64,000 bases of DNA from Candidatus Buchananbacteria bacterium (GCA_041664165.1 JBAYLH010000006.1:143-64142); one strand, 5' to 3'; numbered from the stretch's first letter, positions 1 through 64,000 are shown. A program made the numbers and translations. The notes: generated by a model not told the origin, from the letters alone.

Positions 1-12
1 GGCTGTTCGCCA

Positions 13-56
<44 letters not shown>

Positions 57-818
57 AGACTCGTGCTGTCTATAAATTCGGCTATATGCTGGAAAATCTG
101 GAAAGCCTCAAAGGAGTGAGGCTTGAGAATCTCACACTACTTAGCTATAATAATTATAGCTAAGTAAAAAAGTGTATGAGTGCAGACAATCAGCAGGAAA
201 GGCCAAATAATCTAAGTCCATGGTATATTACCGGTTTTACTGAAGGTGAAGGAACTTTTCACGTCGCAATTTACAAAGATTTAAAAATGAAATTTGGTTT
301 GAAATTCATTCCCGAGTTTCATATTAATCAAAGTTTTTTGCGGCAGGAAACCCTATTAGAGATCAAAAAGTATTTTGGTTGTGGCTATATAAAAAGTAAC
401 CACAGGCAAAATATTAGAGACGACACTTTGGTTTATGTTGTCAGAAATAGAATTGATCTTATTAGTAGGATAATTCCATTTTTTGAAAAGTATCCATTGC
501 TTTCAGACAAAAACAGTTCATTTGTTCTATTCAAACAAATAGTTAATCTGTTAAATAGTAAAGAACATTCGACCCTGGCCGGTAGTAAAAAGATACTTAA
601 TTTAGCCTATCAAATGAATCAGCAGGGTAAGTATCGAAAAATTGATCAAAAGTTATTGTTAGATTATTTGGAATCCTCAGAGACTATACGCCGAAATCCC
701 GCATAATCGGGATAAGATATAGTCCGAACTGCATGGCGACATGCAGATTCTGATAGAAATGTCAGAGCGCCACAGAGCATTAGAAGTTAAGGATGTGGTT
801 TTGCAAAGTAACAAATTG
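57..818 (+). mobile_element. Group I intron inserted in 23S rRNA at the I-CreI-type homing site (GAGACAGT|TCGG)
   Basis: The exon junction restores GACAGT+TCGGTC. The 5' exon ends in T and the intron ends in G at 818. It contains a LAGLIDADG ORF and a perfect hairpin at 141-164. Confidence 0.8.
176..706 (+). CDS. LAGLIDADG homing endonuclease (single-motif, I-CreI-like), intron-encoded
   Basis: N-terminal WYITGFTEGEGTF matches the LAGLIDADG motif. The protein is 176 aa and lies inside the rRNA intron. Confidence 0.85.
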   Translation: MSADNQQERPNNLSPWYITGFTEGEGTFHVAIYKDLKMKFGLKFIPEFHINQSFLRQETLLEIKKYFGCGYIKSNHRQNIRDDTLVYVVRNRIDLISRIIPFFEKYPLLSDKNSSFVLFKQIVNLLNSKEHSTLAGSKKILNLAYQMNQQGKYRKIDQKLLLDYLESSETIRRNPA

Positions 819-1186
819 TCGGTCTCCTATCCACTGTGGGCGTAGAAATTTGAGGGGGCCCATCTCTAGTACGAGAGGACCGAGATGGACGAATCTCTAG
901 TGTGCCAGCTGTCCTACCAGGGGCAGAGCTGGGTAGCTACATTCGGTTTGGATAAGCGCTGAAAGCATCTAAGTGCGAAGCCGTCCCCAAGATTAGATTT
1001 CGATATTAGGTTCCCGGAAGATTACCGGGTTGATAGGTGGCAGGTGTAAGAGCAGTAATGCTTTGAGCCGAGCCATACTAATTACCGATCTATTTAACCA
1101 CAAGAATTGGGATAAAGCGTAGAAACGCTACTTGCAATTATAATAAAAATTTTCAGAAGAAGCTTTGCCCAAAGTTTGGGCGAAGT

Positions 1187-1297
1187 GCTTCTGGTGGTTT
1201 TAGCGACAGGGAAACACCTGTTCCCATCCCGAACACAGAAGTTAAGCCTGCCAGCGCCGATGATACTCTTTCAAGGGGAAAGTAGGTCACTGCCAGT
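1187..1297 (+). rRNA. rrf: 5S rRNA
   Basis: CTTCTGGTGGTT...CCCATCCCGAACACAGAAGTTAAGC...GGGAAAGTAGGTCACTGCCAG are conserved 5S blocks. Confidence 0.9.
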
Positions 1298-1305
1298 TTA
1301 ACATT

Positions 1306-1335
1306 AAGCTCCACTTTACTAAGTGGAGCTTTTTG
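1306..1335 (+). terminator. Rho-independent terminator after the rRNA operon
   Basis: agctccac-tttactaa-gtggagct hairpin followed by TTTTT. Confidence 0.7.
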
Positions 1336-1359
1336 ATTTATGGTATAATATTAAAAAAT

Positions 1360-2094
1360 ATGAAGATTATTGTCACCAAAGATTATAATGACCTTTCCGC
1401 TCAAGTGGCTGATTTGGTTATTAAGCAAATTAAGTTAAAGCCCGATTCAGTTTTGGGTCTGCCGACCGGTGGTACGCCGTTAGGGCTATATCATAATTTG
1501 ATCAAAGCTTATCAACAGGGGATTATTAGTTTCAGCCGGGTGACGACTTTTAATCTTGATGAATATTTAGGTCTGGGTTGCGGTGACAAACAAAGTTATT
1601 GCTATTTTATGTGGCATAATTTGTTTAAGGAAATTGATATTAAAAAAGAAAACGTTTTTATTCCTAACGGCTTAGTCGCCAAAGTTAAGGCCGGTAATTA
1701 CTGCCGGCAATATGAAGAGGAAATCATCAATCGAGGCGGGCTTGATTTACAAATTTTAGGCATCGGCCAAAACGGCCACTTAGGTTTTAATGAGCCGGGT
1801 TCGGCAATTGAATCCGAAATGAGAATTGTTAATTTAAGCGATAATACCATTGAGGCTAACTCTCGATTTTTTAGTAACCCTAAAATAGTTCCGACCAAAG
1901 CCATTACTTTAGGATTAGAAGCCATAATGGCAGCCAAAAAAATCATCGTTTTAGCCGCCGGCCAGCCAAAGGCCGAAGCTATCGCCAAAGCAATTTCCGG
2001 TCCGGTCAGCCAGGAATTACCGGCGTCGGTTTTACAGCAGCATAATAATGTGACTTTTGTTTTAGATCGGCCAGCGGCCAGCCAGCTTAACTAA
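1360..2094 (+). CDS. nagB: Glucosamine-6-phosphate deaminase (NagB family)
   Basis: LPTGGTPLGLY, GIGQNGHLGFNEPGS and DEYLGL motifs. Start chosen at MKIIVTK; the ORF-track start at 1333 is in frame. Confidence 0.8.
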   Translation: MKIIVTKDYNDLSAQVADLVIKQIKLKPDSVLGLPTGGTPLGLYHNLIKAYQQGIISFSRVTTFNLDEYLGLGCGDKQSYCYFMWHNLFKEIDIKKENVFIPNGLVAKVKAGNYCRQYEEEIINRGGLDLQILGIGQNGHLGFNEPGSAIESEMRIVNLSDNTIEANSRFFSNPKIVPTKAITLGLEAIMAAKKIIVLAAGQPKAEAIAKAISGPVSQELPASVLQQHNNVTFVLDRPAASQLN

Positions 2095-2154
2095 AATTTT
2101 AGACTTAGCCAAGCCTTTGTCAGAAGGTTTTTTATTTATCCACAGATTATTAGT

Positions 2155-2200
2155 CTTGACCTAGTATTTTGTATGATATAGTATGATACTATAGTAAGTA
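2155..2200 (+). promoter_or_regulatory. Putative sigma70 promoter (cttgac-N17-tagtat) overlapping the palindrome tatagtaTGAtactata (2177-2193), a candidate operator
   Basis: The -35/-10 hexamers are spaced 17 nt apart. A direct repeat gtatgata x2 and 7-bp inverted arms sit about 50 nt upstream of a gene whose N-terminus is a ribbon-helix-helix. Confidence 0.4.
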
Positions 2201-2249
2201 GCTTGCAGCTGGCAGGAAATAGGAACTTTACAAGCTATAAACCAACTCT

Positions 2250-3083
2250 ATGGACAGATCAAGACTGACAATTACGCTAAAAAAAGAGATTTTAAAGCAA
2301 CTTGATGAATATATTGATGGCGCCCGGATTCGAAACCGGTCTCACGCCATTGAGTATGTTTTAGTTAAGCAGTTTGCGCCGAAAATAAAAAAGGCCGTGA
2401 TTTTAGCCGGCGGCATCGGTTTGAAGATGCGGCCGTTTACTTATGAAATGCCGAAAGCCATGATTTTAGTTGCCGGTCGGCCGGTTTTGGAATATATCAT
2501 TGAAAATTTGCGCCGGTATGATGTGCGCGATTTGATTATTTCCATCGGTCATCAGGGAGCGAAAATTAAACAGCATTTCGGCGACGGTTCAAAATTCGGC
2601 GTCAAAATTACTTATGTCGAGCAAGGCAAATCCCAAGTCGGCACGGTGGCACCGCTTTTGCAGATTAAGAAAACGATCGGCGATAATCCTTTTATTGTTT
2701 ATTACGGTGATGTTTTGGCTAATATTGATTTTGACGACATGATTGATTTTCATTTCGGCAGTAGCGGGTTAGTGACGATGGCCTTAACTTCGGTCAATAA
2801 ATCATCGGATTGGGGAGTGGTGCGGGTTCAAGGCAGCCGGGTTTATTCATTTTTAGAAAAGCCCGATGCCAGAAAGGATTTATCCAATGTGATTAATGCC
2901 GGGATTTATATTTTTGAACCAAAGATTTTTGATTACCTTAATCCCGACTGCAAGAGATTGGAAAAAGATGTTTTTCCTAAGCTAGTTGAAGAACGGAAAA
3001 TTTTTGGCTATCTTTTTGCCGGCCAGTGGTTTGACGTGGGCAACCCCGAAATTTATAAATTAGCAGTCAAAGAATGGCGCTAA
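2250..3083 (+). CDS. Ribbon-helix-helix (CopG/NikR-like) domain fused to a sugar-phosphate nucleotidyltransferase (RmlA/ManC-like)
   Basis: N-terminal TITLKKEILKQLDEYIDGARIRNRSHAIEYVL has the RHH pattern. It is followed by AVILAGGIGLKMRPFT (the G-rich NTP-transferase loop) and a typical nucleotidyltransferase body. Confidence 0.7.
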   Translation: MDRSRLTITLKKEILKQLDEYIDGARIRNRSHAIEYVLVKQFAPKIKKAVILAGGIGLKMRPFTYEMPKAMILVAGRPVLEYIIENLRRYDVRDLIISIGHQGAKIKQHFGDGSKFGVKITYVEQGKSQVGTVAPLLQIKKTIGDNPFIVYYGDVLANIDFDDMIDFHFGSSGLVTMALTSVNKSSDWGVVRVQGSRVYSFLEKPDARKDLSNVINAGIYIFEPKIFDYLNPDCKRLEKDVFPKLVEERKIFGYLFAGQWFDVGNPEIYKLAVKEWR

Positions 3084-3154
3084 TCGCTAGCAATAAAAGA
3101 GTGAGAGTCTTTTTTTATTACTTACATTAATCAGATTTAAACTAACTCAATATT

Positions 3155-4162
3155 ATGCCAATAAAAATTGCCATTAATGGTTTTGGCCGCATGGGTCGGC
3201 TCATTTTTCGAAAGATGTTTGACGACCCGGCCGTTCAAATTGTCGCAATTAATAGTCCTTCCAGTGTTGCCTTTTATGCCCATTTGCTTAAATATGATTC
3301 CTGCTACGGGATTTGGGATAAGGACGTCAGCGCTGAAGAGACAAAATTATTAGTTGATGGAAAATCAATTCCTTTGTATTGCCACCTGACGCCGCTGAAT
3401 TGCCCCTGGCGAGAGCTGGAAGTTGACATTGTCATTGAATCAACCGGCGTTTTTCGAAGCCGAGCCGATTCGGAATTGCACCTTAAAGCCGGCGCCAAGC
3501 GCATTATCATTACAGCGCCGGCCAAAGACGAGGATATCACACTGGTGCCGGGCGTCAATTTGGACGCTTTTGATCCGGCCAGTCATGTTATAATTTCTTC
3601 CGCTTCCTGCACTTCAAATTGCCTGGCGCCGATAATCAAAACCATCCAGCCGGCCTTGAAAATCAAGCACGGCTATATGGTTACGGTGCACGCCTATACT
3701 AATGATCAGCATCTAGTCGATGCGCCGCACAAAAAAGAAGATTTTCGGCGGGCGCGGGCGGCGACCGAATCCATTATTCCAACCGACACCGGCGCGACCA
3801 AAACGATCGGCAAGCTGATTCCGGAATTAGCCGGCCGGCTTTCTGGCATCGCCATGCGCGTACCGGTAGTTTTGCCTTCGGTGATCAATTTGGCTTTGGA
3901 AGTAGAAAAATCGACCACCGCCGAAGCGGTCAATAAAATCTTAAAAGACGCGGCCATGGGCGAACTTAAAGGCATTATGGATTTTTCCACGCTGCCGCTA
4001 GTATCGGTTGACTATCGCGGCAATCCCTGCGCTTCCATCATTGACGGCCTGCTGACGGAAGTGGTGGACGAAACCATGGTCAATATTGTTTCCTGGTATG
4101 ACAATGAATGGGGTTACATCAATCAGCTATCGCGGGTGATTAAGCATGTTGGTAAAAATTAA
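3155..4162 (+). CDS. gap: Glyceraldehyde-3-phosphate dehydrogenase, type I
   Basis: INGFGRMGR Rossmann motif, the SCTSNCLAP catalytic cysteine motif, and WYDNEWGY at the C-terminus. Confidence 0.9.
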   Translation: MPIKIAINGFGRMGRLIFRKMFDDPAVQIVAINSPSSVAFYAHLLKYDSCYGIWDKDVSAEETKLLVDGKSIPLYCHLTPLNCPWRELEVDIVIESTGVFRSRADSELHLKAGAKRIIITAPAKDEDITLVPGVNLDAFDPASHVIISSASCTSNCLAPIIKTIQPALKIKHGYMVTVHAYTNDQHLVDAPHKKEDFRRARAATESIIPTDTGATKTIGKLIPELAGRLSGIAMRVPVVLPSVINLALEVEKSTTAEAVNKILKDAAMGELKGIMDFSTLPLVSVDYRGNPCASIIDGLLTEVVDETMVNIVSWYDNEWGYINQLSRVIKHVGKN

Positions 4163-4303
4163 CCGGGTGGGCTATTTTTTAGGATAATTGGTAATTTTTT
4201 GAGCGGAACAATAATTCAAGTGATTAAATTGGGTATTTGACCAGTTCCAAATAAATAATTTTGTCACTTAGAATTGTTCGTCCTAACTTGGGAGGTTACC
4301 ATC

Positions 4304-5080
4304 ATGAATAGTGTGTTGTTCATTGATATTGGTTCTGATGTTCGCGATAAAACTAACAAAATAGTTGCCGGACTGCGCGCCCGCGGTATTTCGGTTTGCC
4401 ACCCTGAAAATAGCAAAGCCCTAGCTCCATCAGTAGCCCTCGGTCAGCAGTCTTTGGGCCAGCAGTTTGATGCTGTGGTTCATTTTGATCTTGGCATACC
4501 GCACCGCTTTACTTCGGTTCTGGAAGCTTACGAATTGACCGGTGTGCGGGTAATGAACCGGTACAATATTGCAAGTATGTTGTATAATCGGATTGGTTTG
4601 TGTATATTCTTACAGCAATACGCGATCAGGCAGCCGCGTTGGTATTACGGTTATCCTGGTGGTATTCCGGCCGATTTTGGACAGCAGGTTGTCCATAAAT
4701 CAGTTGATGGTCATCTTGTCCATCTGGTTGAACGCGGTCGAATCCATTCTTCAGATGAATTGGGTTTTTACCAGGAGCTGATACCAAACCATTCTGGTAT
4801 TACTCATACCGTCTATTGGATTTTCGGGCACTGTTTTACGGCGACCAAGTCGTGTGTTTTTACTTGCCCGGCAGAAGAGCGACGGCCCAAAGTCATGATC
4901 GACACAACTTTGGCATCGGAAATGGAAGTAGTTGATCAGATTTGGCGACAAAGTCAGCTCGACTTTTTCTGCGTTGAGTTTGTTGGTGACCATGTTATTG
5001 ATGTCAACCCTTATCCTAATCCGTTTTGTCATCCGGAAGCTGTCGGCTGGTTTGTCGATGGCATTAGCCAAGTTCTTTGA
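4304..5080 (+). CDS. ATP-grasp family protein (RimK/GshB-like fold), function unknown
   Basis: C-terminal FFCVEFVGDHVIDVNPYP resembles the ATP-grasp Mg-binding E..N motif. SD gggagg lies 9 nt upstream of the ATG at 4304. Confidence 0.5.
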   Translation: MNSVLFIDIGSDVRDKTNKIVAGLRARGISVCHPENSKALAPSVALGQQSLGQQFDAVVHFDLGIPHRFTSVLEAYELTGVRVMNRYNIASMLYNRIGLCIFLQQYAIRQPRWYYGYPGGIPADFGQQVVHKSVDGHLVHLVERGRIHSSDELGFYQELIPNHSGITHTVYWIFGHCFTATKSCVFTCPAEERRPKVMIDTTLASEMEVVDQIWRQSQLDFFCVEFVGDHVIDVNPYPNPFCHPEAVGWFVDGISQVL

Positions 5081-5145
5081 TGTGTCGGGATCAATTAGTT
5101 TTGGTCCCCCTTTTTTTAAAAAAATTACTGTGATAAAATTAAATT

Positions 5146-5739
5146 ATGATTGATGAAGCTATTAAAATCAAGCCAAGCACCAAAAAAGTTATTATTGGAT
5201 TGATAAGTCATTCAGATATTAGTGTTGACCGACTGCGCCATGAGATAAATCATATTTTTTGTGCTTTAACTTGGCTTTATAAATTAAACTCTAAGCCATC
5301 ATTAGCCTTAGAATTAGCAACGGCTCTTCATGATTGTGATCGGTTGTTTGATAAACGTCGTGCCCATCGTAAAAATTTTAAAAACTATATTGATTATAAA
5401 AAAAGCCATAGCAAGATTAGTGCTAAAATTGCGGGAGAAATTTTGATAGCCGTCGGCCAAAAATATCTTGTTAATCAGGTTAAAGATTTAATCATTGCTC
5501 ATGAATTTGGTGGTACCGTTTTGGCCAATAAGCTGAAAGTATGTGACAGCTTTGCTTTTTTTGATCAGAATTTATTAGATTATTATCGAGACGAAGGGAA
5601 TAGGGTGACTTTAGAAAAAATGGAATTTATGTACCAACGCTTAGATATTAAATCAAAAAAATTACTTTCGGCAAGTGCTTTAGATTTTAGATTAGTGCCT
5701 ACGTTAAATAATTATTTTTTGAAGATAAAAAATCAGTAG
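5146..5739 (+). CDS. Hypothetical protein, possible HD-domain hydrolase
   Basis: His/Asp pattern H..H...LHDCDR...H. The assignment is weak. Confidence 0.35.
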   Translation: MIDEAIKIKPSTKKVIIGLISHSDISVDRLRHEINHIFCALTWLYKLNSKPSLALELATALHDCDRLFDKRRAHRKNFKNYIDYKKSHSKISAKIAGEILIAVGQKYLVNQVKDLIIAHEFGGTVLANKLKVCDSFAFFDQNLLDYYRDEGNRVTLEKMEFMYQRLDIKSKKLLSASALDFRLVPTLNNYFLKIKNQ

Positions 5740-5978
5740 TAGTTGACAAAATATTACTAAAAAAATAGCTTTAATTAGCTATTTTTTTATTTTATCCACA
5801 ATTTTGTCGGAAAAAAATTGACAAGTTTTAAAATCCATTATAAGATAGCTATTATTAATATCCCGGTAGTGATCCCACACTTAATAGAGGAGATTACTGC
5901 CGGATAAAGGTTAAAACATAGTTGATAAAATATTCGTCTTTCACTTTTAATAAAACAAGTGGGGGACTACTACCGGGT

Positions 5979-6719
5979 ATGATTGAAAAAATCCTCCAAA
6001 ATTTAGGCCTAACTGACAAGGAAATCAAGGTTTATTTGTCATCTCTGAAACTGGGGCCAACACCGGTACGAAAAATTGCCCTGGAAGCCGGGATTAACCG
6101 CGGCACGACTTATGATATTTTAAAGGCTTTAATCGAGCTGGGCTTGGTCAGTTATTACCATCAGGATAAAAAGCAATATTTTATTGCCGAAGATCCGGCT
6201 AAGCTAAAGGATGTTTTAGAAAAAAAACAACAAGACTTAGAAAAGATTAAGGGCGATGTTGATCAGATTATTCCTCAACTAAAATCAATTTATGACAATG
6301 CGGAAAATAAACCGGTGGTTAAATTTTATGAAGGGGACGCCGGCGTTAAAATAATTTTACAGGACGTCATTGCCTCCTGCCTTGCGGCGGAAAAGAAAGA
6401 ATATTATGTTTATTCGTCTTCAACCATTAAAAAATATATTTATGAATTGTTTCCAGATTTTACCGATCAGCGGATTAAGGCCAACGTCAATGTCAAAGTA
6501 ATTTCGGTCGGACCGGGCGGTGAAATCCGGGGTTTAGACGAAAGAAAATGGCTGACGACCAAAGAAAGCGCCCCGACTTATACTTTGATTTATGCCGGCA
6601 AAGTGGCGATGATTTCCGTTGACAGTAATGACCGGCCGATTGGCATCATTATTGAAGATAACAATCTTTATAAAACGCAATGGATACTCTTTAATTTTGC
6701 TTGGCAGAAACTAGAATAA
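5979..6719 (+). CDS. TrmB-family transcriptional regulator (sugar-responsive type)
   Basis: MIEKILQNLGLTDKEIKVYLSSLKLGPTPVRKIALEAGINRGTTYDILKAL is the canonical TrmB N-terminal wHTH. The ORF-track start at 5922 is a TTG; the ATG at 5979 is preferred. Confidence 0.7.
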   Translation: MIEKILQNLGLTDKEIKVYLSSLKLGPTPVRKIALEAGINRGTTYDILKALIELGLVSYYHQDKKQYFIAEDPAKLKDVLEKKQQDLEKIKGDVDQIIPQLKSIYDNAENKPVVKFYEGDAGVKIILQDVIASCLAAEKKEYYVYSSSTIKKYIYELFPDFTDQRIKANVNVKVISVGPGGEIRGLDERKWLTTKESAPTYTLIYAGKVAMISVDSNDRPIGIIIEDNNLYKTQWILFNFAWQKLE

Positions 6720-6721
6720 AT

Positions 6722-6762
6722 TATAATTAAATTCTAAATCCGAAATTCTAAATCCGAAATAA
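6722..6762. repeat. AT-rich tandem repeat (aattctaaatccgaa x2) upstream of glmS
   Basis: Direct 15-nt repeat. Related ctaaatccgaaat/ctaaattctaa strings occur near 14805 and 27738. Confidence 0.5.
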
Positions 6763-6866
6763 ATTCAAAATCACAATTTCCAAAACTTAAAACTTTTTTG
6801 AAAATTTGAATTTAGTTATTAAATATTGTTTAGAATTTCGAAATTAGAGCTTAGAAATTAAAATAT

Positions 6867-8702
6867 ATGTGTGGGATAGTCGGTTACATCGGTTTAAAAC
6901 AAGCAAGCCCGATTTTAATTGACGGCTTGAAGCGGCTTGAATATCGCGGCTATGATTCGGCCGGCTTAGCGATTTGGGACGGTCAAAAAATCGGGCAAGT
7001 GAAATTAAAAGGCAAGATTTCGCAGTTAGCGGATTTAATCAAAGACCGGCAGCTTTCCGGCAGTATTGGCATTGCTCATACCCGCTGGGCGACTCACGGC
7101 ATTCCGTCGGAAGTTAACGCTCATCCGCATTTTGACTGCACTGGAAAAATTGCCATTGTTCATAATGGGATTATTGAAAATTTTTTGGCTTTGAGAAAAG
7201 TTTTGCAATCCGAAGGCCATAAATTTGTTTCGCAGACTGATTCGGAAGTCTTGGCTCATTTGATTGAGAAATATAAACCGGGCAAAACTTTGGAGCAAGC
7301 CGTGATTTTAGCTTTGAAACAGGTGGAAGGAACTTATGGTCTGGTGGTTTTTTGCGCCGATGAGCCGGATAAAATCGTGGCGGCGAAAAAAGGCAGTCCG
7401 CTGGTCGTTGGCGTTGGCCAGGGCGAATATCTAGTCGCTTCCGACGCTTCGGCGATAATTTCTTACACCAAACACGTGATTTACCTTGACGACAATGAAG
7501 TAATTACGATTACCGCTGGCAGCCATCAAGTTAATAACTTAATTAATAGTAATGGCATTGAAAAAAAGGTTGAAGAAATCAGTTGGAATCTAGAACAAAT
7601 TGAAAAAGGCGGTTTTGATACTTTCATGCTCAAAGAAATTTTTGAGCAGCCGGACAGTATTACTAATGCCTTGCGCGGCCGGGTTTTATTAGATGACGGA
7701 CAAGTTAAGATTAGGGGATTAGATGAAATTGAAAAAAGGCTGACATCAGTTTCGCGGGTCATTATTGTCGCTTGCGGCACTTCCTGGCACGCCGGCTTAG
7801 TCGGGGAATTTTTAATCGAAGACTTGGCTAAAATTCCGGTTGAAGTCGAATATGCCTCGGAATTTCGTTACCGCCATCCGGTCATTGGGCCGGACTGTCT
7901 CGTCATTGTTATTTCCCAATCGGGTGAAACCGCGGACACTTTGGCCGCTTTGGAATTAGCCAAGGAAAAGGGCGCAATTACTTTTGGTATCTGCAACGTC
8001 GTCGGTTCAACAATTGCCAGAAAAGTCGATGCGGGCTGTTTTTTGCATGCCGGGCCGGAAATCGGCGTGGCTTCAACCAAAGCTTTTACTTCACAGCTAA
8101 CCATTTTGAACTTACTGGCAGTTTATCTGGGTCGGCTCAGAAAAAATTTGTCAGCCGATAAAGCCAAAGAAATTTTAAAGGAACTTTTAGCCGTGCCGGC
8201 TCTGGTTAAAGAGTTGTTAGAGAAAAACGAGGAAATTAAAAGTTTAGCGAGTGAATTCAAACAAGCCACTAATTTTTTGTATTTAGGCCGCGGCTTAAAT
8301 TTCCCGGTGGCTTTGGAAGGCGCTTTGAAGCTGAAAGAAATTTCTTATATTCATGCCGAAGGCTATCCGGCCGCGGAAATGAAACACGGCCCGATTGCCT
8401 TGATTGATCAGCAGTTACCCGTATTATTTTTGGCTAATAAAGATTACACTTACGATAAAATTGTTTCTAATATTTTAGAAGTTAAGGCCCGGGGCGGCAG
8501 AGTAATTGCCATTGCTTCGGTTGGGGATGATGAGATTGCTAAAATCGTCGAACATGTGATCTACGTGCCAAAGGCTTTAGACTTTTTAACCCCGATTTTA
8601 AACACGATTCCGCTTCAGCTTTTGGCTTATCATATTGCGACTTTGAAAGGCTGCGACGTTGATAAGCCGAGAAATTTGGCTAAGAGTGTAACGGTTGAGT
8701 AA
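6867..8702 (+). CDS. glmS: Glutamine--fructose-6-phosphate aminotransferase
   Basis: MCGIVGY N-terminal nucleophile, two SIS domains, 611 aa. Confidence 0.95.
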   Translation: MCGIVGYIGLKQASPILIDGLKRLEYRGYDSAGLAIWDGQKIGQVKLKGKISQLADLIKDRQLSGSIGIAHTRWATHGIPSEVNAHPHFDCTGKIAIVHNGIIENFLALRKVLQSEGHKFVSQTDSEVLAHLIEKYKPGKTLEQAVILALKQVEGTYGLVVFCADEPDKIVAAKKGSPLVVGVGQGEYLVASDASAIISYTKHVIYLDDNEVITITAGSHQVNNLINSNGIEKKVEEISWNLEQIEKGGFDTFMLKEIFEQPDSITNALRGRVLLDDGQVKIRGLDEIEKRLTSVSRVIIVACGTSWHAGLVGEFLIEDLAKIPVEVEYASEFRYRHPVIGPDCLVIVISQSGETADTLAALELAKEKGAITFGICNVVGSTIARKVDAGCFLHAGPEIGVASTKAFTSQLTILNLLAVYLGRLRKNLSADKAKEILKELLAVPALVKELLEKNEEIKSLASEFKQATNFLYLGRGLNFPVALEGALKLKEISYIHAEGYPAAEMKHGPIALIDQQLPVLFLANKDYTYDKIVSNILEVKARGGRVIAIASVGDDEIAKIVEHVIYVPKALDFLTPILNTIPLQLLAYHIATLKGCDVDKPRNLAKSVTVE

Positions 8703-8750
8703 TTATTTTTTGTGTTATTCTGAAGGAGCTCCGATTTTATGTTGGGACGA

Positions 8751-8795
8751 CTGAAGAATCCCTGCCTGCCGGCAGGCAGGTCAGAGATTCTTCAG
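8751..8795. repeat. Palindromic hairpin element ctgaagaatc-cctgcctgcc|ggcaggcagg-gattcttcag (REP-like, possible glmS terminator)
   Basis: A perfect 20-bp inner palindrome with 10-bp outer arms. Related cctRcc..ggYagg palindromes occur at 13215-13236 and 48075-48096. Confidence 0.6.
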
Positions 8796-8826
8796 CCTTC
8801 GGCCTCAGAATGACAAATGAAAACAT

Positions 8827-10044
8827 GTGAAAATAATTTTATACGAAGACAATCAAGCCAGTAACTTATACCCGATTACCTTAACCCGGCCGAGTTTTGA
8901 TATTTTTTGCGGGGCGGCTAATTTAGTCCAAGTCATTAAAACAATTTTTTCCCAAGCCGGTGTTGGCTATCTGGTTCGCGATCATTTGAAAGAAATTGTT
9001 GCAAAAAAGTATCCGGCCAAAGAGGCGGATACTGGTTACGTTTTATATCTTAACGGCAGTTTAATCCCGAGTTTCACCTTAGCCAAAAAGTTGGCCGAGA
9101 CGATCAGATTTGACCAAGAATTAATTTTGAAAAATGGGGAAAAAATTATCGGGGCAATTGTCGCCGCTAATCAGCCAATTACTAATTATAACGAATTGGA
9201 AGCGTACTCAAAAAAGCTGGATTTAAAAATGATTCAAGTCCAATGGCCAAGTTTTAATTATTCCTGGGAAGTCATCGTTTATAATCAGCAAATTATTAAT
9301 GATAATTTGGATTATTTGAAAATTAATTTTAAAGAAATTAAGCCAAACGTCTTCGTCGGTGGCGGGGTCAAACTGGCCGATAACATTTCGTTTAACACCG
9401 ACAATGGCATAATTATCATCGATGAAAAGACCAAAATTTCGCCGTTTGTTTATTTAGCCGGTCCGCTTTATATCGGCTCTAACTGTCTAATTAAGGAATT
9501 CGCCGCGGTTAAAGACAAATGTTGCATTGGCCCGGTTTGCAAAATTGGCGGGGAAATAGAAGCGACGATTATTCAAGGCTATTCCAATAAGCAGCATTAT
9601 GGATTTTTAGGCCATAGTTATTTGGGCGAGTGGGTTAATATTGCCGCCGGGACTTCCAATTCCGACTTGAAAAATACCTATAGCTTGATTAAAATCGGGG
9701 GTGTTGAAACCGGCCAGCAGTTTTTGGGCACGGTCATCGGCGATTACAGCAAAACCGCCATTAATACCTCGATTTTTACCGGCCGGATCATTGGCGCCTG
9801 TAGCTTTGTTTATGGCACTATCACCCGCGATATTATTTCTTTTACCAACTATGCCGCTAATTTAGGCTGCGTTATTGAATTGGACTTCGACGTTGCCATT
9901 AAATCCCAAAAGGCAATGTTTGGCCGGCGCCAGATGGAACAAACGGCAGTAGAAATAAATTTATTAAAAAATATTTATGAGCTGACCGCCGCTGACCGGC
10001 TTGCTGCCAACGTTAAACCCGGCCGGTTGGAATTTAAAATTTAA
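8827..10044 (+). CDS. GlmU-like protein with left-handed beta-helix (hexapeptide-repeat acyltransferase) C-terminus and a degenerate nucleotidyltransferase-like N-terminus
   Basis: Hexapeptide repeats IGSNCLIKEFAAVKDKCCIGPVCKIGGEIEATII. The N-terminus is nucleotidyltransferase-like but lacks the G-rich loop. Confidence 0.55.
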   Translation: MKIILYEDNQASNLYPITLTRPSFDIFCGAANLVQVIKTIFSQAGVGYLVRDHLKEIVAKKYPAKEADTGYVLYLNGSLIPSFTLAKKLAETIRFDQELILKNGEKIIGAIVAANQPITNYNELEAYSKKLDLKMIQVQWPSFNYSWEVIVYNQQIINDNLDYLKINFKEIKPNVFVGGGVKLADNISFNTDNGIIIIDEKTKISPFVYLAGPLYIGSNCLIKEFAAVKDKCCIGPVCKIGGEIEATIIQGYSNKQHYGFLGHSYLGEWVNIAAGTSNSDLKNTYSLIKIGGVETGQQFLGTVIGDYSKTAINTSIFTGRIIGACSFVYGTITRDIISFTNYAANLGCVIELDFDVAIKSQKAMFGRRQMEQTAVEINLLKNIYELTAADRLAANVKPGRLEFKI

Positions 10045-10047
10045 ATT

Positions 10048-10791
10048 ATGGGTAAAATCCAAATTATTATTTTGGCGGCCGGCCACGGCAAAAGAATGAA
10101 TAACGCGGAATTGCCGAAGGTTTTAGTTCCGTTCAAGGGCAAGCCTTTGATTAGCCGTTTGCTGCAAGCAATTAAAGCCTCCGGCGTTTGCGCCAAACCG
10201 GCAATTGTTGTCGGACAAAAAGCCGACATGATTAAAGCGGCTTTGGGTTCGGACTATACTTATATTTTTCAGGCCGAACAACTGGGTACCGGCCATGCGG
10301 TAATGTGCAGTAAAGATGAGCTAGCCGGCAAAGCGGAAAATATTATGGTTTTATACGGTGATCATCCGCTGGTTTCCGCCGAAACAATAAAAAAAATTGC
10401 CGCTGCTCATTTGGAAACGGGAGCAATATTGACGATGGCCACGGTAACAATTCCGGATTTTTCCGACTGGCGAGCTAATTTTTATGATTTCGGCCGGATT
10501 ATCCGCACCGACTCAGGCCGAGTTTGCGCGATTGTTGAAAAAAAAGATGCCGCTGAAAGCCAGAAAGAAATTAAAGAAGTTAATCCGAGCTATCTTTGTT
10601 TTCAAGCCGAATGGCTCTGGGAGAATTTAGCTAAGCTGAAAAATGACAATGCCCAAAAAGAATATTATTTAACCGATTTAATCGGCAGCGCTTGTCGGCA
10701 GAGCCAAGAAATTACGACCGTTGAAATCAGGCCGGAAGAAGCATTGGGCGTTAATACGGCCGAACAGCTTGAATTGATAAATAAAATTTAA
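10048..10791 (+). CDS. Sugar nucleotidyltransferase (GlmU N-terminal-like, UDP-GlcNAc pyrophosphorylase-type)
   Basis: ILAAGHGKRM G-rich loop and the GT-A nucleotidyltransferase fold pattern. Its start is 4 nt after the stop of the acyltransferase-like gene. Confidence 0.65.
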   Translation: MGKIQIIILAAGHGKRMNNAELPKVLVPFKGKPLISRLLQAIKASGVCAKPAIVVGQKADMIKAALGSDYTYIFQAEQLGTGHAVMCSKDELAGKAENIMVLYGDHPLVSAETIKKIAAAHLETGAILTMATVTIPDFSDWRANFYDFGRIIRTDSGRVCAIVEKKDAAESQKEIKEVNPSYLCFQAEWLWENLAKLKNDNAQKEYYLTDLIGSACRQSQEITTVEIRPEEALGVNTAEQLELINKI

Positions 10792-12045
10792 ATGAGGTTA
10801 ATCGCCGATTTGCACATCCATTCCAAGTATTCCCGGGCTTGCTCGAAGGATTTAGATTTGCCTCATATTAATCAATGGGCAAAAATTAAGGGGATTCAAA
10901 TTGTCGGGACTGGCGATTTTACTCATCCGGCCTGGCTAAAGCATCTTAAGGAAAACTTGGTTGAAAACCGACCTGGTTTTTTTAAATTTAAAGGCGATAC
11001 CGACTCCGTTTTATTCATGCTGACGACCGAGCTTAGCTGTATTTATTCTCAGGGTGATAAGTGTCGGCGGATTCATCTTTGTATTTTTGTTCCGGATTTT
11101 AAAACGATTGATAAAATTAATGAAGCCTTAACTAAGCGGGGAGTTAATTTAAAATCCGATGGCCGGCCGATTATGGGTCTTCACGCCGATGAATTGACCA
11201 AGATTATTTTAGACGCCAATCCTCAGTCATTAGTCATTCCGGCTCATGCCTGGACACCCTGGTTTTCGGTTTTTGGTTCTCATTCCGGCTTTGACACCTT
11301 GCAGGCTTGTTTCGGCGATCAAACTAAGTATATTTATTCAATTGAAACCGGTTTGTCATCTGACCCGCCGATGAACTGGCGAGTTTCGGCGTTGGATAAA
11401 ATTACTTTAATTTCCAATTCCGATGCTCATTCACCGGCGAATTTAGGCCGGGAAGCCAATGTTTTTGAAATCCCGGAAAATGAATTAAGCTATCAAGAAA
11501 TTTACCGCATCCTTAAAGAAAAAGACCAAAAACGATTTTTGTATACGATTGAATTTTTTCCCGAAGAAGGCAAATACCATTGGGATGGCCACCGCGATTG
11601 CCAAATCCAGTTTAAGCCCGGCCAAACTAAAAAAAATAAAGGCATTTGTCCGATTTGCAAAAAGCCGCTGACGATTGGCGTGGTTAATCGCGTCGAGCAG
11701 CTGGCCGACCGACCGGAAAATTTTAAACCTGACACGATCGGCTATAAAAGTTTAGTGCCGCTGCCGGAAATTATTGCCGATTTTTTGGGGCAGGGGAAAC
11801 TGACTAAAAAAGTTACGGCCATTTATCAGGATTTAATTGCCAAAGGGGGCAATGAATTTCGGATTTTACTTGATTTATCGATTCCGGAATTAGAAAAAAT
11901 TGCGCCGTTGGAAATTGCCTTAGGGATTAAAAATGTCCGGGAAGGCAAAATTGAAATTTCCGCCGGCTATGACGGAGTTTACGGCGTGGTAAAAGTTTTT
12001 AAAGGCGGAGAAATAAAAAAACTAGCCCAAAAAAGTTTATTTTAA
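10792..12045 (+). CDS. PHP-domain protein with C-terminal Cys-x2-Cys element (TIGR00375/EndoQ-like)
   Basis: N-terminal ADLHIHSKYSRA PHP metal-binding motif, HAWTPW, SDAHS, and ICPICKKPLT. Confidence 0.55.
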   Translation: MRLIADLHIHSKYSRACSKDLDLPHINQWAKIKGIQIVGTGDFTHPAWLKHLKENLVENRPGFFKFKGDTDSVLFMLTTELSCIYSQGDKCRRIHLCIFVPDFKTIDKINEALTKRGVNLKSDGRPIMGLHADELTKIILDANPQSLVIPAHAWTPWFSVFGSHSGFDTLQACFGDQTKYIYSIETGLSSDPPMNWRVSALDKITLISNSDAHSPANLGREANVFEIPENELSYQEIYRILKEKDQKRFLYTIEFFPEEGKYHWDGHRDCQIQFKPGQTKKNKGICPICKKPLTIGVVNRVEQLADRPENFKPDTIGYKSLVPLPEIIADFLGQGKLTKKVTAIYQDLIAKGGNEFRILLDLSIPELEKIAPLEIALGIKNVREGKIEISAGYDGVYGVVKVFKGGEIKKLAQKSLF

Positions 12046-12142
12046 TTTTGACGGTGTATATAGTGTAATCAAATTTTTCTACCATCGCCGAGCCAAACAA
12101 AAAATCCCGCAGTTATGCCGGATTTTTTGTTTGAAATCTATT

Positions 12143-12241
12143 TTAACGCCCGCGCTTTTTGGCCGCTTTTTTCTTGGCGACTTTGCGTTTTGGCGCTTTT
12201 TTGGCGACTTTTTTCTTGGCCGCTTTCTTTTTGGTTGCCAT
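12143..12241 (-). CDS. Small lysine/alanine-rich basic protein, 32 aa (MATKKKAAKKKVAKKAPKRKVAKKKAAKKRGR), absent from the ORF track
   Basis: SD aaaggaggtg lies 7 nt upstream of the ATG, with an extended -10 promoter upstream. Downstream there is only a weak, imperfect hairpin flanked by A and T runs. The ORF-track entry 12079..12306 is in a different frame of the same strand. Confidence 0.6.
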   Translation of the reverse strand: MATKKKAAKKKVAKKAPKRKVAKKKAAKKRGR

Positions 12242-12304
12242 GTTTGCTCACCTCCTTTCGTGAATTCGTTTGCAAAAATTTTTACTAAAAATATTGATAT
12301 TGTC

Positions 12305-12313
12305 ATTATAGCA
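12305..12313 (-). promoter_or_regulatory. Extended -10 promoter (TGcTATAAT) for the small basic-protein gene
   Basis: The reverse complement of 12305-12313 is tgcTATAAT, about 60 nt upstream of the SD. Confidence 0.5.
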
Positions 12314-12593
12314 CTTTTTTATTTTTTACACAATGATTTTTGGGGTAATTGTTGGTAACTCATTTAAAATTTTGAATATTTTGAATCTGATGCAGAAATT
12401 AAAACATAAAATAAAAAACAGCCCATCAGGTTGGGATGTTTTTTTGGTAGTAAATTTTATTTTAATCTCGCGCGGAGCCTTTTGGCGGTTTAGGAAGTTT
12501 AAAGATGAGTCTAAATATTTGAATTGGTTTTCGTATTGTCCCGAAAAATTGTGGTTCACCACGTTCGGGTTAGTTGGAACCAAGTTATTGACT

Positions 12594-13160
12594 TTACTCT
12601 AAAATTTCCAGAACCATATCACGCAACTTTTCAAACTTCACATAGCCAGCTTTTTTGTTAAAGTGTCCCGCATTCGGCACAAAGGAAAGCTCAACGCCGA
12701 GATTCTTTGCAAGCTCTTTGCCGTTTTCTAATCCAACATAGGGGTCATCATCAGACTGAAAAACTACAAAGTGTTTAGCTTTATTCTTAATTTTGTCCCA
12801 GTCAAAGGTAAAACCACTAAAACTGTTGTCTCGGTCATAGTTCGCGATAGGGCGAACTCCAACCGGAGTTCCTACGAAGAATGCAGCTTTAACTGGATGC
12901 GTTAATTTTTCCAATACACGCAAAGTGAAAATGCCACCCAAACTATGCCCGACTAAGAGAGTGTCTTCGTTGATATACTGCTCATAATTTTTAAGGACAT
13001 CAAACCACTCGGATATTTTTGCAGGAACTATGGGAGGCGAAGGAAACTGTGGGACAAATACTTTATGTCCTTTTTGTTCCAATTCCTGCTTCATCCAAGG
13101 AAACCAGTTTTCTTCTGGGTAGCCTTCTGTGCCGTGGAATATAAAAATGTTGTTTTTCAC
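12594..13160 (-). CDS. Alpha/beta hydrolase, RBBP9/YdeN-like serine hydrolase
   Basis: GHSLGG nucleophile elbow, about 190 aa, no signal peptide. Confidence 0.7.
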   Translation of the reverse strand: MKNNIFIFHGTEGYPEENWFPWMKQELEQKGHKVFVPQFPSPPIVPAKISEWFDVLKNYEQYINEDTLLVGHSLGGIFTLRVLEKLTHPVKAAFFVGTPVGVRPIANYDRDNSFSGFTFDWDKIKNKAKHFVVFQSDDDPYVGLENGKELAKNLGVELSFVPNAGHFNKKAGYVKFEKLRDMVLEILE

Positions 13161-13182
13161 AGATATACGTAGATACGAGTGG

Positions 13183-13208
13183 ATTTGGTGGACCCGAGCG
13201 GATTCCCC
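13183..13208 (-). repeat. Decayed copy of a tRNA 3'-end (tggtggacccgagcggattccccgcc)
   Basis: Similar to the 3' acceptor/T-arm of tRNA-Ala at 14426 (tggtggactcgaggagattcgaactcc). It cannot fold into a tRNA. Confidence 0.6.
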
Positions 13209-13584
13209 GCCAGAGCCTACCTATTGGCAGGTAGGGCGGGTCAGCCTTCGGCTGAGAACTCTCGACCCCGCACTAAAACCCGCGAAAGTTTTTTGCAAAG
13301 AGATTAACTTTAATTGGCGCAAAAGCCGCCTATGGCTGTTAAAAAATAATTATTTGTTTTAAATTATTGGTTTAGTGCGGGGCAAGCCTCCATATTGTCC
13401 CGATAATTTTGGTGGTGTTATTTTAGCATTTGCTCGAACTTTTTTCAACCAAGAATGAATCGTCCCGCCACCGCCTCACAAAGCCTCGGCAAAAAACTCT
13501 TTAATCATTTTTGCCTTTATTAATAACTTTTAATCGCTAATTAAAGCTTAATATAGCTTTTAATCCCCCTTTTTTAAAAATTTA

Positions 13585-13614
13585 TTGACTCTTTCTCATT
13601 GGTAGTGGTAAAAT
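13585..13614 (+). promoter_or_regulatory. Sigma70-like promoter (ttgact-N17/18-taaaat)
   Basis: Hexamers lie directly upstream of the ATG at 13622, which lacks a clear SD. Confidence 0.45.
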
Positions 13615-13621
13615 ATCAGAT

Positions 13622-14116
13622 ATGATAGAAAAAAGGTTTTTTTCTCCAATTCAAGGCAAAACTATTGAGCAATTAGTCAAGGCTGAAAGAGAAGCCAAAA
13701 TAAAAAAAGCTGTGGATCGACGGGATAAGATTCAACGCCGACGAACCAAATGGACCAATGAGGCCTTAGCCATTAAAGCAGGCACGTTTTATGGAGTTAA
13801 AAAAGAAGAACTTCAACCGCCTGAAAAATCAAAGGGAGGAAGCTTGGCTGAAAGAGAAGCAACCATCAGCGCAGAACTTAGTGAGGAGGTAGAAACACCA
13901 GCAGTAACTTCAACCGCCAAACCTGAGGGCACCTCATCTCAACCTTCAACCACAGGCAAGACGGACACCATTATTTCGTATAGACCAGATCTAATAAGAT
14001 CTTCAAATACAATAAGCAAACATCCTTTTGCCCATGATCCAGCAGATGATGAAAAAAGAGGTTTTTTTAGTCGTACTTGGAGAAAAATAAAAGAATCTGT
14101 CAAAAGAGGCTGGTAA
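13622..14116 (+). CDS. Hypothetical protein, K/R-rich N-terminus and S/T-rich low-complexity centre
   Basis: Long ORF with promoter and terminator. No recognizable domain. Confidence 0.5.
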   Translation: MIEKRFFSPIQGKTIEQLVKAEREAKIKKAVDRRDKIQRRRTKWTNEALAIKAGTFYGVKKEELQPPEKSKGGSLAEREATISAELSEEVETPAVTSTAKPEGTSSQPSTTGKTDTIISYRPDLIRSSNTISKHPFAHDPADDEKRGFFSRTWRKIKESVKRGW

Positions 14117-14130
14117 ATATAGTTTTTTGG

Positions 14131-14155
14131 TGGACCCGAGGAGACTCGCCCCGAT
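14131..14155 (-). repeat. Decayed tRNA 3'-end copy (tggtggacccgaggagactcgcccc)
   Basis: Matches the 3' 25 nt of tRNA-Ala with substitutions. The T-arm partner is absent. Confidence 0.6.
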
Positions 14156-14202
14156 GTCGACTGACCGCGGAATCGGGGTCATGATTTCTCCCAATGTTAA
14201 AT

Positions 14203-14236
14203 CGGGATGCCGACTAAACGTCGGCATTTATTTTTA
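14203..14236 (+). terminator. Rho-independent terminator (atgccgac-taaac-gtcggcat + T-run)
   Basis: 8-bp stem followed by ttatttttaaaa. It lies downstream of CDS 13622-14116. Confidence 0.6.
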
Positions 14237-14292
14237 AAATAATTTGTGCGTCGGGAAACCCTTGACCCCCACATTGTCCCGACAAACTTTTG

Positions 14293-14318
14293 GACCCGAG
14301 CGGATTCCCCGCCACCTC
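14293..14318 (-). repeat. Decayed tRNA 3'-end copy (ttttggacccgagcggattccccgcc), preceded by an attgtcccga motif
   Basis: Near-identical to the copy at 13183. The upstream attgtccc motif also occurs at 13395 and 14405. Confidence 0.6.
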
Positions 14319-14425
14319 TCAGTAAACTCGAGGTGGTCTTGAGTTTTACCGAAAGGCCAGAGGCGGGTGCGCCTCTGGCGCAGAACTATAGGTCTACGCA
14401 GCAGTCTATTGTCCCAAAAAATTAT

Positions 14426-14501
14426 GGTGGACTCGAGGAGATTCGAACTCCTGACCCCCTGCTTGCAAAGCAGGTGCTCTAGCCAGCTGAGCTACGAGCC
14501 C
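14426..14501 (-). tRNA. tRNA-Ala (anticodon UGC), CCA encoded
   Basis: RC reads GGGCTCGTAGCTCAGCTGGCTAGAGCACCTGCTTTGCAAGCAGGGGGTCAGGAGTTCGAATCTCCTCGAGTCCACCA, with a G3:U70 pair and a standard cloverleaf. Confidence 0.9.
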
Positions 14502-14538
14502 TAGATTTTTAATCGTTGTTTCACTCCGGGTTTATTTT

Positions 14539-14793
14539 TTAGCGTAAGGCTGGGAAAAAGAGTTTCATGATCCCTTTCAAAACAGATTCAATCAAATTAG
14601 TCATGATTAGAAAACCAATGATGCTGAGTAAAATCCCGATTAATTTGTAGGCTAGCCGGCTGCCGCCTTCGGTTCCCAAATATTTATCAGCTGAAGGAAT
14701 GGCTCCGAAATTTTCATAAAACCACGGAGCTTTAATGGTTACTAAAGCGCCAACAGCAGTAACGATTAAGCCGAGAATAATTCTGCCAATCAT
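14539..14793 (-). CDS. Small membrane protein, 2 TM helices, hypothetical
   Basis: 84 aa, hydrophobic segments, intergenic position between tRNAs. Confidence 0.4.
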   Translation of the reverse strand: MIGRIILGLIVTAVGALVTIKAPWFYENFGAIPSADKYLGTEGGSRLAYKLIGILLSIIGFLIMTNLIESVLKGIMKLFFPALR

Positions 14794-15114
14794 ATAGTAA
14801 AATAAATTCTAAATTCTAATATCTAAATTTAAAATGTTCCAAACGGTTTGAGATTGATGATTTGGAAAATTGAAGTTTGTTTCGGATTTAGAATTCCAGG
14901 CTTCGGCTTTAAGTTATTGGTGGACGATGTAGGAATCGAATCCCACACCAAAACCCGCGGTGTAGTTAGTTATTTTTTGAGCTTTTTTGGTCGCGGAACC
15001 GGCCGTGCCTTGTTTTTATATAATTTTAGTTTTGATTATTGGTTTGGTACGGGACAGGCCTATGATTTTTTTGGGCTTCGCCGGCCGGAGTCGGCTTTAT
15101 AGAAGTTAAATAAA

Positions 15115-15188
15115 TGGGTGGTGAGGGATTCGAACCCCCGACTTTCTGCATGTAAAGCAGACGCTCTAACCAACTGAGCTAACCACCC
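15115..15188 (-). tRNA. tRNA-Val (anticodon UAC)
   Basis: RC reads GGGTGGTTAGCTCAGTTGGTTAGAGCGTCTGCTTTACATGCAGAAAGTCGGGGGTTCGAATCCCTCACCACCCA. Confidence 0.9.
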
Positions 15189-15283
15189 TTACAACTTCGG
15201 CCGACGAAAGTCGGTGTAATGCTGCCTGCCGGCTAATCGTCCCTAGCATTGGCAGAGGAGATTGCATATCTAAATTTTATCAA

Positions 15284-15300
15284 ATGCGGACGAGAGGATT
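15284..15300 (-). repeat. 17-nt duplicate of the tRNA-Leu 3' end (tgcggacgagaggattt), followed by the hairpin repeat gcgcctctggcgcagaac
   Basis: Identical to 15351-15367. The hairpin gcgcctctggcgc also occurs at 14369-14390, and a related ttccgccaRaggcggat string at 47318. Confidence 0.6.
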
Positions 15301-15350
15301 TTCCGCCAAAGGCGGATGCGCCTCTGGCGCAGAACCTGCATCTACTAAAA

Positions 15351-15434
15351 TGCGGACGAGAGGATTTGAACCTCCAAGGCCTTGCGGCCACAGGCCCCTC
15401 AAGCCTGCGTGTATACCAGTTCCACCACGTCCGC
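15351..15434 (-). tRNA. tRNA-Leu (anticodon GAG), long variable arm
   Basis: RC reads GCGGACGTGGTGGAACTGGTATACACGCAGGCTTGAGGGGCCTGTGGCCGCAAGGCCTTGGAGGTTCAAATCCTCTCGTCCGCA. Confidence 0.85.
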
Positions 15435-15659
15435 CTAAGGGTGTGTATATTTACCCCGCTTCAAGCCGGAAGAAAGACTTAAATTTAGCGGCCAAAAGCC
15501 GTAGGCGACTCCCGAGGTATAAATTTTGTTATTGGCAAAACTTTTTTGGGCTTGAGGCGGGGCCAGTTCCACCCTGCCTACCGCCCGTCTAACGGCAGTT
15601 AGGGCAGACAGGCACGTCCGCCTAGTTAGGGAGCGGAGTTTATAAAATCAGCCAAAAAA

Positions 15660-16049
15660 TTATTTTTGTTCGATCTTTTTTTCGCTCAGCCGCTTTTTAT
15701 AATTTCTCAGGTAATAAAGCTTAGCTTTCCGGGTATTGGCTTGTTTGACCGGTTCGATTTTGATGACGTTTGGTGAATGGAGAGGAAAGATTTTTTCCAC
15801 GCCGATACCGTCAGAAACTTTTCTGACCGTGATAGTTGAACCGGTTTCTTTGCCGTGTTTATGAGCGATAATCATGCCTTCAAAGACCTGAATTCTTTGT
15901 TTTTCGCCTTTTGGGCCGATTTCGGTGATTCTTTGGTGAACTTTGACCGTCATGCCCGATTTCAAAACCGGCAACGGCTGTTTTTCGATTTTCTTTTGGG
16001 AGAGCTTATCTTCATGCTCAGCTTTTTTTGACTTTTTTTCCTTAGCCAT
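15660..16049 (-). CDS. rplS: 50S ribosomal protein L19 with a K-rich N-terminal extension
   Basis: LKSGMTVKVHQRI...GEKQRIQVFEGMIIA...RKAKLYYLR is the L19 signature. Confidence 0.85.
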   Translation of the reverse strand: MAKEKKSKKAEHEDKLSQKKIEKQPLPVLKSGMTVKVHQRITEIGPKGEKQRIQVFEGMIIAHKHGKETGSTITVRKVSDGIGVEKIFPLHSPNVIKIEPVKQANTRKAKLYYLRNYKKRLSEKKIEQK

Positions 16050-16120
16050 AGTTTTATCCGTTTAAATTTAAAAATTAATACTTATCAACTATAAACGAAA
16101 ATCATTAAAAAGTCAAGGCT

Positions 16121-16690
16121 TTAATTTTTAGCAATGATTTCAACGACTCGGTTGATTGTTTCTCTCAATTTACCTTCGTTATTATAGACGATGTAGTTGT
16201 ATTTTTTGGCCAAAGCCAATTCTTTTCTGGCGTTTTCTAGCCGCAAATTAATAATCGCCGCCGGCATTTTTCCTCGTTTTTTTAACCGCCGAGCCAAATC
16301 GGCGATCGTTTTGGTCCGTAAAAATATTAAAACGGTTTTTTCGGGAATTTTATTTTTAATTTGCAGCGCTCCTTGGACATCAATATTCATCAAAAGACTG
16401 TTTTTTTTCAATTTTTTTTCTACCACCTTTTTGTCAGTACCGTAAAGATTTTCATGAACCACAGCCCATTCTAAAAAATCGCCGTTAGTTATTTTTTTCC
16501 GAAATTCATTCTCCGAAATATGAATTACCATTTTATCCTCCTTTTTTCCCAGGCGCTGGGTTCGGGTGGTGTAAGTGACGGAGGTTTTCAAAAAAGTCAG
16601 CCGCTTCAAAACGCCTTTGGCAATGCTGGTTTTGCCAACTCCCGAAGGGCCGGAGATAATAAAAATTTTGTTACTTTTTTCTGCAGGCAT
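16121..16690 (-). CDS. gmk: Guanylate kinase
   Basis: P-loop IISGPSGVGKTS and YTTR motif. Confidence 0.85.
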   Translation of the reverse strand: MPAEKSNKIFIISGPSGVGKTSIAKGVLKRLTFLKTSVTYTTRTQRLGKKEDKMVIHISENEFRKKITNGDFLEWAVVHENLYGTDKKVVEKKLKKNSLLMNIDVQGALQIKNKIPEKTVLIFLRTKTIADLARRLKKRGKMPAAIINLRLENARKELALAKKYNYIVYNNEGKLRETINRVVEIIAKN

Positions 16691-17654
16691 TTAAAAATTC
16701 AGTTAGTTGTTTAGGCAAAGGCGAGGAAAATTCCTGCCATTGATTGGTTAAATCATTAAAACCGATTTTAGCCGAATGCAAAAAAATCCGGCCGGGATCG
16801 ATAACTTTTATTTTTCGGCGCAGGAAATGAAAGAATTTTTTTCTGGGCTTGTAGATTTTGTCGCCTAAAATCGGATGGCCAATCGCGAAAAAATGCGCCC
16901 GAATCTGGTGAGTCCGGCCGGTTAAAATATTTACTTTCAGCAGGGTATAGTCTTTGACATATTCGGTTACTTCGTATTTGGTTTTGGCGGTTTTGTCCCG
17001 AGCCTTAACAATTCGCGTGCCTTGGCGCGGATGAGCGACAAATTGGCCTTCCTGGTTGCGGCCGATCGGCAAATTAATTTCACCTTGAAAATCCTCAATT
17101 TTGCCATAGACTAGCGCTACGTATTCTTTTTTAACCAGTCGGCTTTTAAACTGGTCTTTTAAGTGCCGATAAGCTTCGTTGGTTTTGGCAATCATCATGA
17201 CGCCGGAAACGTCGCGATCCAGCCGATGAATGATGCCACCGCGATAATTTTCGTCGCCAATTTTTTTTATTTCCGGATAGCGCTTAGCGACCCAGTCGAC
17301 CAAAGTATCTTTTTCGCCTTTTTCGGTTGGATGAACTAGCAGCCCGACGGGTTTGTCAACGACTAAAAAATCGTTATTTTCAAAAATTATTTTGGGCGGT
17401 AGGGGGGTAGGGAAGTAGGGAAGTAGGGTGGTAGATTGGTAGGGCGGTAGAGGGGTAGGAGGATTTTTGATTTCGACGGAAACAATGTCGCCATTTTTTA
17501 AGAAATGATGGACTTTGGTTGGTTTATCATTAATCAAGACTAGGCCGCCTTCGATTATTTTTTTCAGTTGCGACCTGGTTTGGTCATTTAGTTTTTTTAC
17601 TAAAAAGTGGTCGAGTCTTTGGCCGGTTTCTTCCGGTTGGATGACAAATTTCAT
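16671..17654 (-). CDS. rluD: RluA-family 23S rRNA pseudouridine synthase (RluD-like) with a Pro/Thr-rich in-frame insertion
   Basis: HRLDRDVSGVMMIAKT catalytic motif and an S4 domain N-terminus. The insertion PPTPLPPYQSTTLLPYFPTPLPP is encoded by the G-rich repeat 17394-17463. Confidence 0.8.
   Translation of the reverse strand: MKFVIQPEETGQRLDHFLVKKLNDQTRSQLKKIIEGGLVLINDKPTKVHHFLKNGDIVSVEIKNPPTPLPPYQSTTLLPYFPTPLPPKIIFENNDFLVVDKPVGLLVHPTEKGEKDTLVDWVAKRYPEIKKIGDENYRGGIIHRLDRDVSGVMMIAKTNEAYRHLKDQFKSRLVKKEYVALVYGKIEDFQGEINLPIGRNQEGQFVAHPRQGTRIVKARDKTAKTKYEVTEYVKDYTLLKVNILTGRTHQIRAHFFAIGHPILGDKIYKPRKKFFHFLRRKIKVIDPGRIFLHSAKIGFNDLTNQWQEFSSPLPKQLTEFLNACRKK
17394..17463. repeat. G-rich tandem repeat on + strand (ggtagggg/gtagggaa/gtagggtg...) inside rluD coding sequence
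   Basis: Seven or more ggtag(g) units. They have G-quadruplex potential on the template strand and are in frame. Confidence 0.7.
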
Positions 17655-17658
17655 AGCT

Positions 17659-19179
17659 TTAAAGATACTTTTTGATGTAATTTAAGCCCTGGTCTTTAGT
17701 TTTGATTTTGCCGCGCAGCTGGGCTTCGCGCAAAATTGCCAGGTATTTGCCGATCTTCGGACTGGAGACAAGCTTAAATTTTTTTATTAAATCGTGGCCG
17801 TTGACCAAAGGTTTGGGCAACTCTTTTTTATTTAAGCTGGTTTTGCCCAGTTTTTTGATGTGCTTTTGTAATTTTTGGTAGCTAGAAAAATCCGGCCGGC
17901 CGGAAGGCGGAACCGTCGCCAAGATGTCGGCAAAAATCAGCATCAATAGCTCGCGGCCGGGAAAATCAGGGTTAAAAAAATATTTTTCAATGGTGGTATC
18001 TTTCATCTCGGCCGATTTGGTATGGGTCGGCAGCATGTGTTTACTGATAATTTTAGAAATTAAGTCAATGTCTAAACCGGCCGAAGCCAATTTCAGCCGG
18101 TCGGCGATTTGACAGAATTTTTGGGCGGAAACATTATCGTGATTATTAAACCTCAGCCGGTCGGCCCGGATAATGGTGTCAGGTTTGCCGATGTCGTGGA
18201 AAAGCAAACCCCATTTAATTTCCGCCGGAACTAAAACCTCGCCGAATTCTTTTTTGAACTTTTTAGCTTTTAAATTGTTTAAAGCTAAAACCGTGTGCCG
18301 CCAGCAGTCGCCTTCCGAATGGAAATTTTTCGGCTGGGGGCATTTTTTCATTTTCAGCAATTCCGGGATCAAAATTTTTATCGCGCCTGACTGATCTAAA
18401 AGTTTTAGACCTAAAACCGGATCGGCGCTGATGGTTTTGATTAATTCTTTGGCAATGACTTCGGCGGGCACGATTCTTTCGTTATCAACGATTTTATCAA
18501 TATTTTTTATGCCCTTGACGATGGCTTGCCAAGTTTTGGTTTCAATTTTAAAACCCAGCTGGGTGGCAAATCGGATGGCGCGCAGCATTCGAGAATAATC
18601 TTCCTGAAATCTTTTTTGGGGATCGCCAACGGCTCGGATAATTTTTTTATTAATGTCAGCTAGGCCGTTAAAGGGATCAATTAGTAGGCTGGTAGGCTGG
18701 TAGGCTGGTAGGTTGGTAGAGATTTTGTAGGCCATGGCGTTGATGGTAAAATCGCGGCGGGACAAATCCGCTTCAATATTCAACTTGGCATTACTGGCAA
18801 TTTTAAAATCGTGGTAAGCGCCGGACAGGCTGGCCGAATGTTCCGTTCGGGGCAGGGCAATATCAATTTCTTCTTTTTCCCAAAGCTTCGGCCGGAATTT
18901 AAAAACCCCAAACCGTTTGCCGACTAAACTGACTTTGCCTTGAGTAGCCAAAAATTTTTCCAAAGCTGCTTTGTTGACGAGCCGGACGACAAAGTCAAAA
19001 TCATTAGTCGGCCGATTTAAAATGGCATCCCGTACGGCGCCGCCAACTAAAAAAACCTCAGCTGGCGGAAATTTTTTAGCAAGCTGATTGATGAAGGGTT
19101 TAATTTGTTCGCCTACGCTTTTTGATAAGCTTAGGGCTTGGGTCGGTAAATTTTTTTGAAGATTTTGCTTATTTTCCAT
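17659..19179 (-). CDS. cca: CCA-adding tRNA nucleotidyltransferase (pol-beta head + HD domain, Bacillus-type)
   Basis: GGAVRDAILNRPTNDFDFVV head motif, RRDFTINAMA, HDIGKP in the HD domain, and a C-terminal tRNA-binding tail. Confidence 0.8.
   Translation of the reverse strand: MENKQNLQKNLPTQALSLSKSVGEQIKPFINQLAKKFPPAEVFLVGGAVRDAILNRPTNDFDFVVRLVNKAALEKFLATQGKVSLVGKRFGVFKFRPKLWEKEEIDIALPRTEHSASLSGAYHDFKIASNAKLNIEADLSRRDFTINAMAYKISTNLPAYQPTSLLIDPFNGLADINKKIIRAVGDPQKRFQEDYSRMLRAIRFATQLGFKIETKTWQAIVKGIKNIDKIVDNERIVPAEVIAKELIKTISADPVLGLKLLDQSGAIKILIPELLKMKKCPQPKNFHSEGDCWRHTVLALNNLKAKKFKKEFGEVLVPAEIKWGLLFHDIGKPDTIIRADRLRFNNHDNVSAQKFCQIADRLKLASAGLDIDLISKIISKHMLPTHTKSAEMKDTTIEKYFFNPDFPGRELLMLIFADILATVPPSGRPDFSSYQKLQKHIKKLGKTSLNKKELPKPLVNGHDLIKKFKLVSSPKIGKYLAILREAQLRGKIKTKDQGLNYIKKYL
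18683..18721. repeat. Octamer tandem repeat (taggctgg x3 + taggttgg) inside cca coding sequence
   Basis: Perfect tandem copies that encode NLPAYQPTSLL in frame. They share the ggtagg core with the rluD repeat. Confidence 0.75.
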
Positions 19180-19419
19180 AGTTTTATTGTAGCATTAAAG
19201 CCCGAAAACACAAAAATAATAAAGTCGCCCCTCACCCACCCCATCTCCCGAAGAACCTGCCTTGACGGTAGACAGGGAGAGGGGAATTAGCTCTAACCCC
19301 CTTCTATCCCTCACTTAAATTAAGGACAAGAAGGCTTTTTTTGGGCTTGGGTTGACTAAGCTATTCAAAGCTAGTAAGCTAAAGCCAATAAATAAGCTGT
19401 TTTGACAGGAGAAACAGCG

Positions 19420-19784
19420 TTTTACGCACGTCACAACTTATTAAGGGAAGGGGAAATCGTATGTCACACGGCAGTCACAAGACAACCAAACACGGAGAAA
19501 AAGGTGATGTCCGACGGAAGTTTCACCGCGGTGGGCCTCAATGCGTTTCCAGGCGGAAGCTCAGCAAAAAGAAAAAGAATGAACAACAGTAGAGAGAAAG
19601 GGAAGGTAGCTATGGCCAGCGCCTCAAAAAAAAGAAAAGGAATTGGAGGGTGGAAGCCGGAAAATTGCCCCGGCGGCGGTAGTGAAAAGATCAAATTCCG
19701 GACACACTTAAGGTCCGGACCGAGAAAAAAGCGGCCAAAAGGGCCACCACCAAAGAACAGATAAGAGAGGAGACAACGATAACG
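19420..19784 (+). other. Purine-rich (A+G-biased) leader of about 365 nt upstream of the purM-like gene, a candidate cis-regulatory RNA
   Basis: The + strand is strongly A/G-rich. The ORF-track ORF 19402-19764 and two short basic ORFs are more likely artefacts of this composition. Confidence 0.35.
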
Positions 19785-20966
19785 ATGAAAAAGTATACGG
19801 AAGACGGAGTTGATACCGTAGAAGGCGACAGCCTCAGTGCCTGTGCTGGTAAACTTTGTGCCAGTACTTACGGGAATTCACCTTTGATCGAGGTGTATGA
19901 TATGTCGCAGGGCAACTTTCGCGGGCCAAGGGGTTATCGTTTGGTCCAAGTACCTCCCGATTGCGTGATGACCTTGGCACCCGATGGAGTCGGTACTAAG
20001 GTCGTGGTCATCGATGCTTCGTTTGGTCATCGCAAGGCCGGGTTTGACCTAGCGGCGATGACCGGGATGGACATTACTCGCTGGGGTGGCAAACCATTGG
20101 TTTTCACTAACGTGCTGGATACTTTCACGATTGGCAAACAGGGTGACAGAACTAACGTCGCCAGTCGGGAGCTTCTTGCCGGTTTAGTTGATGCCGCCAA
20201 AGTGCTTCAAATGGTTGTGCTCAATGGCGAAACAGCGGAATTGTCCAGTTGTGTTGGTTCGGAAAACCCCGACGCGACCGTGATGTTCAATTGGGCTGGT
20301 GTGGCCTGGGGTATTTATCACCCGAAAAAGATGATTCTTGGTGACACTTTGGCACCGGGACAGAGCATCATGGCTCTGAAAGATTGGTTTCGATCCAACG
20401 GTCACAGCTCAGCGCGCAAGGCTTTGGCTATGCATTTTGGGCCAAAGTGGTGGGAGAATCCTGACGCTACGGAGACTATCGCCGCTGTGGCGACGCCATC
20501 GATGTTGTATGACCCGTTTCTTAATCACGTTCACGGCTGGGACAATCCGGATTTGTGTCCGATAATACCGATCCATCTGATCGTCCATAATTCCGGCGGA
20601 GCCATCGAGGACAAATTCGCCAAAGATTTGTTATTTCCGGCGGGACTTTCAGCGGAACTCGACGACTTGTTCGATCCACCGCAGGCAATGAAAGATATTG
20701 TTACCTGGCGGGGGATGACTGATTTGGACTGGTTAGGTACCTTCAATGGTGGCCAAGGTGCTTTAGTTGTGGTTGATCCGGAAAATGAAGGTCAGTTTAT
20801 TGATTTGGCCGAGAGCTACGGAGTCACTGCCAGGCGTTGTGGTCGGATTATAGAGACTGCTGCCAGCGAAATGCCGCAGGTGTGCGTCCTTTCTAAGTTC
20901 ACTGGTGAATGGGTTACACTGAAATCGAAACCTAAACAAGCGACTACTGACGGAGGGTTAAGGTGA
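19785..20966 (+). CDS. purM: Phosphoribosylformylglycinamidine cyclo-ligase (AIR synthetase, PurM family)
   Basis: EDGVDTVEGDSL, LAPDGVGTKV, NGETAELSS and TFNGGQGALVVV align with PurM conserved blocks. GC is about 55%. Confidence 0.75.
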   Translation: MKKYTEDGVDTVEGDSLSACAGKLCASTYGNSPLIEVYDMSQGNFRGPRGYRLVQVPPDCVMTLAPDGVGTKVVVIDASFGHRKAGFDLAAMTGMDITRWGGKPLVFTNVLDTFTIGKQGDRTNVASRELLAGLVDAAKVLQMVVLNGETAELSSCVGSENPDATVMFNWAGVAWGIYHPKKMILGDTLAPGQSIMALKDWFRSNGHSSARKALAMHFGPKWWENPDATETIAAVATPSMLYDPFLNHVHGWDNPDLCPIIPIHLIVHNSGGAIEDKFAKDLLFPAGLSAELDDLFDPPQAMKDIVTWRGMTDLDWLGTFNGGQGALVVVDPENEGQFIDLAESYGVTARRCGRIIETAASEMPQVCVLSKFTGEWVTLKSKPKQATTDGGLR

Positions 20967-21706
20967 TGAATGATACAATCCGCTTTGCCATAGTTGCTTC
21001 CGGCGGCGGCACTGGTGCCAATGCGGTGATGACCGCTTACCGTAAAAAACAGTTGCTGCCGGAGTGCGAGATTGTTGAATTACTAGTTACCAAGGCTGGT
21101 GCTGACTGTTTGAAAAAGGCAGAGGCACATTAAATTCACACGACGGTTATTGCCCGCCATGGAAATTTCTGGGATGAACATCTCAAAATCGACCGGCCAA
21201 TGATGCAGAATGATTTTGAAATAGCAGTCAGCTATTGGCTTGCGGTTAATGAAATCCGGCTCGTCTTTTTGCTGGGATGTATTCACCGGATGCCTGCCGA
21301 TTGTATCGGCAAGGATGGCCGGTCGATAGTAATGTATAACATCCACCCAGCCGATCCGCTTGCCCACGGCGGCCAAGGAATGTACGGTTTAGCGCCACAC
21401 AGGCACGTTTTGGCCGAAATTCTTGACCAAATTACCCGAGAGCAGAAAGGGATAGAAGAAGAGTTTTTCACCTGGCCAACTGTTCATGAAGTGACTGCGG
21501 AATATGACCAAGGGTCGCCGTTGTTGACTCACGCCGTGAGAATATCAACGGCTATCATTGAAAAGGCGCAGGAACTGCAGCGCGCCGGCCAACCTTTGGA
21601 CGAAGCAGCCAAGATGTTGCAAGCTTTGGTGCTGCCCTGCGAGCACTTGTTGCTCCCGGCAGCAGTCAATTTAGCCTGCCAACGGATTTTGGTTGCTAAG
21701 GGCTAA
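20966..21706 (+). pseudogene. purN: Phosphoribosylglycinamide formyltransferase (PurN-like) with a single in-frame TAA at 21131-21133
   Basis: FAIVASGGGTGANAV N-terminal block, then ...KKAEAH*IHTTVIARHG..., then NIHPADPLAHGGQGMYGL (the NIHPSLLP block). Both halves are in the same frame (20966 and 21200 are both frame 2). The ATG overlaps the purM stop. Confidence 0.7.
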
Positions 21707-21788
21707 GTGAGTTGTACCTTGTAGTTATTACCGCGTTTTCTTGGTTTCGTACCGAGGATTCGCGGTCTCCCGACGTTTGCTTCGCGAA

Positions 21789-21838
21789 AATCGGGATCCC
21801 GACTCGCTGCTTCGCGGTGACGTCGGGATTTTTTTTAT
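21789..21838 (+). terminator. Terminator built on the palindromic unit atcgggatcccgac...gtcgggat + T8
   Basis: atcccgac/gtcgggat 8-bp stem with a 17-nt loop, followed by tttttttt. A second atcgggatcccgac unit lies at 21882-21933. Confidence 0.55.
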
Positions 21839-21990
21839 TATAAAATACTAATCTACGAATATCCCGATGTTTAGCTTCGCTAAAATCGGGATCCCGACTT
21901 CTTTATTATTAATAATATAATGTACGTCGGGACATCCGAATGCTGGTATCCGCGCCAGCCGGACATTACTTTTTCAAATTGAATATTCGC

Positions 21991-22035
21991 GAGTTTTGGT
22001 GAGGGGTTAAACTTGGCAAGAATAATATTACGCCC
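21991..22035 (+). repeat. Partial copy of the REP-like element tail (gagttttggtgaggggttaaacttggcaagaataatattacgccc)
   Basis: About 90% identical to 26093-26136. Confidence 0.7.
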
Positions 22036-22388
22036 AGCCGAATGCCGGTATCGGTAGTTTGACTAAACTATTAAAAATCATTAAGATTAAGCAAGTTTAG
22101 AAGCGTTGTTCTACTAAATAGTCTGCCTTTGTCCCAATAAATTGGGACTACGGCGAGACAAGTCCGCCTTCAGTCGCCTTTGGCGACTTTCGGCGAGACA
22201 AGGAGGGACAGCGTTTTTGGTACGTTTACAATCCGTGTTTCCATTCGCCCAAAGTGAGGGCGGATGTTGAGAATAGATGAAGAAGGATGGGAAACTGTCT
22301 TGAGGAAAGGTTGGGTAGAGTATGGTAGTAAAGGAAATATCTTTTTGGGATGGGCTAGGTGTATTTGGTGCGGAAAGGAGAGTGTCAC

Positions 22389-25271
22389 ATGGTTTCATCG
22401 GTCTATAAGACTAGGACCGGACTTGATCCGGCTGCCGCGCAGTTGTTTAGGCGACTGCATCAGAATGGTTATACCAAGGTAACCGCAGTTAGACTTGAAC
22501 GAGTACTCCGGGTCGAAGGTGTTGATCCTGAACAAGTCGATAAGTTAATGCCACTTTTTTTCCATCCAGTTTTGGAGGAGATAAGTGGTGCTTCTCTGCT
22601 TGATGAAGCAATGGGGCCGATAGTTGAAGTCTGCTATCAGCGCGGTGTTACCGATCCGGAACTCAAGTCAACCAGGCATGCCGCCCAAGCTTTGGGCGTC
22701 GACAATCTGGAATGGGCGCGTTTGGCAACCCGCTATCAATTCTTTGGCGTGGATGGTCAAACTGCCCGTGAGATTGGTAAACGTTTTCTCTATAACGATC
22801 AAGTGGAAACCGTTATCGAACCCGGAGAAATTTGGGAAACACTTAAGCCGCAGGGAAAATCTGTCGGCGTAGAGTATCTCGATATAGCCAATATGGACAT
22901 CGAGGCGATGAGAACTTTGTCGTCCAAGCGCCGTTTGTTTATGGATGATGCCCAACTTCTCGCCGTTCGACTCTTCTTTGCTGAAACCGAACCACACTTG
23001 ATGCGCGATGGCGAACTGGAAATGACGGCAGCGGCCTGGGGTGATCACTGCAACCACACGGCGATGAAATCACTTGGTTTGCTACAAAGGATTCAGCAAG
23101 CCACGGCGCGGATTAACCATCCGCTGCTAATTTCGGCTTTTGTTGACAACTCTGGCGTGATGGAATTCTTCCTCGGCCAAGCCATCAATTTCAAGGGTGA
23201 AACCCACATCTCGCCTTCGTCACTAGCTACCTATGGTGGAATCATGACCAAGCACGGTGGAGTAATTCGTGATATCCAGTTTACCGGTCAAGGTGCTTGG
23301 CCGATTGCTGGGACAACGATTATGGGCATTTGTGATCCCAGGATTGCCTGGGTCGATGTTCCTAAAGGTGCACTTCATCCGCTGGTGATTTTGTTGGAAT
23401 CTATTCGGGGTACCAAGGACTACTGTAATCCGATGGGGATTCCAATGGCTTGGTCGCAATACCTAGTTCATCCCGGGAACGTTAAGTGTCTTGCCCTTGG
23501 TCATTCAATTGGAATTATGCCGGCAGATCGGGCGCAAAAGGGTGAACCACAACCCGATGATCTCGTCGTTTTGATCGGCGGGGATACTGGTAATGACGGG
23601 ATGCACGGAGCCACGGTTAGCAGTGCCGGATTGACTCATGAAAGCGCGGCAGTTGACGGCACCCACGTTCAGATCGGTATGCCAATTGAAGAGCGGGTGT
23701 TTATGGAAGCCATTCCGGTTCTTCGTGATGCCAACTGTATTCGCGCTTGTACTGATTGCGGTGCGGCTGGTTTGTCTTCGGCCGTGGGTGAGATGGGCAG
23801 CAAGACCGGGGTGTTTGTAAACCTGGCTTTTGTGCCACTCAAAACCCGAGGGTTGAAGCGTTGGGAAATCTGGCTTTCGGAAAGCCAGGAACGCGGCGTG
23901 CTGGCTATTCCGCCAGATAAACTTGAGTTAGCGTTGCAGATTTTGCGCGACTACGGTGTTCCAGTAACTGTCATCGGCGTGTTTACCGACACTAAACGTT
24001 GTCAGGTTATCTATGACGAAAGTCAAAACTACGGTACTTGGTTAACCAATCGGACTACTAGCTTGGCCGGCGAAGTCGTTGTTGATTTGCCCTACGGTTT
24101 TCTGTCGCAGGAATGCCCGTTACCCAAAATTGAAGTGAGAGAACCCAAAGAGAAGCCGGAGGCATTTCGGCCGTCGGTGCCAGCTAATGAGCCAGCCTGG
24201 GTCGGTTTGGTTCAAAAACACTTAGGCCAGTTCAATATTTCGGATCAGTCAGGCGCCGCGCATCAATTTGATCAGACGGTTCAGGGTGCAACTCGGTTGG
24301 CGTATATGGGAGGATATGATGAACGGATGCCTGACGAGCTCATGGCTACTACGCCGATTTTGGGTGAATCTTATACAGTTGGTCTGGCTAATGCCTGTAA
24401 TCAATTCTATGGTGATGTTGACCCGGCCGGTCAAGGTCGGTTGGTGATGGCTCAGGCGATGACGAGGCTGGTGGCAGCCGGTTTTTCGTCTGACGACATT
24501 GTCTGTAACGTCAACCTTTACACCTCACGAGTCGTTGGTTTTCCCGAGAATGCCTGGCGGTTGAAGCAATTGGTCGAGTATGGCTACGCTCCGGCGTCGG
24601 AAGAACTCGGCATGCCAGTGGGTTCTGGTAAGGACAGTTGTAGCGGCACTTTTGCCACTGCCGATGGTCGCCACATTCACGCGCCATTGACTCTAGATGT
24701 CTTGGCCGTGGGTCGGATGCCGGACTACAGACGACTGATTCCTAAGGCCTTCTCGCAGCCTGGTGACAAGCTGGTGCTGTTTCATCAAGGTCTGAAGGAA
24801 ATCAATCTCGGTGGATCAGTGTTTCTAGATTTGTTTGACCATCGTCGTGGCGACAAGTTACCGGTCTTGGATCTCAAAGACCTGCGTCGTGGACTCATTA
24901 ACTACCATCAGATGCTAATGAGTCTTAATTGGTCGGCGGGTGTTCACTCGCGATCGGTTGTGGCCGAAGGCGGATTGATTCGGCGGTTGTTTGAGATGTG
25001 TTACGGCGGCGATTTAGGCTGCAAAATCGACCTGCCCGAAAGTTGTGATGGCGTTTTGGAGTGGCTGTTTGGTGAACCCAATAGTGCGATTCTTTTGGCC
25101 GTTCCAGAAGTTGATCCGTTGCTGAATTCGCTAAGCGAATGCACCGTTCTTGGAGAAGTCACGGCCGAACCGACAATGGCCGTTTCTTATCACAGAGAGC
25201 CGCTTTTCTCCGAAACGATAGCGACTTTGGCAACTAACTGGGCGAAGACCTTTACGGAGGTGGTCATATGA
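22389..25271 (+). CDS. purL: Phosphoribosylformylglycinamidine synthase subunit PurL with N-terminal PurS-like extension (PurS-PurL fusion)
   Basis: DHCNHTAMKS, GGVIRDIQFTGQGAWPIAG, GDTGNDGMHGATVSSA, VQIGMPIEE and WLSESQERGVLAI match PurL blocks. SD aaggagag lies upstream of the ATG at 22389. Confidence 0.8.
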   Translation: MVSSVYKTRTGLDPAAAQLFRRLHQNGYTKVTAVRLERVLRVEGVDPEQVDKLMPLFFHPVLEEISGASLLDEAMGPIVEVCYQRGVTDPELKSTRHAAQALGVDNLEWARLATRYQFFGVDGQTAREIGKRFLYNDQVETVIEPGEIWETLKPQGKSVGVEYLDIANMDIEAMRTLSSKRRLFMDDAQLLAVRLFFAETEPHLMRDGELEMTAAAWGDHCNHTAMKSLGLLQRIQQATARINHPLLISAFVDNSGVMEFFLGQAINFKGETHISPSSLATYGGIMTKHGGVIRDIQFTGQGAWPIAGTTIMGICDPRIAWVDVPKGALHPLVILLESIRGTKDYCNPMGIPMAWSQYLVHPGNVKCLALGHSIGIMPADRAQKGEPQPDDLVVLIGGDTGNDGMHGATVSSAGLTHESAAVDGTHVQIGMPIEERVFMEAIPVLRDANCIRACTDCGAAGLSSAVGEMGSKTGVFVNLAFVPLKTRGLKRWEIWLSESQERGVLAIPPDKLELALQILRDYGVPVTVIGVFTDTKRCQVIYDESQNYGTWLTNRTTSLAGEVVVDLPYGFLSQECPLPKIEVREPKEKPEAFRPSVPANEPAWVGLVQKHLGQFNISDQSGAAHQFDQTVQGATRLAYMGGYDERMPDELMATTPILGESYTVGLANACNQFYGDVDPAGQGRLVMAQAMTRLVAAGFSSDDIVCNVNLYTSRVVGFPENAWRLKQLVEYGYAPASEELGMPVGSGKDSCSGTFATADGRHIHAPLTLDVLAVGRMPDYRRLIPKAFSQPGDKLVLFHQGLKEINLGGSVFLDLFDHRRGDKLPVLDLKDLRRGLINYHQMLMSLNWSAGVHSRSVVAEGGLIRRLFEMCYGGDLGCKIDLPESCDGVLEWLFGEPNSAILLAVPEVDPLLNSLSECTVLGEVTAEPTMAVSYHREPLFSETIATLATNWAKTFTEVVI

Positions 25272-25990
25272 GTGAAAGAGTGAGAGTTTTAATACCGTAT
25301 TTTCCGGGTGTTAATTGCCACCGAGAAACAATGTACGCTTTCAGGAGCGTTGGAGCTGAACCGAGACTAGGATTACTTTCGGCCTTAATGGATGGAACCT
25401 GTCGTCTCGATGACTGCGATATCCTCGCTTTAGCCGGCGGCTTTGCTTTCGGTGATGATCACGCCGCCGGTCGGGTGATGGCTATTGACTTGACACGACG
25501 CTTCGGTGATCAATTGAGGCGAGTTGTCGAAAAACATATTCCGGTTATCGGGATCTGCAATGGCTTTCAAGCCCAAATGGAAACAGGGCTATTGCCTGGC
25601 GATGGCGAAATTGGTCAACCGACTGCGGTTTTGGATCATAACGTCACGGCTAGGTTTGAGCACTGGCGGTTTACGCCAGTTGTTTTGCACGATCCGGTTG
25701 ACGTTGGCTGCGTTTGGACCAAAGGCCTAGATGGAGCCAAGATTCGTCTGCCGTCCGCACATGGACAAGGATTTCCGGTGCTACCTAATGGCCCGGACTC
25801 GTATCACGTCATGGCGACATACGGTGCCTATGAAGGCGATAGTACCTACATCGGCGTTGGTGGCTCTAGCCCCAATGGCAGTAAAATTGCCGGACTTTGT
25901 ACCAAGTACTGCGCCGGTTTGATGCCTCATCCCGAACGGTCTGAGGATGGTCTAGTCATCTTCGAGGCAGGGGTTAATTCTGTTCGTTGA
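25268..25990 (+). CDS. purQ: Phosphoribosylformylglycinamidine synthase glutamine amidotransferase subunit PurQ
   Basis: GICNGFQ nucleophile motif and HPER. Its start overlaps the purL stop (ATGA). Confidence 0.8.
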   Translation: MSERVRVLIPYFPGVNCHRETMYAFRSVGAEPRLGLLSALMDGTCRLDDCDILALAGGFAFGDDHAAGRVMAIDLTRRFGDQLRRVVEKHIPVIGICNGFQAQMETGLLPGDGEIGQPTAVLDHNVTARFEHWRFTPVVLHDPVDVGCVWTKGLDGAKIRLPSAHGQGFPVLPNGPDSYHVMATYGAYEGDSTYIGVGGSSPNGSKIAGLCTKYCAGLMPHPERSEDGLVIFEAGVNSVR

Positions 25991-26032
25991 TTTGTCCTAC
26001 CGCGTGGCTTTCCTTTGGGAGAGCCCGCGGTC

Positions 26033-26136
26033 TTTTTTTAGTATTTGTCTGCGAGGGCAAGCCGATAGGTGCTGCCCGAGCAGTTACAAATACTAAGTTT
26101 TGGTGCGGGGTTAAACTTGGTAAGAATAATATTACC
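26033..26136 (+). repeat. Structured REP-like element: long imperfect hairpin (ttagtatttgtctgc...gcagttacaaatactaa) plus tail ttttggtgcggggttaaacttggtaagaataatattac
   Basis: 10+4 bp stem. An inverted copy lies at 34590-34660 and a partial tail copy at 21991-22035. It sits just after the purQ terminator hairpin. Confidence 0.75.
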
Positions 26137-26261
26137 CATACATCCAAAACTACCAATAATAGGTAAACAAAAAATCACTCCGGTTTTTCGGAGAGATTCT
26201 AAATCTTGTCAAAATAAGTTAATAAATATATAATAGGAAAGTTTAAAAGAGTTGTTGGCCA

Positions 26262-26338
26262 GCCCATGTAGCTCAGTTGGTTAGAGCGCCACCCTTATAA
26301 GGTGGATGTCCCTGGTTCAAGTCCAGGCATGGGCACCA
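26262..26338 (+). tRNA. tRNA-Ile with genomically encoded anticodon UAU, CCA encoded
   Basis: GCCCATGTAGCTCAGTTGGTTAGAGCGCCACCCTTATAAGGTGGATGTCCCTGGTTCAAGTCCAGGCATGGGCACCA, anticodon loop CTTATAA. Confidence 0.8.
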
Positions 26339-26403
26339 TATAAAATTGAATAGTTGACAATTGGCGGATTATCGCTTATTCTAAAAAAGTTAACATTTAT
26401 TAA

Positions 26404-26480
26404 GGGCGTATAGCTCAGTTGGTTAGAGCGTTACGTTGACATCGTAAAGGTCCGTGGTTCGAGTCCACGTACGCCCACCA
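26404..26480 (+). tRNA. tRNA-Val (anticodon GAC), CCA encoded
   Basis: GGGCGTATAGCTCAGTTGGTTAGAGCGTTACGTTGACATCGTAAAGGTCCGTGGTTCGAGTCCACGTACGCCCACCA. Confidence 0.9.
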
Positions 26481-26481
26481 A

Positions 26482-26512
26482 AAAATCTCTGTGAAAATTC
26501 AGGGATTTTTTG
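26482..26512 (+). terminator. Rho-independent terminator after the tRNA pair
   Basis: atctctg-tgaaaatt-cagggat followed by tttttg. Confidence 0.6.
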
Positions 26513-26591
26513 TTTTAAAAAATCTGAACGCGGGGTTCAGCATCTTCATCTTTGTTGGGATTTTTAGCCATGCTAGAAATTGGCCGGGTTT

Positions 26592-27728
26592 TTATTTTTG
26601 CCCAAGTCTTTCTTTAATTTTGCCGATTACTTCTTTTTCCGCATCCAAAAGAGTTGTTTCGGGCAAGCAAAACTGGGATTGGGTTTTTGAGCCGGTCGGA
26701 TTAAAGGCGCTGGCTAAGTATAAGGCGTTATGGTCTTTGAAGGTATTGACTAAAACGCAGGTTCGGCCGGAGATTTGGTAAATTAAAACCACAATTTCTA
26801 TGCCGGGGATAAAAGATATCAATTCTTCAATTACATCGGGCAGATCTTTGGCGTCGGCTTTGGCTTCCAAAAAATCATGGTCAGTCAAAAGCGACCAGAC
26901 CAGTTTATTGCCCGACTCGCTTTTTAATCTCGCCAAAACCCGGCCCCATAAGTTTAAGGTCTGCAAAGTCCGGCTTCGGTATAAATTTTTGATAATCACG
27001 TCCCGTTCGGCGTCAGCGGCCAAGAGGCTGCCGGCAATTTCCAAAGTTTTCGGCGTTACGTTCGGGGTTTTAAAGCTTTTGGTTTTGGCCACCATGCCAG
27101 TCAGCAGACAAGTGGCGATATCTTTATCCAGCAAATTTTTGTCTAAAGAATTAATCAGGTTGAATAAAATTTCGGCGGTGGCCACGGCATTCATATTGGT
27201 TAAATTGATTTGGCCGAAGTGTTCGTTTTCGGCATGATGGTCGATATTGGCCAAGTCGGTGTTATAGAAAAATTCCGTGAAGTTGGCAAAGATTTTTCCC
27301 AGCGAAGCTAAATCGGGAGTATCCAAAGTAATGATCAAATCATATTTGTACTCGGAATTTTCGGCATTGACGTGTTCTTTGTTGAAAGATCCGGACTTAG
27401 GGACAATATAGATTTTTAATTTGTCGCCTTCCAAATTATAGCTGAATTCTTCAATTTTATCTTTATCGGCGTCAATACTGATGACAAATTTTTGCAGATT
27501 GGAAACCTGGGAATTAATTACGTCGGCCGAGGGCAAGAATTTCAAATTTTTTGGTAAAATAAAATCGTCGCAGACAATATCAACTAGCTTATCCTGCTTT
27601 TTCAAAACTAAATAGAGCGCTAAAGCCGAAGCCACAGCGTCTATGGAAAAGTCCTTGGGAAAAGTGATCAGAACGTGATGACTCTTTTTGATCACCTCCT
27701 GGAGTTGCTGAATTTCGTTTAAAGCCAT
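26592..27728 (-). CDS. nrnA: DHH/DHHA1 phosphoesterase (NrnA-like oligoribonuclease/pAp phosphatase)
   Basis: NIDHHAENEHFG DHH motif and a DHHA1-type C-terminus. Confidence 0.7.
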   Translation of the reverse strand: MALNEIQQLQEVIKKSHHVLITFPKDFSIDAVASALALYLVLKKQDKLVDIVCDDFILPKNLKFLPSADVINSQVSNLQKFVISIDADKDKIEEFSYNLEGDKLKIYIVPKSGSFNKEHVNAENSEYKYDLIITLDTPDLASLGKIFANFTEFFYNTDLANIDHHAENEHFGQINLTNMNAVATAEILFNLINSLDKNLLDKDIATCLLTGMVAKTKSFKTPNVTPKTLEIAGSLLAADAERDVIIKNLYRSRTLQTLNLWGRVLARLKSESGNKLVWSLLTDHDFLEAKADAKDLPDVIEELISFIPGIEIVVLIYQISGRTCVLVNTFKDHNALYLASAFNPTGSKTQSQFCLPETTLLDAEKEVIGKIKERLGQK

Positions 27729-28018
27729 AGAGTAATAAATCCGAAATCCGAAGCACTAAATCCAAAACAAATTATAATGTTTCAAATCATAAATACCAAA
27801 CTGTTTGGAATTTAAAAAATCGGGATTTGTTATTTGTTTAAGATTTAGGGTTTAGTGCTTAGGATTTTTTGAAACACAAAGTCTATTATTATACCCCCTT
27901 TTAGGGGATTTGTCATCTTAATGGTTTAGCCAGGTTGTGTCAATAGGCGTTAAACCTGACCTTGCCTAAAAGCGGGGAATTAGCTAAAATAACAGTATTA
28001 AATCTTAATAATTTTGCC

Positions 28019-29209
28019 ATGAATGACAAAGAAAAACAGATCGAAGCAGTGCTTACTCGGGGAGTGGAAAATATCTACCCCAGCAAGGAAGCCTTAAAAA
28101 AACTTTTAATGTCGGGTAAAAAAATTACTCTTTATTGCGGCTACGATCCGAATTCACCAACGCTGCATATAGGTCATGGAATTACGATTAGAAAATTAGC
28201 CCAGTTTCAGCAATTAGGCCATCAGGTAATTTTTTTATTTGGTGATTTTACCGGTCAAATTGGGGACCCGGATAAATTGAGCGTCCGGCAGCAAATCAGT
28301 CACCAAGAAGTTTTAGCTAATCTAACCGGTTGGAAAAAACAAATCAGAAATCTAATTAATACTGATAAAATTGGTTTTAAATTTAATTCAAAATGGCTGT
28401 CTAAGTTGCAATTTTCTGATTTAATTGAAATCGCCAAAAATTTTACGGTTCAGCAGTTAATGGATCGTGATATGTTTCAGGAAAGATTAAAAATTGACCG
28501 GCCGATTTATCTTCATGAATTTTTTTATCCCTTAATGCAGGCTTATGATAGTGTGGCGATGGATGTTGATTTGGAAATTGGCGGTAATGACCAGACTTTT
28601 AATATGTTAGCCGGCCGGACCTTGATGAAAGCGATGAAGGGCAAAGAAAAATTTGTTTTAACGATGAAGCTTTTGGCCGATCCAACTGGAAAAAAGATGG
28701 GGAAATCAGAAGGTAATATGATTACCTTAGCTGACACTCCTAATGACATTTATGGCAAAGTGATGAGCTGGACTGACGAAATGATTTTGCCGGCGTTTGA
28801 GATTTTGACTAGTGTGCCAATGCCGGAGATTGCCCAAATCAAAAAAGATTTGCAAAACGGCAAAAATCCTAAAATTTTAAAAATGCTTTTGGCCTACAAA
28901 GTCGTTGAAGTCTATCACGGCCAGCCAGCTGCCATTACGGCCGAAGAAAATTTCAAGCAGGTTTTCGAGGAAGGCTTGAACCCCGACCAAATGCCGGTTT
29001 TTAAAACCGACAAAAGAAATATTATCGAGGTTTTAATCGTTACCAAATTAGCCAGTTCTAAAATGGAAGCGAGGCGATTAATTGCCCAAGGGGGCGTTAA
29101 AGTTGATACCAAAACCATTGACAGTGAAGATTTTAAAATTGGAAAAATCGATGCTGACGGGGTGGTAATTCAGAAAGGCAAACGGCATTTTGCGAAAATA
29201 GTTGATTAG
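28019..29209 (+). CDS. tyrS: Tyrosine--tRNA ligase
   Basis: HIGHG and KMGKS class I signatures and a C-terminal S4-like domain. Start chosen at MNDKEKQ. Confidence 0.9.
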   Translation: MNDKEKQIEAVLTRGVENIYPSKEALKKLLMSGKKITLYCGYDPNSPTLHIGHGITIRKLAQFQQLGHQVIFLFGDFTGQIGDPDKLSVRQQISHQEVLANLTGWKKQIRNLINTDKIGFKFNSKWLSKLQFSDLIEIAKNFTVQQLMDRDMFQERLKIDRPIYLHEFFYPLMQAYDSVAMDVDLEIGGNDQTFNMLAGRTLMKAMKGKEKFVLTMKLLADPTGKKMGKSEGNMITLADTPNDIYGKVMSWTDEMILPAFEILTSVPMPEIAQIKKDLQNGKNPKILKMLLAYKVVEVYHGQPAAITAEENFKQVFEEGLNPDQMPVFKTDKRNIIEVLIVTKLASSKMEARRLIAQGGVKVDTKTIDSEDFKIGKIDADGVVIQKGKRHFAKIVD

Positions 29210-29354
29210 GTTTTAGGTCGTTAGGTTTTAGGTTTGGTTTTGGAGCAAGTTAAAAGTCAGGAAAATATTAAATATTCTTATTAGAAAATTAGAGATATAA
29301 ATTATCTGCCTAGTCCCTAACTAGCTAGAGCCTAGAGCCTAATTATCTAACTAT

Positions 29355-29717
29355 ATGGCAAAAAAAATTCTAATTATCGAAGACGAAAAAGCGTTAATTA
29401 GGAATTTGGAATTGGCTTTACGCGATGAGTATGAAGTTTTAAGCGCCGTTTCGGCCGAGGAAGGTCTGAGTAAAATTAAAAAAAACAAACCGGATCTGAT
29501 TTTGTTGGATGTGATTTTACCGGACAAAGACGGCATTGAAGTTTTGCAGAAATTAAAGAGCGGCAAAGATACTCGCGATATTCCGGTGATTGTTTTGACC
29601 AATTTGAGCGACAGTGTTACGGTCAGTAAAATTTTGGCGGCCGGCGGCAAAGAGTATTTAGTGAAATCGGACTGGGGAATCAGTGAAATCGTTAAAAAAA
29701 TTGAAACTATAATTTAG
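29355..29717 (+). CDS. Stand-alone response-regulator receiver (CheY-like) protein
   Basis: The REC fold with a DLILLDVILPDKDG phospho-acceptor region. 120 aa, no output domain. Confidence 0.8.
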   Translation: MAKKILIIEDEKALIRNLELALRDEYEVLSAVSAEEGLSKIKKNKPDLILLDVILPDKDGIEVLQKLKSGKDTRDIPVIVLTNLSDSVTVSKILAAGGKEYLVKSDWGISEIVKKIETII

Positions 29718-29734
29718 TTTTTAAAAAGTTTAAA

Positions 29735-29768
29735 AAAGGCCAGCGTTTTCGGCACTGGTTTTTTTGTT
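29735..29768 (+). terminator. Terminator hairpin + T7
   Basis: ggccagcgttttcggcactgg followed by tttttttg. Confidence 0.5.
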
Positions 29769-29875
29769 TGGGTTGACTTTTGGGTTTTTTAGTGGTACCT
29801 TAGAAAATACTTTTTAGCTAGGTGGCTACTAAGCAGGCAGAAACCAGAAGAAGTAAGCAAGAAGGAGGAGGTTAG

Positions 29876-30115
29876 ATGAGGCAGAACCGAAGAACAAAGC
29901 CGCCATTAACGGCGCCAAAATCAGAAGTGATTCAGGAAGTATTGTCGGCCTTGTGCTCTTTGGCCACCAGCAACAAAGTGGAAGATCCGGCTCGGGAAAT
30001 CGGAATCATCCGGTCGGAAGTCCGAAAACACAGGATCACGGAAAACGTTTTGCGCCATGCCATGGGCTGGCCCCCGGCTCCGCGAAAGCGTCATCCACAA
30101 AAGGCTGCGGCTTAG
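29876..30115 (+). CDS. Small protein (79 aa) with a helix-turn-helix resembling sigma-70 region 4.2
   Basis: Strong SD gaaggaggagg lies 6 nt upstream of the ATG. EIGIIRSEVRKHRITENVLRH resembles E(E/V)G..(F/G)(V/I)(S/T)RERIRQIE.KAL.KLRH. A strong terminator follows at 30142-30177. GC is about 52%. Confidence 0.5.
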   Translation: MRQNRRTKPPLTAPKSEVIQEVLSALCSLATSNKVEDPAREIGIIRSEVRKHRITENVLRHAMGWPPAPRKRHPQKAAA

Positions 30116-30141
30116 CGGGGTTACTTCTCAGTTCCTTGTTT

Positions 30142-30177
30142 CGGACCGACAAGTGGTTTTGTCGGTCCTCTTTTTTT
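30142..30177 (+). terminator. Rho-independent terminator (cggaccgacaa-gtggtt-ttgtcggtcc + T7)
   Basis: 11-bp stem, followed by ctttttttat. Confidence 0.75.
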
Positions 30178-30276
30178 ATGGATTGACAAGAGGATTGATT
30201 TTCAATAAGGTTAATTTGGCTTACAGCTATTGTTCATTTTCACAATCGACCGCGGGTTATTAGGAGGGAAATCCCA

Positions 30277-31368
30277 ATGGATCAAACTGAGCAAATAAAA
30301 AGGATGCTTTTTTTCTGCATCGAAACCGCCTTAGAACGAGGGGCTTCGGATATTCATCTTTCGCCCGGCGCTCCACCTCGGATCCGGTGGCATGGCAAGA
30401 TCGTTGATCTTGATTGGCCAGTTATCAATCCGTCTGATACCGAACAAGCCATGAGGCTGCTTTTAGCCAAGGATAACCAAGATGAGGTTATCGGACCGAA
30501 TGGTGATGCTGATTTCGCTAAAACCTTTGACCAGTTTCAAGCTCGGTTTCGCGGTAACATCTGCCGGACCCAGAATGGCCTAGTCATTGCGTTGCGGCAT
30601 TTGCCTAATGACATTCCGGCAATGGAGGAGATAGGTTTGCCCAGCCAAGTGATTCAGCGTTTACTCTCTTGCCAGCAAGGTGGCATTATTTTAGTCACCG
30701 GCCCGACTGGTTCTGGTAAGACGACGACTTTAGCTTCAATGATTAACTACTTGAATGTGACTCGGGCGTTACACATTATTACGGTTGAGGCGCCGGTAGA
30801 GTATGTTCACCCACACAAGAGATCAAGTGTTGATCAGCGGGAAATGCCGCTGGATACGCCGTCGTTTGCAGCGGCGGTTCGGTGTGCTTTACGTCAGGAT
30901 CCTGACGTGATTTTGGTCGGTGAAATGCGCGACTTAGAAACCATTGCGGCCGCGATCACAGCGGCGGAAACCGGCCATATGGTCTTAGCCACTCTGCATA
31001 CTAATTCGGCGGCGGATACGATTAACCGGATTATTGATGCGTTTCCGCTTAGCCAGCAGTCACAGATTAGGGTTCAATTGGCCACGTCTTTGCTGGCGGT
31101 GATTTCTCAGCGACTTTTGCCGCGGGCCGATGATTCCGGTCGGGTAGCGGCTTTCGAGTTGATGATCAATAACACGGCGATCAGGTCTCATATCCGCGAT
31201 AACAAAACGTTGCAGATTAACTCAACGATTGAAACCAGCAAGAAAGAGGGGATGGTTCGTTTTGATGATCATTTGGCCGGGCTAGTTAGTAAGAGGATTG
31301 TGGCTTTTGAAACCGCTTTGAAGTTTGCCTGCGAGCCGAAAGATTTTCCCGGCCGGGTAAATCGGTAA
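30277..31368 (+). CDS. pilT: Type IV pilus retraction ATPase PilT/PilU family
   Basis: Walker A GPTGSGKTTTL, Asp box, His box, PilT-type length (363 aa). Confidence 0.8.
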   Translation: MDQTEQIKRMLFFCIETALERGASDIHLSPGAPPRIRWHGKIVDLDWPVINPSDTEQAMRLLLAKDNQDEVIGPNGDADFAKTFDQFQARFRGNICRTQNGLVIALRHLPNDIPAMEEIGLPSQVIQRLLSCQQGGIILVTGPTGSGKTTTLASMINYLNVTRALHIITVEAPVEYVHPHKRSSVDQREMPLDTPSFAAAVRCALRQDPDVILVGEMRDLETIAAAITAAETGHMVLATLHTNSAADTINRIIDAFPLSQQSQIRVQLATSLLAVISQRLLPRADDSGRVAAFELMINNTAIRSHIRDNKTLQINSTIETSKKEGMVRFDDHLAGLVSKRIVAFETALKFACEPKDFPGRVNR

Positions 31369-31385
31369 GTAGTAAACAAACATCT

Positions 31386-31417
31386 TGGACCAAAATACAA
31401 TTTTTGGTCCTTTTTTT
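31386..31417 (+). terminator. Rho-independent terminator (ggaccaaaa-tacaa-tttttggtcc + T7)
   Basis: A perfect 9-bp stem. Confidence 0.75.
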
Positions 31418-31668
31418 ATCAATCAATAAAGGCAGGGGGCATCCCAGCTTTTTTCCCAGATGATGGGGTTTGGCCGAGAGGATGGACCTGCCTTTAAAGT
31501 TGCTGTTCAATCATGGCAACTTGGACTTAATTGTGAGCTTCTTTTTTGGAGAGCGGATAACTGGTACTGCCGGCCTCTAGTAACACTTTAGTAGTGGTTT
31601 TTAGACCAGAATTTTGCCAGTTGCCCCCTGCCTGTTGCACTTATGTAGACGCTGGAATTTTAGTTTTG

Positions 31669-33225
31669 TTACAACTGGCTGGTTTTTCGGCTAATTAAAC
31701 TGGTGCCGGTCATTTCCTTGGGTTTTTTAACTTTTAACAAGTCTAAAATGGTCGGCGCGATATCGGCTAAAATACCATTGGGTTTTAATTTAACTCGGCC
31801 GACCCCGACTAAAAACAAGGGGACATCGGCGGCGGTGTGAGCGGTGTGCGGCTGGTTCGCCTGGCAGTCCCAGCAAAGTTCCGCATCGCCGTGGTCGGCC
31901 GTGATAATGGCAACGCCTTTTTGTTTTTTGATTTGATCCAAAACTAAGCCGACAGCCTCGTCAACGGTTTTAATGCCGGTGATAATGGCTTTTTTTACGC
32001 CGGTATGGCCCAAAATATCCGGATTGGCGAAATTAACAATAATCACGTCGTATTTATTTTCTTTCAATTTCTTGACCGCGGTCTGGGCGATTTCTTTGGC
32101 TTTCATCTCCGGTTTTAAATCATAAGTTTCAACTTTGTCAGACGGGATTAAAATTCGGTCTTCGCCGGGAAACGGCTTTTCTTTCATGGCGTTTAAAATG
32201 GTGGTGAGATAAACCCATTTTTCCGTCTCGGAAATTCTCAGCTGTTTTTTGCCGGCTTGGCTTAGAACTTCGCCCAGGCAGTTTTTGACTTCGGGTAAAA
32301 CAAAAGCCGCCGGCGCTTTTAAGTCTTTGTAATATTTGGTCGCCGCCACGTAATGAATTGCCGGTTTTCCCCCAGCCCGGCTAAAACCTTCAAATTCGGT
32401 TTCCGTTAAAGCCTGGGATATTTCAATTTCCCGGTCAAGTCGGTAATTAAAATTAATCACCACATCATTTTTTTTCATTCCCTGGTAGCTATTAATAATA
32501 GTCGGCTGGATAAACTCATCATTTTCTTGGCGCCGATAGGCCCTGTCAACCGCTTGGCTGACAGTTTTGGCTTGGTATTTGGCCTGGCCATAGACTAAGG
32601 CATTAAAAGTTTTTTCGACTCTTTCCCAGCGGTGGTCGCGGTCCATAGCCCAGATGCGGCCGATAATCGTTTTAATGACTGAGGTTTTTATTTTCAGTTC
32701 GTTTAACTTTTCGGTTAGCCGTTTTAAGTAATGCCGCGCCATTTTCGGCTCAGTATCTCGGCCGTCGGAAAAAACGTGGATATTAATTTTATTTGGATTG
32801 ATTTTATTTTTTATTGCCATTTCTAAAAGAGCGTGTAAAGTTATGTCGTAGCTATGAACCCCTTTGTCTGACAGCAGCCCGAGAAAATGAACATTAGATT
32901 TATTTTTTTTGGCTAGCCGGAAAGCCTTAAGGTAAACCGGGTTTTTGAAAATTTTCCCGGTGGCAATGGCGTGAGTAATTATGGTTTGCGGCAGTAAAAC
33001 ATTCCGGCCGGCGCCGATGATATAGTGGCCGATTTCCGAACTGCCCTGGTGACCCAAAGTTAAACCGATTTTGGTGCCGGCGGCGCCGATTACGGTATTT
33101 GGATAATTTTTAATCAAGCTATCAATCACCGGCGTCGGTGCCAGAAAAATCGGGTTATGTTCCCACTCGTCGCCAATGCCCCAGCCGTCTAAGATCATTA
33201 AAACTAAGGGTGAAATTTTTTTCAT
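31669..33225 (-). CDS. gpmI: 2,3-bisphosphoglycerate-independent phosphoglycerate mutase
   Basis: N-terminal VLMILDGWG, phosphotransferase and metalloenzyme domains, 518 aa. Confidence 0.9.
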   Translation of the reverse strand: MKKISPLVLMILDGWGIGDEWEHNPIFLAPTPVIDSLIKNYPNTVIGAAGTKIGLTLGHQGSSEIGHYIIGAGRNVLLPQTIITHAIATGKIFKNPVYLKAFRLAKKNKSNVHFLGLLSDKGVHSYDITLHALLEMAIKNKINPNKINIHVFSDGRDTEPKMARHYLKRLTEKLNELKIKTSVIKTIIGRIWAMDRDHRWERVEKTFNALVYGQAKYQAKTVSQAVDRAYRRQENDEFIQPTIINSYQGMKKNDVVINFNYRLDREIEISQALTETEFEGFSRAGGKPAIHYVAATKYYKDLKAPAAFVLPEVKNCLGEVLSQAGKKQLRISETEKWVYLTTILNAMKEKPFPGEDRILIPSDKVETYDLKPEMKAKEIAQTAVKKLKENKYDVIIVNFANPDILGHTGVKKAIITGIKTVDEAVGLVLDQIKKQKGVAIITADHGDAELCWDCQANQPHTAHTAADVPLFLVGVGRVKLKPNGILADIAPTILDLLKVKKPKEMTGTSLISRKTSQL

Positions 33226-34397
33226 AAAGTTAGTTTTAGTTTTTGATAAATTTCAAAAAGCCGGTCAAAAGTCTTGTCCCAGCTTTGGCTTAAAGCTTTG
33301 ACCCTGGCTTTTTGGCCCATTAATTCTCTTTTAGCTTGGTTTTTAATTAGTAAATCAACCGCCTGGCCAAAAGCTTTAGGTGTCGGTTCGGAAATTAAGC
33401 CGTCAATATTATGGCTGACTAGTTCTTTCGGTCCGCCGCGATCAGTTACAATTGCCGGCAGGCCGGAAGCTTGGGCTTCCAAAATGACATTGCCAAAAGT
33501 GTCGGTTACCGAAGGGAAAACAAAAAAGTCGGCATTGGCGTAAACCCAGCCGAGCTTCGAACCGGAGAGATAGCCAAAAAATGTCGCCTTGGGCAATTGA
33601 GCTTTTAAGCCTTGGCCATACGGGCCTTCGCCAGCCAGCCAGAGCTTAACGTCGGTTCGGTTTTTAAAAACTGAAACCAGTAAGTCTAAATTTTTTTCAG
33701 TTGACAGCCGGCCGACATACAAAGCCACCGGCAATTTTTCTTTTCTTTTTGGACTTTTGTATTTGGGGCTAAAAATTTCTGTCTTGACTCCACGGGGAAA
33801 GATTTCAATTGGCCGGCCTAGAATTTTTAAGTTATCTTTAATCGTTTGTGTCGGCGCCAAGACAAGATCGGTTTTGGCGTAAAACCATTTTAAAAACCGC
33901 CAGGTGGCCGCGTGGGACAAATCAGTCATTGAATCGCGGATGTAATCCGGCAGTTTTTTCAAACCGTTTTTGGTCCAGCAGCTGACGTATTCCGCCAGCA
34001 GAGTATGGAAAACCCCGATTTTGGGAGTTGGGTTTTTGGCTAATAAAATTCGGGCGGCAATGCCAAGCGAACCCGGAGTAGCCAGATGAAAAATATCATA
34101 TTTGCCACTGAGCAGTTTTTCTTTAAAGCCGGGCGAAATAATTTTAGCGTCAAACGGCGGCAAATCATGATAATAATTCACCGGCCAGACAGCGGTAAAC
34201 TGATAAATTCTGACTGAGCCCAGTTTTTTAGTTTTGGTCGTTTTGCCAATGGTAAAAATATCAACGGCCAGATTTTTATGCCGGCAGTATTTAACCAATT
34301 CCTGGTAAGTCCGGGAAACGCCGTTGATGGCATAAAATGAATCGGTGATGATGGCGATTTTTGCGCCAGAAGTGGCGGGCATACTCCATTTTTTCAT
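33222..34397 (-). CDS. Glycosyltransferase family 4 (GT-B, retaining)
   Basis: C-terminal FVFPSVTDTFGNVILEAQASGLPAIVTDRGG EX7E-type motif. Its stop overlaps the gpmI start. Confidence 0.75.
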   Translation of the reverse strand: MKKWSMPATSGAKIAIITDSFYAINGVSRTYQELVKYCRHKNLAVDIFTIGKTTKTKKLGSVRIYQFTAVWPVNYYHDLPPFDAKIISPGFKEKLLSGKYDIFHLATPGSLGIAARILLAKNPTPKIGVFHTLLAEYVSCWTKNGLKKLPDYIRDSMTDLSHAATWRFLKWFYAKTDLVLAPTQTIKDNLKILGRPIEIFPRGVKTEIFSPKYKSPKRKEKLPVALYVGRLSTEKNLDLLVSVFKNRTDVKLWLAGEGPYGQGLKAQLPKATFFGYLSGSKLGWVYANADFFVFPSVTDTFGNVILEAQASGLPAIVTDRGGPKELVSHNIDGLISEPTPKAFGQAVDLLIKNQAKRELMGQKARVKALSQSWDKTFDRLFEIYQKLKLTL

Positions 34398-34589
34398 ACC
34401 TTATTATTATAGCAATTATAATTTTAATCTACGAATTAATGAATAATATGAGTACTCATAGGCCTGTCTGGGTAATTATTCGACGCTATGTTAAACATTC
34501 GGTGTGTGTATTTGGCTGCCTCGTCGGCTCGCCTCGCTTCCGAGTCGGAGCGGGCTCGCCTCACTCGACGCGAGTCGGAGCGGGCGAGA

Positions 34590-34660
34590 CGGGTTTAACC
34601 CCGCACCAAAATTAGTATTTGTAGCTGCTCGGCTTCGCCTCGTAGACAAATACTAAAAAA
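34590..34660 (-). repeat. Inverted copy of the REP-like element (gtttaaccccgcaccaaaattagtatttgt...acaaatactaaaaaaaa)
   Basis: The reverse complement aligns with 26033-26115 over about 75 nt with a 13-nt internal deletion. A GC-rich repeat patch (cgagtcggagcgggc x2, gctcgcctcgc) lies immediately 5' at 34500-34590. Confidence 0.75.
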
Positions 34661-34708
34661 AAGACCCCGCACCTTTTTCCTGAAACAAGTTCAGGATTAG
34701 TGCGGGGT
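34661..34708 (-). terminator. Terminator of the GC-rich orphan gene (ccccgcac...gtgcgggg with nested hairpin, then T-run on minus strand)
   Basis: 8-bp outer stem enclosing cctgaa-acaag-ttcagg. The minus-strand reading is followed by cttttttttag. Confidence 0.65.
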
Positions 34709-34734
34709 TGAATTGAGCCGAGCGGCTGGTATGA

Positions 34735-35706
34735 TCAGGCGCGCGGCAGGGATTCGAGAAAGCGCTGTCGAGTGAAAAGGGAAAAATCGCAGCGATCCGG
34801 ATCGATGGCCTGATTGGCCAACGAGAACAATACCGGAAGGCAGGTCCTCTCGCCGGGAAGAAGCTGCACTTCAGAGCCGATGTCTTCCATCTCAACCATT
34901 GCTGGACCGGGGTTTCCCGTCTTTGACCACGGACCAACGTACATCGCGGCGTTGCACCCGGGGATGGGGTAGGACAAATTGCGATCGAAAGGCATCGCGG
35001 CCTTGAATAGCGTTTGGTCGCTGTCCGGCATAATCATGGCTTGCCCGCCAAAGGGGGAACACCAGGCGCGTTTAGCCTCAAAGCCAGTTGGCCGGAGAAG
35101 GTGCAGCCACTGCCCGTTCATGATAGTTCGACTGAATTGCGCATCGCCTTCGGCGCTGGTTTCGTGGCCACCACCCCAGCTTGGGAAGTGCACGATCGTG
35201 GATGAATCCCAAGCAGCATTGCCGGTGTTCAAGCGACTGGCGTAGAACGCGTTGGTACCCACCGGGTCGGTGCAGGTGATTGGCCAGATTCCGCCGGCAA
35301 TGAGCATATCTCCGGCATTCTCGACGAAGTTGACCACCTCGACCATGTTGTCCGCTAGGGGCCGGACAATGAACCCTTTGACAAGCTGCATTGCGTCCGG
35401 AGGTGCCGTGAAAACGAAGCTGTCGTCATCGAGCGATTTGATTTCGATTGGGCCAGTGTCGGGAGTGTAAGCCCCGTCGTGTTCGTCCGCGCCCTTCGAT
35501 GCCCACCAGATCCGGTGGCCACCGATCAACTTCCACAACCCGCGCCCGAACTTACCCTTCGAATCGAAATAGAGCAAGTTCCTTTCCATGCTTGAGCCGA
35601 GATGGACGATTCGCAGAGCCGTCGTGAGGATCACCAGTTCGATTCCGGGCAGACTTAGTTGAAATGCTGGTTGATCATGAAAATCAACGTACTTTCCCGT
35701 AAACAT
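34735..35706 (-). CDS. Hypothetical protein, 323 aa, GC-rich (about 58%), no recognizable domain
   Basis: A long ORF with SD aggagt upstream and a dedicated terminator. Its composition is unlike the flanking genes. Confidence 0.55.
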   Translation of the reverse strand: MFTGKYVDFHDQPAFQLSLPGIELVILTTALRIVHLGSSMERNLLYFDSKGKFGRGLWKLIGGHRIWWASKGADEHDGAYTPDTGPIEIKSLDDDSFVFTAPPDAMQLVKGFIVRPLADNMVEVVNFVENAGDMLIAGGIWPITCTDPVGTNAFYASRLNTGNAAWDSSTIVHFPSWGGGHETSAEGDAQFSRTIMNGQWLHLLRPTGFEAKRAWCSPFGGQAMIMPDSDQTLFKAAMPFDRNLSYPIPGCNAAMYVGPWSKTGNPGPAMVEMEDIGSEVQLLPGERTCLPVLFSLANQAIDPDRCDFSLFTRQRFLESLPRA

Positions 35707-35990
35707 AGTTTTCTTTTACTCCTGTATTGTTGCTGAACTTCGTTTCGGTTTTTTACTGTTTTCTCAGACTGAACCGACGGGGCGCAGTCTTTTATTGGCT
35801 TCCTTTATCCCTCTGCACCCTGCAGAAGTGCAGAGACACTGCTGTTGGATACTAAACCCGTTTCACCCTCCTTTCTTTGGGTCTGGTTTTTGGTTTTGAA
35901 AAAGAGCAGGCCTAAACCTCCTCCTTGCTAGCCTTACCCTAGCCGATTTTAACTCATTTGTCAACGGTAAATTCCTCCATTATTTTTTAG

Positions 35991-37367
35991 CTATTTTTTT
36001 CGCCGGCGAAAATAGCTGACAAAAGGCTCAGGGTCTAGCGGGTAAAAATTATTGATGATATTAAAATAAACCGATTTGATTTCCTTAAAATAAAGCAATG
36101 GATTTTTGTTGGCCGGGCGATAGTGATTTTTTACTTCTTGAATTTTCGGCAGCATTATGACGGCCGCTAAAAGCCGGGAGAGGCTGGAGATAATAAAGAT
36201 GAGAAAAAAGATATTGATAAAATCGACTTTGGCATATTGGGCGATCAAGCCGCCGAGCAAAGCGCCGATAAAAATCCCGATGCCGTTAAGCAAAGTATAA
36301 TAAGCGACGACTAAGCCCCGCCGCTGCTGGCCGATTGAATCATAAATAAAATTCGAGGTGGCTAAATTAAAAGCCGACCAGCCTAAGCCGGAAAATAATT
36401 GCGGCACCAAAATCAAATAAATCGGGCTTTGGCCGAAAAGCCAAAAGATCGGCAGCGGAATAACTAAAATCGCCGCCAGTCTTAAAGTTTCGCGGTTGCC
36501 GTAAGTGTCGGCGAATTTTCCCCAGAGCGGCAAAAACAAAAAAGAAAAAATTCCGGCGGCGACGTTGACGGCCGTGAATTCAATCGGATTGAAATGCAGC
36601 TCTTTCCACATGTAAACCGAAAAAAACGGCCCGGCGATGTTTGCCCCCAGGGTAATTAAGCTGGTAAATAAAGCAAAGCGGTTGAAATTAAGGCGAGGAA
36701 TTTCCTTGATGAACTGCCAAAAAGAAAAATAGTATTCTTTTTCCAAGGTAATTTCTTCAACGTAATGGCGGTTTAGCAGGAAAGCGGAGATATAGCGGGC
36801 GGCGGCGGCGGTTAAAAAAAGAATTAAAAAGCCGATGATAATATTAATCCGGCTGAAATAGTAGAGCAGGAAAGCCGAAATTATGGTGGTGGTAACCGAA
36901 GTAATGGTGGAAAATTTAGTCCGGCGGGAAAAATATTTGCCTCTGATTTTTTCCGGCACGACGTCGCCCATGAGCGAAAACCAGGCCGGTCCGGCAATGG
37001 CGCCTGACAGGGAATAAATGACAAAAGCCAAAATAACCAGCGGTGTCAGATAAAAACTCGGCCCCTGAGCCAAAAAAATCAAGCCTAAAATAATAAATAA
37101 AAACCAGGAGCTGGCCTGGGCAACGACGCCGGCCACCACGATTTTTTTGCGGTTGGTTTTTTCCATCAGCCGGCTGCCGAAGATTTGAGCCATTGGCCCG
37201 AATAAATTGGCCAAGCTGGAAATTAAACCAACCTGCAAATTAGTCGCCTTTAGTTCTAAAGCGTAGGGGATGATGTAAGAATCGCTGATGCCGACCATGA
37301 CCGAAGCAATCGCTCCTTCTTGGGTTGATAATTTTCTGGTTTTGGCTTTTTGGTTTTCAGTATCCAT
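35991..37367 (-). CDS. MFS transporter
   Basis: About 12 predicted TM segments and two 6-helix halves, 458 aa. Confidence 0.7.
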   Translation of the reverse strand: MDTENQKAKTRKLSTQEGAIASVMVGISDSYIIPYALELKATNLQVGLISSLANLFGPMAQIFGSRLMEKTNRKKIVVAGVVAQASSWFLFIILGLIFLAQGPSFYLTPLVILAFVIYSLSGAIAGPAWFSLMGDVVPEKIRGKYFSRRTKFSTITSVTTTIISAFLLYYFSRINIIIGFLILFLTAAAARYISAFLLNRHYVEEITLEKEYYFSFWQFIKEIPRLNFNRFALFTSLITLGANIAGPFFSVYMWKELHFNPIEFTAVNVAAGIFSFLFLPLWGKFADTYGNRETLRLAAILVIPLPIFWLFGQSPIYLILVPQLFSGLGWSAFNLATSNFIYDSIGQQRRGLVVAYYTLLNGIGIFIGALLGGLIAQYAKVDFINIFFLIFIISSLSRLLAAVIMLPKIQEVKNHYRPANKNPLLYFKEIKSVYFNIINNFYPLDPEPFVSYFRRRKK

Positions 37368-37550
37368 ATTTTTTGGTAATTAAATGATAGTTTTTTTATG
37401 CGGTAATGTCAAAAATAATTTTGCCCTTGCTTAGATTTTTTGATTATGGTAAGATGAAATTGGTACAAAGAGGTGCCAAAAAAATTCGACGAAGACGTCT
37501 ATAAATTTAGGCGCTTTTTTTGTTTTGTTTAATAATTAAAATTAAAAAAA

Positions 37551-38762
37551 ATGATTGCTTTTGATTCGGGCAATACCGCTTTTATGCTGGTAGCGACCAG
37601 CTTAGTAATGTTAATGACGCCAGGCTTAGCCTTTTTTTATGGGGGCTTAGTCGGCCGGAAGAATGTTTTAGCGATTATGATTCAAAGTTTCATCTCCATG
37701 GGCTGGACCACGGTGCTTTGGTATCTCTTTGGCTACTCGCTTTGCTTTAGCGGCGATTTTTTTGGCATCATCGGCAATTTCAACCATGCTTTTCTACGCG
37801 GTATTGAGGTTACGGCTATGCATCCCAATGGTTTTCCGCTAATGATTTTTGTCGCTTATCAGATGATGTTTGCCATTATCACCCCGGCCTTAATCACCGG
37901 CGCGTTTGCCAATCGGATTAATTTCAAAGCTTATTTTATTTTTTTGACGGTCTGGCTGATCTTGGTTTATTTTCCGATTTGCCACATGGCCTGGGGGCCA
38001 AACGGTTTATTTCAGCAGTGGGGAGTTTTGGATTTCGCTGGCGGTACGGTGGTTCACGCCACAGCCGGCTTCGCGGCTTTGGCAGCGGTTTTATTTGTCG
38101 GTAAAAGAAAAAACGGCACTGAGTCGCCGCATAATTTGCCGCTGGTGGCTTTGGGTACCGGTCTTTTATGGTTTGGCTGGTATGGTTTTAACGCCGGCAG
38201 CGAATTAGCCGCTGACAATATTACCGCCTTAGCTTTTTTAAATACTGATATTGCCGCTTCTTTTGCCGCTGTTACCTGGTTATTTTTAGCCTGGTTTTTT
38301 GAAAAAAAGCCAAAATTTTTGGGTTTACTGACTGGAGCTGTGGCTGGGTTAGTGGCAATTACGCCGGCTGCCGGCTATGTTACGCCGACCTCAGCGGTTT
38401 TGATTGGAATTATTTCGGCTATTGTTTGTTATTTAGCCGTGGCTTTGAAAAATAAATTGAAGTTTGATGACGCGCTTGATGTTTGGGGTGTGCATGGCGT
38501 GGGCGGTGTGGTCGGTTGTATTTCGCTTGGGATCTTTGCCACGCTCGCTGTCAATAAAAACGGAGCGGCCGGACTCCTTTTTGGCAACTCAATTTTTTTC
38601 TTGAAAGAAATTGCTGTTGTTTTAGGTGTTGCCCTATATGCTTTTGTTTTTTCCTATGCGATGCTTTGGTTAATTGATAAAATTACTCCAGTTCGAACTT
38701 CTCCTGACCACGAAGATGATGGCTTGGATTTTTCCCTGCACGGAGAAACCGCTTACGAATAA
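37551..38762 (+). CDS. amt: Ammonium transporter (Amt/MEP family)
   Basis: DFAGGTVVH and GWYGFNAGS conserved blocks, 11 TM. Confidence 0.85.
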   Translation: MIAFDSGNTAFMLVATSLVMLMTPGLAFFYGGLVGRKNVLAIMIQSFISMGWTTVLWYLFGYSLCFSGDFFGIIGNFNHAFLRGIEVTAMHPNGFPLMIFVAYQMMFAIITPALITGAFANRINFKAYFIFLTVWLILVYFPICHMAWGPNGLFQQWGVLDFAGGTVVHATAGFAALAAVLFVGKRKNGTESPHNLPLVALGTGLLWFGWYGFNAGSELAADNITALAFLNTDIAASFAAVTWLFLAWFFEKKPKFLGLLTGAVAGLVAITPAAGYVTPTSAVLIGIISAIVCYLAVALKNKLKFDDALDVWGVHGVGGVVGCISLGIFATLAVNKNGAAGLLFGNSIFFLKEIAVVLGVALYAFVFSYAMLWLIDKITPVRTSPDHEDDGLDFSLHGETAYE

Positions 38763-38810
38763 TAACCAATTTGTACTTGAGTTGATGGGTGATATCTTTT
38801 ACGATCGTTT

Positions 38811-38842
38811 TAAAAAAATCCCGCTAGTCCAGGGATTTTTTT
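38811..38842. terminator. Bidirectional terminator between convergent amt and mgtA
   Basis: aaaaaaatccc-gctagtccag-ggatttttttt. Both sides have A/T runs. Confidence 0.65.
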
Positions 38843-38860
38843 TATTCAAATTGGCAATCA

Positions 38861-41485
38861 CTAATCCCAACCATATCGTTGATTAAACCAAGTTTTGACT
38901 AATTGGGTAACTAAAAAATAGGTGGCCGTCATTACTGTCAAAAATAGAAAGTAAAGCGGGGGCAGGGGAACAAAACCCAACATCGGTGCGAGTGGTGAAA
39001 ATGGTAAAAATATGCCAATTGCAACTATACCGAGCGTGGTTAAGGTTAGCATTTTTGATGGTGAACTTTGTAAAAATGGAATTTTATGAGTGCGGATGAC
39101 ATAAATGATCAAAGTTTGGCTGACTAAAGATTCGACAAACCAGCCGGTATGAAAAAGCGCCGGATTAGCCCAGCAGTTAAAAACAAATAGCATGACAAAA
39201 TAGGTCAGATAGTCGTATAGCGAACTAATCGGCCCGATGACTAAGATAAAACGCCTCATGTAATCAATCCGCCATTTTCGGGGTTTAAGCAGATACTCGT
39301 CATCGATTTTGTCGGTTGGAATCGCGGTCTGGGAGAAATCATAAAGCAAATTGTTGGTCAGGACTTGGATTGGCAGCATCGGCAAGAAAGGCAAAAAAAT
39401 ACTGGCGCCAACCACCGAAAACATATTGCCGAAATTTGACGACGCGGCCATTTGGATGTATTTGACGATATTACCGAATACTTTCCGGCCTTCGATGACG
39501 CCGTCTTTTAAAACTAGCAAGTTTTTTTCCAGTAAAATTATATCCGAAGATTCTTTGGCGATATCGGCGGCGCTGTCAACGGAAATGCCGACATCGGCCG
39601 CCCGCAAGGCCGGCGCATCATTAATGCCATCACCTAAAAAGCCAACTGCATGATTATTGCCACGCAAGGCCCGAATAATTTTTTCTTTATGAAAAGGGGC
39701 CAGTTTGGCAAAAATTGAAGTTTTCTCAACTATTTCCGCTAATTTTTTGCCTTCCAGTTTTTCAATTTCACTACCTAAAATAATATTTTCGGCGGGAATG
39801 CCGACCTGCTGGCAGATTTGGCGGGTTACGATTTCGTTGTCGCCGGTTAAAACTTTGATTGAAACGCCGTATTTTTTCAGTTCAATGACCGCCTGAGCGG
39901 CTGATTCTTTCGGCGGATCCAAAAAGGCCAAAAAGCCCAGCAAGATTAAATCTTTTTCATCGCTGACGGAGTAACGGCGGTTACCGTCGGAAACTTTTTT
40001 GTAAGCGACCGTAACGACTCGGAAACCATCGCCATTTAATCTTTTTTCGATTTCGGTTTTATATTTTTTTTCGATTTTTTCAATGGGAATAATTTTTTTG
40101 CCGACTTGAACCCGGTTGCAAAGCGTCAGCATTTCTTCAACGGCGCCCTTGCAGATTAAAATATTTTGGCCGGTTGGCTCTTTAACGACCACGGAAAGCC
40201 GGCGGCGGATAAAATCAAAAGGAATTTCATCGATTTTTTTGTAATTTTTTTTGACTTGTAAATTTTTTTCCACTTCTTGGTGGCGCAAGACCGCGGCATC
40301 AATTAAGTTGGTCAAGCCGGTTTGGTAAAAACTGTTCAAATAGGCATAGTTTAAAACCGCTTTAGTCTCCTGTCCGTAGATATTTAAATATTTTTCTAAA
40401 ATCACCCGGCCTTCGGTTAAAGTTCCGGTTTTGTCCGTGCATAAAATATCCATGGCGCCAAAATTTTGAATGGCCGGCAAATGGCGGACAATCACTTTTT
40501 TCTTTGCCATATCCAAGGCGCCTTTGGAAAGATTGACCGAGACAATCATCGGCAGCATTTCCGGCGCCAGTCCGACGGTAACGGCGACAGCGAATATGAA
40601 AGCCTCAAACCAGTTGCCTTTGCTGATGCCGTTCAAGATAAAAACCGTCGGCGCCATGACGATGATAAAACCGATAATGAGCCAGGTAAAATTTTTAATT
40701 CCCAAGTCAAAACTGGAAACAGTTTCAAAAGTATCCAAAGCTTTGGCTAGCGACCCCAAGTAAGTGTCGTGGCTGGTGCAAATTACCATCGCTTTAGCCG
40801 TGCCGCTTTCGACGTTGCTGCCTAAAAAGCAAAGGTTAGACACTTCCAGCGGATTTTTGGTATTTTGCGGTTCAGCGTGTTTTTCGGCCGGGATTGATTC
40901 GCCCGTCAAAGCAGCCTGGTTAACAAAAAGATCTTTGGATTCAATTAGTCTGACGTCGGCTGGGATCATATCGCCGGCCGAGAGGAAAATAATATCGCCG
41001 GGTACTAAATATTTAATGTCAATTTCTTTTTTTTGGCCGTCGCGGATGACGTGGGCCGTGGTTTTGACCATCGCCTTAAGGTCATCGGCGGCTTTATCGG
41101 CCTTGGCTTCCTGAAAGAATCGCAAAATTACGCTTAAAACCACCATGATTAAAATCATCGCGGTAGTGCGAAAATCCCTGGTGATTAAAGAGACTAAAAC
41201 TAAGGTTAAAAGCAGAAGGCTTAACGGATCTAAAAAATTGCCCAGCAGCCGAGCCCACCATTTAACCGGCGGTTCGGCCGCGACTTCGTTCAAGCCGTGC
41301 TTTAATCGCTGAGTTAATATCTCGGGATGGCTTAAGCCTTTAAGCGAGGTATGAAAATCTCGGAAAAAATCTTCCTTTGACTGGCCGGCCACTCGGATTA
41401 ATTTCTCGGTTATTTTTGGCGAAATATTGGAATTAGCCGAGGGCTGGTTTTTGGAGTTAGCCAATATTTTTTTGATAATGCCCAT
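38861..41485 (-). CDS. mgtA: Magnesium-translocating P-type ATPase (MgtA/MgtB type)
   Basis: DKTGTLT phosphorylation site, GDGINDAPAL, TGES, 10 TM, 874 aa. Confidence 0.85.
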   Translation of the reverse strand: MGIIKKILANSKNQPSANSNISPKITEKLIRVAGQSKEDFFRDFHTSLKGLSHPEILTQRLKHGLNEVAAEPPVKWWARLLGNFLDPLSLLLLTLVLVSLITRDFRTTAMILIMVVLSVILRFFQEAKADKAADDLKAMVKTTAHVIRDGQKKEIDIKYLVPGDIIFLSAGDMIPADVRLIESKDLFVNQAALTGESIPAEKHAEPQNTKNPLEVSNLCFLGSNVESGTAKAMVICTSHDTYLGSLAKALDTFETVSSFDLGIKNFTWLIIGFIIVMAPTVFILNGISKGNWFEAFIFAVAVTVGLAPEMLPMIVSVNLSKGALDMAKKKVIVRHLPAIQNFGAMDILCTDKTGTLTEGRVILEKYLNIYGQETKAVLNYAYLNSFYQTGLTNLIDAAVLRHQEVEKNLQVKKNYKKIDEIPFDFIRRRLSVVVKEPTGQNILICKGAVEEMLTLCNRVQVGKKIIPIEKIEKKYKTEIEKRLNGDGFRVVTVAYKKVSDGNRRYSVSDEKDLILLGFLAFLDPPKESAAQAVIELKKYGVSIKVLTGDNEIVTRQICQQVGIPAENIILGSEIEKLEGKKLAEIVEKTSIFAKLAPFHKEKIIRALRGNNHAVGFLGDGINDAPALRAADVGISVDSAADIAKESSDIILLEKNLLVLKDGVIEGRKVFGNIVKYIQMAASSNFGNMFSVVGASIFLPFLPMLPIQVLTNNLLYDFSQTAIPTDKIDDEYLLKPRKWRIDYMRRFILVIGPISSLYDYLTYFVMLFVFNCWANPALFHTGWFVESLVSQTLIIYVIRTHKIPFLQSSPSKMLTLTTLGIVAIGIFLPFSPLAPMLGFVPLPPLYFLFLTVMTATYFLVTQLVKTWFNQRYGWD

Positions 41486-41588
41486 AAAATTTAGTCATTT
41501 AACTTCATTTATTATATCACTAATAATTTTTATTTTACAGTTTGTTTTTTGTGTTTTTTTATGATCTATGTTCTAATGAAGTAAATAT

Positions 41589-42089
41589 ATGAAAAAAATA
41601 TTAATTACCTCAATCAATATTATTATTTTAGTTTTACTGGCGATTCCGGTTTTTACCTTCATCAAAAATGTCAGCAGTCAGGCTGCTATTGCCAGTCCGG
41701 TTAATTCGGCTAATTCCGGTTTGGTCAATTTTAACGCCGCTAATCCTGGCCAGGCTGGCCAGTCAGTCAATTTAACCTTGGCGGAAGTGGCGAAACATAA
41801 CCAGTCCAATGATTGTTGGCTGATAATTAATAATCAGGTTTATGATTTAAGCAGCTATGCCCCTTATCATCCCGGCGGCAGCGCGATGCTGCCTTACTGC
41901 GGCCGGGAAGCCACGGCCGCTTATAATGACAAAGACGGCGGCGGTGCGCCTCATTCCCAAAACGCCGCTAATCTTTTAACTAATTATTTTATTGGCCAAC
42001 TCGGACAGCAGTCAAAAAATTTATCGGGTCAGCCGGTGGCGCCGCCAGCCGGCATCAATCAGCTCAACCGGGAAATAGAAGACGATTAA
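41589..42089 (+). CDS. Secreted or membrane-anchored cytochrome b5-like heme-binding domain protein
   Basis: N-terminal signal/anchor, then AKHNQSNDCWLIINNQVYDLSSYAPYHPGG (cyt b5 HPGG motif). Confidence 0.65.
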   Translation: MKKILITSINIIILVLLAIPVFTFIKNVSSQAAIASPVNSANSGLVNFNAANPGQAGQSVNLTLAEVAKHNQSNDCWLIINNQVYDLSSYAPYHPGGSAMLPYCGREATAAYNDKDGGGAPHSQNAANLLTNYFIGQLGQQSKNLSGQPVAPPAGINQLNREIEDD

Positions 42090-42090
42090 T

Positions 42091-42417
42091 ATGAATCAAT
42101 TTTTAGTAAAATTAAATTTTATTGCCCGAAAGCTCCACCGATTTTTGGTTTTATTTTCCGCCATTACTTTTCTCGTGATGGCCGCTACTGGTTTATTAAT
42201 CCGCTACCTCTGGTTTGCTACGGAAACTACCACCGGCTCGGTTTTTCAGTTCGGCTCGGTATTAATCAGAGAAACAGCCATTCGGCAGCTTCATTCTCAG
42301 TATAGTCTTTATTTTACGATGGTTATCGGTTTAATGATGATTACCGGTTTAACTATGTATTTTTTGCCGAAAATAATCGCCAAAAGAAACCAACTGCCCC
42401 AAAAATTTCAGAAGTAA
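42091..42417 (+). CDS. Small membrane protein (3 TM), hypothetical
   Basis: Starts 2 nt after the cyt b5-like gene. Hydrophobic. Confidence 0.45.
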   Translation: MNQFLVKLNFIARKLHRFLVLFSAITFLVMAATGLLIRYLWFATETTTGSVFQFGSVLIRETAIRQLHSQYSLYFTMVIGLMMITGLTMYFLPKIIAKRNQLPQKFQK

Positions 42418-42477
42418 ATTGAGCCATATAAAAAAATCAGCCTCAAAGCGGGGTTGATTTTTTTAGTTTGTAATATT

Positions 42478-43788
42478 TTAGTAGTTGAATTTTCGGCCAG
42501 CTTGCCGGTTTGGTTTCGGCCGGTATCTTCTTCTGTTGTATGAATTGTTTTTATTCCGGTTATCCGGCGGTTGCAGCCGGCCGATAGTGTCTGGCCGGCG
42601 GTTTTTTTGATACTGATAATTGAAACCGGGCGGCATTATCGGCTGCTCAATTTTGGGTAAAGCCGGCGTTGGTGAAACCGGCAAAGTCGTTTTAATCAGC
42701 CGTTCAATGCCTTTGATATCGCCATGCTGATCCGGTGTGGCGAAAGAAATCGCGTGGCCGGTTCGGCCCGCCCGGGCGGTTCGGCCGATGCGGTGGATGT
42801 AATCCTCAGGATTTTCCGGCAGGTCATAATTGATGACGAGCTGAATGCCGGTTACATCGATTCCTCTGGCGGCGATGTCAGTCGCGACTAAAATCCGGTA
42901 GCGGCCGATTTTAAATCCCTCCAAGGCTTCCAGTCTTTGGTTGAGGCTTCGGTTGGAATGAATTTCATTGGCAGTATAGCCAAGCGCTCTGATTTTATGC
43001 GTAATTTTTTTGGCGCCGAATTTGGTTCGGGAAAAAATTAAAATGCTGCCGGTATATTGTTTTAACAAATTGGCCAAAAGCGATATTTTATCTTTGCCGT
43101 CAACAAAAAATAATTCCTGAGTAACTGATTTTACCGTGGTGCCCGAAGGCGCCACTTCAACGCGCAACGGTAATGACATGTAGGATTTGGCAATCGCTAC
43201 AATAGCCTGCGGCATGGTGGCCGAAAACAGCATCGTCTGGCGTTCTCTGGGGACGGCTTGAAGAATTTTTTTGATCTGCGGGGCAAAACCCATATCCAGC
43301 ATCCGGTCGGCTTCGTCTAAAACTAAAATGCCGACTTTGGCCAAATTCAGCCGGGAGTTTTGGATATGATCGATTATCCGGCCGGGCGTGGCAATGATGA
43401 TTTGTGGCCTGAGGCTTAAAGCTTTGTGCTGCTTGGCCGGGTTTTCGCCGCCGATTAAAATCGCCGTTTTCAGGCCGATTGACTCGCCGATTTTTTTTAA
43501 TGTCTGATCGACTTGCACGGCCAGCTCCCGGGTCGGCAAAATAACCAGGCCGATGATGCGGCCTTGGTTTTGGGCGATTCTTTGAATCATCGGAATGCCA
43601 AAGGCCAGAGTTTTGCCGGTGCCGGTTTGGGCAATGCCCATTAAATCTTTGCCGGCAATGGCCGGCGGGATTGATTGCTCCTGAATCGGAGTCGGATGAA
43701 AAAATTTATGCCGGGCTAGAATTTCCAAAAGTTTGGGGGCAATACCGAGTTCGTCAAAATTTTTATTGGAATTAGTCGAAGTAGTCAT
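42478..43788 (-). CDS. DEAD-box ATP-dependent RNA helicase with R/N-rich C-terminal tail
   Basis: Q-motif, AQTGTGKT, DEAD, SAT and HRIGRTAR motifs. Confidence 0.9.
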   Translation of the reverse strand: MTTSTNSNKNFDELGIAPKLLEILARHKFFHPTPIQEQSIPPAIAGKDLMGIAQTGTGKTLAFGIPMIQRIAQNQGRIIGLVILPTRELAVQVDQTLKKIGESIGLKTAILIGGENPAKQHKALSLRPQIIIATPGRIIDHIQNSRLNLAKVGILVLDEADRMLDMGFAPQIKKILQAVPRERQTMLFSATMPQAIVAIAKSYMSLPLRVEVAPSGTTVKSVTQELFFVDGKDKISLLANLLKQYTGSILIFSRTKFGAKKITHKIRALGYTANEIHSNRSLNQRLEALEGFKIGRYRILVATDIAARGIDVTGIQLVINYDLPENPEDYIHRIGRTARAGRTGHAISFATPDQHGDIKGIERLIKTTLPVSPTPALPKIEQPIMPPGFNYQYQKNRRPDTIGRLQPPDNRNKNNSYNRRRYRPKPNRQAGRKFNY

Positions 43789-44037
43789 AAGTCGTTATTA
43801 ATTGGTTAAAGCGCAAACACCCTGAGTATAGCAGAAAATGCTTTGTTTTAACAGGGAAGAGCAAAAAATTTCGGCTTGTCATTTCTCACTGGTTTATTAA
43901 CAGACTGACCTAATGCGGAATCCGGGAATCTTGTCATTAATGAATTTCGTATTTTTTTGTTTTAATGAAATTAGTTTTTAGAAAAATTCCGCCAAACAAA
44001 AATTGAATTGGCCGATGTTTCAGTATATAATCAAATC

Positions 44038-45282
44038 ATGAACAAGATTTTTCAAAAATTCGATGTCGCTGTCATCGGCGGGGGACCGGCGGGAATGATG
44101 GCGGCCGGCTGGGCGGCCAAAAGGGGCGCTAAAGTGGTATTACTGGAAAAAAATAAAACTTTAGGCAAAAAGCTTTTAATCACCGGCAAAGGCCGCTGTA
44201 ATCTCACCAACGCTCAAAAAGATAACCGGGAGTTTATCAAAAAACTTGGCTTAAACGGCCCGTTTCTTTTTTCCGCCCTGAATGCCTTTGGGCCGAAAGA
44301 CGCGGTTGATTTTTTTGAAAATCTTGGGGTAAAGACCAAAGTGGAGCGTGGAGGCCGGGTTTTCCCGGTTTCTGATTCTGCCGCGGATGTTTTGAACGCC
44401 CTGGTTCGGTTTTTAAACGCCGGCCGGGTTACGGTTATCAAAGAAGCCAAAATCAGAGAATTGGTTGTTGAAAAAAATTTGGTCAAAAAAATTAAATTGA
44501 CTGATTCCGAAATTGAAATCAAAAAAATAATTTTAGCCACCGGCGGTTTGGCCTATCCCGGCACGGGCTGTACCGGCGACGGCTATGTTTGGGCAAAAAA
44601 ATTCGGCCACGAAATAATCAAGCCGACCCCGGCTTTAGTGCCGATTTTGGTGAAAGAAAAATGGGTCAAAGCGCTTGAAGGCTTGAGCTTGAAAAATGTT
44701 TCAATCGCGGTTTACCAAAATAACAAAAAAGCGGCTGAGGAATTCGGCGAAGCGCTGTTTACCGACCGCGGCCTGTCCGGGCCGATTATTTTGGATTTGA
44801 GCCAGACCGTTGGCCGAAATTTAGCCAAAGGCGCGGTTGAATTAAAAATTAATTTTAAACCCGCTCTCGACTGGCCGGCTCTGGGCTTGCGCCTGCAAAA
44901 AGACTTCGGCCAAAATCCAAACAAGGCGTTTAAAAACAGCTTGGATCAGCTTTTGCCGAAAAAATTAATTTCAATTTTCGTTGAGCTTTCAAAAATAGCT
45001 GAAAATAAAAAAGCCGGCCAGCTGACTCGCGAAGAAAAAAATCGGCTGCTTAAATTGTTTTTTGGTTTTACCCTGACCGTTGACCGGCTAGATGGCTTTG
45101 AGAAAGCGATTGTTACGGCCGGCGGCGTCAGCGTAAAAGAAATCAATCCGAAAACCATGGGTTCAAAAATTATAAAAAATTTGTTTTTTGCCGGCGAAAT
45201 AATTGATCTCAACGGGCCAACCGGCGGCTATAATTTGCAAATCGCTTTTGCCACTGGCTACTTGGCCGGAACCAGCAATTGA
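44038..45282 (+). CDS. HI0933/YhiN-family FAD-dependent flavoprotein (BaiN-like)
   Basis: FDVAVIGGGPAGMMAA dinucleotide-binding motif and GKGRCNLTN, 414 aa. Confidence 0.75.
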   Translation: MNKIFQKFDVAVIGGGPAGMMAAGWAAKRGAKVVLLEKNKTLGKKLLITGKGRCNLTNAQKDNREFIKKLGLNGPFLFSALNAFGPKDAVDFFENLGVKTKVERGGRVFPVSDSAADVLNALVRFLNAGRVTVIKEAKIRELVVEKNLVKKIKLTDSEIEIKKIILATGGLAYPGTGCTGDGYVWAKKFGHEIIKPTPALVPILVKEKWVKALEGLSLKNVSIAVYQNNKKAAEEFGEALFTDRGLSGPIILDLSQTVGRNLAKGAVELKINFKPALDWPALGLRLQKDFGQNPNKAFKNSLDQLLPKKLISIFVELSKIAENKKAGQLTREEKNRLLKLFFGFTLTVDRLDGFEKAIVTAGGVSVKEINPKTMGSKIIKNLFFAGEIIDLNGPTGGYNLQIAFATGYLAGTSN

Positions 45283-45421
45283 TTTTTGTCAGTCATTTCA
45301 AAAAAGTCTTCCATTTGAGGAAGACTTTTTGGTAAGGGTCGGGAAAGGGGATAATGTTAGATCTGGATTATCTAAGATTAATAAAGACTTAATGTTGGCT
45401 TTCAATAATCCGAAAGTTTGG

Positions 45422-46615
45422 TTATGCCAGCTTTTTAATTACGCCTTCCGTGGCATTGACCTCAATTAAATCGCCATCCTTAAAAATATTGGTTGCTATT
45501 TTTGTTCCGATGACACACGGCACCTTGAATTCTCGACTGACAATTGCCGCATGGCACGTGACTCCGCCTTCGTCAGTAACAATCGCCGCGCATTTTTTAA
45601 TAAGTGGCACAAAGTCCGGAGTCGTCATTTTTGTTACCAATACCCGGCCGTTTCTTATATGCTTATCGTCATTTGGCATAATAATTTTGACTTTGCCGGA
45701 GGCAATGCCTGGAAAAGCGGTTTGCCCCCTGACTTCATCGGTGTCTTTTATATTTAAAATTTTTTCTTTAAGAAAATTAAAATTTTTACCGTAGTCAACT
45801 TTAATGTCGCCATCGGTATAGACTAAGCATTGTGTCGGAAAATGGGCATAGGGAATTGGTTTGGAAAGTCGCGCTTTTATTTCGTCCGCACCTGCCCATT
45901 GAACATATTCTTTCAGATTGGTAGCAGCGCCTAGCTTTTGAAAAAAATTATTAGAATATTCATACCAACATTTTTCGTAAGCTTCCTTGCGAAAATCTCG
46001 GAATAAAAATAATTCTTTTAACAAGTTTATTAAAGGTTTATCTGCATTACGAAAAAAATTTGAGTTGATCTCATCAGAGGTTTTAATGCCAAACAATTTG
46101 CTTTCTGAACCCGCACTGATAAGTTGTATCAGTTCTGCCTGAGCTTCATTTTGATTGCTATAATGCGATAAAACAATTATTTCTAAAGTTTTTTCCAATA
46201 AAATCGGAACGGTATATGCCGCAGCAAACTCCGCCCAGACCTTGCAGAATCTTTGGAATTTTATACTCACATTGTCTTGGTTATTCAATGTCCGACTAAT
46301 TTTTAATAATTTTTCAGTATTTTTTCTAAAAGATTTAATATCATTAACGATGGCATTCGGGTTATTTTGTATTTCCTTAATAAATATATTTATAATGATT
46401 TTACGCTCATCAATGTTCATAAAATTATCAGCTGAAATGCCATTTTTTGCAAAGTAGCAGAAAGTAATGAATGGATTTTTAAGATCTAGGCCAAATCGTT
46501 TTTGAAACCATTGGATAAATCCTTGAATAGTTAAAAAAGTCCGTAAAGGTGGCGCCTTTCGGCCGACAATTTGTTCCCACTGTTGATTCAAAATAAAGTT
46601 ATAGTTTTTTATCAT
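45422..46615 (-). CDS. Protein with C-terminal PEP-utilizing-enzyme mobile (phosphohistidine swivel) domain and an unrecognized 300-aa N-terminal region
   Basis: C-terminal VLVTKMTTPDFVPLIKKCAAIVTDEGGVTCHAAIVSREFKVPCVIG matches the PEP-utilizer His-swivel domain. Confidence 0.6.
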   Translation of the reverse strand: MIKNYNFILNQQWEQIVGRKAPPLRTFLTIQGFIQWFQKRFGLDLKNPFITFCYFAKNGISADNFMNIDERKIIINIFIKEIQNNPNAIVNDIKSFRKNTEKLLKISRTLNNQDNVSIKFQRFCKVWAEFAAAYTVPILLEKTLEIIVLSHYSNQNEAQAELIQLISAGSESKLFGIKTSDEINSNFFRNADKPLINLLKELFLFRDFRKEAYEKCWYEYSNNFFQKLGAATNLKEYVQWAGADEIKARLSKPIPYAHFPTQCLVYTDGDIKVDYGKNFNFLKEKILNIKDTDEVRGQTAFPGIASGKVKIIMPNDDKHIRNGRVLVTKMTTPDFVPLIKKCAAIVTDEGGVTCHAAIVSREFKVPCVIGTKIATNIFKDGDLIEVNATEGVIKKLA

Positions 46616-46674
46616 ATCATATTTATTTTAACAAATTTTTGCCAAAAAGACACCGCTCTTCTTTTTTTTACAAA

Positions 46675-46702
46675 AAATTCCTCCCCTAGGGAGGAGTTTT
46701 TG
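46675..46702. terminator. Symmetric hairpin terminator (tcctccc-cta-gggagga) flanked by T/A runs
   Basis: 7-bp stem. It serves the minus-strand gene 46792-47172. Confidence 0.6.
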
Positions 46703-46791
46703 AGTAAGGCGTAAAGGGGTCGGGGAGGGGACGACGTTAGAACCAGGTTATCCACGCTTTTTCAGGAATTGAAGTTATATTTTTATGAAAA

Positions 46792-47172
46792 TTATTCCCA
46801 AAATAAAAATAATTTTTTGAATAGCCGTCTGTCAATAAAAGCTGCTAAAATTACCCCGACTCCATACATTACATAATCAATCGGGTCAAATACGCTCGCG
46901 AGTGCATATATTCTAAAATATTGCAGCGTTTCCGAGAGGGCACATAGTAAAAAAACTAGTATTGCTTTAACAAACCATGGTTTCAATTTTGGAAATTCCC
47001 TTTCAATTAGTTTTAGTAAAAAATAATAACTAAATGGAATTACAATATCAGCAAAGTATCTATCATGAAATGTACTTATAATCTGGTTACTGATTTTAGA
47101 ACCGAGAATAAATATAGTAGCTATTACTATTTCTAGTATTATAATAGCTATTTTCATTTTTTTGTTCCTCAT
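46792..47172 (-). CDS. Small integral membrane protein (4 TM), hypothetical
   Basis: 126 aa, hydrophobic. Confidence 0.45.
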   Translation of the reverse strand: MRNKKMKIAIIILEIVIATIFILGSKISNQIISTFHDRYFADIVIPFSYYFLLKLIEREFPKLKPWFVKAILVFLLCALSETLQYFRIYALASVFDPIDYVMYGVGVILAAFIDRRLFKKLFLFWE

Positions 47173-47473
47173 ATATTTTTAGTATAACAAAAAACACCTC
47201 CCCCTGTTTACCGGCCCGCTATGCCGAAGCGTCAGCGAGGCGAGCAGGCAGGCGAAATAGGGGAGATGCCTTCTCCTGAAACTACGAACACTTTAGCAGG
47301 TTCAGGCGACCTACAGGAATTTCCGCCAGAGGCGGATCTGCTTTTTGTATTTAATAAGGTGGCGGGAAACCCGTAGCGAGAGTGCCACCCGCCCGCCTGA
47401 GCGGCAAATATAAAAGCACATAGGGGTGGCTAGAGGGAATCGTCCCGATTTTAGAATAATCAATCAACTCAAG

Positions 47474-47547
47474 GGTGGCCTACGGGAATCGAACCCGTAA
47501 CGAGAGTGCCACAAACTCTAGTGATAACCATTTCACCAAGGCCACCA
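47474..47547 (-). tRNA. tRNA-His (anticodon GUG) with encoded G-1
   Basis: RC reads G-GTGGCCTTGGTGAAATGGTTATCACTAGAGTTTGTGGCACTCTCGTTACGGGTTCGATTCCCGTAGGCCACC. Confidence 0.85.
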
Positions 47548-47617
47548 TAAAGCCACCTTTGAGTTGATATTGTCAATCGGGATCCCGACTTCATTAATAA
47601 TATAATAATTTTTTGGG

Positions 47618-47690
47618 TCGGGAAACCCTCAACGAGAGTGCCACAAACTCTAGTGATAACCATTTCACCAAGGCCACCATGGACTAATTT
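47618..47690 (-). pseudogene. Pseudo-tRNA-His: intact 5' two-thirds, deleted T-loop and lost 3' acceptor strand
   Basis: 47640-47690 is identical to 47497-47547. The T-arm is reduced to gggtttcccgac and the acceptor 3' strand is replaced by an A-run. Confidence 0.7.
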
Positions 47691-47704
47691 TTACCCTTAT
47701 CACT

Positions 47705-47776
47705 CGCCCCCGCGTGGAATCGGACCACGATCTAAGGCTTAGAAGGCCCTCGTTCTATCCATTGAACTACAGGGGC
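47705..47776 (-). tRNA. tRNA-Arg (anticodon UCU)
   Basis: RC reads GCCCCTGTAGTTCAATGGATAGAACGAGGGCCTTCTAAGCCTTAGATCGTGGTCCGATTCCACGCGGGGGCG. Confidence 0.8.
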
Positions 47777-48358
47777 TCAAGATAGGTTATGATATCAGAC
47801 TGAGACAGGGCGAGTGACAAGAGCAAAACCTTTTTCGTCCATATAAATTCATGAGAGTCAGGCGAGTCGGGCGGGGAAGGCTGTTGCTCTATCTAGTTGC
47901 TCGCCTCGCATCGCCAGCTAGATGGGCTACGGCGAAGCGGGAGCTACGGGATCTTATATTATTAGGCTCTCGCTTACCTCGCCTAAAATTTTTATTTTAA
48001 ACTATTTTTTTGAAAATGTAAGTCGACCTGCCCGCCAGCGGCTGCACCTTAGATTAGGGGTAAAATGTGACACCTGCCTATCGGCAGGCAGGAATGAGGC
48101 AGTCTTTACGGTAGCCTTTTTTTATTTGACTAACAAGAATAAATGTAGTCTATTATAAAATACGGGAAAAGTCAATTCAAATATTTATAAAAAATTTCCG
48201 CCGACTGCCTGAAAAGCCGGTTGGTTTTGGTGAAAAAGCAGTCGAAACTGGAAAGATAGGAACAATTGAAAAGAATGATTGGCAAAAACTATGAGTGGGA
48301 GTATACTTAAAATAGTCCTGTTTTTCGCTGGGTTAAAACATAATCAACAAGATAGGGT

Positions 48359-48757
48359 ATGCTAAAAAAATTATTTAGCAGAAAGAAATCAGCTCGCCGG
48401 GTTTTAATAGTCGAGGATGACGCGCTATTATCCAGAGCTATGGCCGAGAGTCTAAAAGCGGAAAAAGTCGAAGTTTTGGTGGTTGGTAACGGCTCAAACG
48501 TTTTGGCTGAGGCGATCCGATTTTCACCCAAGGTTATTTTATTGGATTTAATTCTGCCCGGTATTGATGGCTTTATGGTGTTAAAACAGCTTAAAGAAGA
48601 AATTAAAACTAAAAATATACCGGTGGCCGTTGTTTCTAACTTGGATCAAATCAGTGACGTTAAGTCGGCTAAGACCTTGGGTGCGGATCAATATTTTCTC
48701 AAAGCCAATACTAAAATAAATATTATTATTCAATATGTCAAAGATAAATTAAAATAA
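48359..48757 (+). CDS. Stand-alone response-regulator receiver protein
   Basis: REC domain with VILLDLILPGIDG, 132 aa. Confidence 0.8.
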   Translation: MLKKLFSRKKSARRVLIVEDDALLSRAMAESLKAEKVEVLVVGNGSNVLAEAIRFSPKVILLDLILPGIDGFMVLKQLKEEIKTKNIPVAVVSNLDQISDVKSAKTLGADQYFLKANTKINIIIQYVKDKLK

Positions 48758-48761
48758 TAAT

Positions 48762-49145
48762 ATGGCCGAAAACAAAAAAACAATTATTTTGATTATTGAA
48801 GATGACGAAGTATTGCTTCGAGCTTTATATTTGACTTTTCACAAAAGTGATTATACTATCGCCACGGCCACGGACGGCGACACGGGTCTTAAAATGGCCG
48901 AAAGAGTGAAGCCGGATATTATTTTTTTGGATTTATTGCTGCCGAAAATGAACGGTTTTGATTTTTTGAAAAATATTAAAGCCGACCCGGTTCTTAAAGA
49001 CATTCCCATTATCGTTTTATCTAATTTGGGCGATCAAGAAAATATTGATAAGGCTAAAGAATTAGGGGCTCTTGATTATTTTGTAAAATCCAATACCAAT
49101 CTAGTGAAATTAAGGGAAAAAATCGACCAAATGCTAAAAATGTAG
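48762..49145 (+). CDS. Stand-alone response-regulator receiver protein
   Basis: REC domain with IIFLDLLLPKMNG, 127 aa, directly after the previous REC gene. Confidence 0.8.
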   Translation: MAENKKTIILIIEDDEVLLRALYLTFHKSDYTIATATDGDTGLKMAERVKPDIIFLDLLLPKMNGFDFLKNIKADPVLKDIPIIVLSNLGDQENIDKAKELGALDYFVKSNTNLVKLREKIDQMLKM

Positions 49146-49197
49146 CTTAAAATCCTTGATTCGTTGATTTTGTAAATTTTTTAATTTTAAAAATCAA

Positions 49198-50019
49198 ATG
49201 AAAGACAAATGGCTAAACTTGGTTTTGCTTTTGACTAACCGCGTTTATCGCCGAAAGCAGCTCGTAATCGGCCAAATCGGGCTGGCGGCAATAATGAATG
49301 TTGTCGTTTTGGTTATTTTGGAAATGATCTTGGGTTTTATTTCCCTGCCTCTCTATTTGACTTTAAAACCGGAAAAAGTCGTTGCCTATTTCGCCGAAAA
49401 AGGCAGCTACGAAAAAGTTAACACCGATTACAATTTACGCCGAATTTTAACCGTTACCGGCGTGGGTCTGATTGCTTTGATTTGGGCGGTTAAGCTGCTG
49501 TTGATTTTAGTTTTTCCGATATTTTACGGGCCATTGCAGCTTTATTCCGTTTCCGGTTTACAGCCCGTGGATATTTTAAGCCAGGATTTAATAACTACCG
49601 AAACTGGCATTCAAACCGCGCGCCTCGTCGATTCAATGCCTAAGCCTCAAATCTTGCAAGTGCGAAAAGTCAGCGGGGGAGATTACGCTTTTTTCGGCAA
49701 AGGACAACCTGATACCCAGGTTGTTTTATTGTTATCTGATATTTCCACGGCCATTTATACCGCGCCCGTTGATAAAAACGGCAATTGGCGAATTGATCAG
49801 CAGCAAAAAAAATTCAAATTGAGCGAAGGCAATCACTCAGTTATAACTTTTAGCTATGATTCTAAACTGGGTATTAGAAGCCAGCCATCACCGCCGCAAT
49901 TTTTTAAAGTTACTTCTTCCTGGGCTGATTACCTGGTGAAAAATATCGATTCGTTTGCTAATTGGTCGGTGATAATTATTATTATATTTGGCATATTTTT
50001 AATCTTTTTAGTCGTCTAA
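49198..50019 (+). CDS. Membrane protein with N- and C-terminal TM segments; N-terminus is paralogous to the following giant protein
   Basis: MKDKWLNLVLL...KQLVIGQ...LPLYLTLKPEKV parallels MQARWLNLFF...KQKIIGA...LPIYILVPPTKV at 50024. Confidence 0.6.
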   Translation: MKDKWLNLVLLLTNRVYRRKQLVIGQIGLAAIMNVVVLVILEMILGFISLPLYLTLKPEKVVAYFAEKGSYEKVNTDYNLRRILTVTGVGLIALIWAVKLLLILVFPIFYGPLQLYSVSGLQPVDILSQDLITTETGIQTARLVDSMPKPQILQVRKVSGGDYAFFGKGQPDTQVVLLLSDISTAIYTAPVDKNGNWRIDQQQKKFKLSEGNHSVITFSYDSKLGIRSQPSPPQFFKVTSSWADYLVKNIDSFANWSVIIIIIFGIFLIFLVV

Positions 50020-50023
50020 CTGT

Positions 50024-53000
50024 ATGCAAGCTCGCTGGCTAAATTTGTTTTTTCGTTATTCCGGCTACACCTTTAAGTTAAAGCAAAAAATAATCGGCGC
50101 CGACAATTGGCTGGTCGCCGGGTCTTATGCCGTCTTGTTGATTGTTTCCGAATTGGGTTTTACGGTTGTGTCTTTGCCGATTTACATTTTAGTACCGCCG
50201 ACAAAAGTCCAGGAAGAGGGGTTTGTTTTTCCCAAAGCAATTAAAGATAAGCCGCAATTTCAAACTTATGCGGTCAGAAGGAAAATTAGCTTAGCTACTT
50301 TTTTTGGGGCGGGGGGGATTTTTTTATTAAAGCTTATTTTTATCGGTTTGGTTTCATCTTATCTTTTAGGGGCTCAAGCGCTTTTAGCCGCCAGCCAGGA
50401 TTGGAATTTCAGCACGGCAGGCGATTACACTTATCCGGCTGGTAAAATTGTAGTTACGGGTGGAGTAGCTCAACTAGTAGATCAAGGCACGGGCGGAAAC
50501 TGTTTGGGTACGGCAAATGCCTGCAATACTTTTGTTACCTCGCCAACTTGCATTGCCCAAGCCGGCTGTGCGTGGGGTGGAGCGGCTTCGGGTGCTACCA
50601 CTAATCCGGACTTTACCTCTAACTCCACTGGCTGGACCGGCGCCGACTGGCTCTGGACGGCGACGACGGAAACTCGGGTAACGTCGGGGGGTAATCCAAC
50701 CGCTTTTATTCAGGTTAATATTCCTAAGGCTAAAAATATCATCGGCGGGGGCTATTGGTATCAGGCATTCACGACGACGGCTGCTAATCCGACGGCGACG
50801 GTAAGCTTTGATTGGAAAAGTATTGCTTACGCCGCTGGCACCTCCGTAACGGCCTATGTTTTTGTTGATACCGGTTTTGGTGTGCCGACTATCGGTTCGC
50901 AGGTTTGGTCACAGACAATTACCGCTACAACGGCCTGGGCGTCGGTAACTAATATTAATGTGTCTTCAAAAGTTGCGGCGGCCGGAACTTATTATTTGAA
51001 AGTTGCTTACTATGTTACCGGCGGCAGTGGAAGTGTTGGCCCATTTACGGTTGGTTTCGATAACGTGCAGCTTAATTGGTCTAAGGCCGCCAGTTGCACC
51101 GGTACGCCAACGGCCTGCAATGCTTTTGTCACCTCGCCAACTTGCACCGCGCAGGGCGGTTGCGCTTGGAATACTGTGTCTGTTTATCCGACGGATTCTC
51201 CTGCCATTTATCCCAATACTTCACTGGCTCCCGCCGGGGTTACCAACTGGAATTTATTTACTGAAACCGCCACGAAAAACGGCGGTGCCATTAATTATCA
51301 GCTTTCCGATGATGAAGGTGTTACTTGGCAATATTGGAACGGCTCGGCTTGGGCCGCGGCATCTACCGCCGCTAATTCCAATTCCGCTTCGGTGATTAAT
51401 ACCAATATTGCTTCGTTTTCCGCCGCCGCCGGCAAAATAAAATGGCAAGCATTTTTAGTCAGCAACGGTTCGCAGCAGATTATCTTAGATAATGTTTCTA
51501 TCGGTTATACGCAAAATGCGGCGCCCAGTGTTCAAAGCTTAACGGCGGCGCAAGACACTTCTTCCGGTTTTGTCCGCATCAATTATAATTTGCAGGATGG
51601 TAATAGCGATTCAATCAATTTGGTAAATTATGAATATTCTTTAACCGGCGCTTTTACTGGCGAAGAATTACCCATGACTGCCGCTAGCGATCCGGCGCAT
51701 AGCGGAATAACCGCCTTGACCAGCTCGCCGACCGGCGTGGCTCACGCCTTTGTCTGGAATGCCGGAAACGATTTAGGGTCGGTGTTTGCCAATACTATTT
51801 ATATCCGGTTGCGCGCCTATGATGGCATCACAAATAGTGGCTATGAAGTCTCGGCGGCAGTGAGTGCGGACTACGTTTTACCGGTTGTTTCGGCGGTAGC
51901 CGCGGTGCAAATGCCGGCCAGCGCCGATATTCAAATTGGTTATAATTTGTTTGATCATACGGCGGATAATATTTTAGTTGAATTGCAAGTTTCTTCGGAT
52001 GGGGGATTGAACTGGACCGTGCCCGTTACATCAGTCAGCGGCGATATCGGTTCGACGGTTTCTAGCGGTAACGGCAAGTCAATCATTTGGCAGGCGGGTA
52101 CGGATTTTGCCAACCAGGAACAGAATAACATGATGGTTAGAGTCCGCGCCAAAGACAAATATCAAAATCAGGGTAATTATATTGACTCAGCAAGTTTTGT
52201 TTTGGATAATCGCGCGCCCATAATTGCCGCGCCGGTAAATTTATTAGCCCAGCCTTTGGCCGGCGCGACGACGGTTTTAGTTGGTGGGAGTTTTAGCGAA
52301 GGCAATCCCAATACTAATAATTTTTACGTAGCGCTTAATGGCAACGCTTACGGCTCAGCCGAAGCCGGCGATACCAATACGGCGACGCCTTCGGATAAAA
52401 GCGTTTCGGCGGCGGCAACTTTGGACGGCAATGATTATATTTCGGCGGTAAAAATAGAGCACGCTGATGATTTTGGCCATTTGACGGTTAATGAAAATAC
52501 TTCGCCCAACTCCGCCTATAAATATGTAAAGCCGTATACTCCGCCAGCGCCGACGGTCGGTGCTTTAGCGGAAAATTCCGTTGAGGTAACAATTAACAAG
52601 CATTCTGCCGAGACAGATGGCTTAAAATATGCGATTTTTGAAAACACGCAAAGTTTATACGTGCAAAGCGACGGCTCTTTGAATTCCAATCCGGATTGGC
52701 AAGCCGCGGGCACCGTTACGGTTACTGGCTTGTCGCAGCCGATTTCGCAATATATTTTTCAAGTCAAATCGCGAAATACCAGCGATACCGGCTTGGCAGC
52801 CACCAGCGAAAGCGATTATTCCAGTGGGGCTTCTTCCAGCTACCAATCCCCGCAGGTGGTTATTAATTCCGTCGCTCAGACAACGAATGACACTAAGTAT
52901 GTGGTGATAAATTACACCGGCACTGATCATCAAAATCAAGCGAACAATTTAACCAAATACGAATATTCCCTTAATGGTACGGATTGGCAAGTAATGACAG

Positions 53001-55654
53001 AAAAATCCGGAGTTGGCAGCGCCGGCGTAGCCAGTTTGGCGTTTACCGCCGCCGGCGCGAATTTGGTTTTTGCTTGGGATGTCGGAGTTGACCTGCCGAA
53101 TGTTGAAGATTCTACGGTTTATGTCCGGCTCGAGTCAAATGATTTAATTACCAATAGTAATCTGGCGGTTTCATCTGCCTTTGTTGTGGATACGGCCGGA
53201 CCGGTTGTTTCAAACATCCAGGCAATTCAAACGCCCGGCACTGACAACGTGTCAATTTCGTACGACTTAGCCGATGGTGCCGGCGCTAACAATGCCGTTA
53301 CTTTGTCTGTCTCCGATGATAGCGGCACTACTTATGCGGTGTCGGCGCCAAATAAAACCGGCGCTGTCGGCAGCGGCGTTACCGCCGGTTTGGCGCGCAG
53401 TATTGTTTGGGTGGCCGGCGTTGATTTTAATAATCAAGAAAACGGCACGATGAGAATAAAGATTATAGCGACCGACAGCTATGGCAATCAAGGCAGTTCC
53501 CTTGAATCAGCCGATTTTTCCGTGGACACAAAAGCGCCGGTCATTAGCGATGTGGTAGCGGCGCAGGATTCGGGCTCGGCTTTGGTGGCTGTTACTTATA
53601 CTTTGGCCGACTTAAGCTTAGCCGATGTTGAGTTTAGCGTTTCGGCTAATAGCGGCGGTAGTTGGATTGTCGCCACCACTACTTATATGGGTAATATTGG
53701 TTTAGGGCAGTCAGCCGGGGTTAAAAATTTTAATTGGAACGCGGGGACTGATTTTCCCGATCAAGAATTAGCAACTATGAAAGTTCGCGTCCGCGCCGCT
53801 GATGCTTTCGGCCATCAAAGCGCGGATGAAGAGTCATCGGATTTTAGCGTGAATACCAAAGTGTTGTCTATTGCCAATATTACCGCCGCGCAAGACCCGG
53901 GATTAAAAACCGTAACCATCCATTACGACTTGAATAAAACAGCCTCAATTTATCTGGATATTTCTGCTGACAGCGGAATGAGCTGGAATGTGGCCACCAC
54001 GACTTTGTCCGGACAGATCGGCGATTCTATCACCGCGGGAAATAATAAAACGGTAAGTTGGAACGCCGGCGTGGATTTTAATAACGACGAAAAAGCCAGT
54101 CTGCGCGTCCGGCTGAGCGGTATTGATAGCACCGGCGTGGCCAGCCCAGAGTATGAATCCGCGGATTTTTCCGTGGATACGGCGCCGCCGCTGGGCTTAT
54201 TATCTTTAAATAAATTCGCCAGTACCGATAATTCGGTTACTTTGGCTTGGGAAGCTAATACCGATGCCAATTTTAGCCATTATGAACTATGGCATGGCAC
54301 CAACCAAAATAATGTTGATAGCCGCAGCGGTGTTGCCAGTAAATGGAGCATAGCTAATGACGCTGCTTTAAATAATCCTTTGACTATTTCAACGATTATT
54401 ACCGGCCTAACTTTAACGACTGATTATTTCGTTAAAATTTGGGCCGTCGATGATTTTGGCAATGAAAAAACCGTGCCGGCAATTAATGTTTTTGAGGCTC
54501 CGATTCAAGCCCCGGCTCTGACGCCGATTTCTGAGCCGGAAGCGCCGCCGGCCGGTGGCGTGGTGCTTATTATTGATAGTGTGCCGCCGGCCAAACCGAT
54601 TTTAAACCCGCTTGTTACTCCGACCAAAGAAACTTTAGCGGTAATTTCCGGCTTAGCGGAAACTATGGCTAAAATTGATTTATATGATAATGGCGTTTTA
54701 ATCGGCCGGTTAGATAATCTGGCTGGCAGTGATGGTATTTTTAGCCAGGATTTTAATTTGAATTCAGGCGATCATTCTTTAACGGTTAAAGCGATTGATA
54801 GCGCCGGTAATGTCAGCCCGTTTTCGGATCCGGTAATTTTAAATATCACTACCTTGCCGCCAAGTGTTCCGATAATTTTAGCACCAAAAAATAACCTCAG
54901 CATTACGGCGGCGACGTTACAAATTGTCGGCGTGGCAGATGCCGATAATAAAATTCTCATCGCCGTTGATAACAATCAATTTACGGCTGCAAGCGACAGC
55001 AACGGAGCTTGGAGTTTTATTTTGCCCAGCACTTTCGCTTTAAGCGACGGCCAGCATCTAATTTCGGCTATGGCCTTGGACGCGGCGGGTAATCAAAGCG
55101 CGGCGGCGACTTTAACCATAACTAAAACAACGGTTAAAGCACCAGTCGTCCCGCAGGCTGGCAGCCAAGCCGCTGTTTTGCCAGTCGTCCCGCCGGTTTC
55201 CATAATCAGCGAGACGACTAAAGCCGTGGAATTGCCGGGTATTCCCGTACCAACTGTCACCACGGCCGGAGCGGCCGTCTCAGCGGCCGGCGATATTTTA
55301 AGTTTTTCCGGCACGGCTTTGCCTAATTCCGACGTGGTGGTTTACATCCATAGCGATCAGGCCTTGATTTATCAGACTCGCGCTGATGCCCAAGGCGCTT
55401 GGCGCGTTGACCATTCGCAAAGTATCGCGGAATTGGCGCCGGGAAATCATACGGTTTATGCCGTCTTAGTTGATCCGGCCGCTAAAATAAAAAGCCAGCC
55501 CAGCGCGGTGGCCACCTTTACGGTTAGCCGCAATTTTTGGGTGATGGTGTATCAGTATTTAAATTGGCAGACGACAGCAGTAACTTTGATAGTTTTATTA
55601 CTGGCAATTTTTTGGCTCTATCGCCTGCGAAAAACGCCTAATATTATAAAGTAA
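50024..55654 (+). CDS. Giant surface protein (1876 aa) with N-terminal membrane anchor, many about 100-aa Ig/fibronectin-like repeats and a C-terminal TM + basic tail
   Basis: Repeated modules (Y.L.D....N...YEYSL.G..W and V...A.D.Y.N.G), Thr/Ser/Ala-rich composition, and a C-terminal hydrophobic segment followed by YRLRK. Confidence 0.75.
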   Translation: MQARWLNLFFRYSGYTFKLKQKIIGADNWLVAGSYAVLLIVSELGFTVVSLPIYILVPPTKVQEEGFVFPKAIKDKPQFQTYAVRRKISLATFFGAGGIFLLKLIFIGLVSSYLLGAQALLAASQDWNFSTAGDYTYPAGKIVVTGGVAQLVDQGTGGNCLGTANACNTFVTSPTCIAQAGCAWGGAASGATTNPDFTSNSTGWTGADWLWTATTETRVTSGGNPTAFIQVNIPKAKNIIGGGYWYQAFTTTAANPTATVSFDWKSIAYAAGTSVTAYVFVDTGFGVPTIGSQVWSQTITATTAWASVTNINVSSKVAAAGTYYLKVAYYVTGGSGSVGPFTVGFDNVQLNWSKAASCTGTPTACNAFVTSPTCTAQGGCAWNTVSVYPTDSPAIYPNTSLAPAGVTNWNLFTETATKNGGAINYQLSDDEGVTWQYWNGSAWAAASTAANSNSASVINTNIASFSAAAGKIKWQAFLVSNGSQQIILDNVSIGYTQNAAPSVQSLTAAQDTSSGFVRINYNLQDGNSDSINLVNYEYSLTGAFTGEELPMTAASDPAHSGITALTSSPTGVAHAFVWNAGNDLGSVFANTIYIRLRAYDGITNSGYEVSAAVSADYVLPVVSAVAAVQMPASADIQIGYNLFDHTADNILVELQVSSDGGLNWTVPVTSVSGDIGSTVSSGNGKSIIWQAGTDFANQEQNNMMVRVRAKDKYQNQGNYIDSASFVLDNRAPIIAAPVNLLAQPLAGATTVLVGGSFSEGNPNTNNFYVALNGNAYGSAEAGDTNTATPSDKSVSAAATLDGNDYISAVKIEHADDFGHLTVNENTSPNSAYKYVKPYTPPAPTVGALAENSVEVTINKHSAETDGLKYAIFENTQSLYVQSDGSLNSNPDWQAAGTVTVTGLSQPISQYIFQVKSRNTSDTGLAATSESDYSSGASSSYQSPQVVINSVAQTTNDTKYVVINYTGTDHQNQANNLTKYEYSLNGTDWQVMTEKSGVGSAGVASLAFTAAGANLVFAWDVGVDLPNVEDSTVYVRLESNDLITNSNLAVSSAFVVDTAGPVVSNIQAIQTPGTDNVSISYDLADGAGANNAVTLSVSDDSGTTYAVSAPNKTGAVGSGVTAGLARSIVWVAGVDFNNQENGTMRIKIIATDSYGNQGSSLESADFSVDTKAPVISDVVAAQDSGSALVAVTYTLADLSLADVEFSVSANSGGSWIVATTTYMGNIGLGQSAGVKNFNWNAGTDFPDQELATMKVRVRAADAFGHQSADEESSDFSVNTKVLSIANITAAQDPGLKTVTIHYDLNKTASIYLDISADSGMSWNVATTTLSGQIGDSITAGNNKTVSWNAGVDFNNDEKASLRVRLSGIDSTGVASPEYESADFSVDTAPPLGLLSLNKFASTDNSVTLAWEANTDANFSHYELWHGTNQNNVDSRSGVASKWSIANDAALNNPLTISTIITGLTLTTDYFVKIWAVDDFGNEKTVPAINVFEAPIQAPALTPISEPEAPPAGGVVLIIDSVPPAKPILNPLVTPTKETLAVISGLAETMAKIDLYDNGVLIGRLDNLAGSDGIFSQDFNLNSGDHSLTVKAIDSAGNVSPFSDPVILNITTLPPSVPIILAPKNNLSITAATLQIVGVADADNKILIAVDNNQFTAASDSNGAWSFILPSTFALSDGQHLISAMALDAAGNQSAAATLTITKTTVKAPVVPQAGSQAAVLPVVPPVSIISETTKAVELPGIPVPTVTTAGAAVSAAGDILSFSGTALPNSDVVVYIHSDQALIYQTRADAQGAWRVDHSQSIAELAPGNHTVYAVLVDPAAKIKSQPSAVATFTVSRNFWVMVYQYLNWQTTAVTLIVLLLAIFWLYRLRKTPNIIK

Positions 55655-55661
55655 TAATTTT

Positions 55662-58643
55662 ATGCCTAGGAAAAATCAAATTAACGCCATTTGTCTTTCG
55701 TCGGTTCAGGGCGATGAACAATATCGGCTTTTATTTAATCATATTCCCGACGCGGTTGTCATTGCCGATTATCACGGCTGGATTTTAAATGTTAACGAGG
55801 CGGCTTGCCAGTTATTCGGCTACCCCAAAAAAGAATTATTGTCCATGAGTATTAAAGCCTTGCATCCCAAAGCTTCGCGCCGATCAACTTTTGCTTTATT
55901 CAAGCAAATTGTCAAAAGAAGATCTCGAAGCTTGTTTGACATTGATATTATCACCAAAGGCGGCCAAGTCAGGCATACCAACTTAAATGTCAATTTGATC
56001 GAGTCGGCCGGTCAAACCAGATTGATGGGAATTTTTCGGGATGTTACCGAAAAAAAAGAAACGGAGCGGCGCTATGAAACTTTAGCCAAAATGGCCAATG
56101 ACAGTATTTATTTGTTGAATAAAGACGGCGTGGTTATTTATGTCAATGAATTCGGCGCCAAACAGCTTAACGCCAAGCCGGCTGAAATTATCGGTCAAAA
56201 GATAAAGGCTTTGTTCCCGCCGGCAATTTATAGACGGCAGAAAAATAATCTGGATCAAGTTTTCAAAACCGGCCGGCCAAGCTACTATGAAAATTTGTCA
56301 TCTTTTTCTTTCAGACCGGTTTGGCTTTCAACCAAATTAACGCCGATAAAAGATCAGCGAGGCGGAGTTGAAAGCGTGATGGGTCTGTCGCGCAATATTT
56401 CGGAAAGCTACGCTATTCAAACAAATCTAAAACAAGAAACTTCATTGTTGAATTCCATCACTCAGACATCGCTGGAAGGCATTTTGGTAATTAGTAAGGC
56501 CGGCAAGGTCGTCTTCTGCAACCAGCAGTTTCTTAATTTATGGAAAATTCCGAATAGATTGGCAAGTTTGAAAGATGACAAAAAATTATTGGCTTATGTC
56601 GTCAGTCAATTGGCCAAGCCGAAGGAATTTTTAGCTAAAGTTAATTATCTTTACCGCCACCCTTCATTAACTTCGTCTGATCAGATAAATTTTAAAGATG
56701 GCCGGGTGTTTGACCGGCAATCGATTCCGCAAAGTATCGACGGGAAAATCGTCGGCCGAGTTTGGCGCTTTAATGATATTACCGAAAACCAAGAACGTCA
56801 AAACCAGCTGGTTTTATCCGAGCAAAAGTATCGCCGCTTATTTGAGGCGGCAAAGGATGGCATCCTTATCCTTGATGCCGAAACCGGAGAAATCAGGGAA
56901 GTTAACCCGTATTTAATTCAGATGCTGGGCTATAGCCATAAGGAATTTTTGAAACGGAAGCTCTGGGAAATTGGTTTATTTAAAGACATCGTTGCTTCCA
57001 AAGAATCATTTGAGCAATTGAAACGCAAAAAATACATCCATTACGAAAATCTGCCTTTGCGGACGAAATCGGGCATGACTTTTCACGTGGAGTTTGTCAG
57101 TAATGTGTACCTGATTGACCATACGAAAGTTGTCCAGTGCAACATTCGCGATATTACCGCGCGGTATGAAGCGGAAGAGAATTTAGCCAATAACGAAGCC
57201 CGTTTCCGGGCGATTTATGAAAATAGTCCGGTGCCGATTTTTTTAATCGGGTTGGACGGCCGTTTTTTAAATGTGAATTTAGCCGCCGTTAAAATGCTTC
57301 AGTATTCGCAAAAGGAATTGCAAAAATTAACTTTCGGCGATATTACCCATCCGGAGGAAGTTAAAAGGGATGTGGCAAAAGTCAAAGAATTGATAAGCGG
57401 TAAAATTTCCAACTATGACATGGAAAAGCGCTACCTACGAAAAGACAAAAAAATTATTTATGTCCATATTAGCGCCACTCTGGTTAGAGACGTCAAAAAC
57501 AAACCGGCATATTTTTTGACGATTGTCGAAGACGTTACGGATCATCATGAGTATTTGGAAAGAATCCGGCAATCGGAAATAAAGTACAGCACTCTGGTGG
57601 AAAACAGCAATGATGCGGTTTTAGTCATTCAAGATGGACTATACAAATTTGCCAATAAAAGTTCGGAAAATATTACCGGCTATAAAGCTAAAGAGGTGCT
57701 GGGCAAGCCGCTGATAGATTTCGTATCGCCTAAAGATAAAAAAAGGGTGATGGATATATATGTTAAGAGAATGAGGGGCGAACAAGTGCCTAGCCGGTAT
57801 GAATTTGAGGTTGTAAAAAGAGATGGCAGTTTGCTGCCGATCGAAGTCAGCAGCTCGGTCGTGGAATTCGACGGCCAGCCGGCGGTAATGGCGATTATTC
57901 GCGATATCACTAAAGCCAGGGAAATTGACCGGGTAAAATCGGAATTCATTTCGGTTGCTTCGCATCAATTGCGCGGGCCGCTGACCGGCATTAAATGGTT
58001 TAGCCAGCTATTGATAGACGAAAAGGCGGGCAAACTAACACCCAAGCAATTTGATTTTCTAAGGCAGGTTTACAACAGCAATGAACGGATGATCAGCTTG
58101 GTTAATGATCTGCTTGATGTTTCCCGCATTGAAACCGGGCAAAAATTCGTACTTGAAAAAAAACCAGGCGATATCGTTATTTTGATAAATAATGTAATTA
58201 AAGATCAAAGGATTAATTTGCCGGTAGAAAATATAAGCATAAAGTTTGACAGATCTTTTCCCGATAAACTGGTTTTTAATTTCGACCAAGGTAAAATTTA
58301 TCAAGCTTTTTCCAACTTAATCAGCAATTCGATCAAGTATTCCGGCAAGGATAAAAAAATAATTATCGGCCTAAAGCGTTTGGGCGACAAGGTTGAGTTT
58401 TTTGTTAAAGATTTCGGTTTCGGCATCCCTCAAAATCAGCAAAGCCGGGTCTTTCAGAAATTTTTTAGAGCCGACAATACCGCCAACATATCGACCGAAG
58501 GCACGGGCTTGGGTCTTTATATCGTCAAAGGCATCGTGGAGGCTCACGGCGGCAAAGTCTGGTTTGAATCGGCGGAGAATAAAGGAACAACTTTTTATAT
58601 CGTTTTGCCGCTGAAAAATCAAAAAAATCCCGATATTAAATAA
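55662..58643 (+). CDS. Cytoplasmic multi-PAS sensor histidine kinase
   Basis: At least 5 PAS/PAC repeats, HisKA (SHQLRGPLT) and HATPase_c (GTGLGLYIVKGIVEAHGGKVW). No TM segments. Confidence 0.85.
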   Translation: MPRKNQINAICLSSVQGDEQYRLLFNHIPDAVVIADYHGWILNVNEAACQLFGYPKKELLSMSIKALHPKASRRSTFALFKQIVKRRSRSLFDIDIITKGGQVRHTNLNVNLIESAGQTRLMGIFRDVTEKKETERRYETLAKMANDSIYLLNKDGVVIYVNEFGAKQLNAKPAEIIGQKIKALFPPAIYRRQKNNLDQVFKTGRPSYYENLSSFSFRPVWLSTKLTPIKDQRGGVESVMGLSRNISESYAIQTNLKQETSLLNSITQTSLEGILVISKAGKVVFCNQQFLNLWKIPNRLASLKDDKKLLAYVVSQLAKPKEFLAKVNYLYRHPSLTSSDQINFKDGRVFDRQSIPQSIDGKIVGRVWRFNDITENQERQNQLVLSEQKYRRLFEAAKDGILILDAETGEIREVNPYLIQMLGYSHKEFLKRKLWEIGLFKDIVASKESFEQLKRKKYIHYENLPLRTKSGMTFHVEFVSNVYLIDHTKVVQCNIRDITARYEAEENLANNEARFRAIYENSPVPIFLIGLDGRFLNVNLAAVKMLQYSQKELQKLTFGDITHPEEVKRDVAKVKELISGKISNYDMEKRYLRKDKKIIYVHISATLVRDVKNKPAYFLTIVEDVTDHHEYLERIRQSEIKYSTLVENSNDAVLVIQDGLYKFANKSSENITGYKAKEVLGKPLIDFVSPKDKKRVMDIYVKRMRGEQVPSRYEFEVVKRDGSLLPIEVSSSVVEFDGQPAVMAIIRDITKAREIDRVKSEFISVASHQLRGPLTGIKWFSQLLIDEKAGKLTPKQFDFLRQVYNSNERMISLVNDLLDVSRIETGQKFVLEKKPGDIVILINNVIKDQRINLPVENISIKFDRSFPDKLVFNFDQGKIYQAFSNLISNSIKYSGKDKKIIIGLKRLGDKVEFFVKDFGFGIPQNQQSRVFQKFFRADNTANISTEGTGLGLYIVKGIVEAHGGKVWFESAENKGTTFYIVLPLKNQKNPDIK

Positions 58644-58667
58644 TAATTTAATAAGATTGCAAAAACT

Positions 58668-59039
58668 ATGAAAAAAATTCTGTTAATCATTGATGATGAG
58701 CCGACCGTTCTTGAAGCCCTATCATCACAGTTTGATCAAGAAAAGGTCAGCGTTTTAACGGCTAAAGACGGCCAAGAAGGCTTAAAAATTGCTTTGGAAA
58801 ATCATCCGGATTTGATTTTGCTTGATTTGATAATGCCTAAAATGGACGGGATGACGATGCTAACCAAATTAAGAGATGACGAATGGGGCAAAACCGCCGA
58901 GGTAATAATTTTAACTAACTTAAGCGATGCCCAAAAAGTCGCCGAAGCGGTCGATCGCGGCACTTATGAATATTTAGTCAAAGTAAATTGGAATGTCAGC
59001 GACGTGGTTAATAAAGTTAAGAATAAATTGGGCTTGTAA
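58668..59039 (+). CDS. Stand-alone response-regulator receiver protein
   Basis: REC domain with LILLDLIMPKMDG, 123 aa, 25 nt after the kinase gene. Confidence 0.8.
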   Translation: MKKILLIIDDEPTVLEALSSQFDQEKVSVLTAKDGQEGLKIALENHPDLILLDLIMPKMDGMTMLTKLRDDEWGKTAEVIILTNLSDAQKVAEAVDRGTYEYLVKVNWNVSDVVNKVKNKLGL

Positions 59040-59240
59040 TTTGTTTTTCGGTTTTTCTTGTCTTGGCAAAGGGGATACCCCCAGAGAAGGAAGCTGACGC
59101 TGGGAAAACAGTTGAAATAATTAGAATTTCAAATATTGCAAAATATCGCTAAAATTTGCGAAGATTATAAGGGAGAGGGTATAATATAAATAAGGTAAGA
59201 TTAGTTTAAATATACAAAATTACTCTTAAAAATCAAATTT

Positions 59241-60440
59241 ATGAAAAAATTTGTTAAAGGTTCAGCCTCAGCATTAGCTGTTTTTTTTGTGTTTGTTCTG
59301 ATTGGAACAAACACCGTGCTTGCGGCTACGTCGCCATCTCTTGGATTGGCGGCCACCTATGGTGTTCTCGGTAGCACCTATACCAACACAACGGCAGGAA
59401 CGACGATCACCGGAGATATCGGATTTACCACCGGACCAGCGGTTGCTCCCTTGGGCGTTCACACAAACTACGGATCTGGCGCTCCGTATGCTACGGCCGG
59501 CACAGATCAGGGCAGTGCCTTATCTAGTTTGGCTTCTCAGCCGTGTACATTTACTTTTGCGCCCGGAGCGATTAATCTCTCTACTGATACGACCCACGGT
59601 GCTATCGGTGTGTATGCTCCCGGAGTATATTGCAGTACGGGGGCGATGAATGTAGGCGGTCCGCTTACTCTTAGTGGCAGTGGAACGTACATTTTCAGAC
59701 CCGATGGCGCGCTTAATTCGACGGCCGGCGCGGTTGTTACTTTGGCTGGTGCCTCAGCTTGCGATGTTTTTTGGACACCAACAGCGGCGACAACACTTGC
59801 CGCCAATACGACGTTTGTGGGAACAGTAATTGATAATTCTGGTATTACCGTGGGTGCTAATACTACGTGGACAGGAAGAGCCTTGACGTATGGCGGAACG
59901 GTTACGACCGATACGGACACCATTACCGTACCGACTTGCGCGGTCTCCCCAGCCACTCTCCATATCATCAAAACAGTTATTAACGACAATGGCGGCACCA
60001 CAGCTGCTTCCAGTTTTAATCTACATGTAAAACTTTCCGGGACTGACGTTTCAGGAAGTCCGGCAAGTGGAACGGCTTCGCCCGGAACTTCTTATTCACT
60101 GGCTGCCGGTACGTATGTAGTGAGTGAAGATTCAAATGCCTCTTATACGCAAAGTTTCAGCGGGGATTGTAATTCAAGTGGCAGTGTGACGCTGGCTGCC
60201 GGCGACAACAAGACTTGTACGATTACCAATAATGACATCGCGGCTGTGGTCGTTCCACCGACCCCAACGCCCACGCCAACACCTACACCTACACCTACGC
60301 CTACACCTACGCCCAGTCTTCCAAATACGGGAATCGATCCTAGCAGCAGTAGCAGTGTTTCCTGGAATGTTATTATTCCGATTGGTATTTTTGTTGTTCT
60401 ATTTTCGCTCTACCTGGCGCGAAAGAAATTGGCAATTTAA
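59241..60440 (+). CDS. Secreted DUF3494 (ice-binding-like beta-helix) protein with (PT)n linker and LPNTG sortase signal
   Basis: Signal peptide, LGLAATYGVLGSTYTNT...GDIG N-terminal DUF3494 signature, PTPTPTPTPTPTPTPTP, and LPNTG + TM + RKK. Confidence 0.7.
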   Translation: MKKFVKGSASALAVFFVFVLIGTNTVLAATSPSLGLAATYGVLGSTYTNTTAGTTITGDIGFTTGPAVAPLGVHTNYGSGAPYATAGTDQGSALSSLASQPCTFTFAPGAINLSTDTTHGAIGVYAPGVYCSTGAMNVGGPLTLSGSGTYIFRPDGALNSTAGAVVTLAGASACDVFWTPTAATTLAANTTFVGTVIDNSGITVGANTTWTGRALTYGGTVTTDTDTITVPTCAVSPATLHIIKTVINDNGGTTAASSFNLHVKLSGTDVSGSPASGTASPGTSYSLAAGTYVVSEDSNASYTQSFSGDCNSSGSVTLAAGDNKTCTITNNDIAAVVVPPTPTPTPTPTPTPTPTPTPSLPNTGIDPSSSSSVSWNVIIPIGIFVVLFSLYLARKKLAI

Positions 60441-60456
60441 CCTAAGTATTGCATGT

Positions 60457-62628
60457 ATGAAAATATTTAATAGAAATTCAATATTAACCATATTAGTCAT
60501 TTTCTTTATGCTTGTTGCGCTCGGCCTAGCTGGGCCGAACGTTGTTTTAGCGGCGGCTACTGCGCCCACTTTGGGTAACGCGGCAAGTTTTGCGGTTTTG
60601 GGCGCCTCGACCGTGACAAATACTGGATCTACGGTTCTCCATGGCGATCTCGGACTTAGCCCGGGTACTTCAATCACTGGTTTTTTTGGAACCGTTGCAA
60701 ATGACGGCCCGGGAGTTTTTACCGGACATGCGGTTCATCAAACCGATGCAACGGCTGGTTTGGCGCAGACGGCTGCTACTAGCGCCTACGGTGATCTCAA
60801 TCAGGGGTGCGACTTTGGCCCCTTTGGTCCGACCGATTTAGCCGGACAAACGCTTGTTCCGGGCGTTTATTGTTATTCATCGTCGGTTCAGATATCGTCG
60901 GGAGGAGTGCTCACTCTTAATGCCCAGGGCAACCCCAATGCCGTTTGGGTCTTTAAAATTGGCAGTACACTCACAACTATTTCGGGCGCCTCGGTTGTAT
61001 TTAGTAATCCAGGCGTAGGTACTCCGGGTTGCAACGTGTATTGGCAAGTTGGCAGTTCAGCGACTCTCGGTACAACCACGACGTTTGTTGGAACCATTAT
61101 TGCAGCTGACGATATTACGCTGAATACCGGCGCAACCGTAAGCGGCAGAGTCTTGGCGCGCGGCGTGGCCGCTGATGGTGCCGTAACTTTGGATACCAAC
61201 ACCATTACCGTGCCGACCTGCGCAGCCGTTCCGTCTTTAACTCTCAACAAAATTTTAGTCAAAGACAACGGCGGCACCGCTGTTGAATCAGATTGGACTT
61301 TAACGGCAACTGGCCCGATAACTTTGACTGGTTCTGGTGCCGCTGGCTCTACTGACGTAGTCAGCGACGGCACTTTTTCAGCCGGCACCTACACCTTATC
61401 TGAATCAGGACCAGCGGGTTACAGTACTTCCTTATGGACATGCACGAATGGTATTACTGTTGCTAGCGGCCAAATTACTCTGGCCAATGGACAGTCAACA
61501 GTCTGTACAATCACTAATGATGATATCGCGCCTCAACTCATTGTGAACAAGGTTATCGTTAATGATAGCGGCGGCACTAAGGCGATTTCTGATTTTCCGC
61601 TCTTTATCGACGGCAGTAGCGTGGTATCGGGAGTCGCAAGTACTACTGTGACAGGATTACACACAGTTTCCGAAACTTCTGATTCTGATTATGTGGCCAC
61701 CATTAGCGGCAATTGCGCTGCGGATGGTACGATTACTCTTGCATTGGGTGATGTGAAGACCTGTACCATCACTAACAACGACATCGCACCAGTTTCATCA
61801 GGTGGCGGCGGAGGTGGCGGCAATGCGCCTGTACCACCTCTTATTGATGTAGTAAAAGTACCCAGCCCTTTAGCCCTACCAGGTGGTTCAGGTTTGGTAA
61901 AATACACTTACACCCTTCGCAATATCGGAACGGTTCCGGTGAGCAATGTAACAATGGTCGGCGACACTTGCAGTCCTATAACATTAATTTCTGGTGATGC
62001 TAATGCCGACGCCAGGCTCGATTTGAATGAAACTTGGATCTACACCTGTTCCAAGACGCTTTCAGAAACTCACACGAACATTGTTACGGCGACTGGCTGG
62101 GCTAATGGCATAAGTGCAACCGATATCGCCAACGCGACGGTTGTTGTCGGCTTACCGGTCGTGCCACCCTTAATTCATGTAACCAAAGTTCCCAATCCGC
62201 TGACGTTGCCGGCCGGCGAAGGAATGGTTACCTACGCCAATAAAGTTACCAACCCGGGAACAGTCGCCTTAAGCAATATCAGTCTTTCTGATGATAAATG
62301 TAGCCCTGTGGGATATATTTCCGGCGACACAAACAGCGATTCAAAACTTGATATCACGGAGACGTGGACCTATACCTGTCGCATGAGACTTACTAAAACC
62401 ACGACAAACACCGTTACCGCCAAAGGTGAAGCCAATGGTCTGATGGCGAGAGATTTCGCGATTGCGACCGTGGTTGTGGCTCCTACCGTTGCAGCTACTG
62501 CCGTTCCGGCACTGCCGGATGCAGGGATTGCCCCTGACCAGAAAGGTATTTCATGGAATATCATTATACTCTTTAGCATCCTCATATTAGTTTTAACTTC
62601 GTTTATTATAATTCCCCGCCTGCGCTGA
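60457..62628 (+). CDS. Secreted DUF3494 (ice-binding-like) protein with tandem Ig-like domains, Gly7 linker and LPDAG-type sorting signal
   Basis: Start at MKIFNRNSILTILVIFF (signal peptide). LGNAASFAVLGASTVTNT...GDLG is paralogous to 59241. C-terminal LPDAG + TM + PRLR. The ORF-track N-extension from 60232 is an alternative frame of the (PT)n repeat. Confidence 0.7.
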   Translation: MKIFNRNSILTILVIFFMLVALGLAGPNVVLAAATAPTLGNAASFAVLGASTVTNTGSTVLHGDLGLSPGTSITGFFGTVANDGPGVFTGHAVHQTDATAGLAQTAATSAYGDLNQGCDFGPFGPTDLAGQTLVPGVYCYSSSVQISSGGVLTLNAQGNPNAVWVFKIGSTLTTISGASVVFSNPGVGTPGCNVYWQVGSSATLGTTTTFVGTIIAADDITLNTGATVSGRVLARGVAADGAVTLDTNTITVPTCAAVPSLTLNKILVKDNGGTAVESDWTLTATGPITLTGSGAAGSTDVVSDGTFSAGTYTLSESGPAGYSTSLWTCTNGITVASGQITLANGQSTVCTITNDDIAPQLIVNKVIVNDSGGTKAISDFPLFIDGSSVVSGVASTTVTGLHTVSETSDSDYVATISGNCAADGTITLALGDVKTCTITNNDIAPVSSGGGGGGGNAPVPPLIDVVKVPSPLALPGGSGLVKYTYTLRNIGTVPVSNVTMVGDTCSPITLISGDANADARLDLNETWIYTCSKTLSETHTNIVTATGWANGISATDIANATVVVGLPVVPPLIHVTKVPNPLTLPAGEGMVTYANKVTNPGTVALSNISLSDDKCSPVGYISGDTNSDSKLDITETWTYTCRMRLTKTTTNTVTAKGEANGLMARDFAIATVVVAPTVAATAVPALPDAGIAPDQKGISWNIIILFSILILVLTSFIIIPRLR

Positions 62629-62786
62629 AGCTTCCGCCTCCGCTGATGCTTCGGTGGACAAGTCGGCGGGCAGGTAATAAAATATATAATCTAGGCGGCA
62701 GGATTAACAAATGTGCTCAGTAATGGATTTCTTTTGGAGGTAAGAAAGGCTCCGCTTAGACGGAGCCTTTCTATTGTTGATTATTT

Positions 62787-63812
62787 ATGCCATCGAAAAT
62801 CTCATTAAAACAGCCATTGTTAATTGCCAGTATTGTGGGAATTGTATTTTATTCAGTAATTATTTTATTTCTGATTTTTGGTTCGCCTGTTCAGGGTTCT
62901 GATACAAAGCCCGCCTCACCGACCAATAGTCAGGCTTTGCAAAATTTAATTGACGGAAAGTCAGTCGAAGCTATCTGGGGTATCACTTTTCCAAAACAAC
63001 CGAGCCTGCCTGCCGGCCAGGCAGGTGCGGGGCTGCCAATTCGTCTAAAAATTCCAAAGATTAATATTAATATTGCTCTTGAGTCGGTAGGTCTTACGCC
63101 TCAGGGAGCGGTGGATGTACCAAAAGACCCCGCTAACGCTGCCTGGTTTAATCTCGGGTCGCGTCCCGGAGATAATGGTAGTGCCGTTATTACCGGCCAT
63201 TATGGCTGGTGGAAAGACGGTACGTCCGGGATATTTAATAATTTATCTAAATTAAAAAAGGGAGACAAAATATACGTCCAGGATGACAAAGGAACAATTA
63301 TTACCTTTGTGATTAGTGAATTTCAGACGTATGATCCGAATGCGGATGTTCCAGAAGTGTTTAACTCAAATGACGGAAAAGTACACCTTAATCTCATCAC
63401 CTGCGAAGGAGTTTGGAATAAAAGTGCCAAACAGTATTCCAAGCGGTTAGTGGTGTTTGCCGATAAAGAAGAAGTAAACAGCAGCAATCTGATCGCATTT
63501 GCTGGCGTGATGTCCGCAGCATCTGCCCCGGCTGTTGTGACGCCTGCCCCCGCGGCTCCCGCGGCCTGCACTACTGCCGCCACTTTTACCAAGTTTTTGT
63601 CTTTTGGGAGTACTCAAAAGCAGGTTCGCCAGCTTCAAAATCTCCTGCAGTGTCTGGGCTACTTTCCGGCCGATGTCGCGCCGACTGGCTATTTCGGTCA
63701 GGCGACCGAAGATTCAGTCAAAAAATTTCAATCGGCAAACGGCATTGAAGCTGCTGGTTATGTGGGACCAGCTACTCGCTCGGCTCTTAATCATTATGTC
63801 GTGATGAAATAA
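62787..63812 (+). CDS. Sortase (TLxTC cysteine transpeptidase) fused to a C-terminal peptidoglycan-binding domain (PG_binding_1-like)
   Basis: N-terminal TM anchor, LNLITCEG catalytic Cys motif, and C-terminal LQNLLQCLGYFPADVAPTGYFGQATEDSVKKFQSANGIEAAGYVGPATRSAL. Confidence 0.7.
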   Translation: MPSKISLKQPLLIASIVGIVFYSVIILFLIFGSPVQGSDTKPASPTNSQALQNLIDGKSVEAIWGITFPKQPSLPAGQAGAGLPIRLKIPKININIALESVGLTPQGAVDVPKDPANAAWFNLGSRPGDNGSAVITGHYGWWKDGTSGIFNNLSKLKKGDKIYVQDDKGTIITFVISEFQTYDPNADVPEVFNSNDGKVHLNLITCEGVWNKSAKQYSKRLVVFADKEEVNSSNLIAFAGVMSAASAPAVVTPAPAAPAACTTAATFTKFLSFGSTQKQVRQLQNLLQCLGYFPADVAPTGYFGQATEDSVKKFQSANGIEAAGYVGPATRSALNHYVVMK

Positions 63813-64000
63813 GAGATTAAGTTTTTTAAAAGGGTTTAATTAATTATTATACCATCGTGAGCTTGCTCCGAGGTTACTTTGCAAGGAAGAGTTTGAGAAA
63901 CCATCGGTTTTTCAATGAAAAAATATTCCTTACTATACCTCGTCAGCTTGCTGCGAGGTAGTTGATTTAAAACAAGCCTATTATTGATGTGTAATATAAT

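Follow-up and report, generated by a model that had tools for sequence, protein, structure and literature searches.

Between positions 48359 and 63812 of the window (the whole 64,000-nt stretch of DNA that was analysed, from an ultra-small bacterium of the Patescibacteria), nine open reading frames are present, all on the plus strand. They form two modules. Module A (48359–59039) encodes two receivers, a 273-aa membrane protein that we call TM273, a giant paralogue of TM273, a soluble PAS kinase and a third receiver. Module B (59241–63812) encodes two LPXTG-type DUF3494 proteins, cargo 1 and cargo 2, followed by a class F-type sortase. The original prediction had taken all of this for one regulated surface-display locus. 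Its domain assignments were borne out by Pfam in every case, including the DUF3494 and sortase calls, and the genes do lie on a single strand. The spacers are not uniformly short, with 201 nt before cargo 1 and 158 nt before the sortase. Nor does the sortase close the locus, as had been supposed; on the source contig, the run of genes goes on 3' of it with a 369-aa kinase and two further receivers.

The receivers of module A are single-domain response regulators: REC-A (48359–48757, 132 aa; Pfam Response_reg, E=5.7e-19), REC-B (48762–49145, 127 aa; E=8.3e-24) and a third at 58668–59039 (123 aa; E=1.6e-24). Response_reg is the only domain in each, in agreement with their earlier description as lacking an output. 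The orphan receiver at 29355, which had been counted as the fourth in the window, is real, and the whole 64 kb contains only these four receivers and one kinase. A DNA-binding output domain is absent from all of the window receivers and from the two just beyond, each of which is 120–134 aa and consists of the receiver domain only; Pfam also finds no DNA-binding domain in any module A protein. The receivers retain the acidic pocket, the phospho-acceptor Asp, the Ser/Thr and the Lys. In related loci, REC-A orthologues lie ~800 nt 5' of the 273-aa gene (median identity 56%) and keep the EDD, phospho-acceptor Asp, Ser and Lys positions, and REC-B orthologues lie ~400 nt 5' of it (median identity 65%). 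The kinase (55662–58643, 993 aa) has 5–6 PAS domains, matched by Pfam as five PAS stretches and one PAS_7, followed by HisKA, with the H-box at residue ~768, and HATPase_c. It has no hydrophobic segment (maximum Kyte–Doolittle 19-residue mean of 1.28), so the proposal of a cytoplasmic kinase with five or more PAS domains stands. Its orthologues, of ~990 aa, are found 3' of the giant gene in 10 related loci and 5' of the receiver pair in about eight. In L092, L136, L159 and L164, a receiver lies 3' of the kinase.

TM273 (49198–50019) begins with a helical membrane module, which is followed by a single Ig-like domain and, at the C-terminus, a TM helix. It has no Pfam match, and its AF2 model has a pLDDT of 71.6. 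There are 174 homologues, nearly all 272–275 aa long and 50–78% identical, and the mean column identity of their alignment is 65%. The Ig-like domain is similar to domains of the adhesins Bap and SiiE. The giant surface protein (50024–55654, 1876 aa) has a TM273-type membrane module at its N-terminus and an Ig-like domain plus TM at its C-terminus; its middle part contains two 4-Cys motifs, six beta-sandwich repeats of ~110 aa, an fn3 domain and Big-type domains. The two proteins had been described as paralogous membrane anchors, and they are indeed related at both ends: residues 1–62 are 34% identical, and the C-terminal Ig-like domain and TM are 30% identical (E=5e-11). The invariant N-terminal residues common to both are W5-L-N, K20, E42, S49xPxY53, Y78xxRR82 and K99. 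TM273 thereby has the features that mark its unnamed family, namely a length of ~273 aa, an N-terminal membrane module of the pattern WLN...K...E...SxPxY...YxxRR...K, a single Ig-like domain and a TM at the C-terminus, and it occupies the family's position between the receiver pair and the giant paralogue. Both proteins have two N-terminal hydrophobic helices and one C-terminal helix, which, naively read, would leave the Ig-like domains in the cytoplasm; these domains would be outside the cell only if the first hydrophobic helix is re-entrant or peripheral.

The arrangement around TM273 is well sustained among related loci. A gene with the giant-type N-terminal module starts directly 3' of TM273 in 58/59 of them, although the products range from 217 to >4600 aa, and two receivers lie within 1 kb 5' of TM273 in 53 of a set of 58. 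Where the related loci are long, the order and spacing of the two receivers, TM273 and the giant gene are constant (33/33).

In module B, cargo 1 (59241–60440, 399 aa) has a signal peptide, a DUF3494 beta-helix, one SpaA_2 (CnaB-like) domain, a Pro/Thr linker, LPNTG, a TM segment and RKK. Cargo 2 is 37% identical to it. The mechanical ORF start of its gene is 60232, but the gene begins at 60457 and runs to 62628 (723 aa); the protein has a signal peptide, DUF3494, two SpaA_2 domains, two DUF7507/CLIPPER_2 domains, LPDAG, a TM segment and a basic tail. The Ice_binding profile (PF11999/DUF3494) scores 77.9 bits for cargo 1 and 180.4 bits for cargo 2, against a gathering score of 28.7. The sorting signals that had been noticed at the ends of both proteins are present (LPNTG...RKKLAI and LPDAG...PRLR), together with hydrophobic N- and C-terminal segments, and these two proteins are the only ones in the window with an LPXTG-type signal. 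For this cargo family the signal is specific and extended, reading LPNTG-x-x-P-[ED]-x(4-6)-W-N before the TM segment. All three SpaA_2 domains have Lys/Glu/Asn triads. In fibrillar adhesins, SpaA_2 and CLIPPER_2 domains make up stalks and are predicted to contain isopeptide bonds (PMC12617251). The cargo proteins resemble those adhesins in having an N-terminal head, a SpaA_2/CLIPPER_2 stalk with such triads and a C-terminal wall anchor. They differ in the head, which is a DUF3494 beta-helix, and in a short stalk of one to four domains.

The sortase (62787–63812, 341 aa) has an N-terminal TM anchor, a catalytic domain with H138, C206 and R220, an Ala/Pro linker and a C-terminal PG_binding_1 domain, as the original prediction of a sortase with its own peptidoglycan-binding module had it. 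It scores 81.4 bits to the superfamily profile PF04203 (gathering 26.6), and H138, C206 (LITC) and R220 are invariant in 35 homologous sortases. Among the NCBIfam sortase models, the best is class F (NF033748), at 110.7 bits against a curated cut-off of 166, followed by class C at 34.4, class E at 28.9 and class D at 17.6 bits; the close homologues are named "class F sortase" by NCBI. Since class F scores best yet falls below its cut-off, and since the close homologues carry that label, we class the enzyme by its sequence as class F-like, on a divergent patescibacterial branch of these sortases. The PG_binding_1 domain scores 61.2 bits (PF01471, gathering 23) and matches the sequences of the PG-binding domains of 1LBU and 4LPQ. 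Wall-binding modules have been fused repeatedly in this clade: PG_binding_1 is C-terminal here and in P0002 and P0003 and N-terminal in six other relatives, and P0099 has SLH. Class F sortases of Actinobacteria, such as SrtF of Cutibacterium acnes, share the fold, the His-Cys-Arg triad and the N-terminal membrane anchor, and an LPXTG-type substrate encoded beside the enzyme is common to class F sortases and other dedicated sortase–substrate pairs. The module B enzyme differs from those of Actinobacteria in its score below the curated cut-off, its patescibacterial host, the fused domain (at the C-terminus in this enzyme; in its relatives, PG_binding_1 at the N-terminus, or SLH) and a cargo that is almost always a DUF3494 protein with the extended signal.

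Among the 69 species-representative patescibacterial sortase loci with enough 5' sequence, a same-strand DUF3494 gene ends within 1 kb 5' of the sortase in 60 and within 2.5 kb in 65. All 85 DUF3494 frames in the ±10 kb sortase flanks are on the sortase strand, 80 of them in the 4 kb 5' of the sortase. In each of three relatives inspected by hand, the protein encoded directly 5' of the sortase is a DUF3494 protein with LPNTG/LPKTG, a TM and a basic tail. The conservation of this pairing throughout Patescibacteria supports a sortase that is dedicated to the two DUF3494 proteins. The 158-nt spacer between cargo 2 and the sortase contains a terminator-like GC-rich hairpin with a 12-bp stem (62743–62772, plus strand), which ends 15 nt before the sortase ATG; no Shine–Dalgarno sequence is visible before that ATG. 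Of 44 related cargo–sortase spacers, 38 have a comparable hairpin (best dG ≤ −15 kcal/mol), versus 16 of 43 coding controls. The hairpin probably ends most transcripts, which would give much cargo and little enzyme.

We compared the region with 160 related loci, of which 80 are species-level sortase loci and 80 hold TM273. No DUF3494 or sortase match occurs in the 80 TM273 loci, in many of which the giant gene reaches the end of the fetched DNA; several of the 80, including L136, L160 and L161, have several kb of sequence past module A. Conversely, neither the giant protein nor TM273 has a match within 10 kb of the sortase in the 80 sortase loci. Receivers are found within that distance in 11 of these 80 and kinases in 16. 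Since the halves never co-occur among the 160 loci, we regard them as two modules and not one unit. The clustering in relatives that had been named as a test of the single locus thus fails for the whole region, which is scattered, and holds for each half taken alone. In the closest relative (78% identity), a different secreted protein comes after module A. The boundary between the modules here is the 201-nt spacer, which contains a promoter-like site on the plus strand (TTGCGA-18-TATAAT, 59156–59185; a consensus match only). A similar site (TTGGCA-17-TATACT, 48279–48307, plus strand) lies 52 nt 5' of module A, with 10/12 matches in a consensus scan and again as a consensus match only.

The single system envisaged at first, in which the PAS kinase and receivers control the sortase display of the DUF3494 proteins, is encouraged by the contiguity of all the genes on one strand and by the concentration of receivers and kinases near the cassette (five and two, respectively, in the surrounding 18 kb), compared with a single receiver in the remaining 48 kb. 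In a few further loci, too, a kinase or receiver lies no more than 10 kb from the sortase (e.g., L007). Against it are the separation of the halves in all 160 loci, the different gene 3' of module A in the closest relative and the promoter-like spacer exactly at the boundary; it also has no DNA-binding regulator through which cargo genes could be transcriptionally controlled. We consider it improbable. The region is, with high probability, two separate and independently conserved patescibacterial gene modules that adjoin each other in this genome. Here, module B is directly 3' of module A on the same strand, and there may be some read-through or lineage-specific co-regulation of the two.

The kind of system that module B represents, in which a sortase is dedicated to a substrate of its own, is an ordinary one, and we are fairly confident that the substrate is a wall-anchored DUF3494 cargo. 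The two proteins would be exported by Sec, each as a DUF3494 beta-helix head on a CnaB/CnaA-like stalk (SpaA_2, CLIPPER_2). The membrane-anchored sortase, held against the wall by its PG_binding_1 domain, would cut them at LPNTG/LPDAG and join them covalently to peptidoglycan. The product is most likely a covalently anchored fibrillar surface protein, either an adhesin or a surface-layer component, and not an antifreeze. The strong Ice_binding matches might suggest true ice-binding proteins displayed on the cell as ice adhesins or recrystallisation inhibitors. A Shewanella frigidimarina protein with DUF3494 and tandem beta-sandwich domains, described as a proposed ice adhesin where PMC11645318 cites Vance et al. 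2018, shares with the cargo the head family, a beta-sandwich stalk and cell attachment. The module B proteins differ from such type 1 ice-binding proteins in their sortase anchoring to peptidoglycan and SpaA_2/CLIPPER_2 stalk, and their organisms have no known ice association. They score 29.5 and 81.9 bits to the NCBIfam equivalog NF045625, against a cut-off of 400; the cassette occurs in hundreds of patescibacterial species (546 sortase relatives); and proteins of the DUF3494 family, whose function there is unknown, are common in habitats that do not freeze, groundwater among them (PMC11645318). Ice binding is very unlikely on these grounds. A sortase-polymerised fibre of DUF3494 subunits, like the SpaA-type pili of Gram-positive bacteria, would fit the SpaA_2 domains and the resemblance of two paralogous LPXTG proteins beside a dedicated sortase to a pilus locus. 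Such pili have a class C sortase and a YPK lysine. Here, the class C model is a poor match (34.4 bits against a cut-off of 160), no [YFW]PK motif is found in either cargo or in 100 DUF3494 frames at sortase loci, lysine is absent from cargo 1 between residues 6 and 244, and many species have a single cargo gene. We give little credence to a pilus.

Module A, by its domains, makes up a full two-component system with no DNA-binding output. The soluble multi-PAS kinase would sense a cytoplasmic cue and phosphorylate the single-domain receivers. These would most likely bind the conserved N-terminal membrane module common to TM273 and the giant protein and so put the giant surface protein, with its Ig repeats, into another state, an "inside-out" control. 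Given the tight linkage of three receivers without an output to two proteins sharing that module, we suggest that phosphorylation is directly coupled to the giant protein; direct coupling of the receivers to TM273 and the giant protein is a tentative proposal from gene order and domain content. The tight synteny is evidence of a functional link and not of physical binding. Precedents for receivers without an output domain that keep all of the phosphorylation residues are CheY, acting on FliM, and other protein-binding single-domain regulators, and in module A, too, the receivers are encoded beside a presumed membrane-associated target. Unlike the CheY case, there are no chemotaxis or flagellar genes, the target would be a new membrane module and the binding is proposed. 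In concept, the Lap system (LapD/LapG/LapA) is also alike, with a cytoplasmic signal acting via a membrane protein on a giant, repeat-rich surface protein, whose state it sets. Module A differs in that it has no c-di-GMP domains, its signal would consist of single-domain receivers in phosphorylated form and both ends of its giant protein are anchored in the membrane; none of the nine proteins has a Lap-type or RTX marker (LapD HAMP-GGDEF-EAL, LapG protease, type I secretion or RTX repeats).

The signal could instead run outside-in, with the giant protein and TM273 as surface contact or mechano-sensors whose state reaches the PAS kinase by way of the membrane module that they share, and with receivers acting on targets encoded elsewhere. 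Accessory membrane proteins that feed sensor kinases are a known arrangement (e.g., LiaF–LiaS and BceAB–BceS), and the kinase, although a member of the conserved module, has no membrane sensor of its own. However, its 5–6 PAS domains already give cytoplasmic sensing, and its position varies between 3' of the giant gene and 5' of the receiver pair, whereas the pair is fixed directly 5' of TM273, which points to a link between receivers and membrane proteins. We consider the outside-in direction unlikely.

Taken together, a sortase–DUF3494 cassette beside a receiver-coupled giant surface protein is the best overall explanation of the region, at a probability of about 0.65. We found no description in the literature of a module B-type system in Patescibacteria. 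Module A is the more novel half, a putative signalling unit, of a kind undescribed so far, with a giant membrane-anchored surface protein at its centre.

The region at 48359-63812 holds nine genes, all on the plus strand, and every domain assignment that had been read in it from the sequence alone was upheld by profile searches. Three of the proteins consist of a receiver domain only (REC). The 993-aa kinase has five PAS stretches and a PAS_7 match, followed by HisKA and HATPase_c, and contains no hydrophobic segment, as had been predicted. The two membrane anchors described as paralogous, a 273-aa protein (TM273; 49198-50019) and an 1876-aa protein (here called the giant; 50024-55654), are indeed homologous at both their N- and C-terminal ends, and the giant carries fn3 and Big-type domains close to its C-terminus. 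The two cargo proteins of 399 and 723 aa match the Pfam family Ice_binding/DUF3494 unambiguously, bear SpaA_2 and DUF7507 domains, and are related to each other as expected, at 37% identity. Both end in a sorting signal, and they are the only proteins in the window that do. The 341-aa sortase is fused to PG_binding_1. The count of four receivers without an output domain also stands: the 64 kb encode four receivers and one kinase, and three of those receivers and the sole kinase fall inside this region.

The observation is thus confirmed, but the interpretation that unified it, a single regulated surface-display unit with short spacers throughout, is only partly supported. Spacers are short (4-52 nt) within 48359-59039, which we call module A and which comprises the receivers, TM273, the giant and the PAS kinase. 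They are not short before the first DUF3494 gene (201 nt, AT-rich, with a promoter-like site) or before the sortase (158 nt), both in module B (59241-63812). Comparison with related loci separates the two modules. TM273 and the giant were found in the flanks of none of 80 sortase loci (the best 80 of at least 546), and DUF3494 or sortase matches appeared in none of 80 module A loci. On these synteny counts we reject a single conserved operon across the whole region. The surface-protein genes (59241-62628 and 50024-55654) have a G+C content of about 0.47-0.50, versus 0.38-0.42 for the signalling genes (48359-50019 and 55662-59039); this probably reflects a composition rich in Ala, Gly and Thr and not foreign origin.

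The sortase has its own wall-binding module as proposed, but it does not end the locus. The source contig (66.4 kb, ENA metagenome assembly) continues just past window position 64000 (11229-13156 of locus L001) with a kinase and two receivers. The kinase, a soluble histidine kinase of 369 aa, lies 3' of the sortase, and its N-terminus is built of repeated coiled-coil-like units (…KLAVTAKEKEDVR…). The receiver-only proteins that follow are 127 and 134 aa long. Counted from 48.3 kb up to the contig end, 18 kb encode five receivers and two kinases in total. Immediately upstream of module A are tRNA-His and tRNA-Arg genes (47473-47776, minus strand). Several relatives have instead a gene of about 800-830 aa at this place (leucyl-tRNA synthetase in locus L091), so conservation does not extend to the flank upstream of module A.

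Module A itself is conserved. Three TM273 contexts viewed one by one each show two receivers 5' of TM273, a giant of 3181, 2741 or 4674 aa 3' of it, and a PAS kinase nearby. A metagenome scan for TM273 extended the survey to 80 loci. The order is identical in all 33 that are at least 12 kb long, with receivers at about -800 and -400 nt relative to TM273 and the giant starting at +764 to +947. Of 58 judgeable loci, 53 have two receivers in the 1 kb upstream of TM273, and a gene with a giant-type N-terminal module is directly 3' of it in 58 of 59. The paired receivers form two orthologous groups, with the phosphorylation residues all retained. The PAS kinase is 3' of the giant gene in ten loci, followed by a receiver in four of them; in about eight others, a kinase is found just upstream of the receiver pair instead. 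In the closest relative (78% identity), the gene 3' of the third receiver is for another kind of secreted protein. In a variant, L090/L137 (JGI Ga0233431_1000265), the upstream side carries three additional receivers and a PAS kinase of 1773 aa, all preceded by a CLIPPER-domain protein, and the giant gene is split into ORFs of 386 and 2741 aa with two receivers after them. The parts of module A (PAS kinase, CheY-like receivers, Ig-repeat surface proteins) are known, but we did not find their arrangement described, and a literature search for Patescibacteria giant proteins with response regulators gave nothing relevant. Module A resembles the Lap system in concept alone and has none of the features that mark members of that system. 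The most interesting part of the finding is the succession REC-REC-TM273-giant, and at the centre of module A is a new conserved membrane module.

The TM273 family has 174 homologues, nearly all of 272-275 aa and 50-78% identical, with about 70 full-length representatives at 50% clustering and a mean column identity of 65% in the alignment; no Pfam domain was found in it. At the 50% clustering level, many giant proteins were matched too, through their C-terminal Ig-like domain and TM segment. A 100% identical fragment of TM273 is deposited as 'Patescibacteria group bacterium'. Common to TM273 and the giant are invariant N-terminal residues, including the basic segments K20 and R81-R82. Family-wide, both proteins also have an invariant charged residue in each of the two hydrophobic helices, Glu in the first and Lys in the second (E42 and K99 in TM273, codons 49321-49323 and 49492-49494, with equivalent positions in the giant). 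This buried pair suggests an intramembrane salt bridge or switch. In the AF2 model of TM273 (pLDDT 71.6), four helices at the N-terminus are joined by a disordered linker to an Ig-like sandwich of seven strands, after which comes a C-terminal helix. A fold search with this model returned neighbors for the Ig-like sandwich only, in the adhesins Bap and SiiE, and no match for the helical membrane module.

The giant adds to this shared framework six repeats of about 110 aa, located by a fragment-based self-search (51512-52189 and 52835-54199). Fold prediction gives the repeat confidently as a beta-sandwich, and a PDB fold search found no relative better than E=0.066. Pfam searches with pieces of the giant, at E<=1, yielded only faint hints of BNR/Asp-box and reelin-subrepeat (reelin-subrepeat-B) domains; each repeat has an Asp-box-like motif, S-x-D-x-G-x-[TS]-W. 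Nearer the N-terminus are two C-x6-C-x8-C-x5-C motifs (residues 160-182 and 358-380; 50501-50569 and 51095-51163) of the form …C.GT..AC..FVTSPTC.AQ.GCAW…, to which the cysteines of the protein are confined. The roughly 170 residues between them resemble a carbohydrate-binding jelly roll.

How module A might work is suggested by two of its properties. The receivers have no DNA-binding output and occupy a fixed position directly 5' of two membrane proteins; therefore, we favor binding between receiver and membrane module. Phosphorylated receivers would bind the N-terminal module shared by TM273 and the giant at its conserved face, whether cytoplasmic or intramembrane. The switch would include the buried Glu of TM1 and the buried Lys of TM2, and binding would alter the putative surface giant. 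A serious rival reverses the direction, with the giant sensing surface contact and reporting it to the soluble kinase. The weakest point of either model is the predicted membrane topology. We hold only tentatively, at a probability of roughly one in four, that phosphorylated single-domain receivers switch the giant, an Ig-repeat protein presumably anchored twice in the membrane, between states through the shared membrane module, be it in integrin-like inside-out adhesion or in its outside-in counterpart.

Module B is conserved on its own terms. In each of three sortase relatives inspected by hand, the gene directly 5' of the sortase encodes a DUF3494 protein whose end bears LPNTG or LPKTG, and the neighborhoods are otherwise unrelated. 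A one-genome-per-species scan gave at least 546 relatives. ORF calling and phmmer were applied to the best 80 loci, every one of which comes from a Patescibacteria MAG and which together span many classes. Among the 69 of these with at least 1.5 kb of upstream sequence, a same-strand DUF3494 ORF ends within 1 kb of the sortase in 60 and within 2.5 kb in 65. All 85 flanking DUF3494 ORFs in the best 80 loci are on the sortase strand, 80 of them within 4 kb upstream, and within 10 kb of the sortase there are receivers in 11 loci and kinases in 16. In most species, the sortase appears to be an enzyme dedicated to one cargo family, DUF3494 heads on isopeptide-type stalks. Searches found no literature linking DUF3494 with sortases or with Patescibacteria, and nothing relevant on CPR sortase/LPXTG systems. 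Module B belongs with the known dedicated sortase-substrate cassettes, but differs in a divergent class F-like sortase, in recurrent wall-binding fusions and in a cargo family not tied to sortases before in the searchable literature.

The sorting-signal regions of the cargo genes (60318-60440 and 62512-62628), compared with 80 related ORFs, show an extended conserved signal: LPNTG, [FIL]-x-P-[ED], 4-6 polar residues, W-N, the TM segment and RKK. This exceeds the textbook form, and a Trp is found 9-11 residues past the motif in 43 of the 80 relatives. Lys/Glu/Asn triads occur once in cargo 1 (K244/E296/N330) and twice in cargo 2 (K265/E316/N354 and K365/E406/N440). The spacer between cargo and sortase contains a terminator-like GC-rich hairpin with a 12-bp stem (62743-62772), ending 15 nt 5' of the sortase ATG with no Shine-Dalgarno sequence visible. 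For cargo-sortase spacers drawn from loci L009-L088, the best hairpin reaches -15 kcal/mol or lower in 38 of 44 (median -20.0), versus 16 of 43 coding controls (median -12.9). A strong terminator-like hairpin at this place is recurrent across Patescibacteria and is the rule.

The best NCBIfam model for the sortase is class F sortase, at 110.7 bits and under the curated cut-off of 166. Most of its 2907 detected homologues are Patescibacteria proteins of about 220 aa named class F sortase by NCBI, and His138, Cys206 and Arg220 are invariant among those aligned. Fusion to PG_binding_1 is found in a minority. The domain is C-terminal in the window sortase and its two closest relatives, and lies between signal sequence and catalytic domain in P0040, P0043, P0044, P0046, P0052 and P0108; homologue P0099 has an N-terminal SLH instead. 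Wall-binding domains have joined this clade more than once, at either end and from two families. In several N-terminal fusions, a cleavable signal peptide apparently replaces the membrane anchor, and such sortases would be held by the wall alone.

From established sortase biochemistry, cleavage and transfer of the cargo can be predicted. The cargo proteins would be exported by Sec and retained through the TM segment at their C-terminus; the sortase, itself anchored in the membrane, would cut LPNTG/LPDAG after Thr/Ala and pass the cleaved cargo to peptidoglycan precursors. The PG-binding domain would keep the catalytic domain at the wall, and the hairpin would fix a high ratio of cargo to enzyme. 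The displayed product would be a beta-helix head on a short stalk, probably isopeptide-locked. A pilus is a weakened alternative, given the poor class C sortase score and the missing pilin-type YPK motif, which is absent from both cargo proteins and from 100 related proteins. An ice-binding-like adhesin was among the original suggestions. Habitats that do not freeze commonly contain DUF3494 proteins, for which non-ice surface binding has been suggested there (PMC11645318), and judged by distribution, ice binding is unlikely as the general function here.

A large part of bacterial diversity belongs to the Patescibacteria, whose cultivated members live attached to host cells. To our knowledge, almost nothing is known of the surface molecules of this group except type IV pili. 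Through module B, DUF3494 would gain a concrete context other than ice, that of a surface fibril predicted from sequence to be linked covalently to the wall, and such a fibril is an obvious candidate for binding a host or substrate. In module A, two-component signalling that has no transcriptional output and is tied to a putative giant surface protein becomes open to testing, and control of this kind would fit cells whose genomes are tiny and encode few transcription factors. If the proposal is true, module A would be an adhesion switch in bacteria thought to be host-attached, and an undescribed signalling device of the Patescibacteria.
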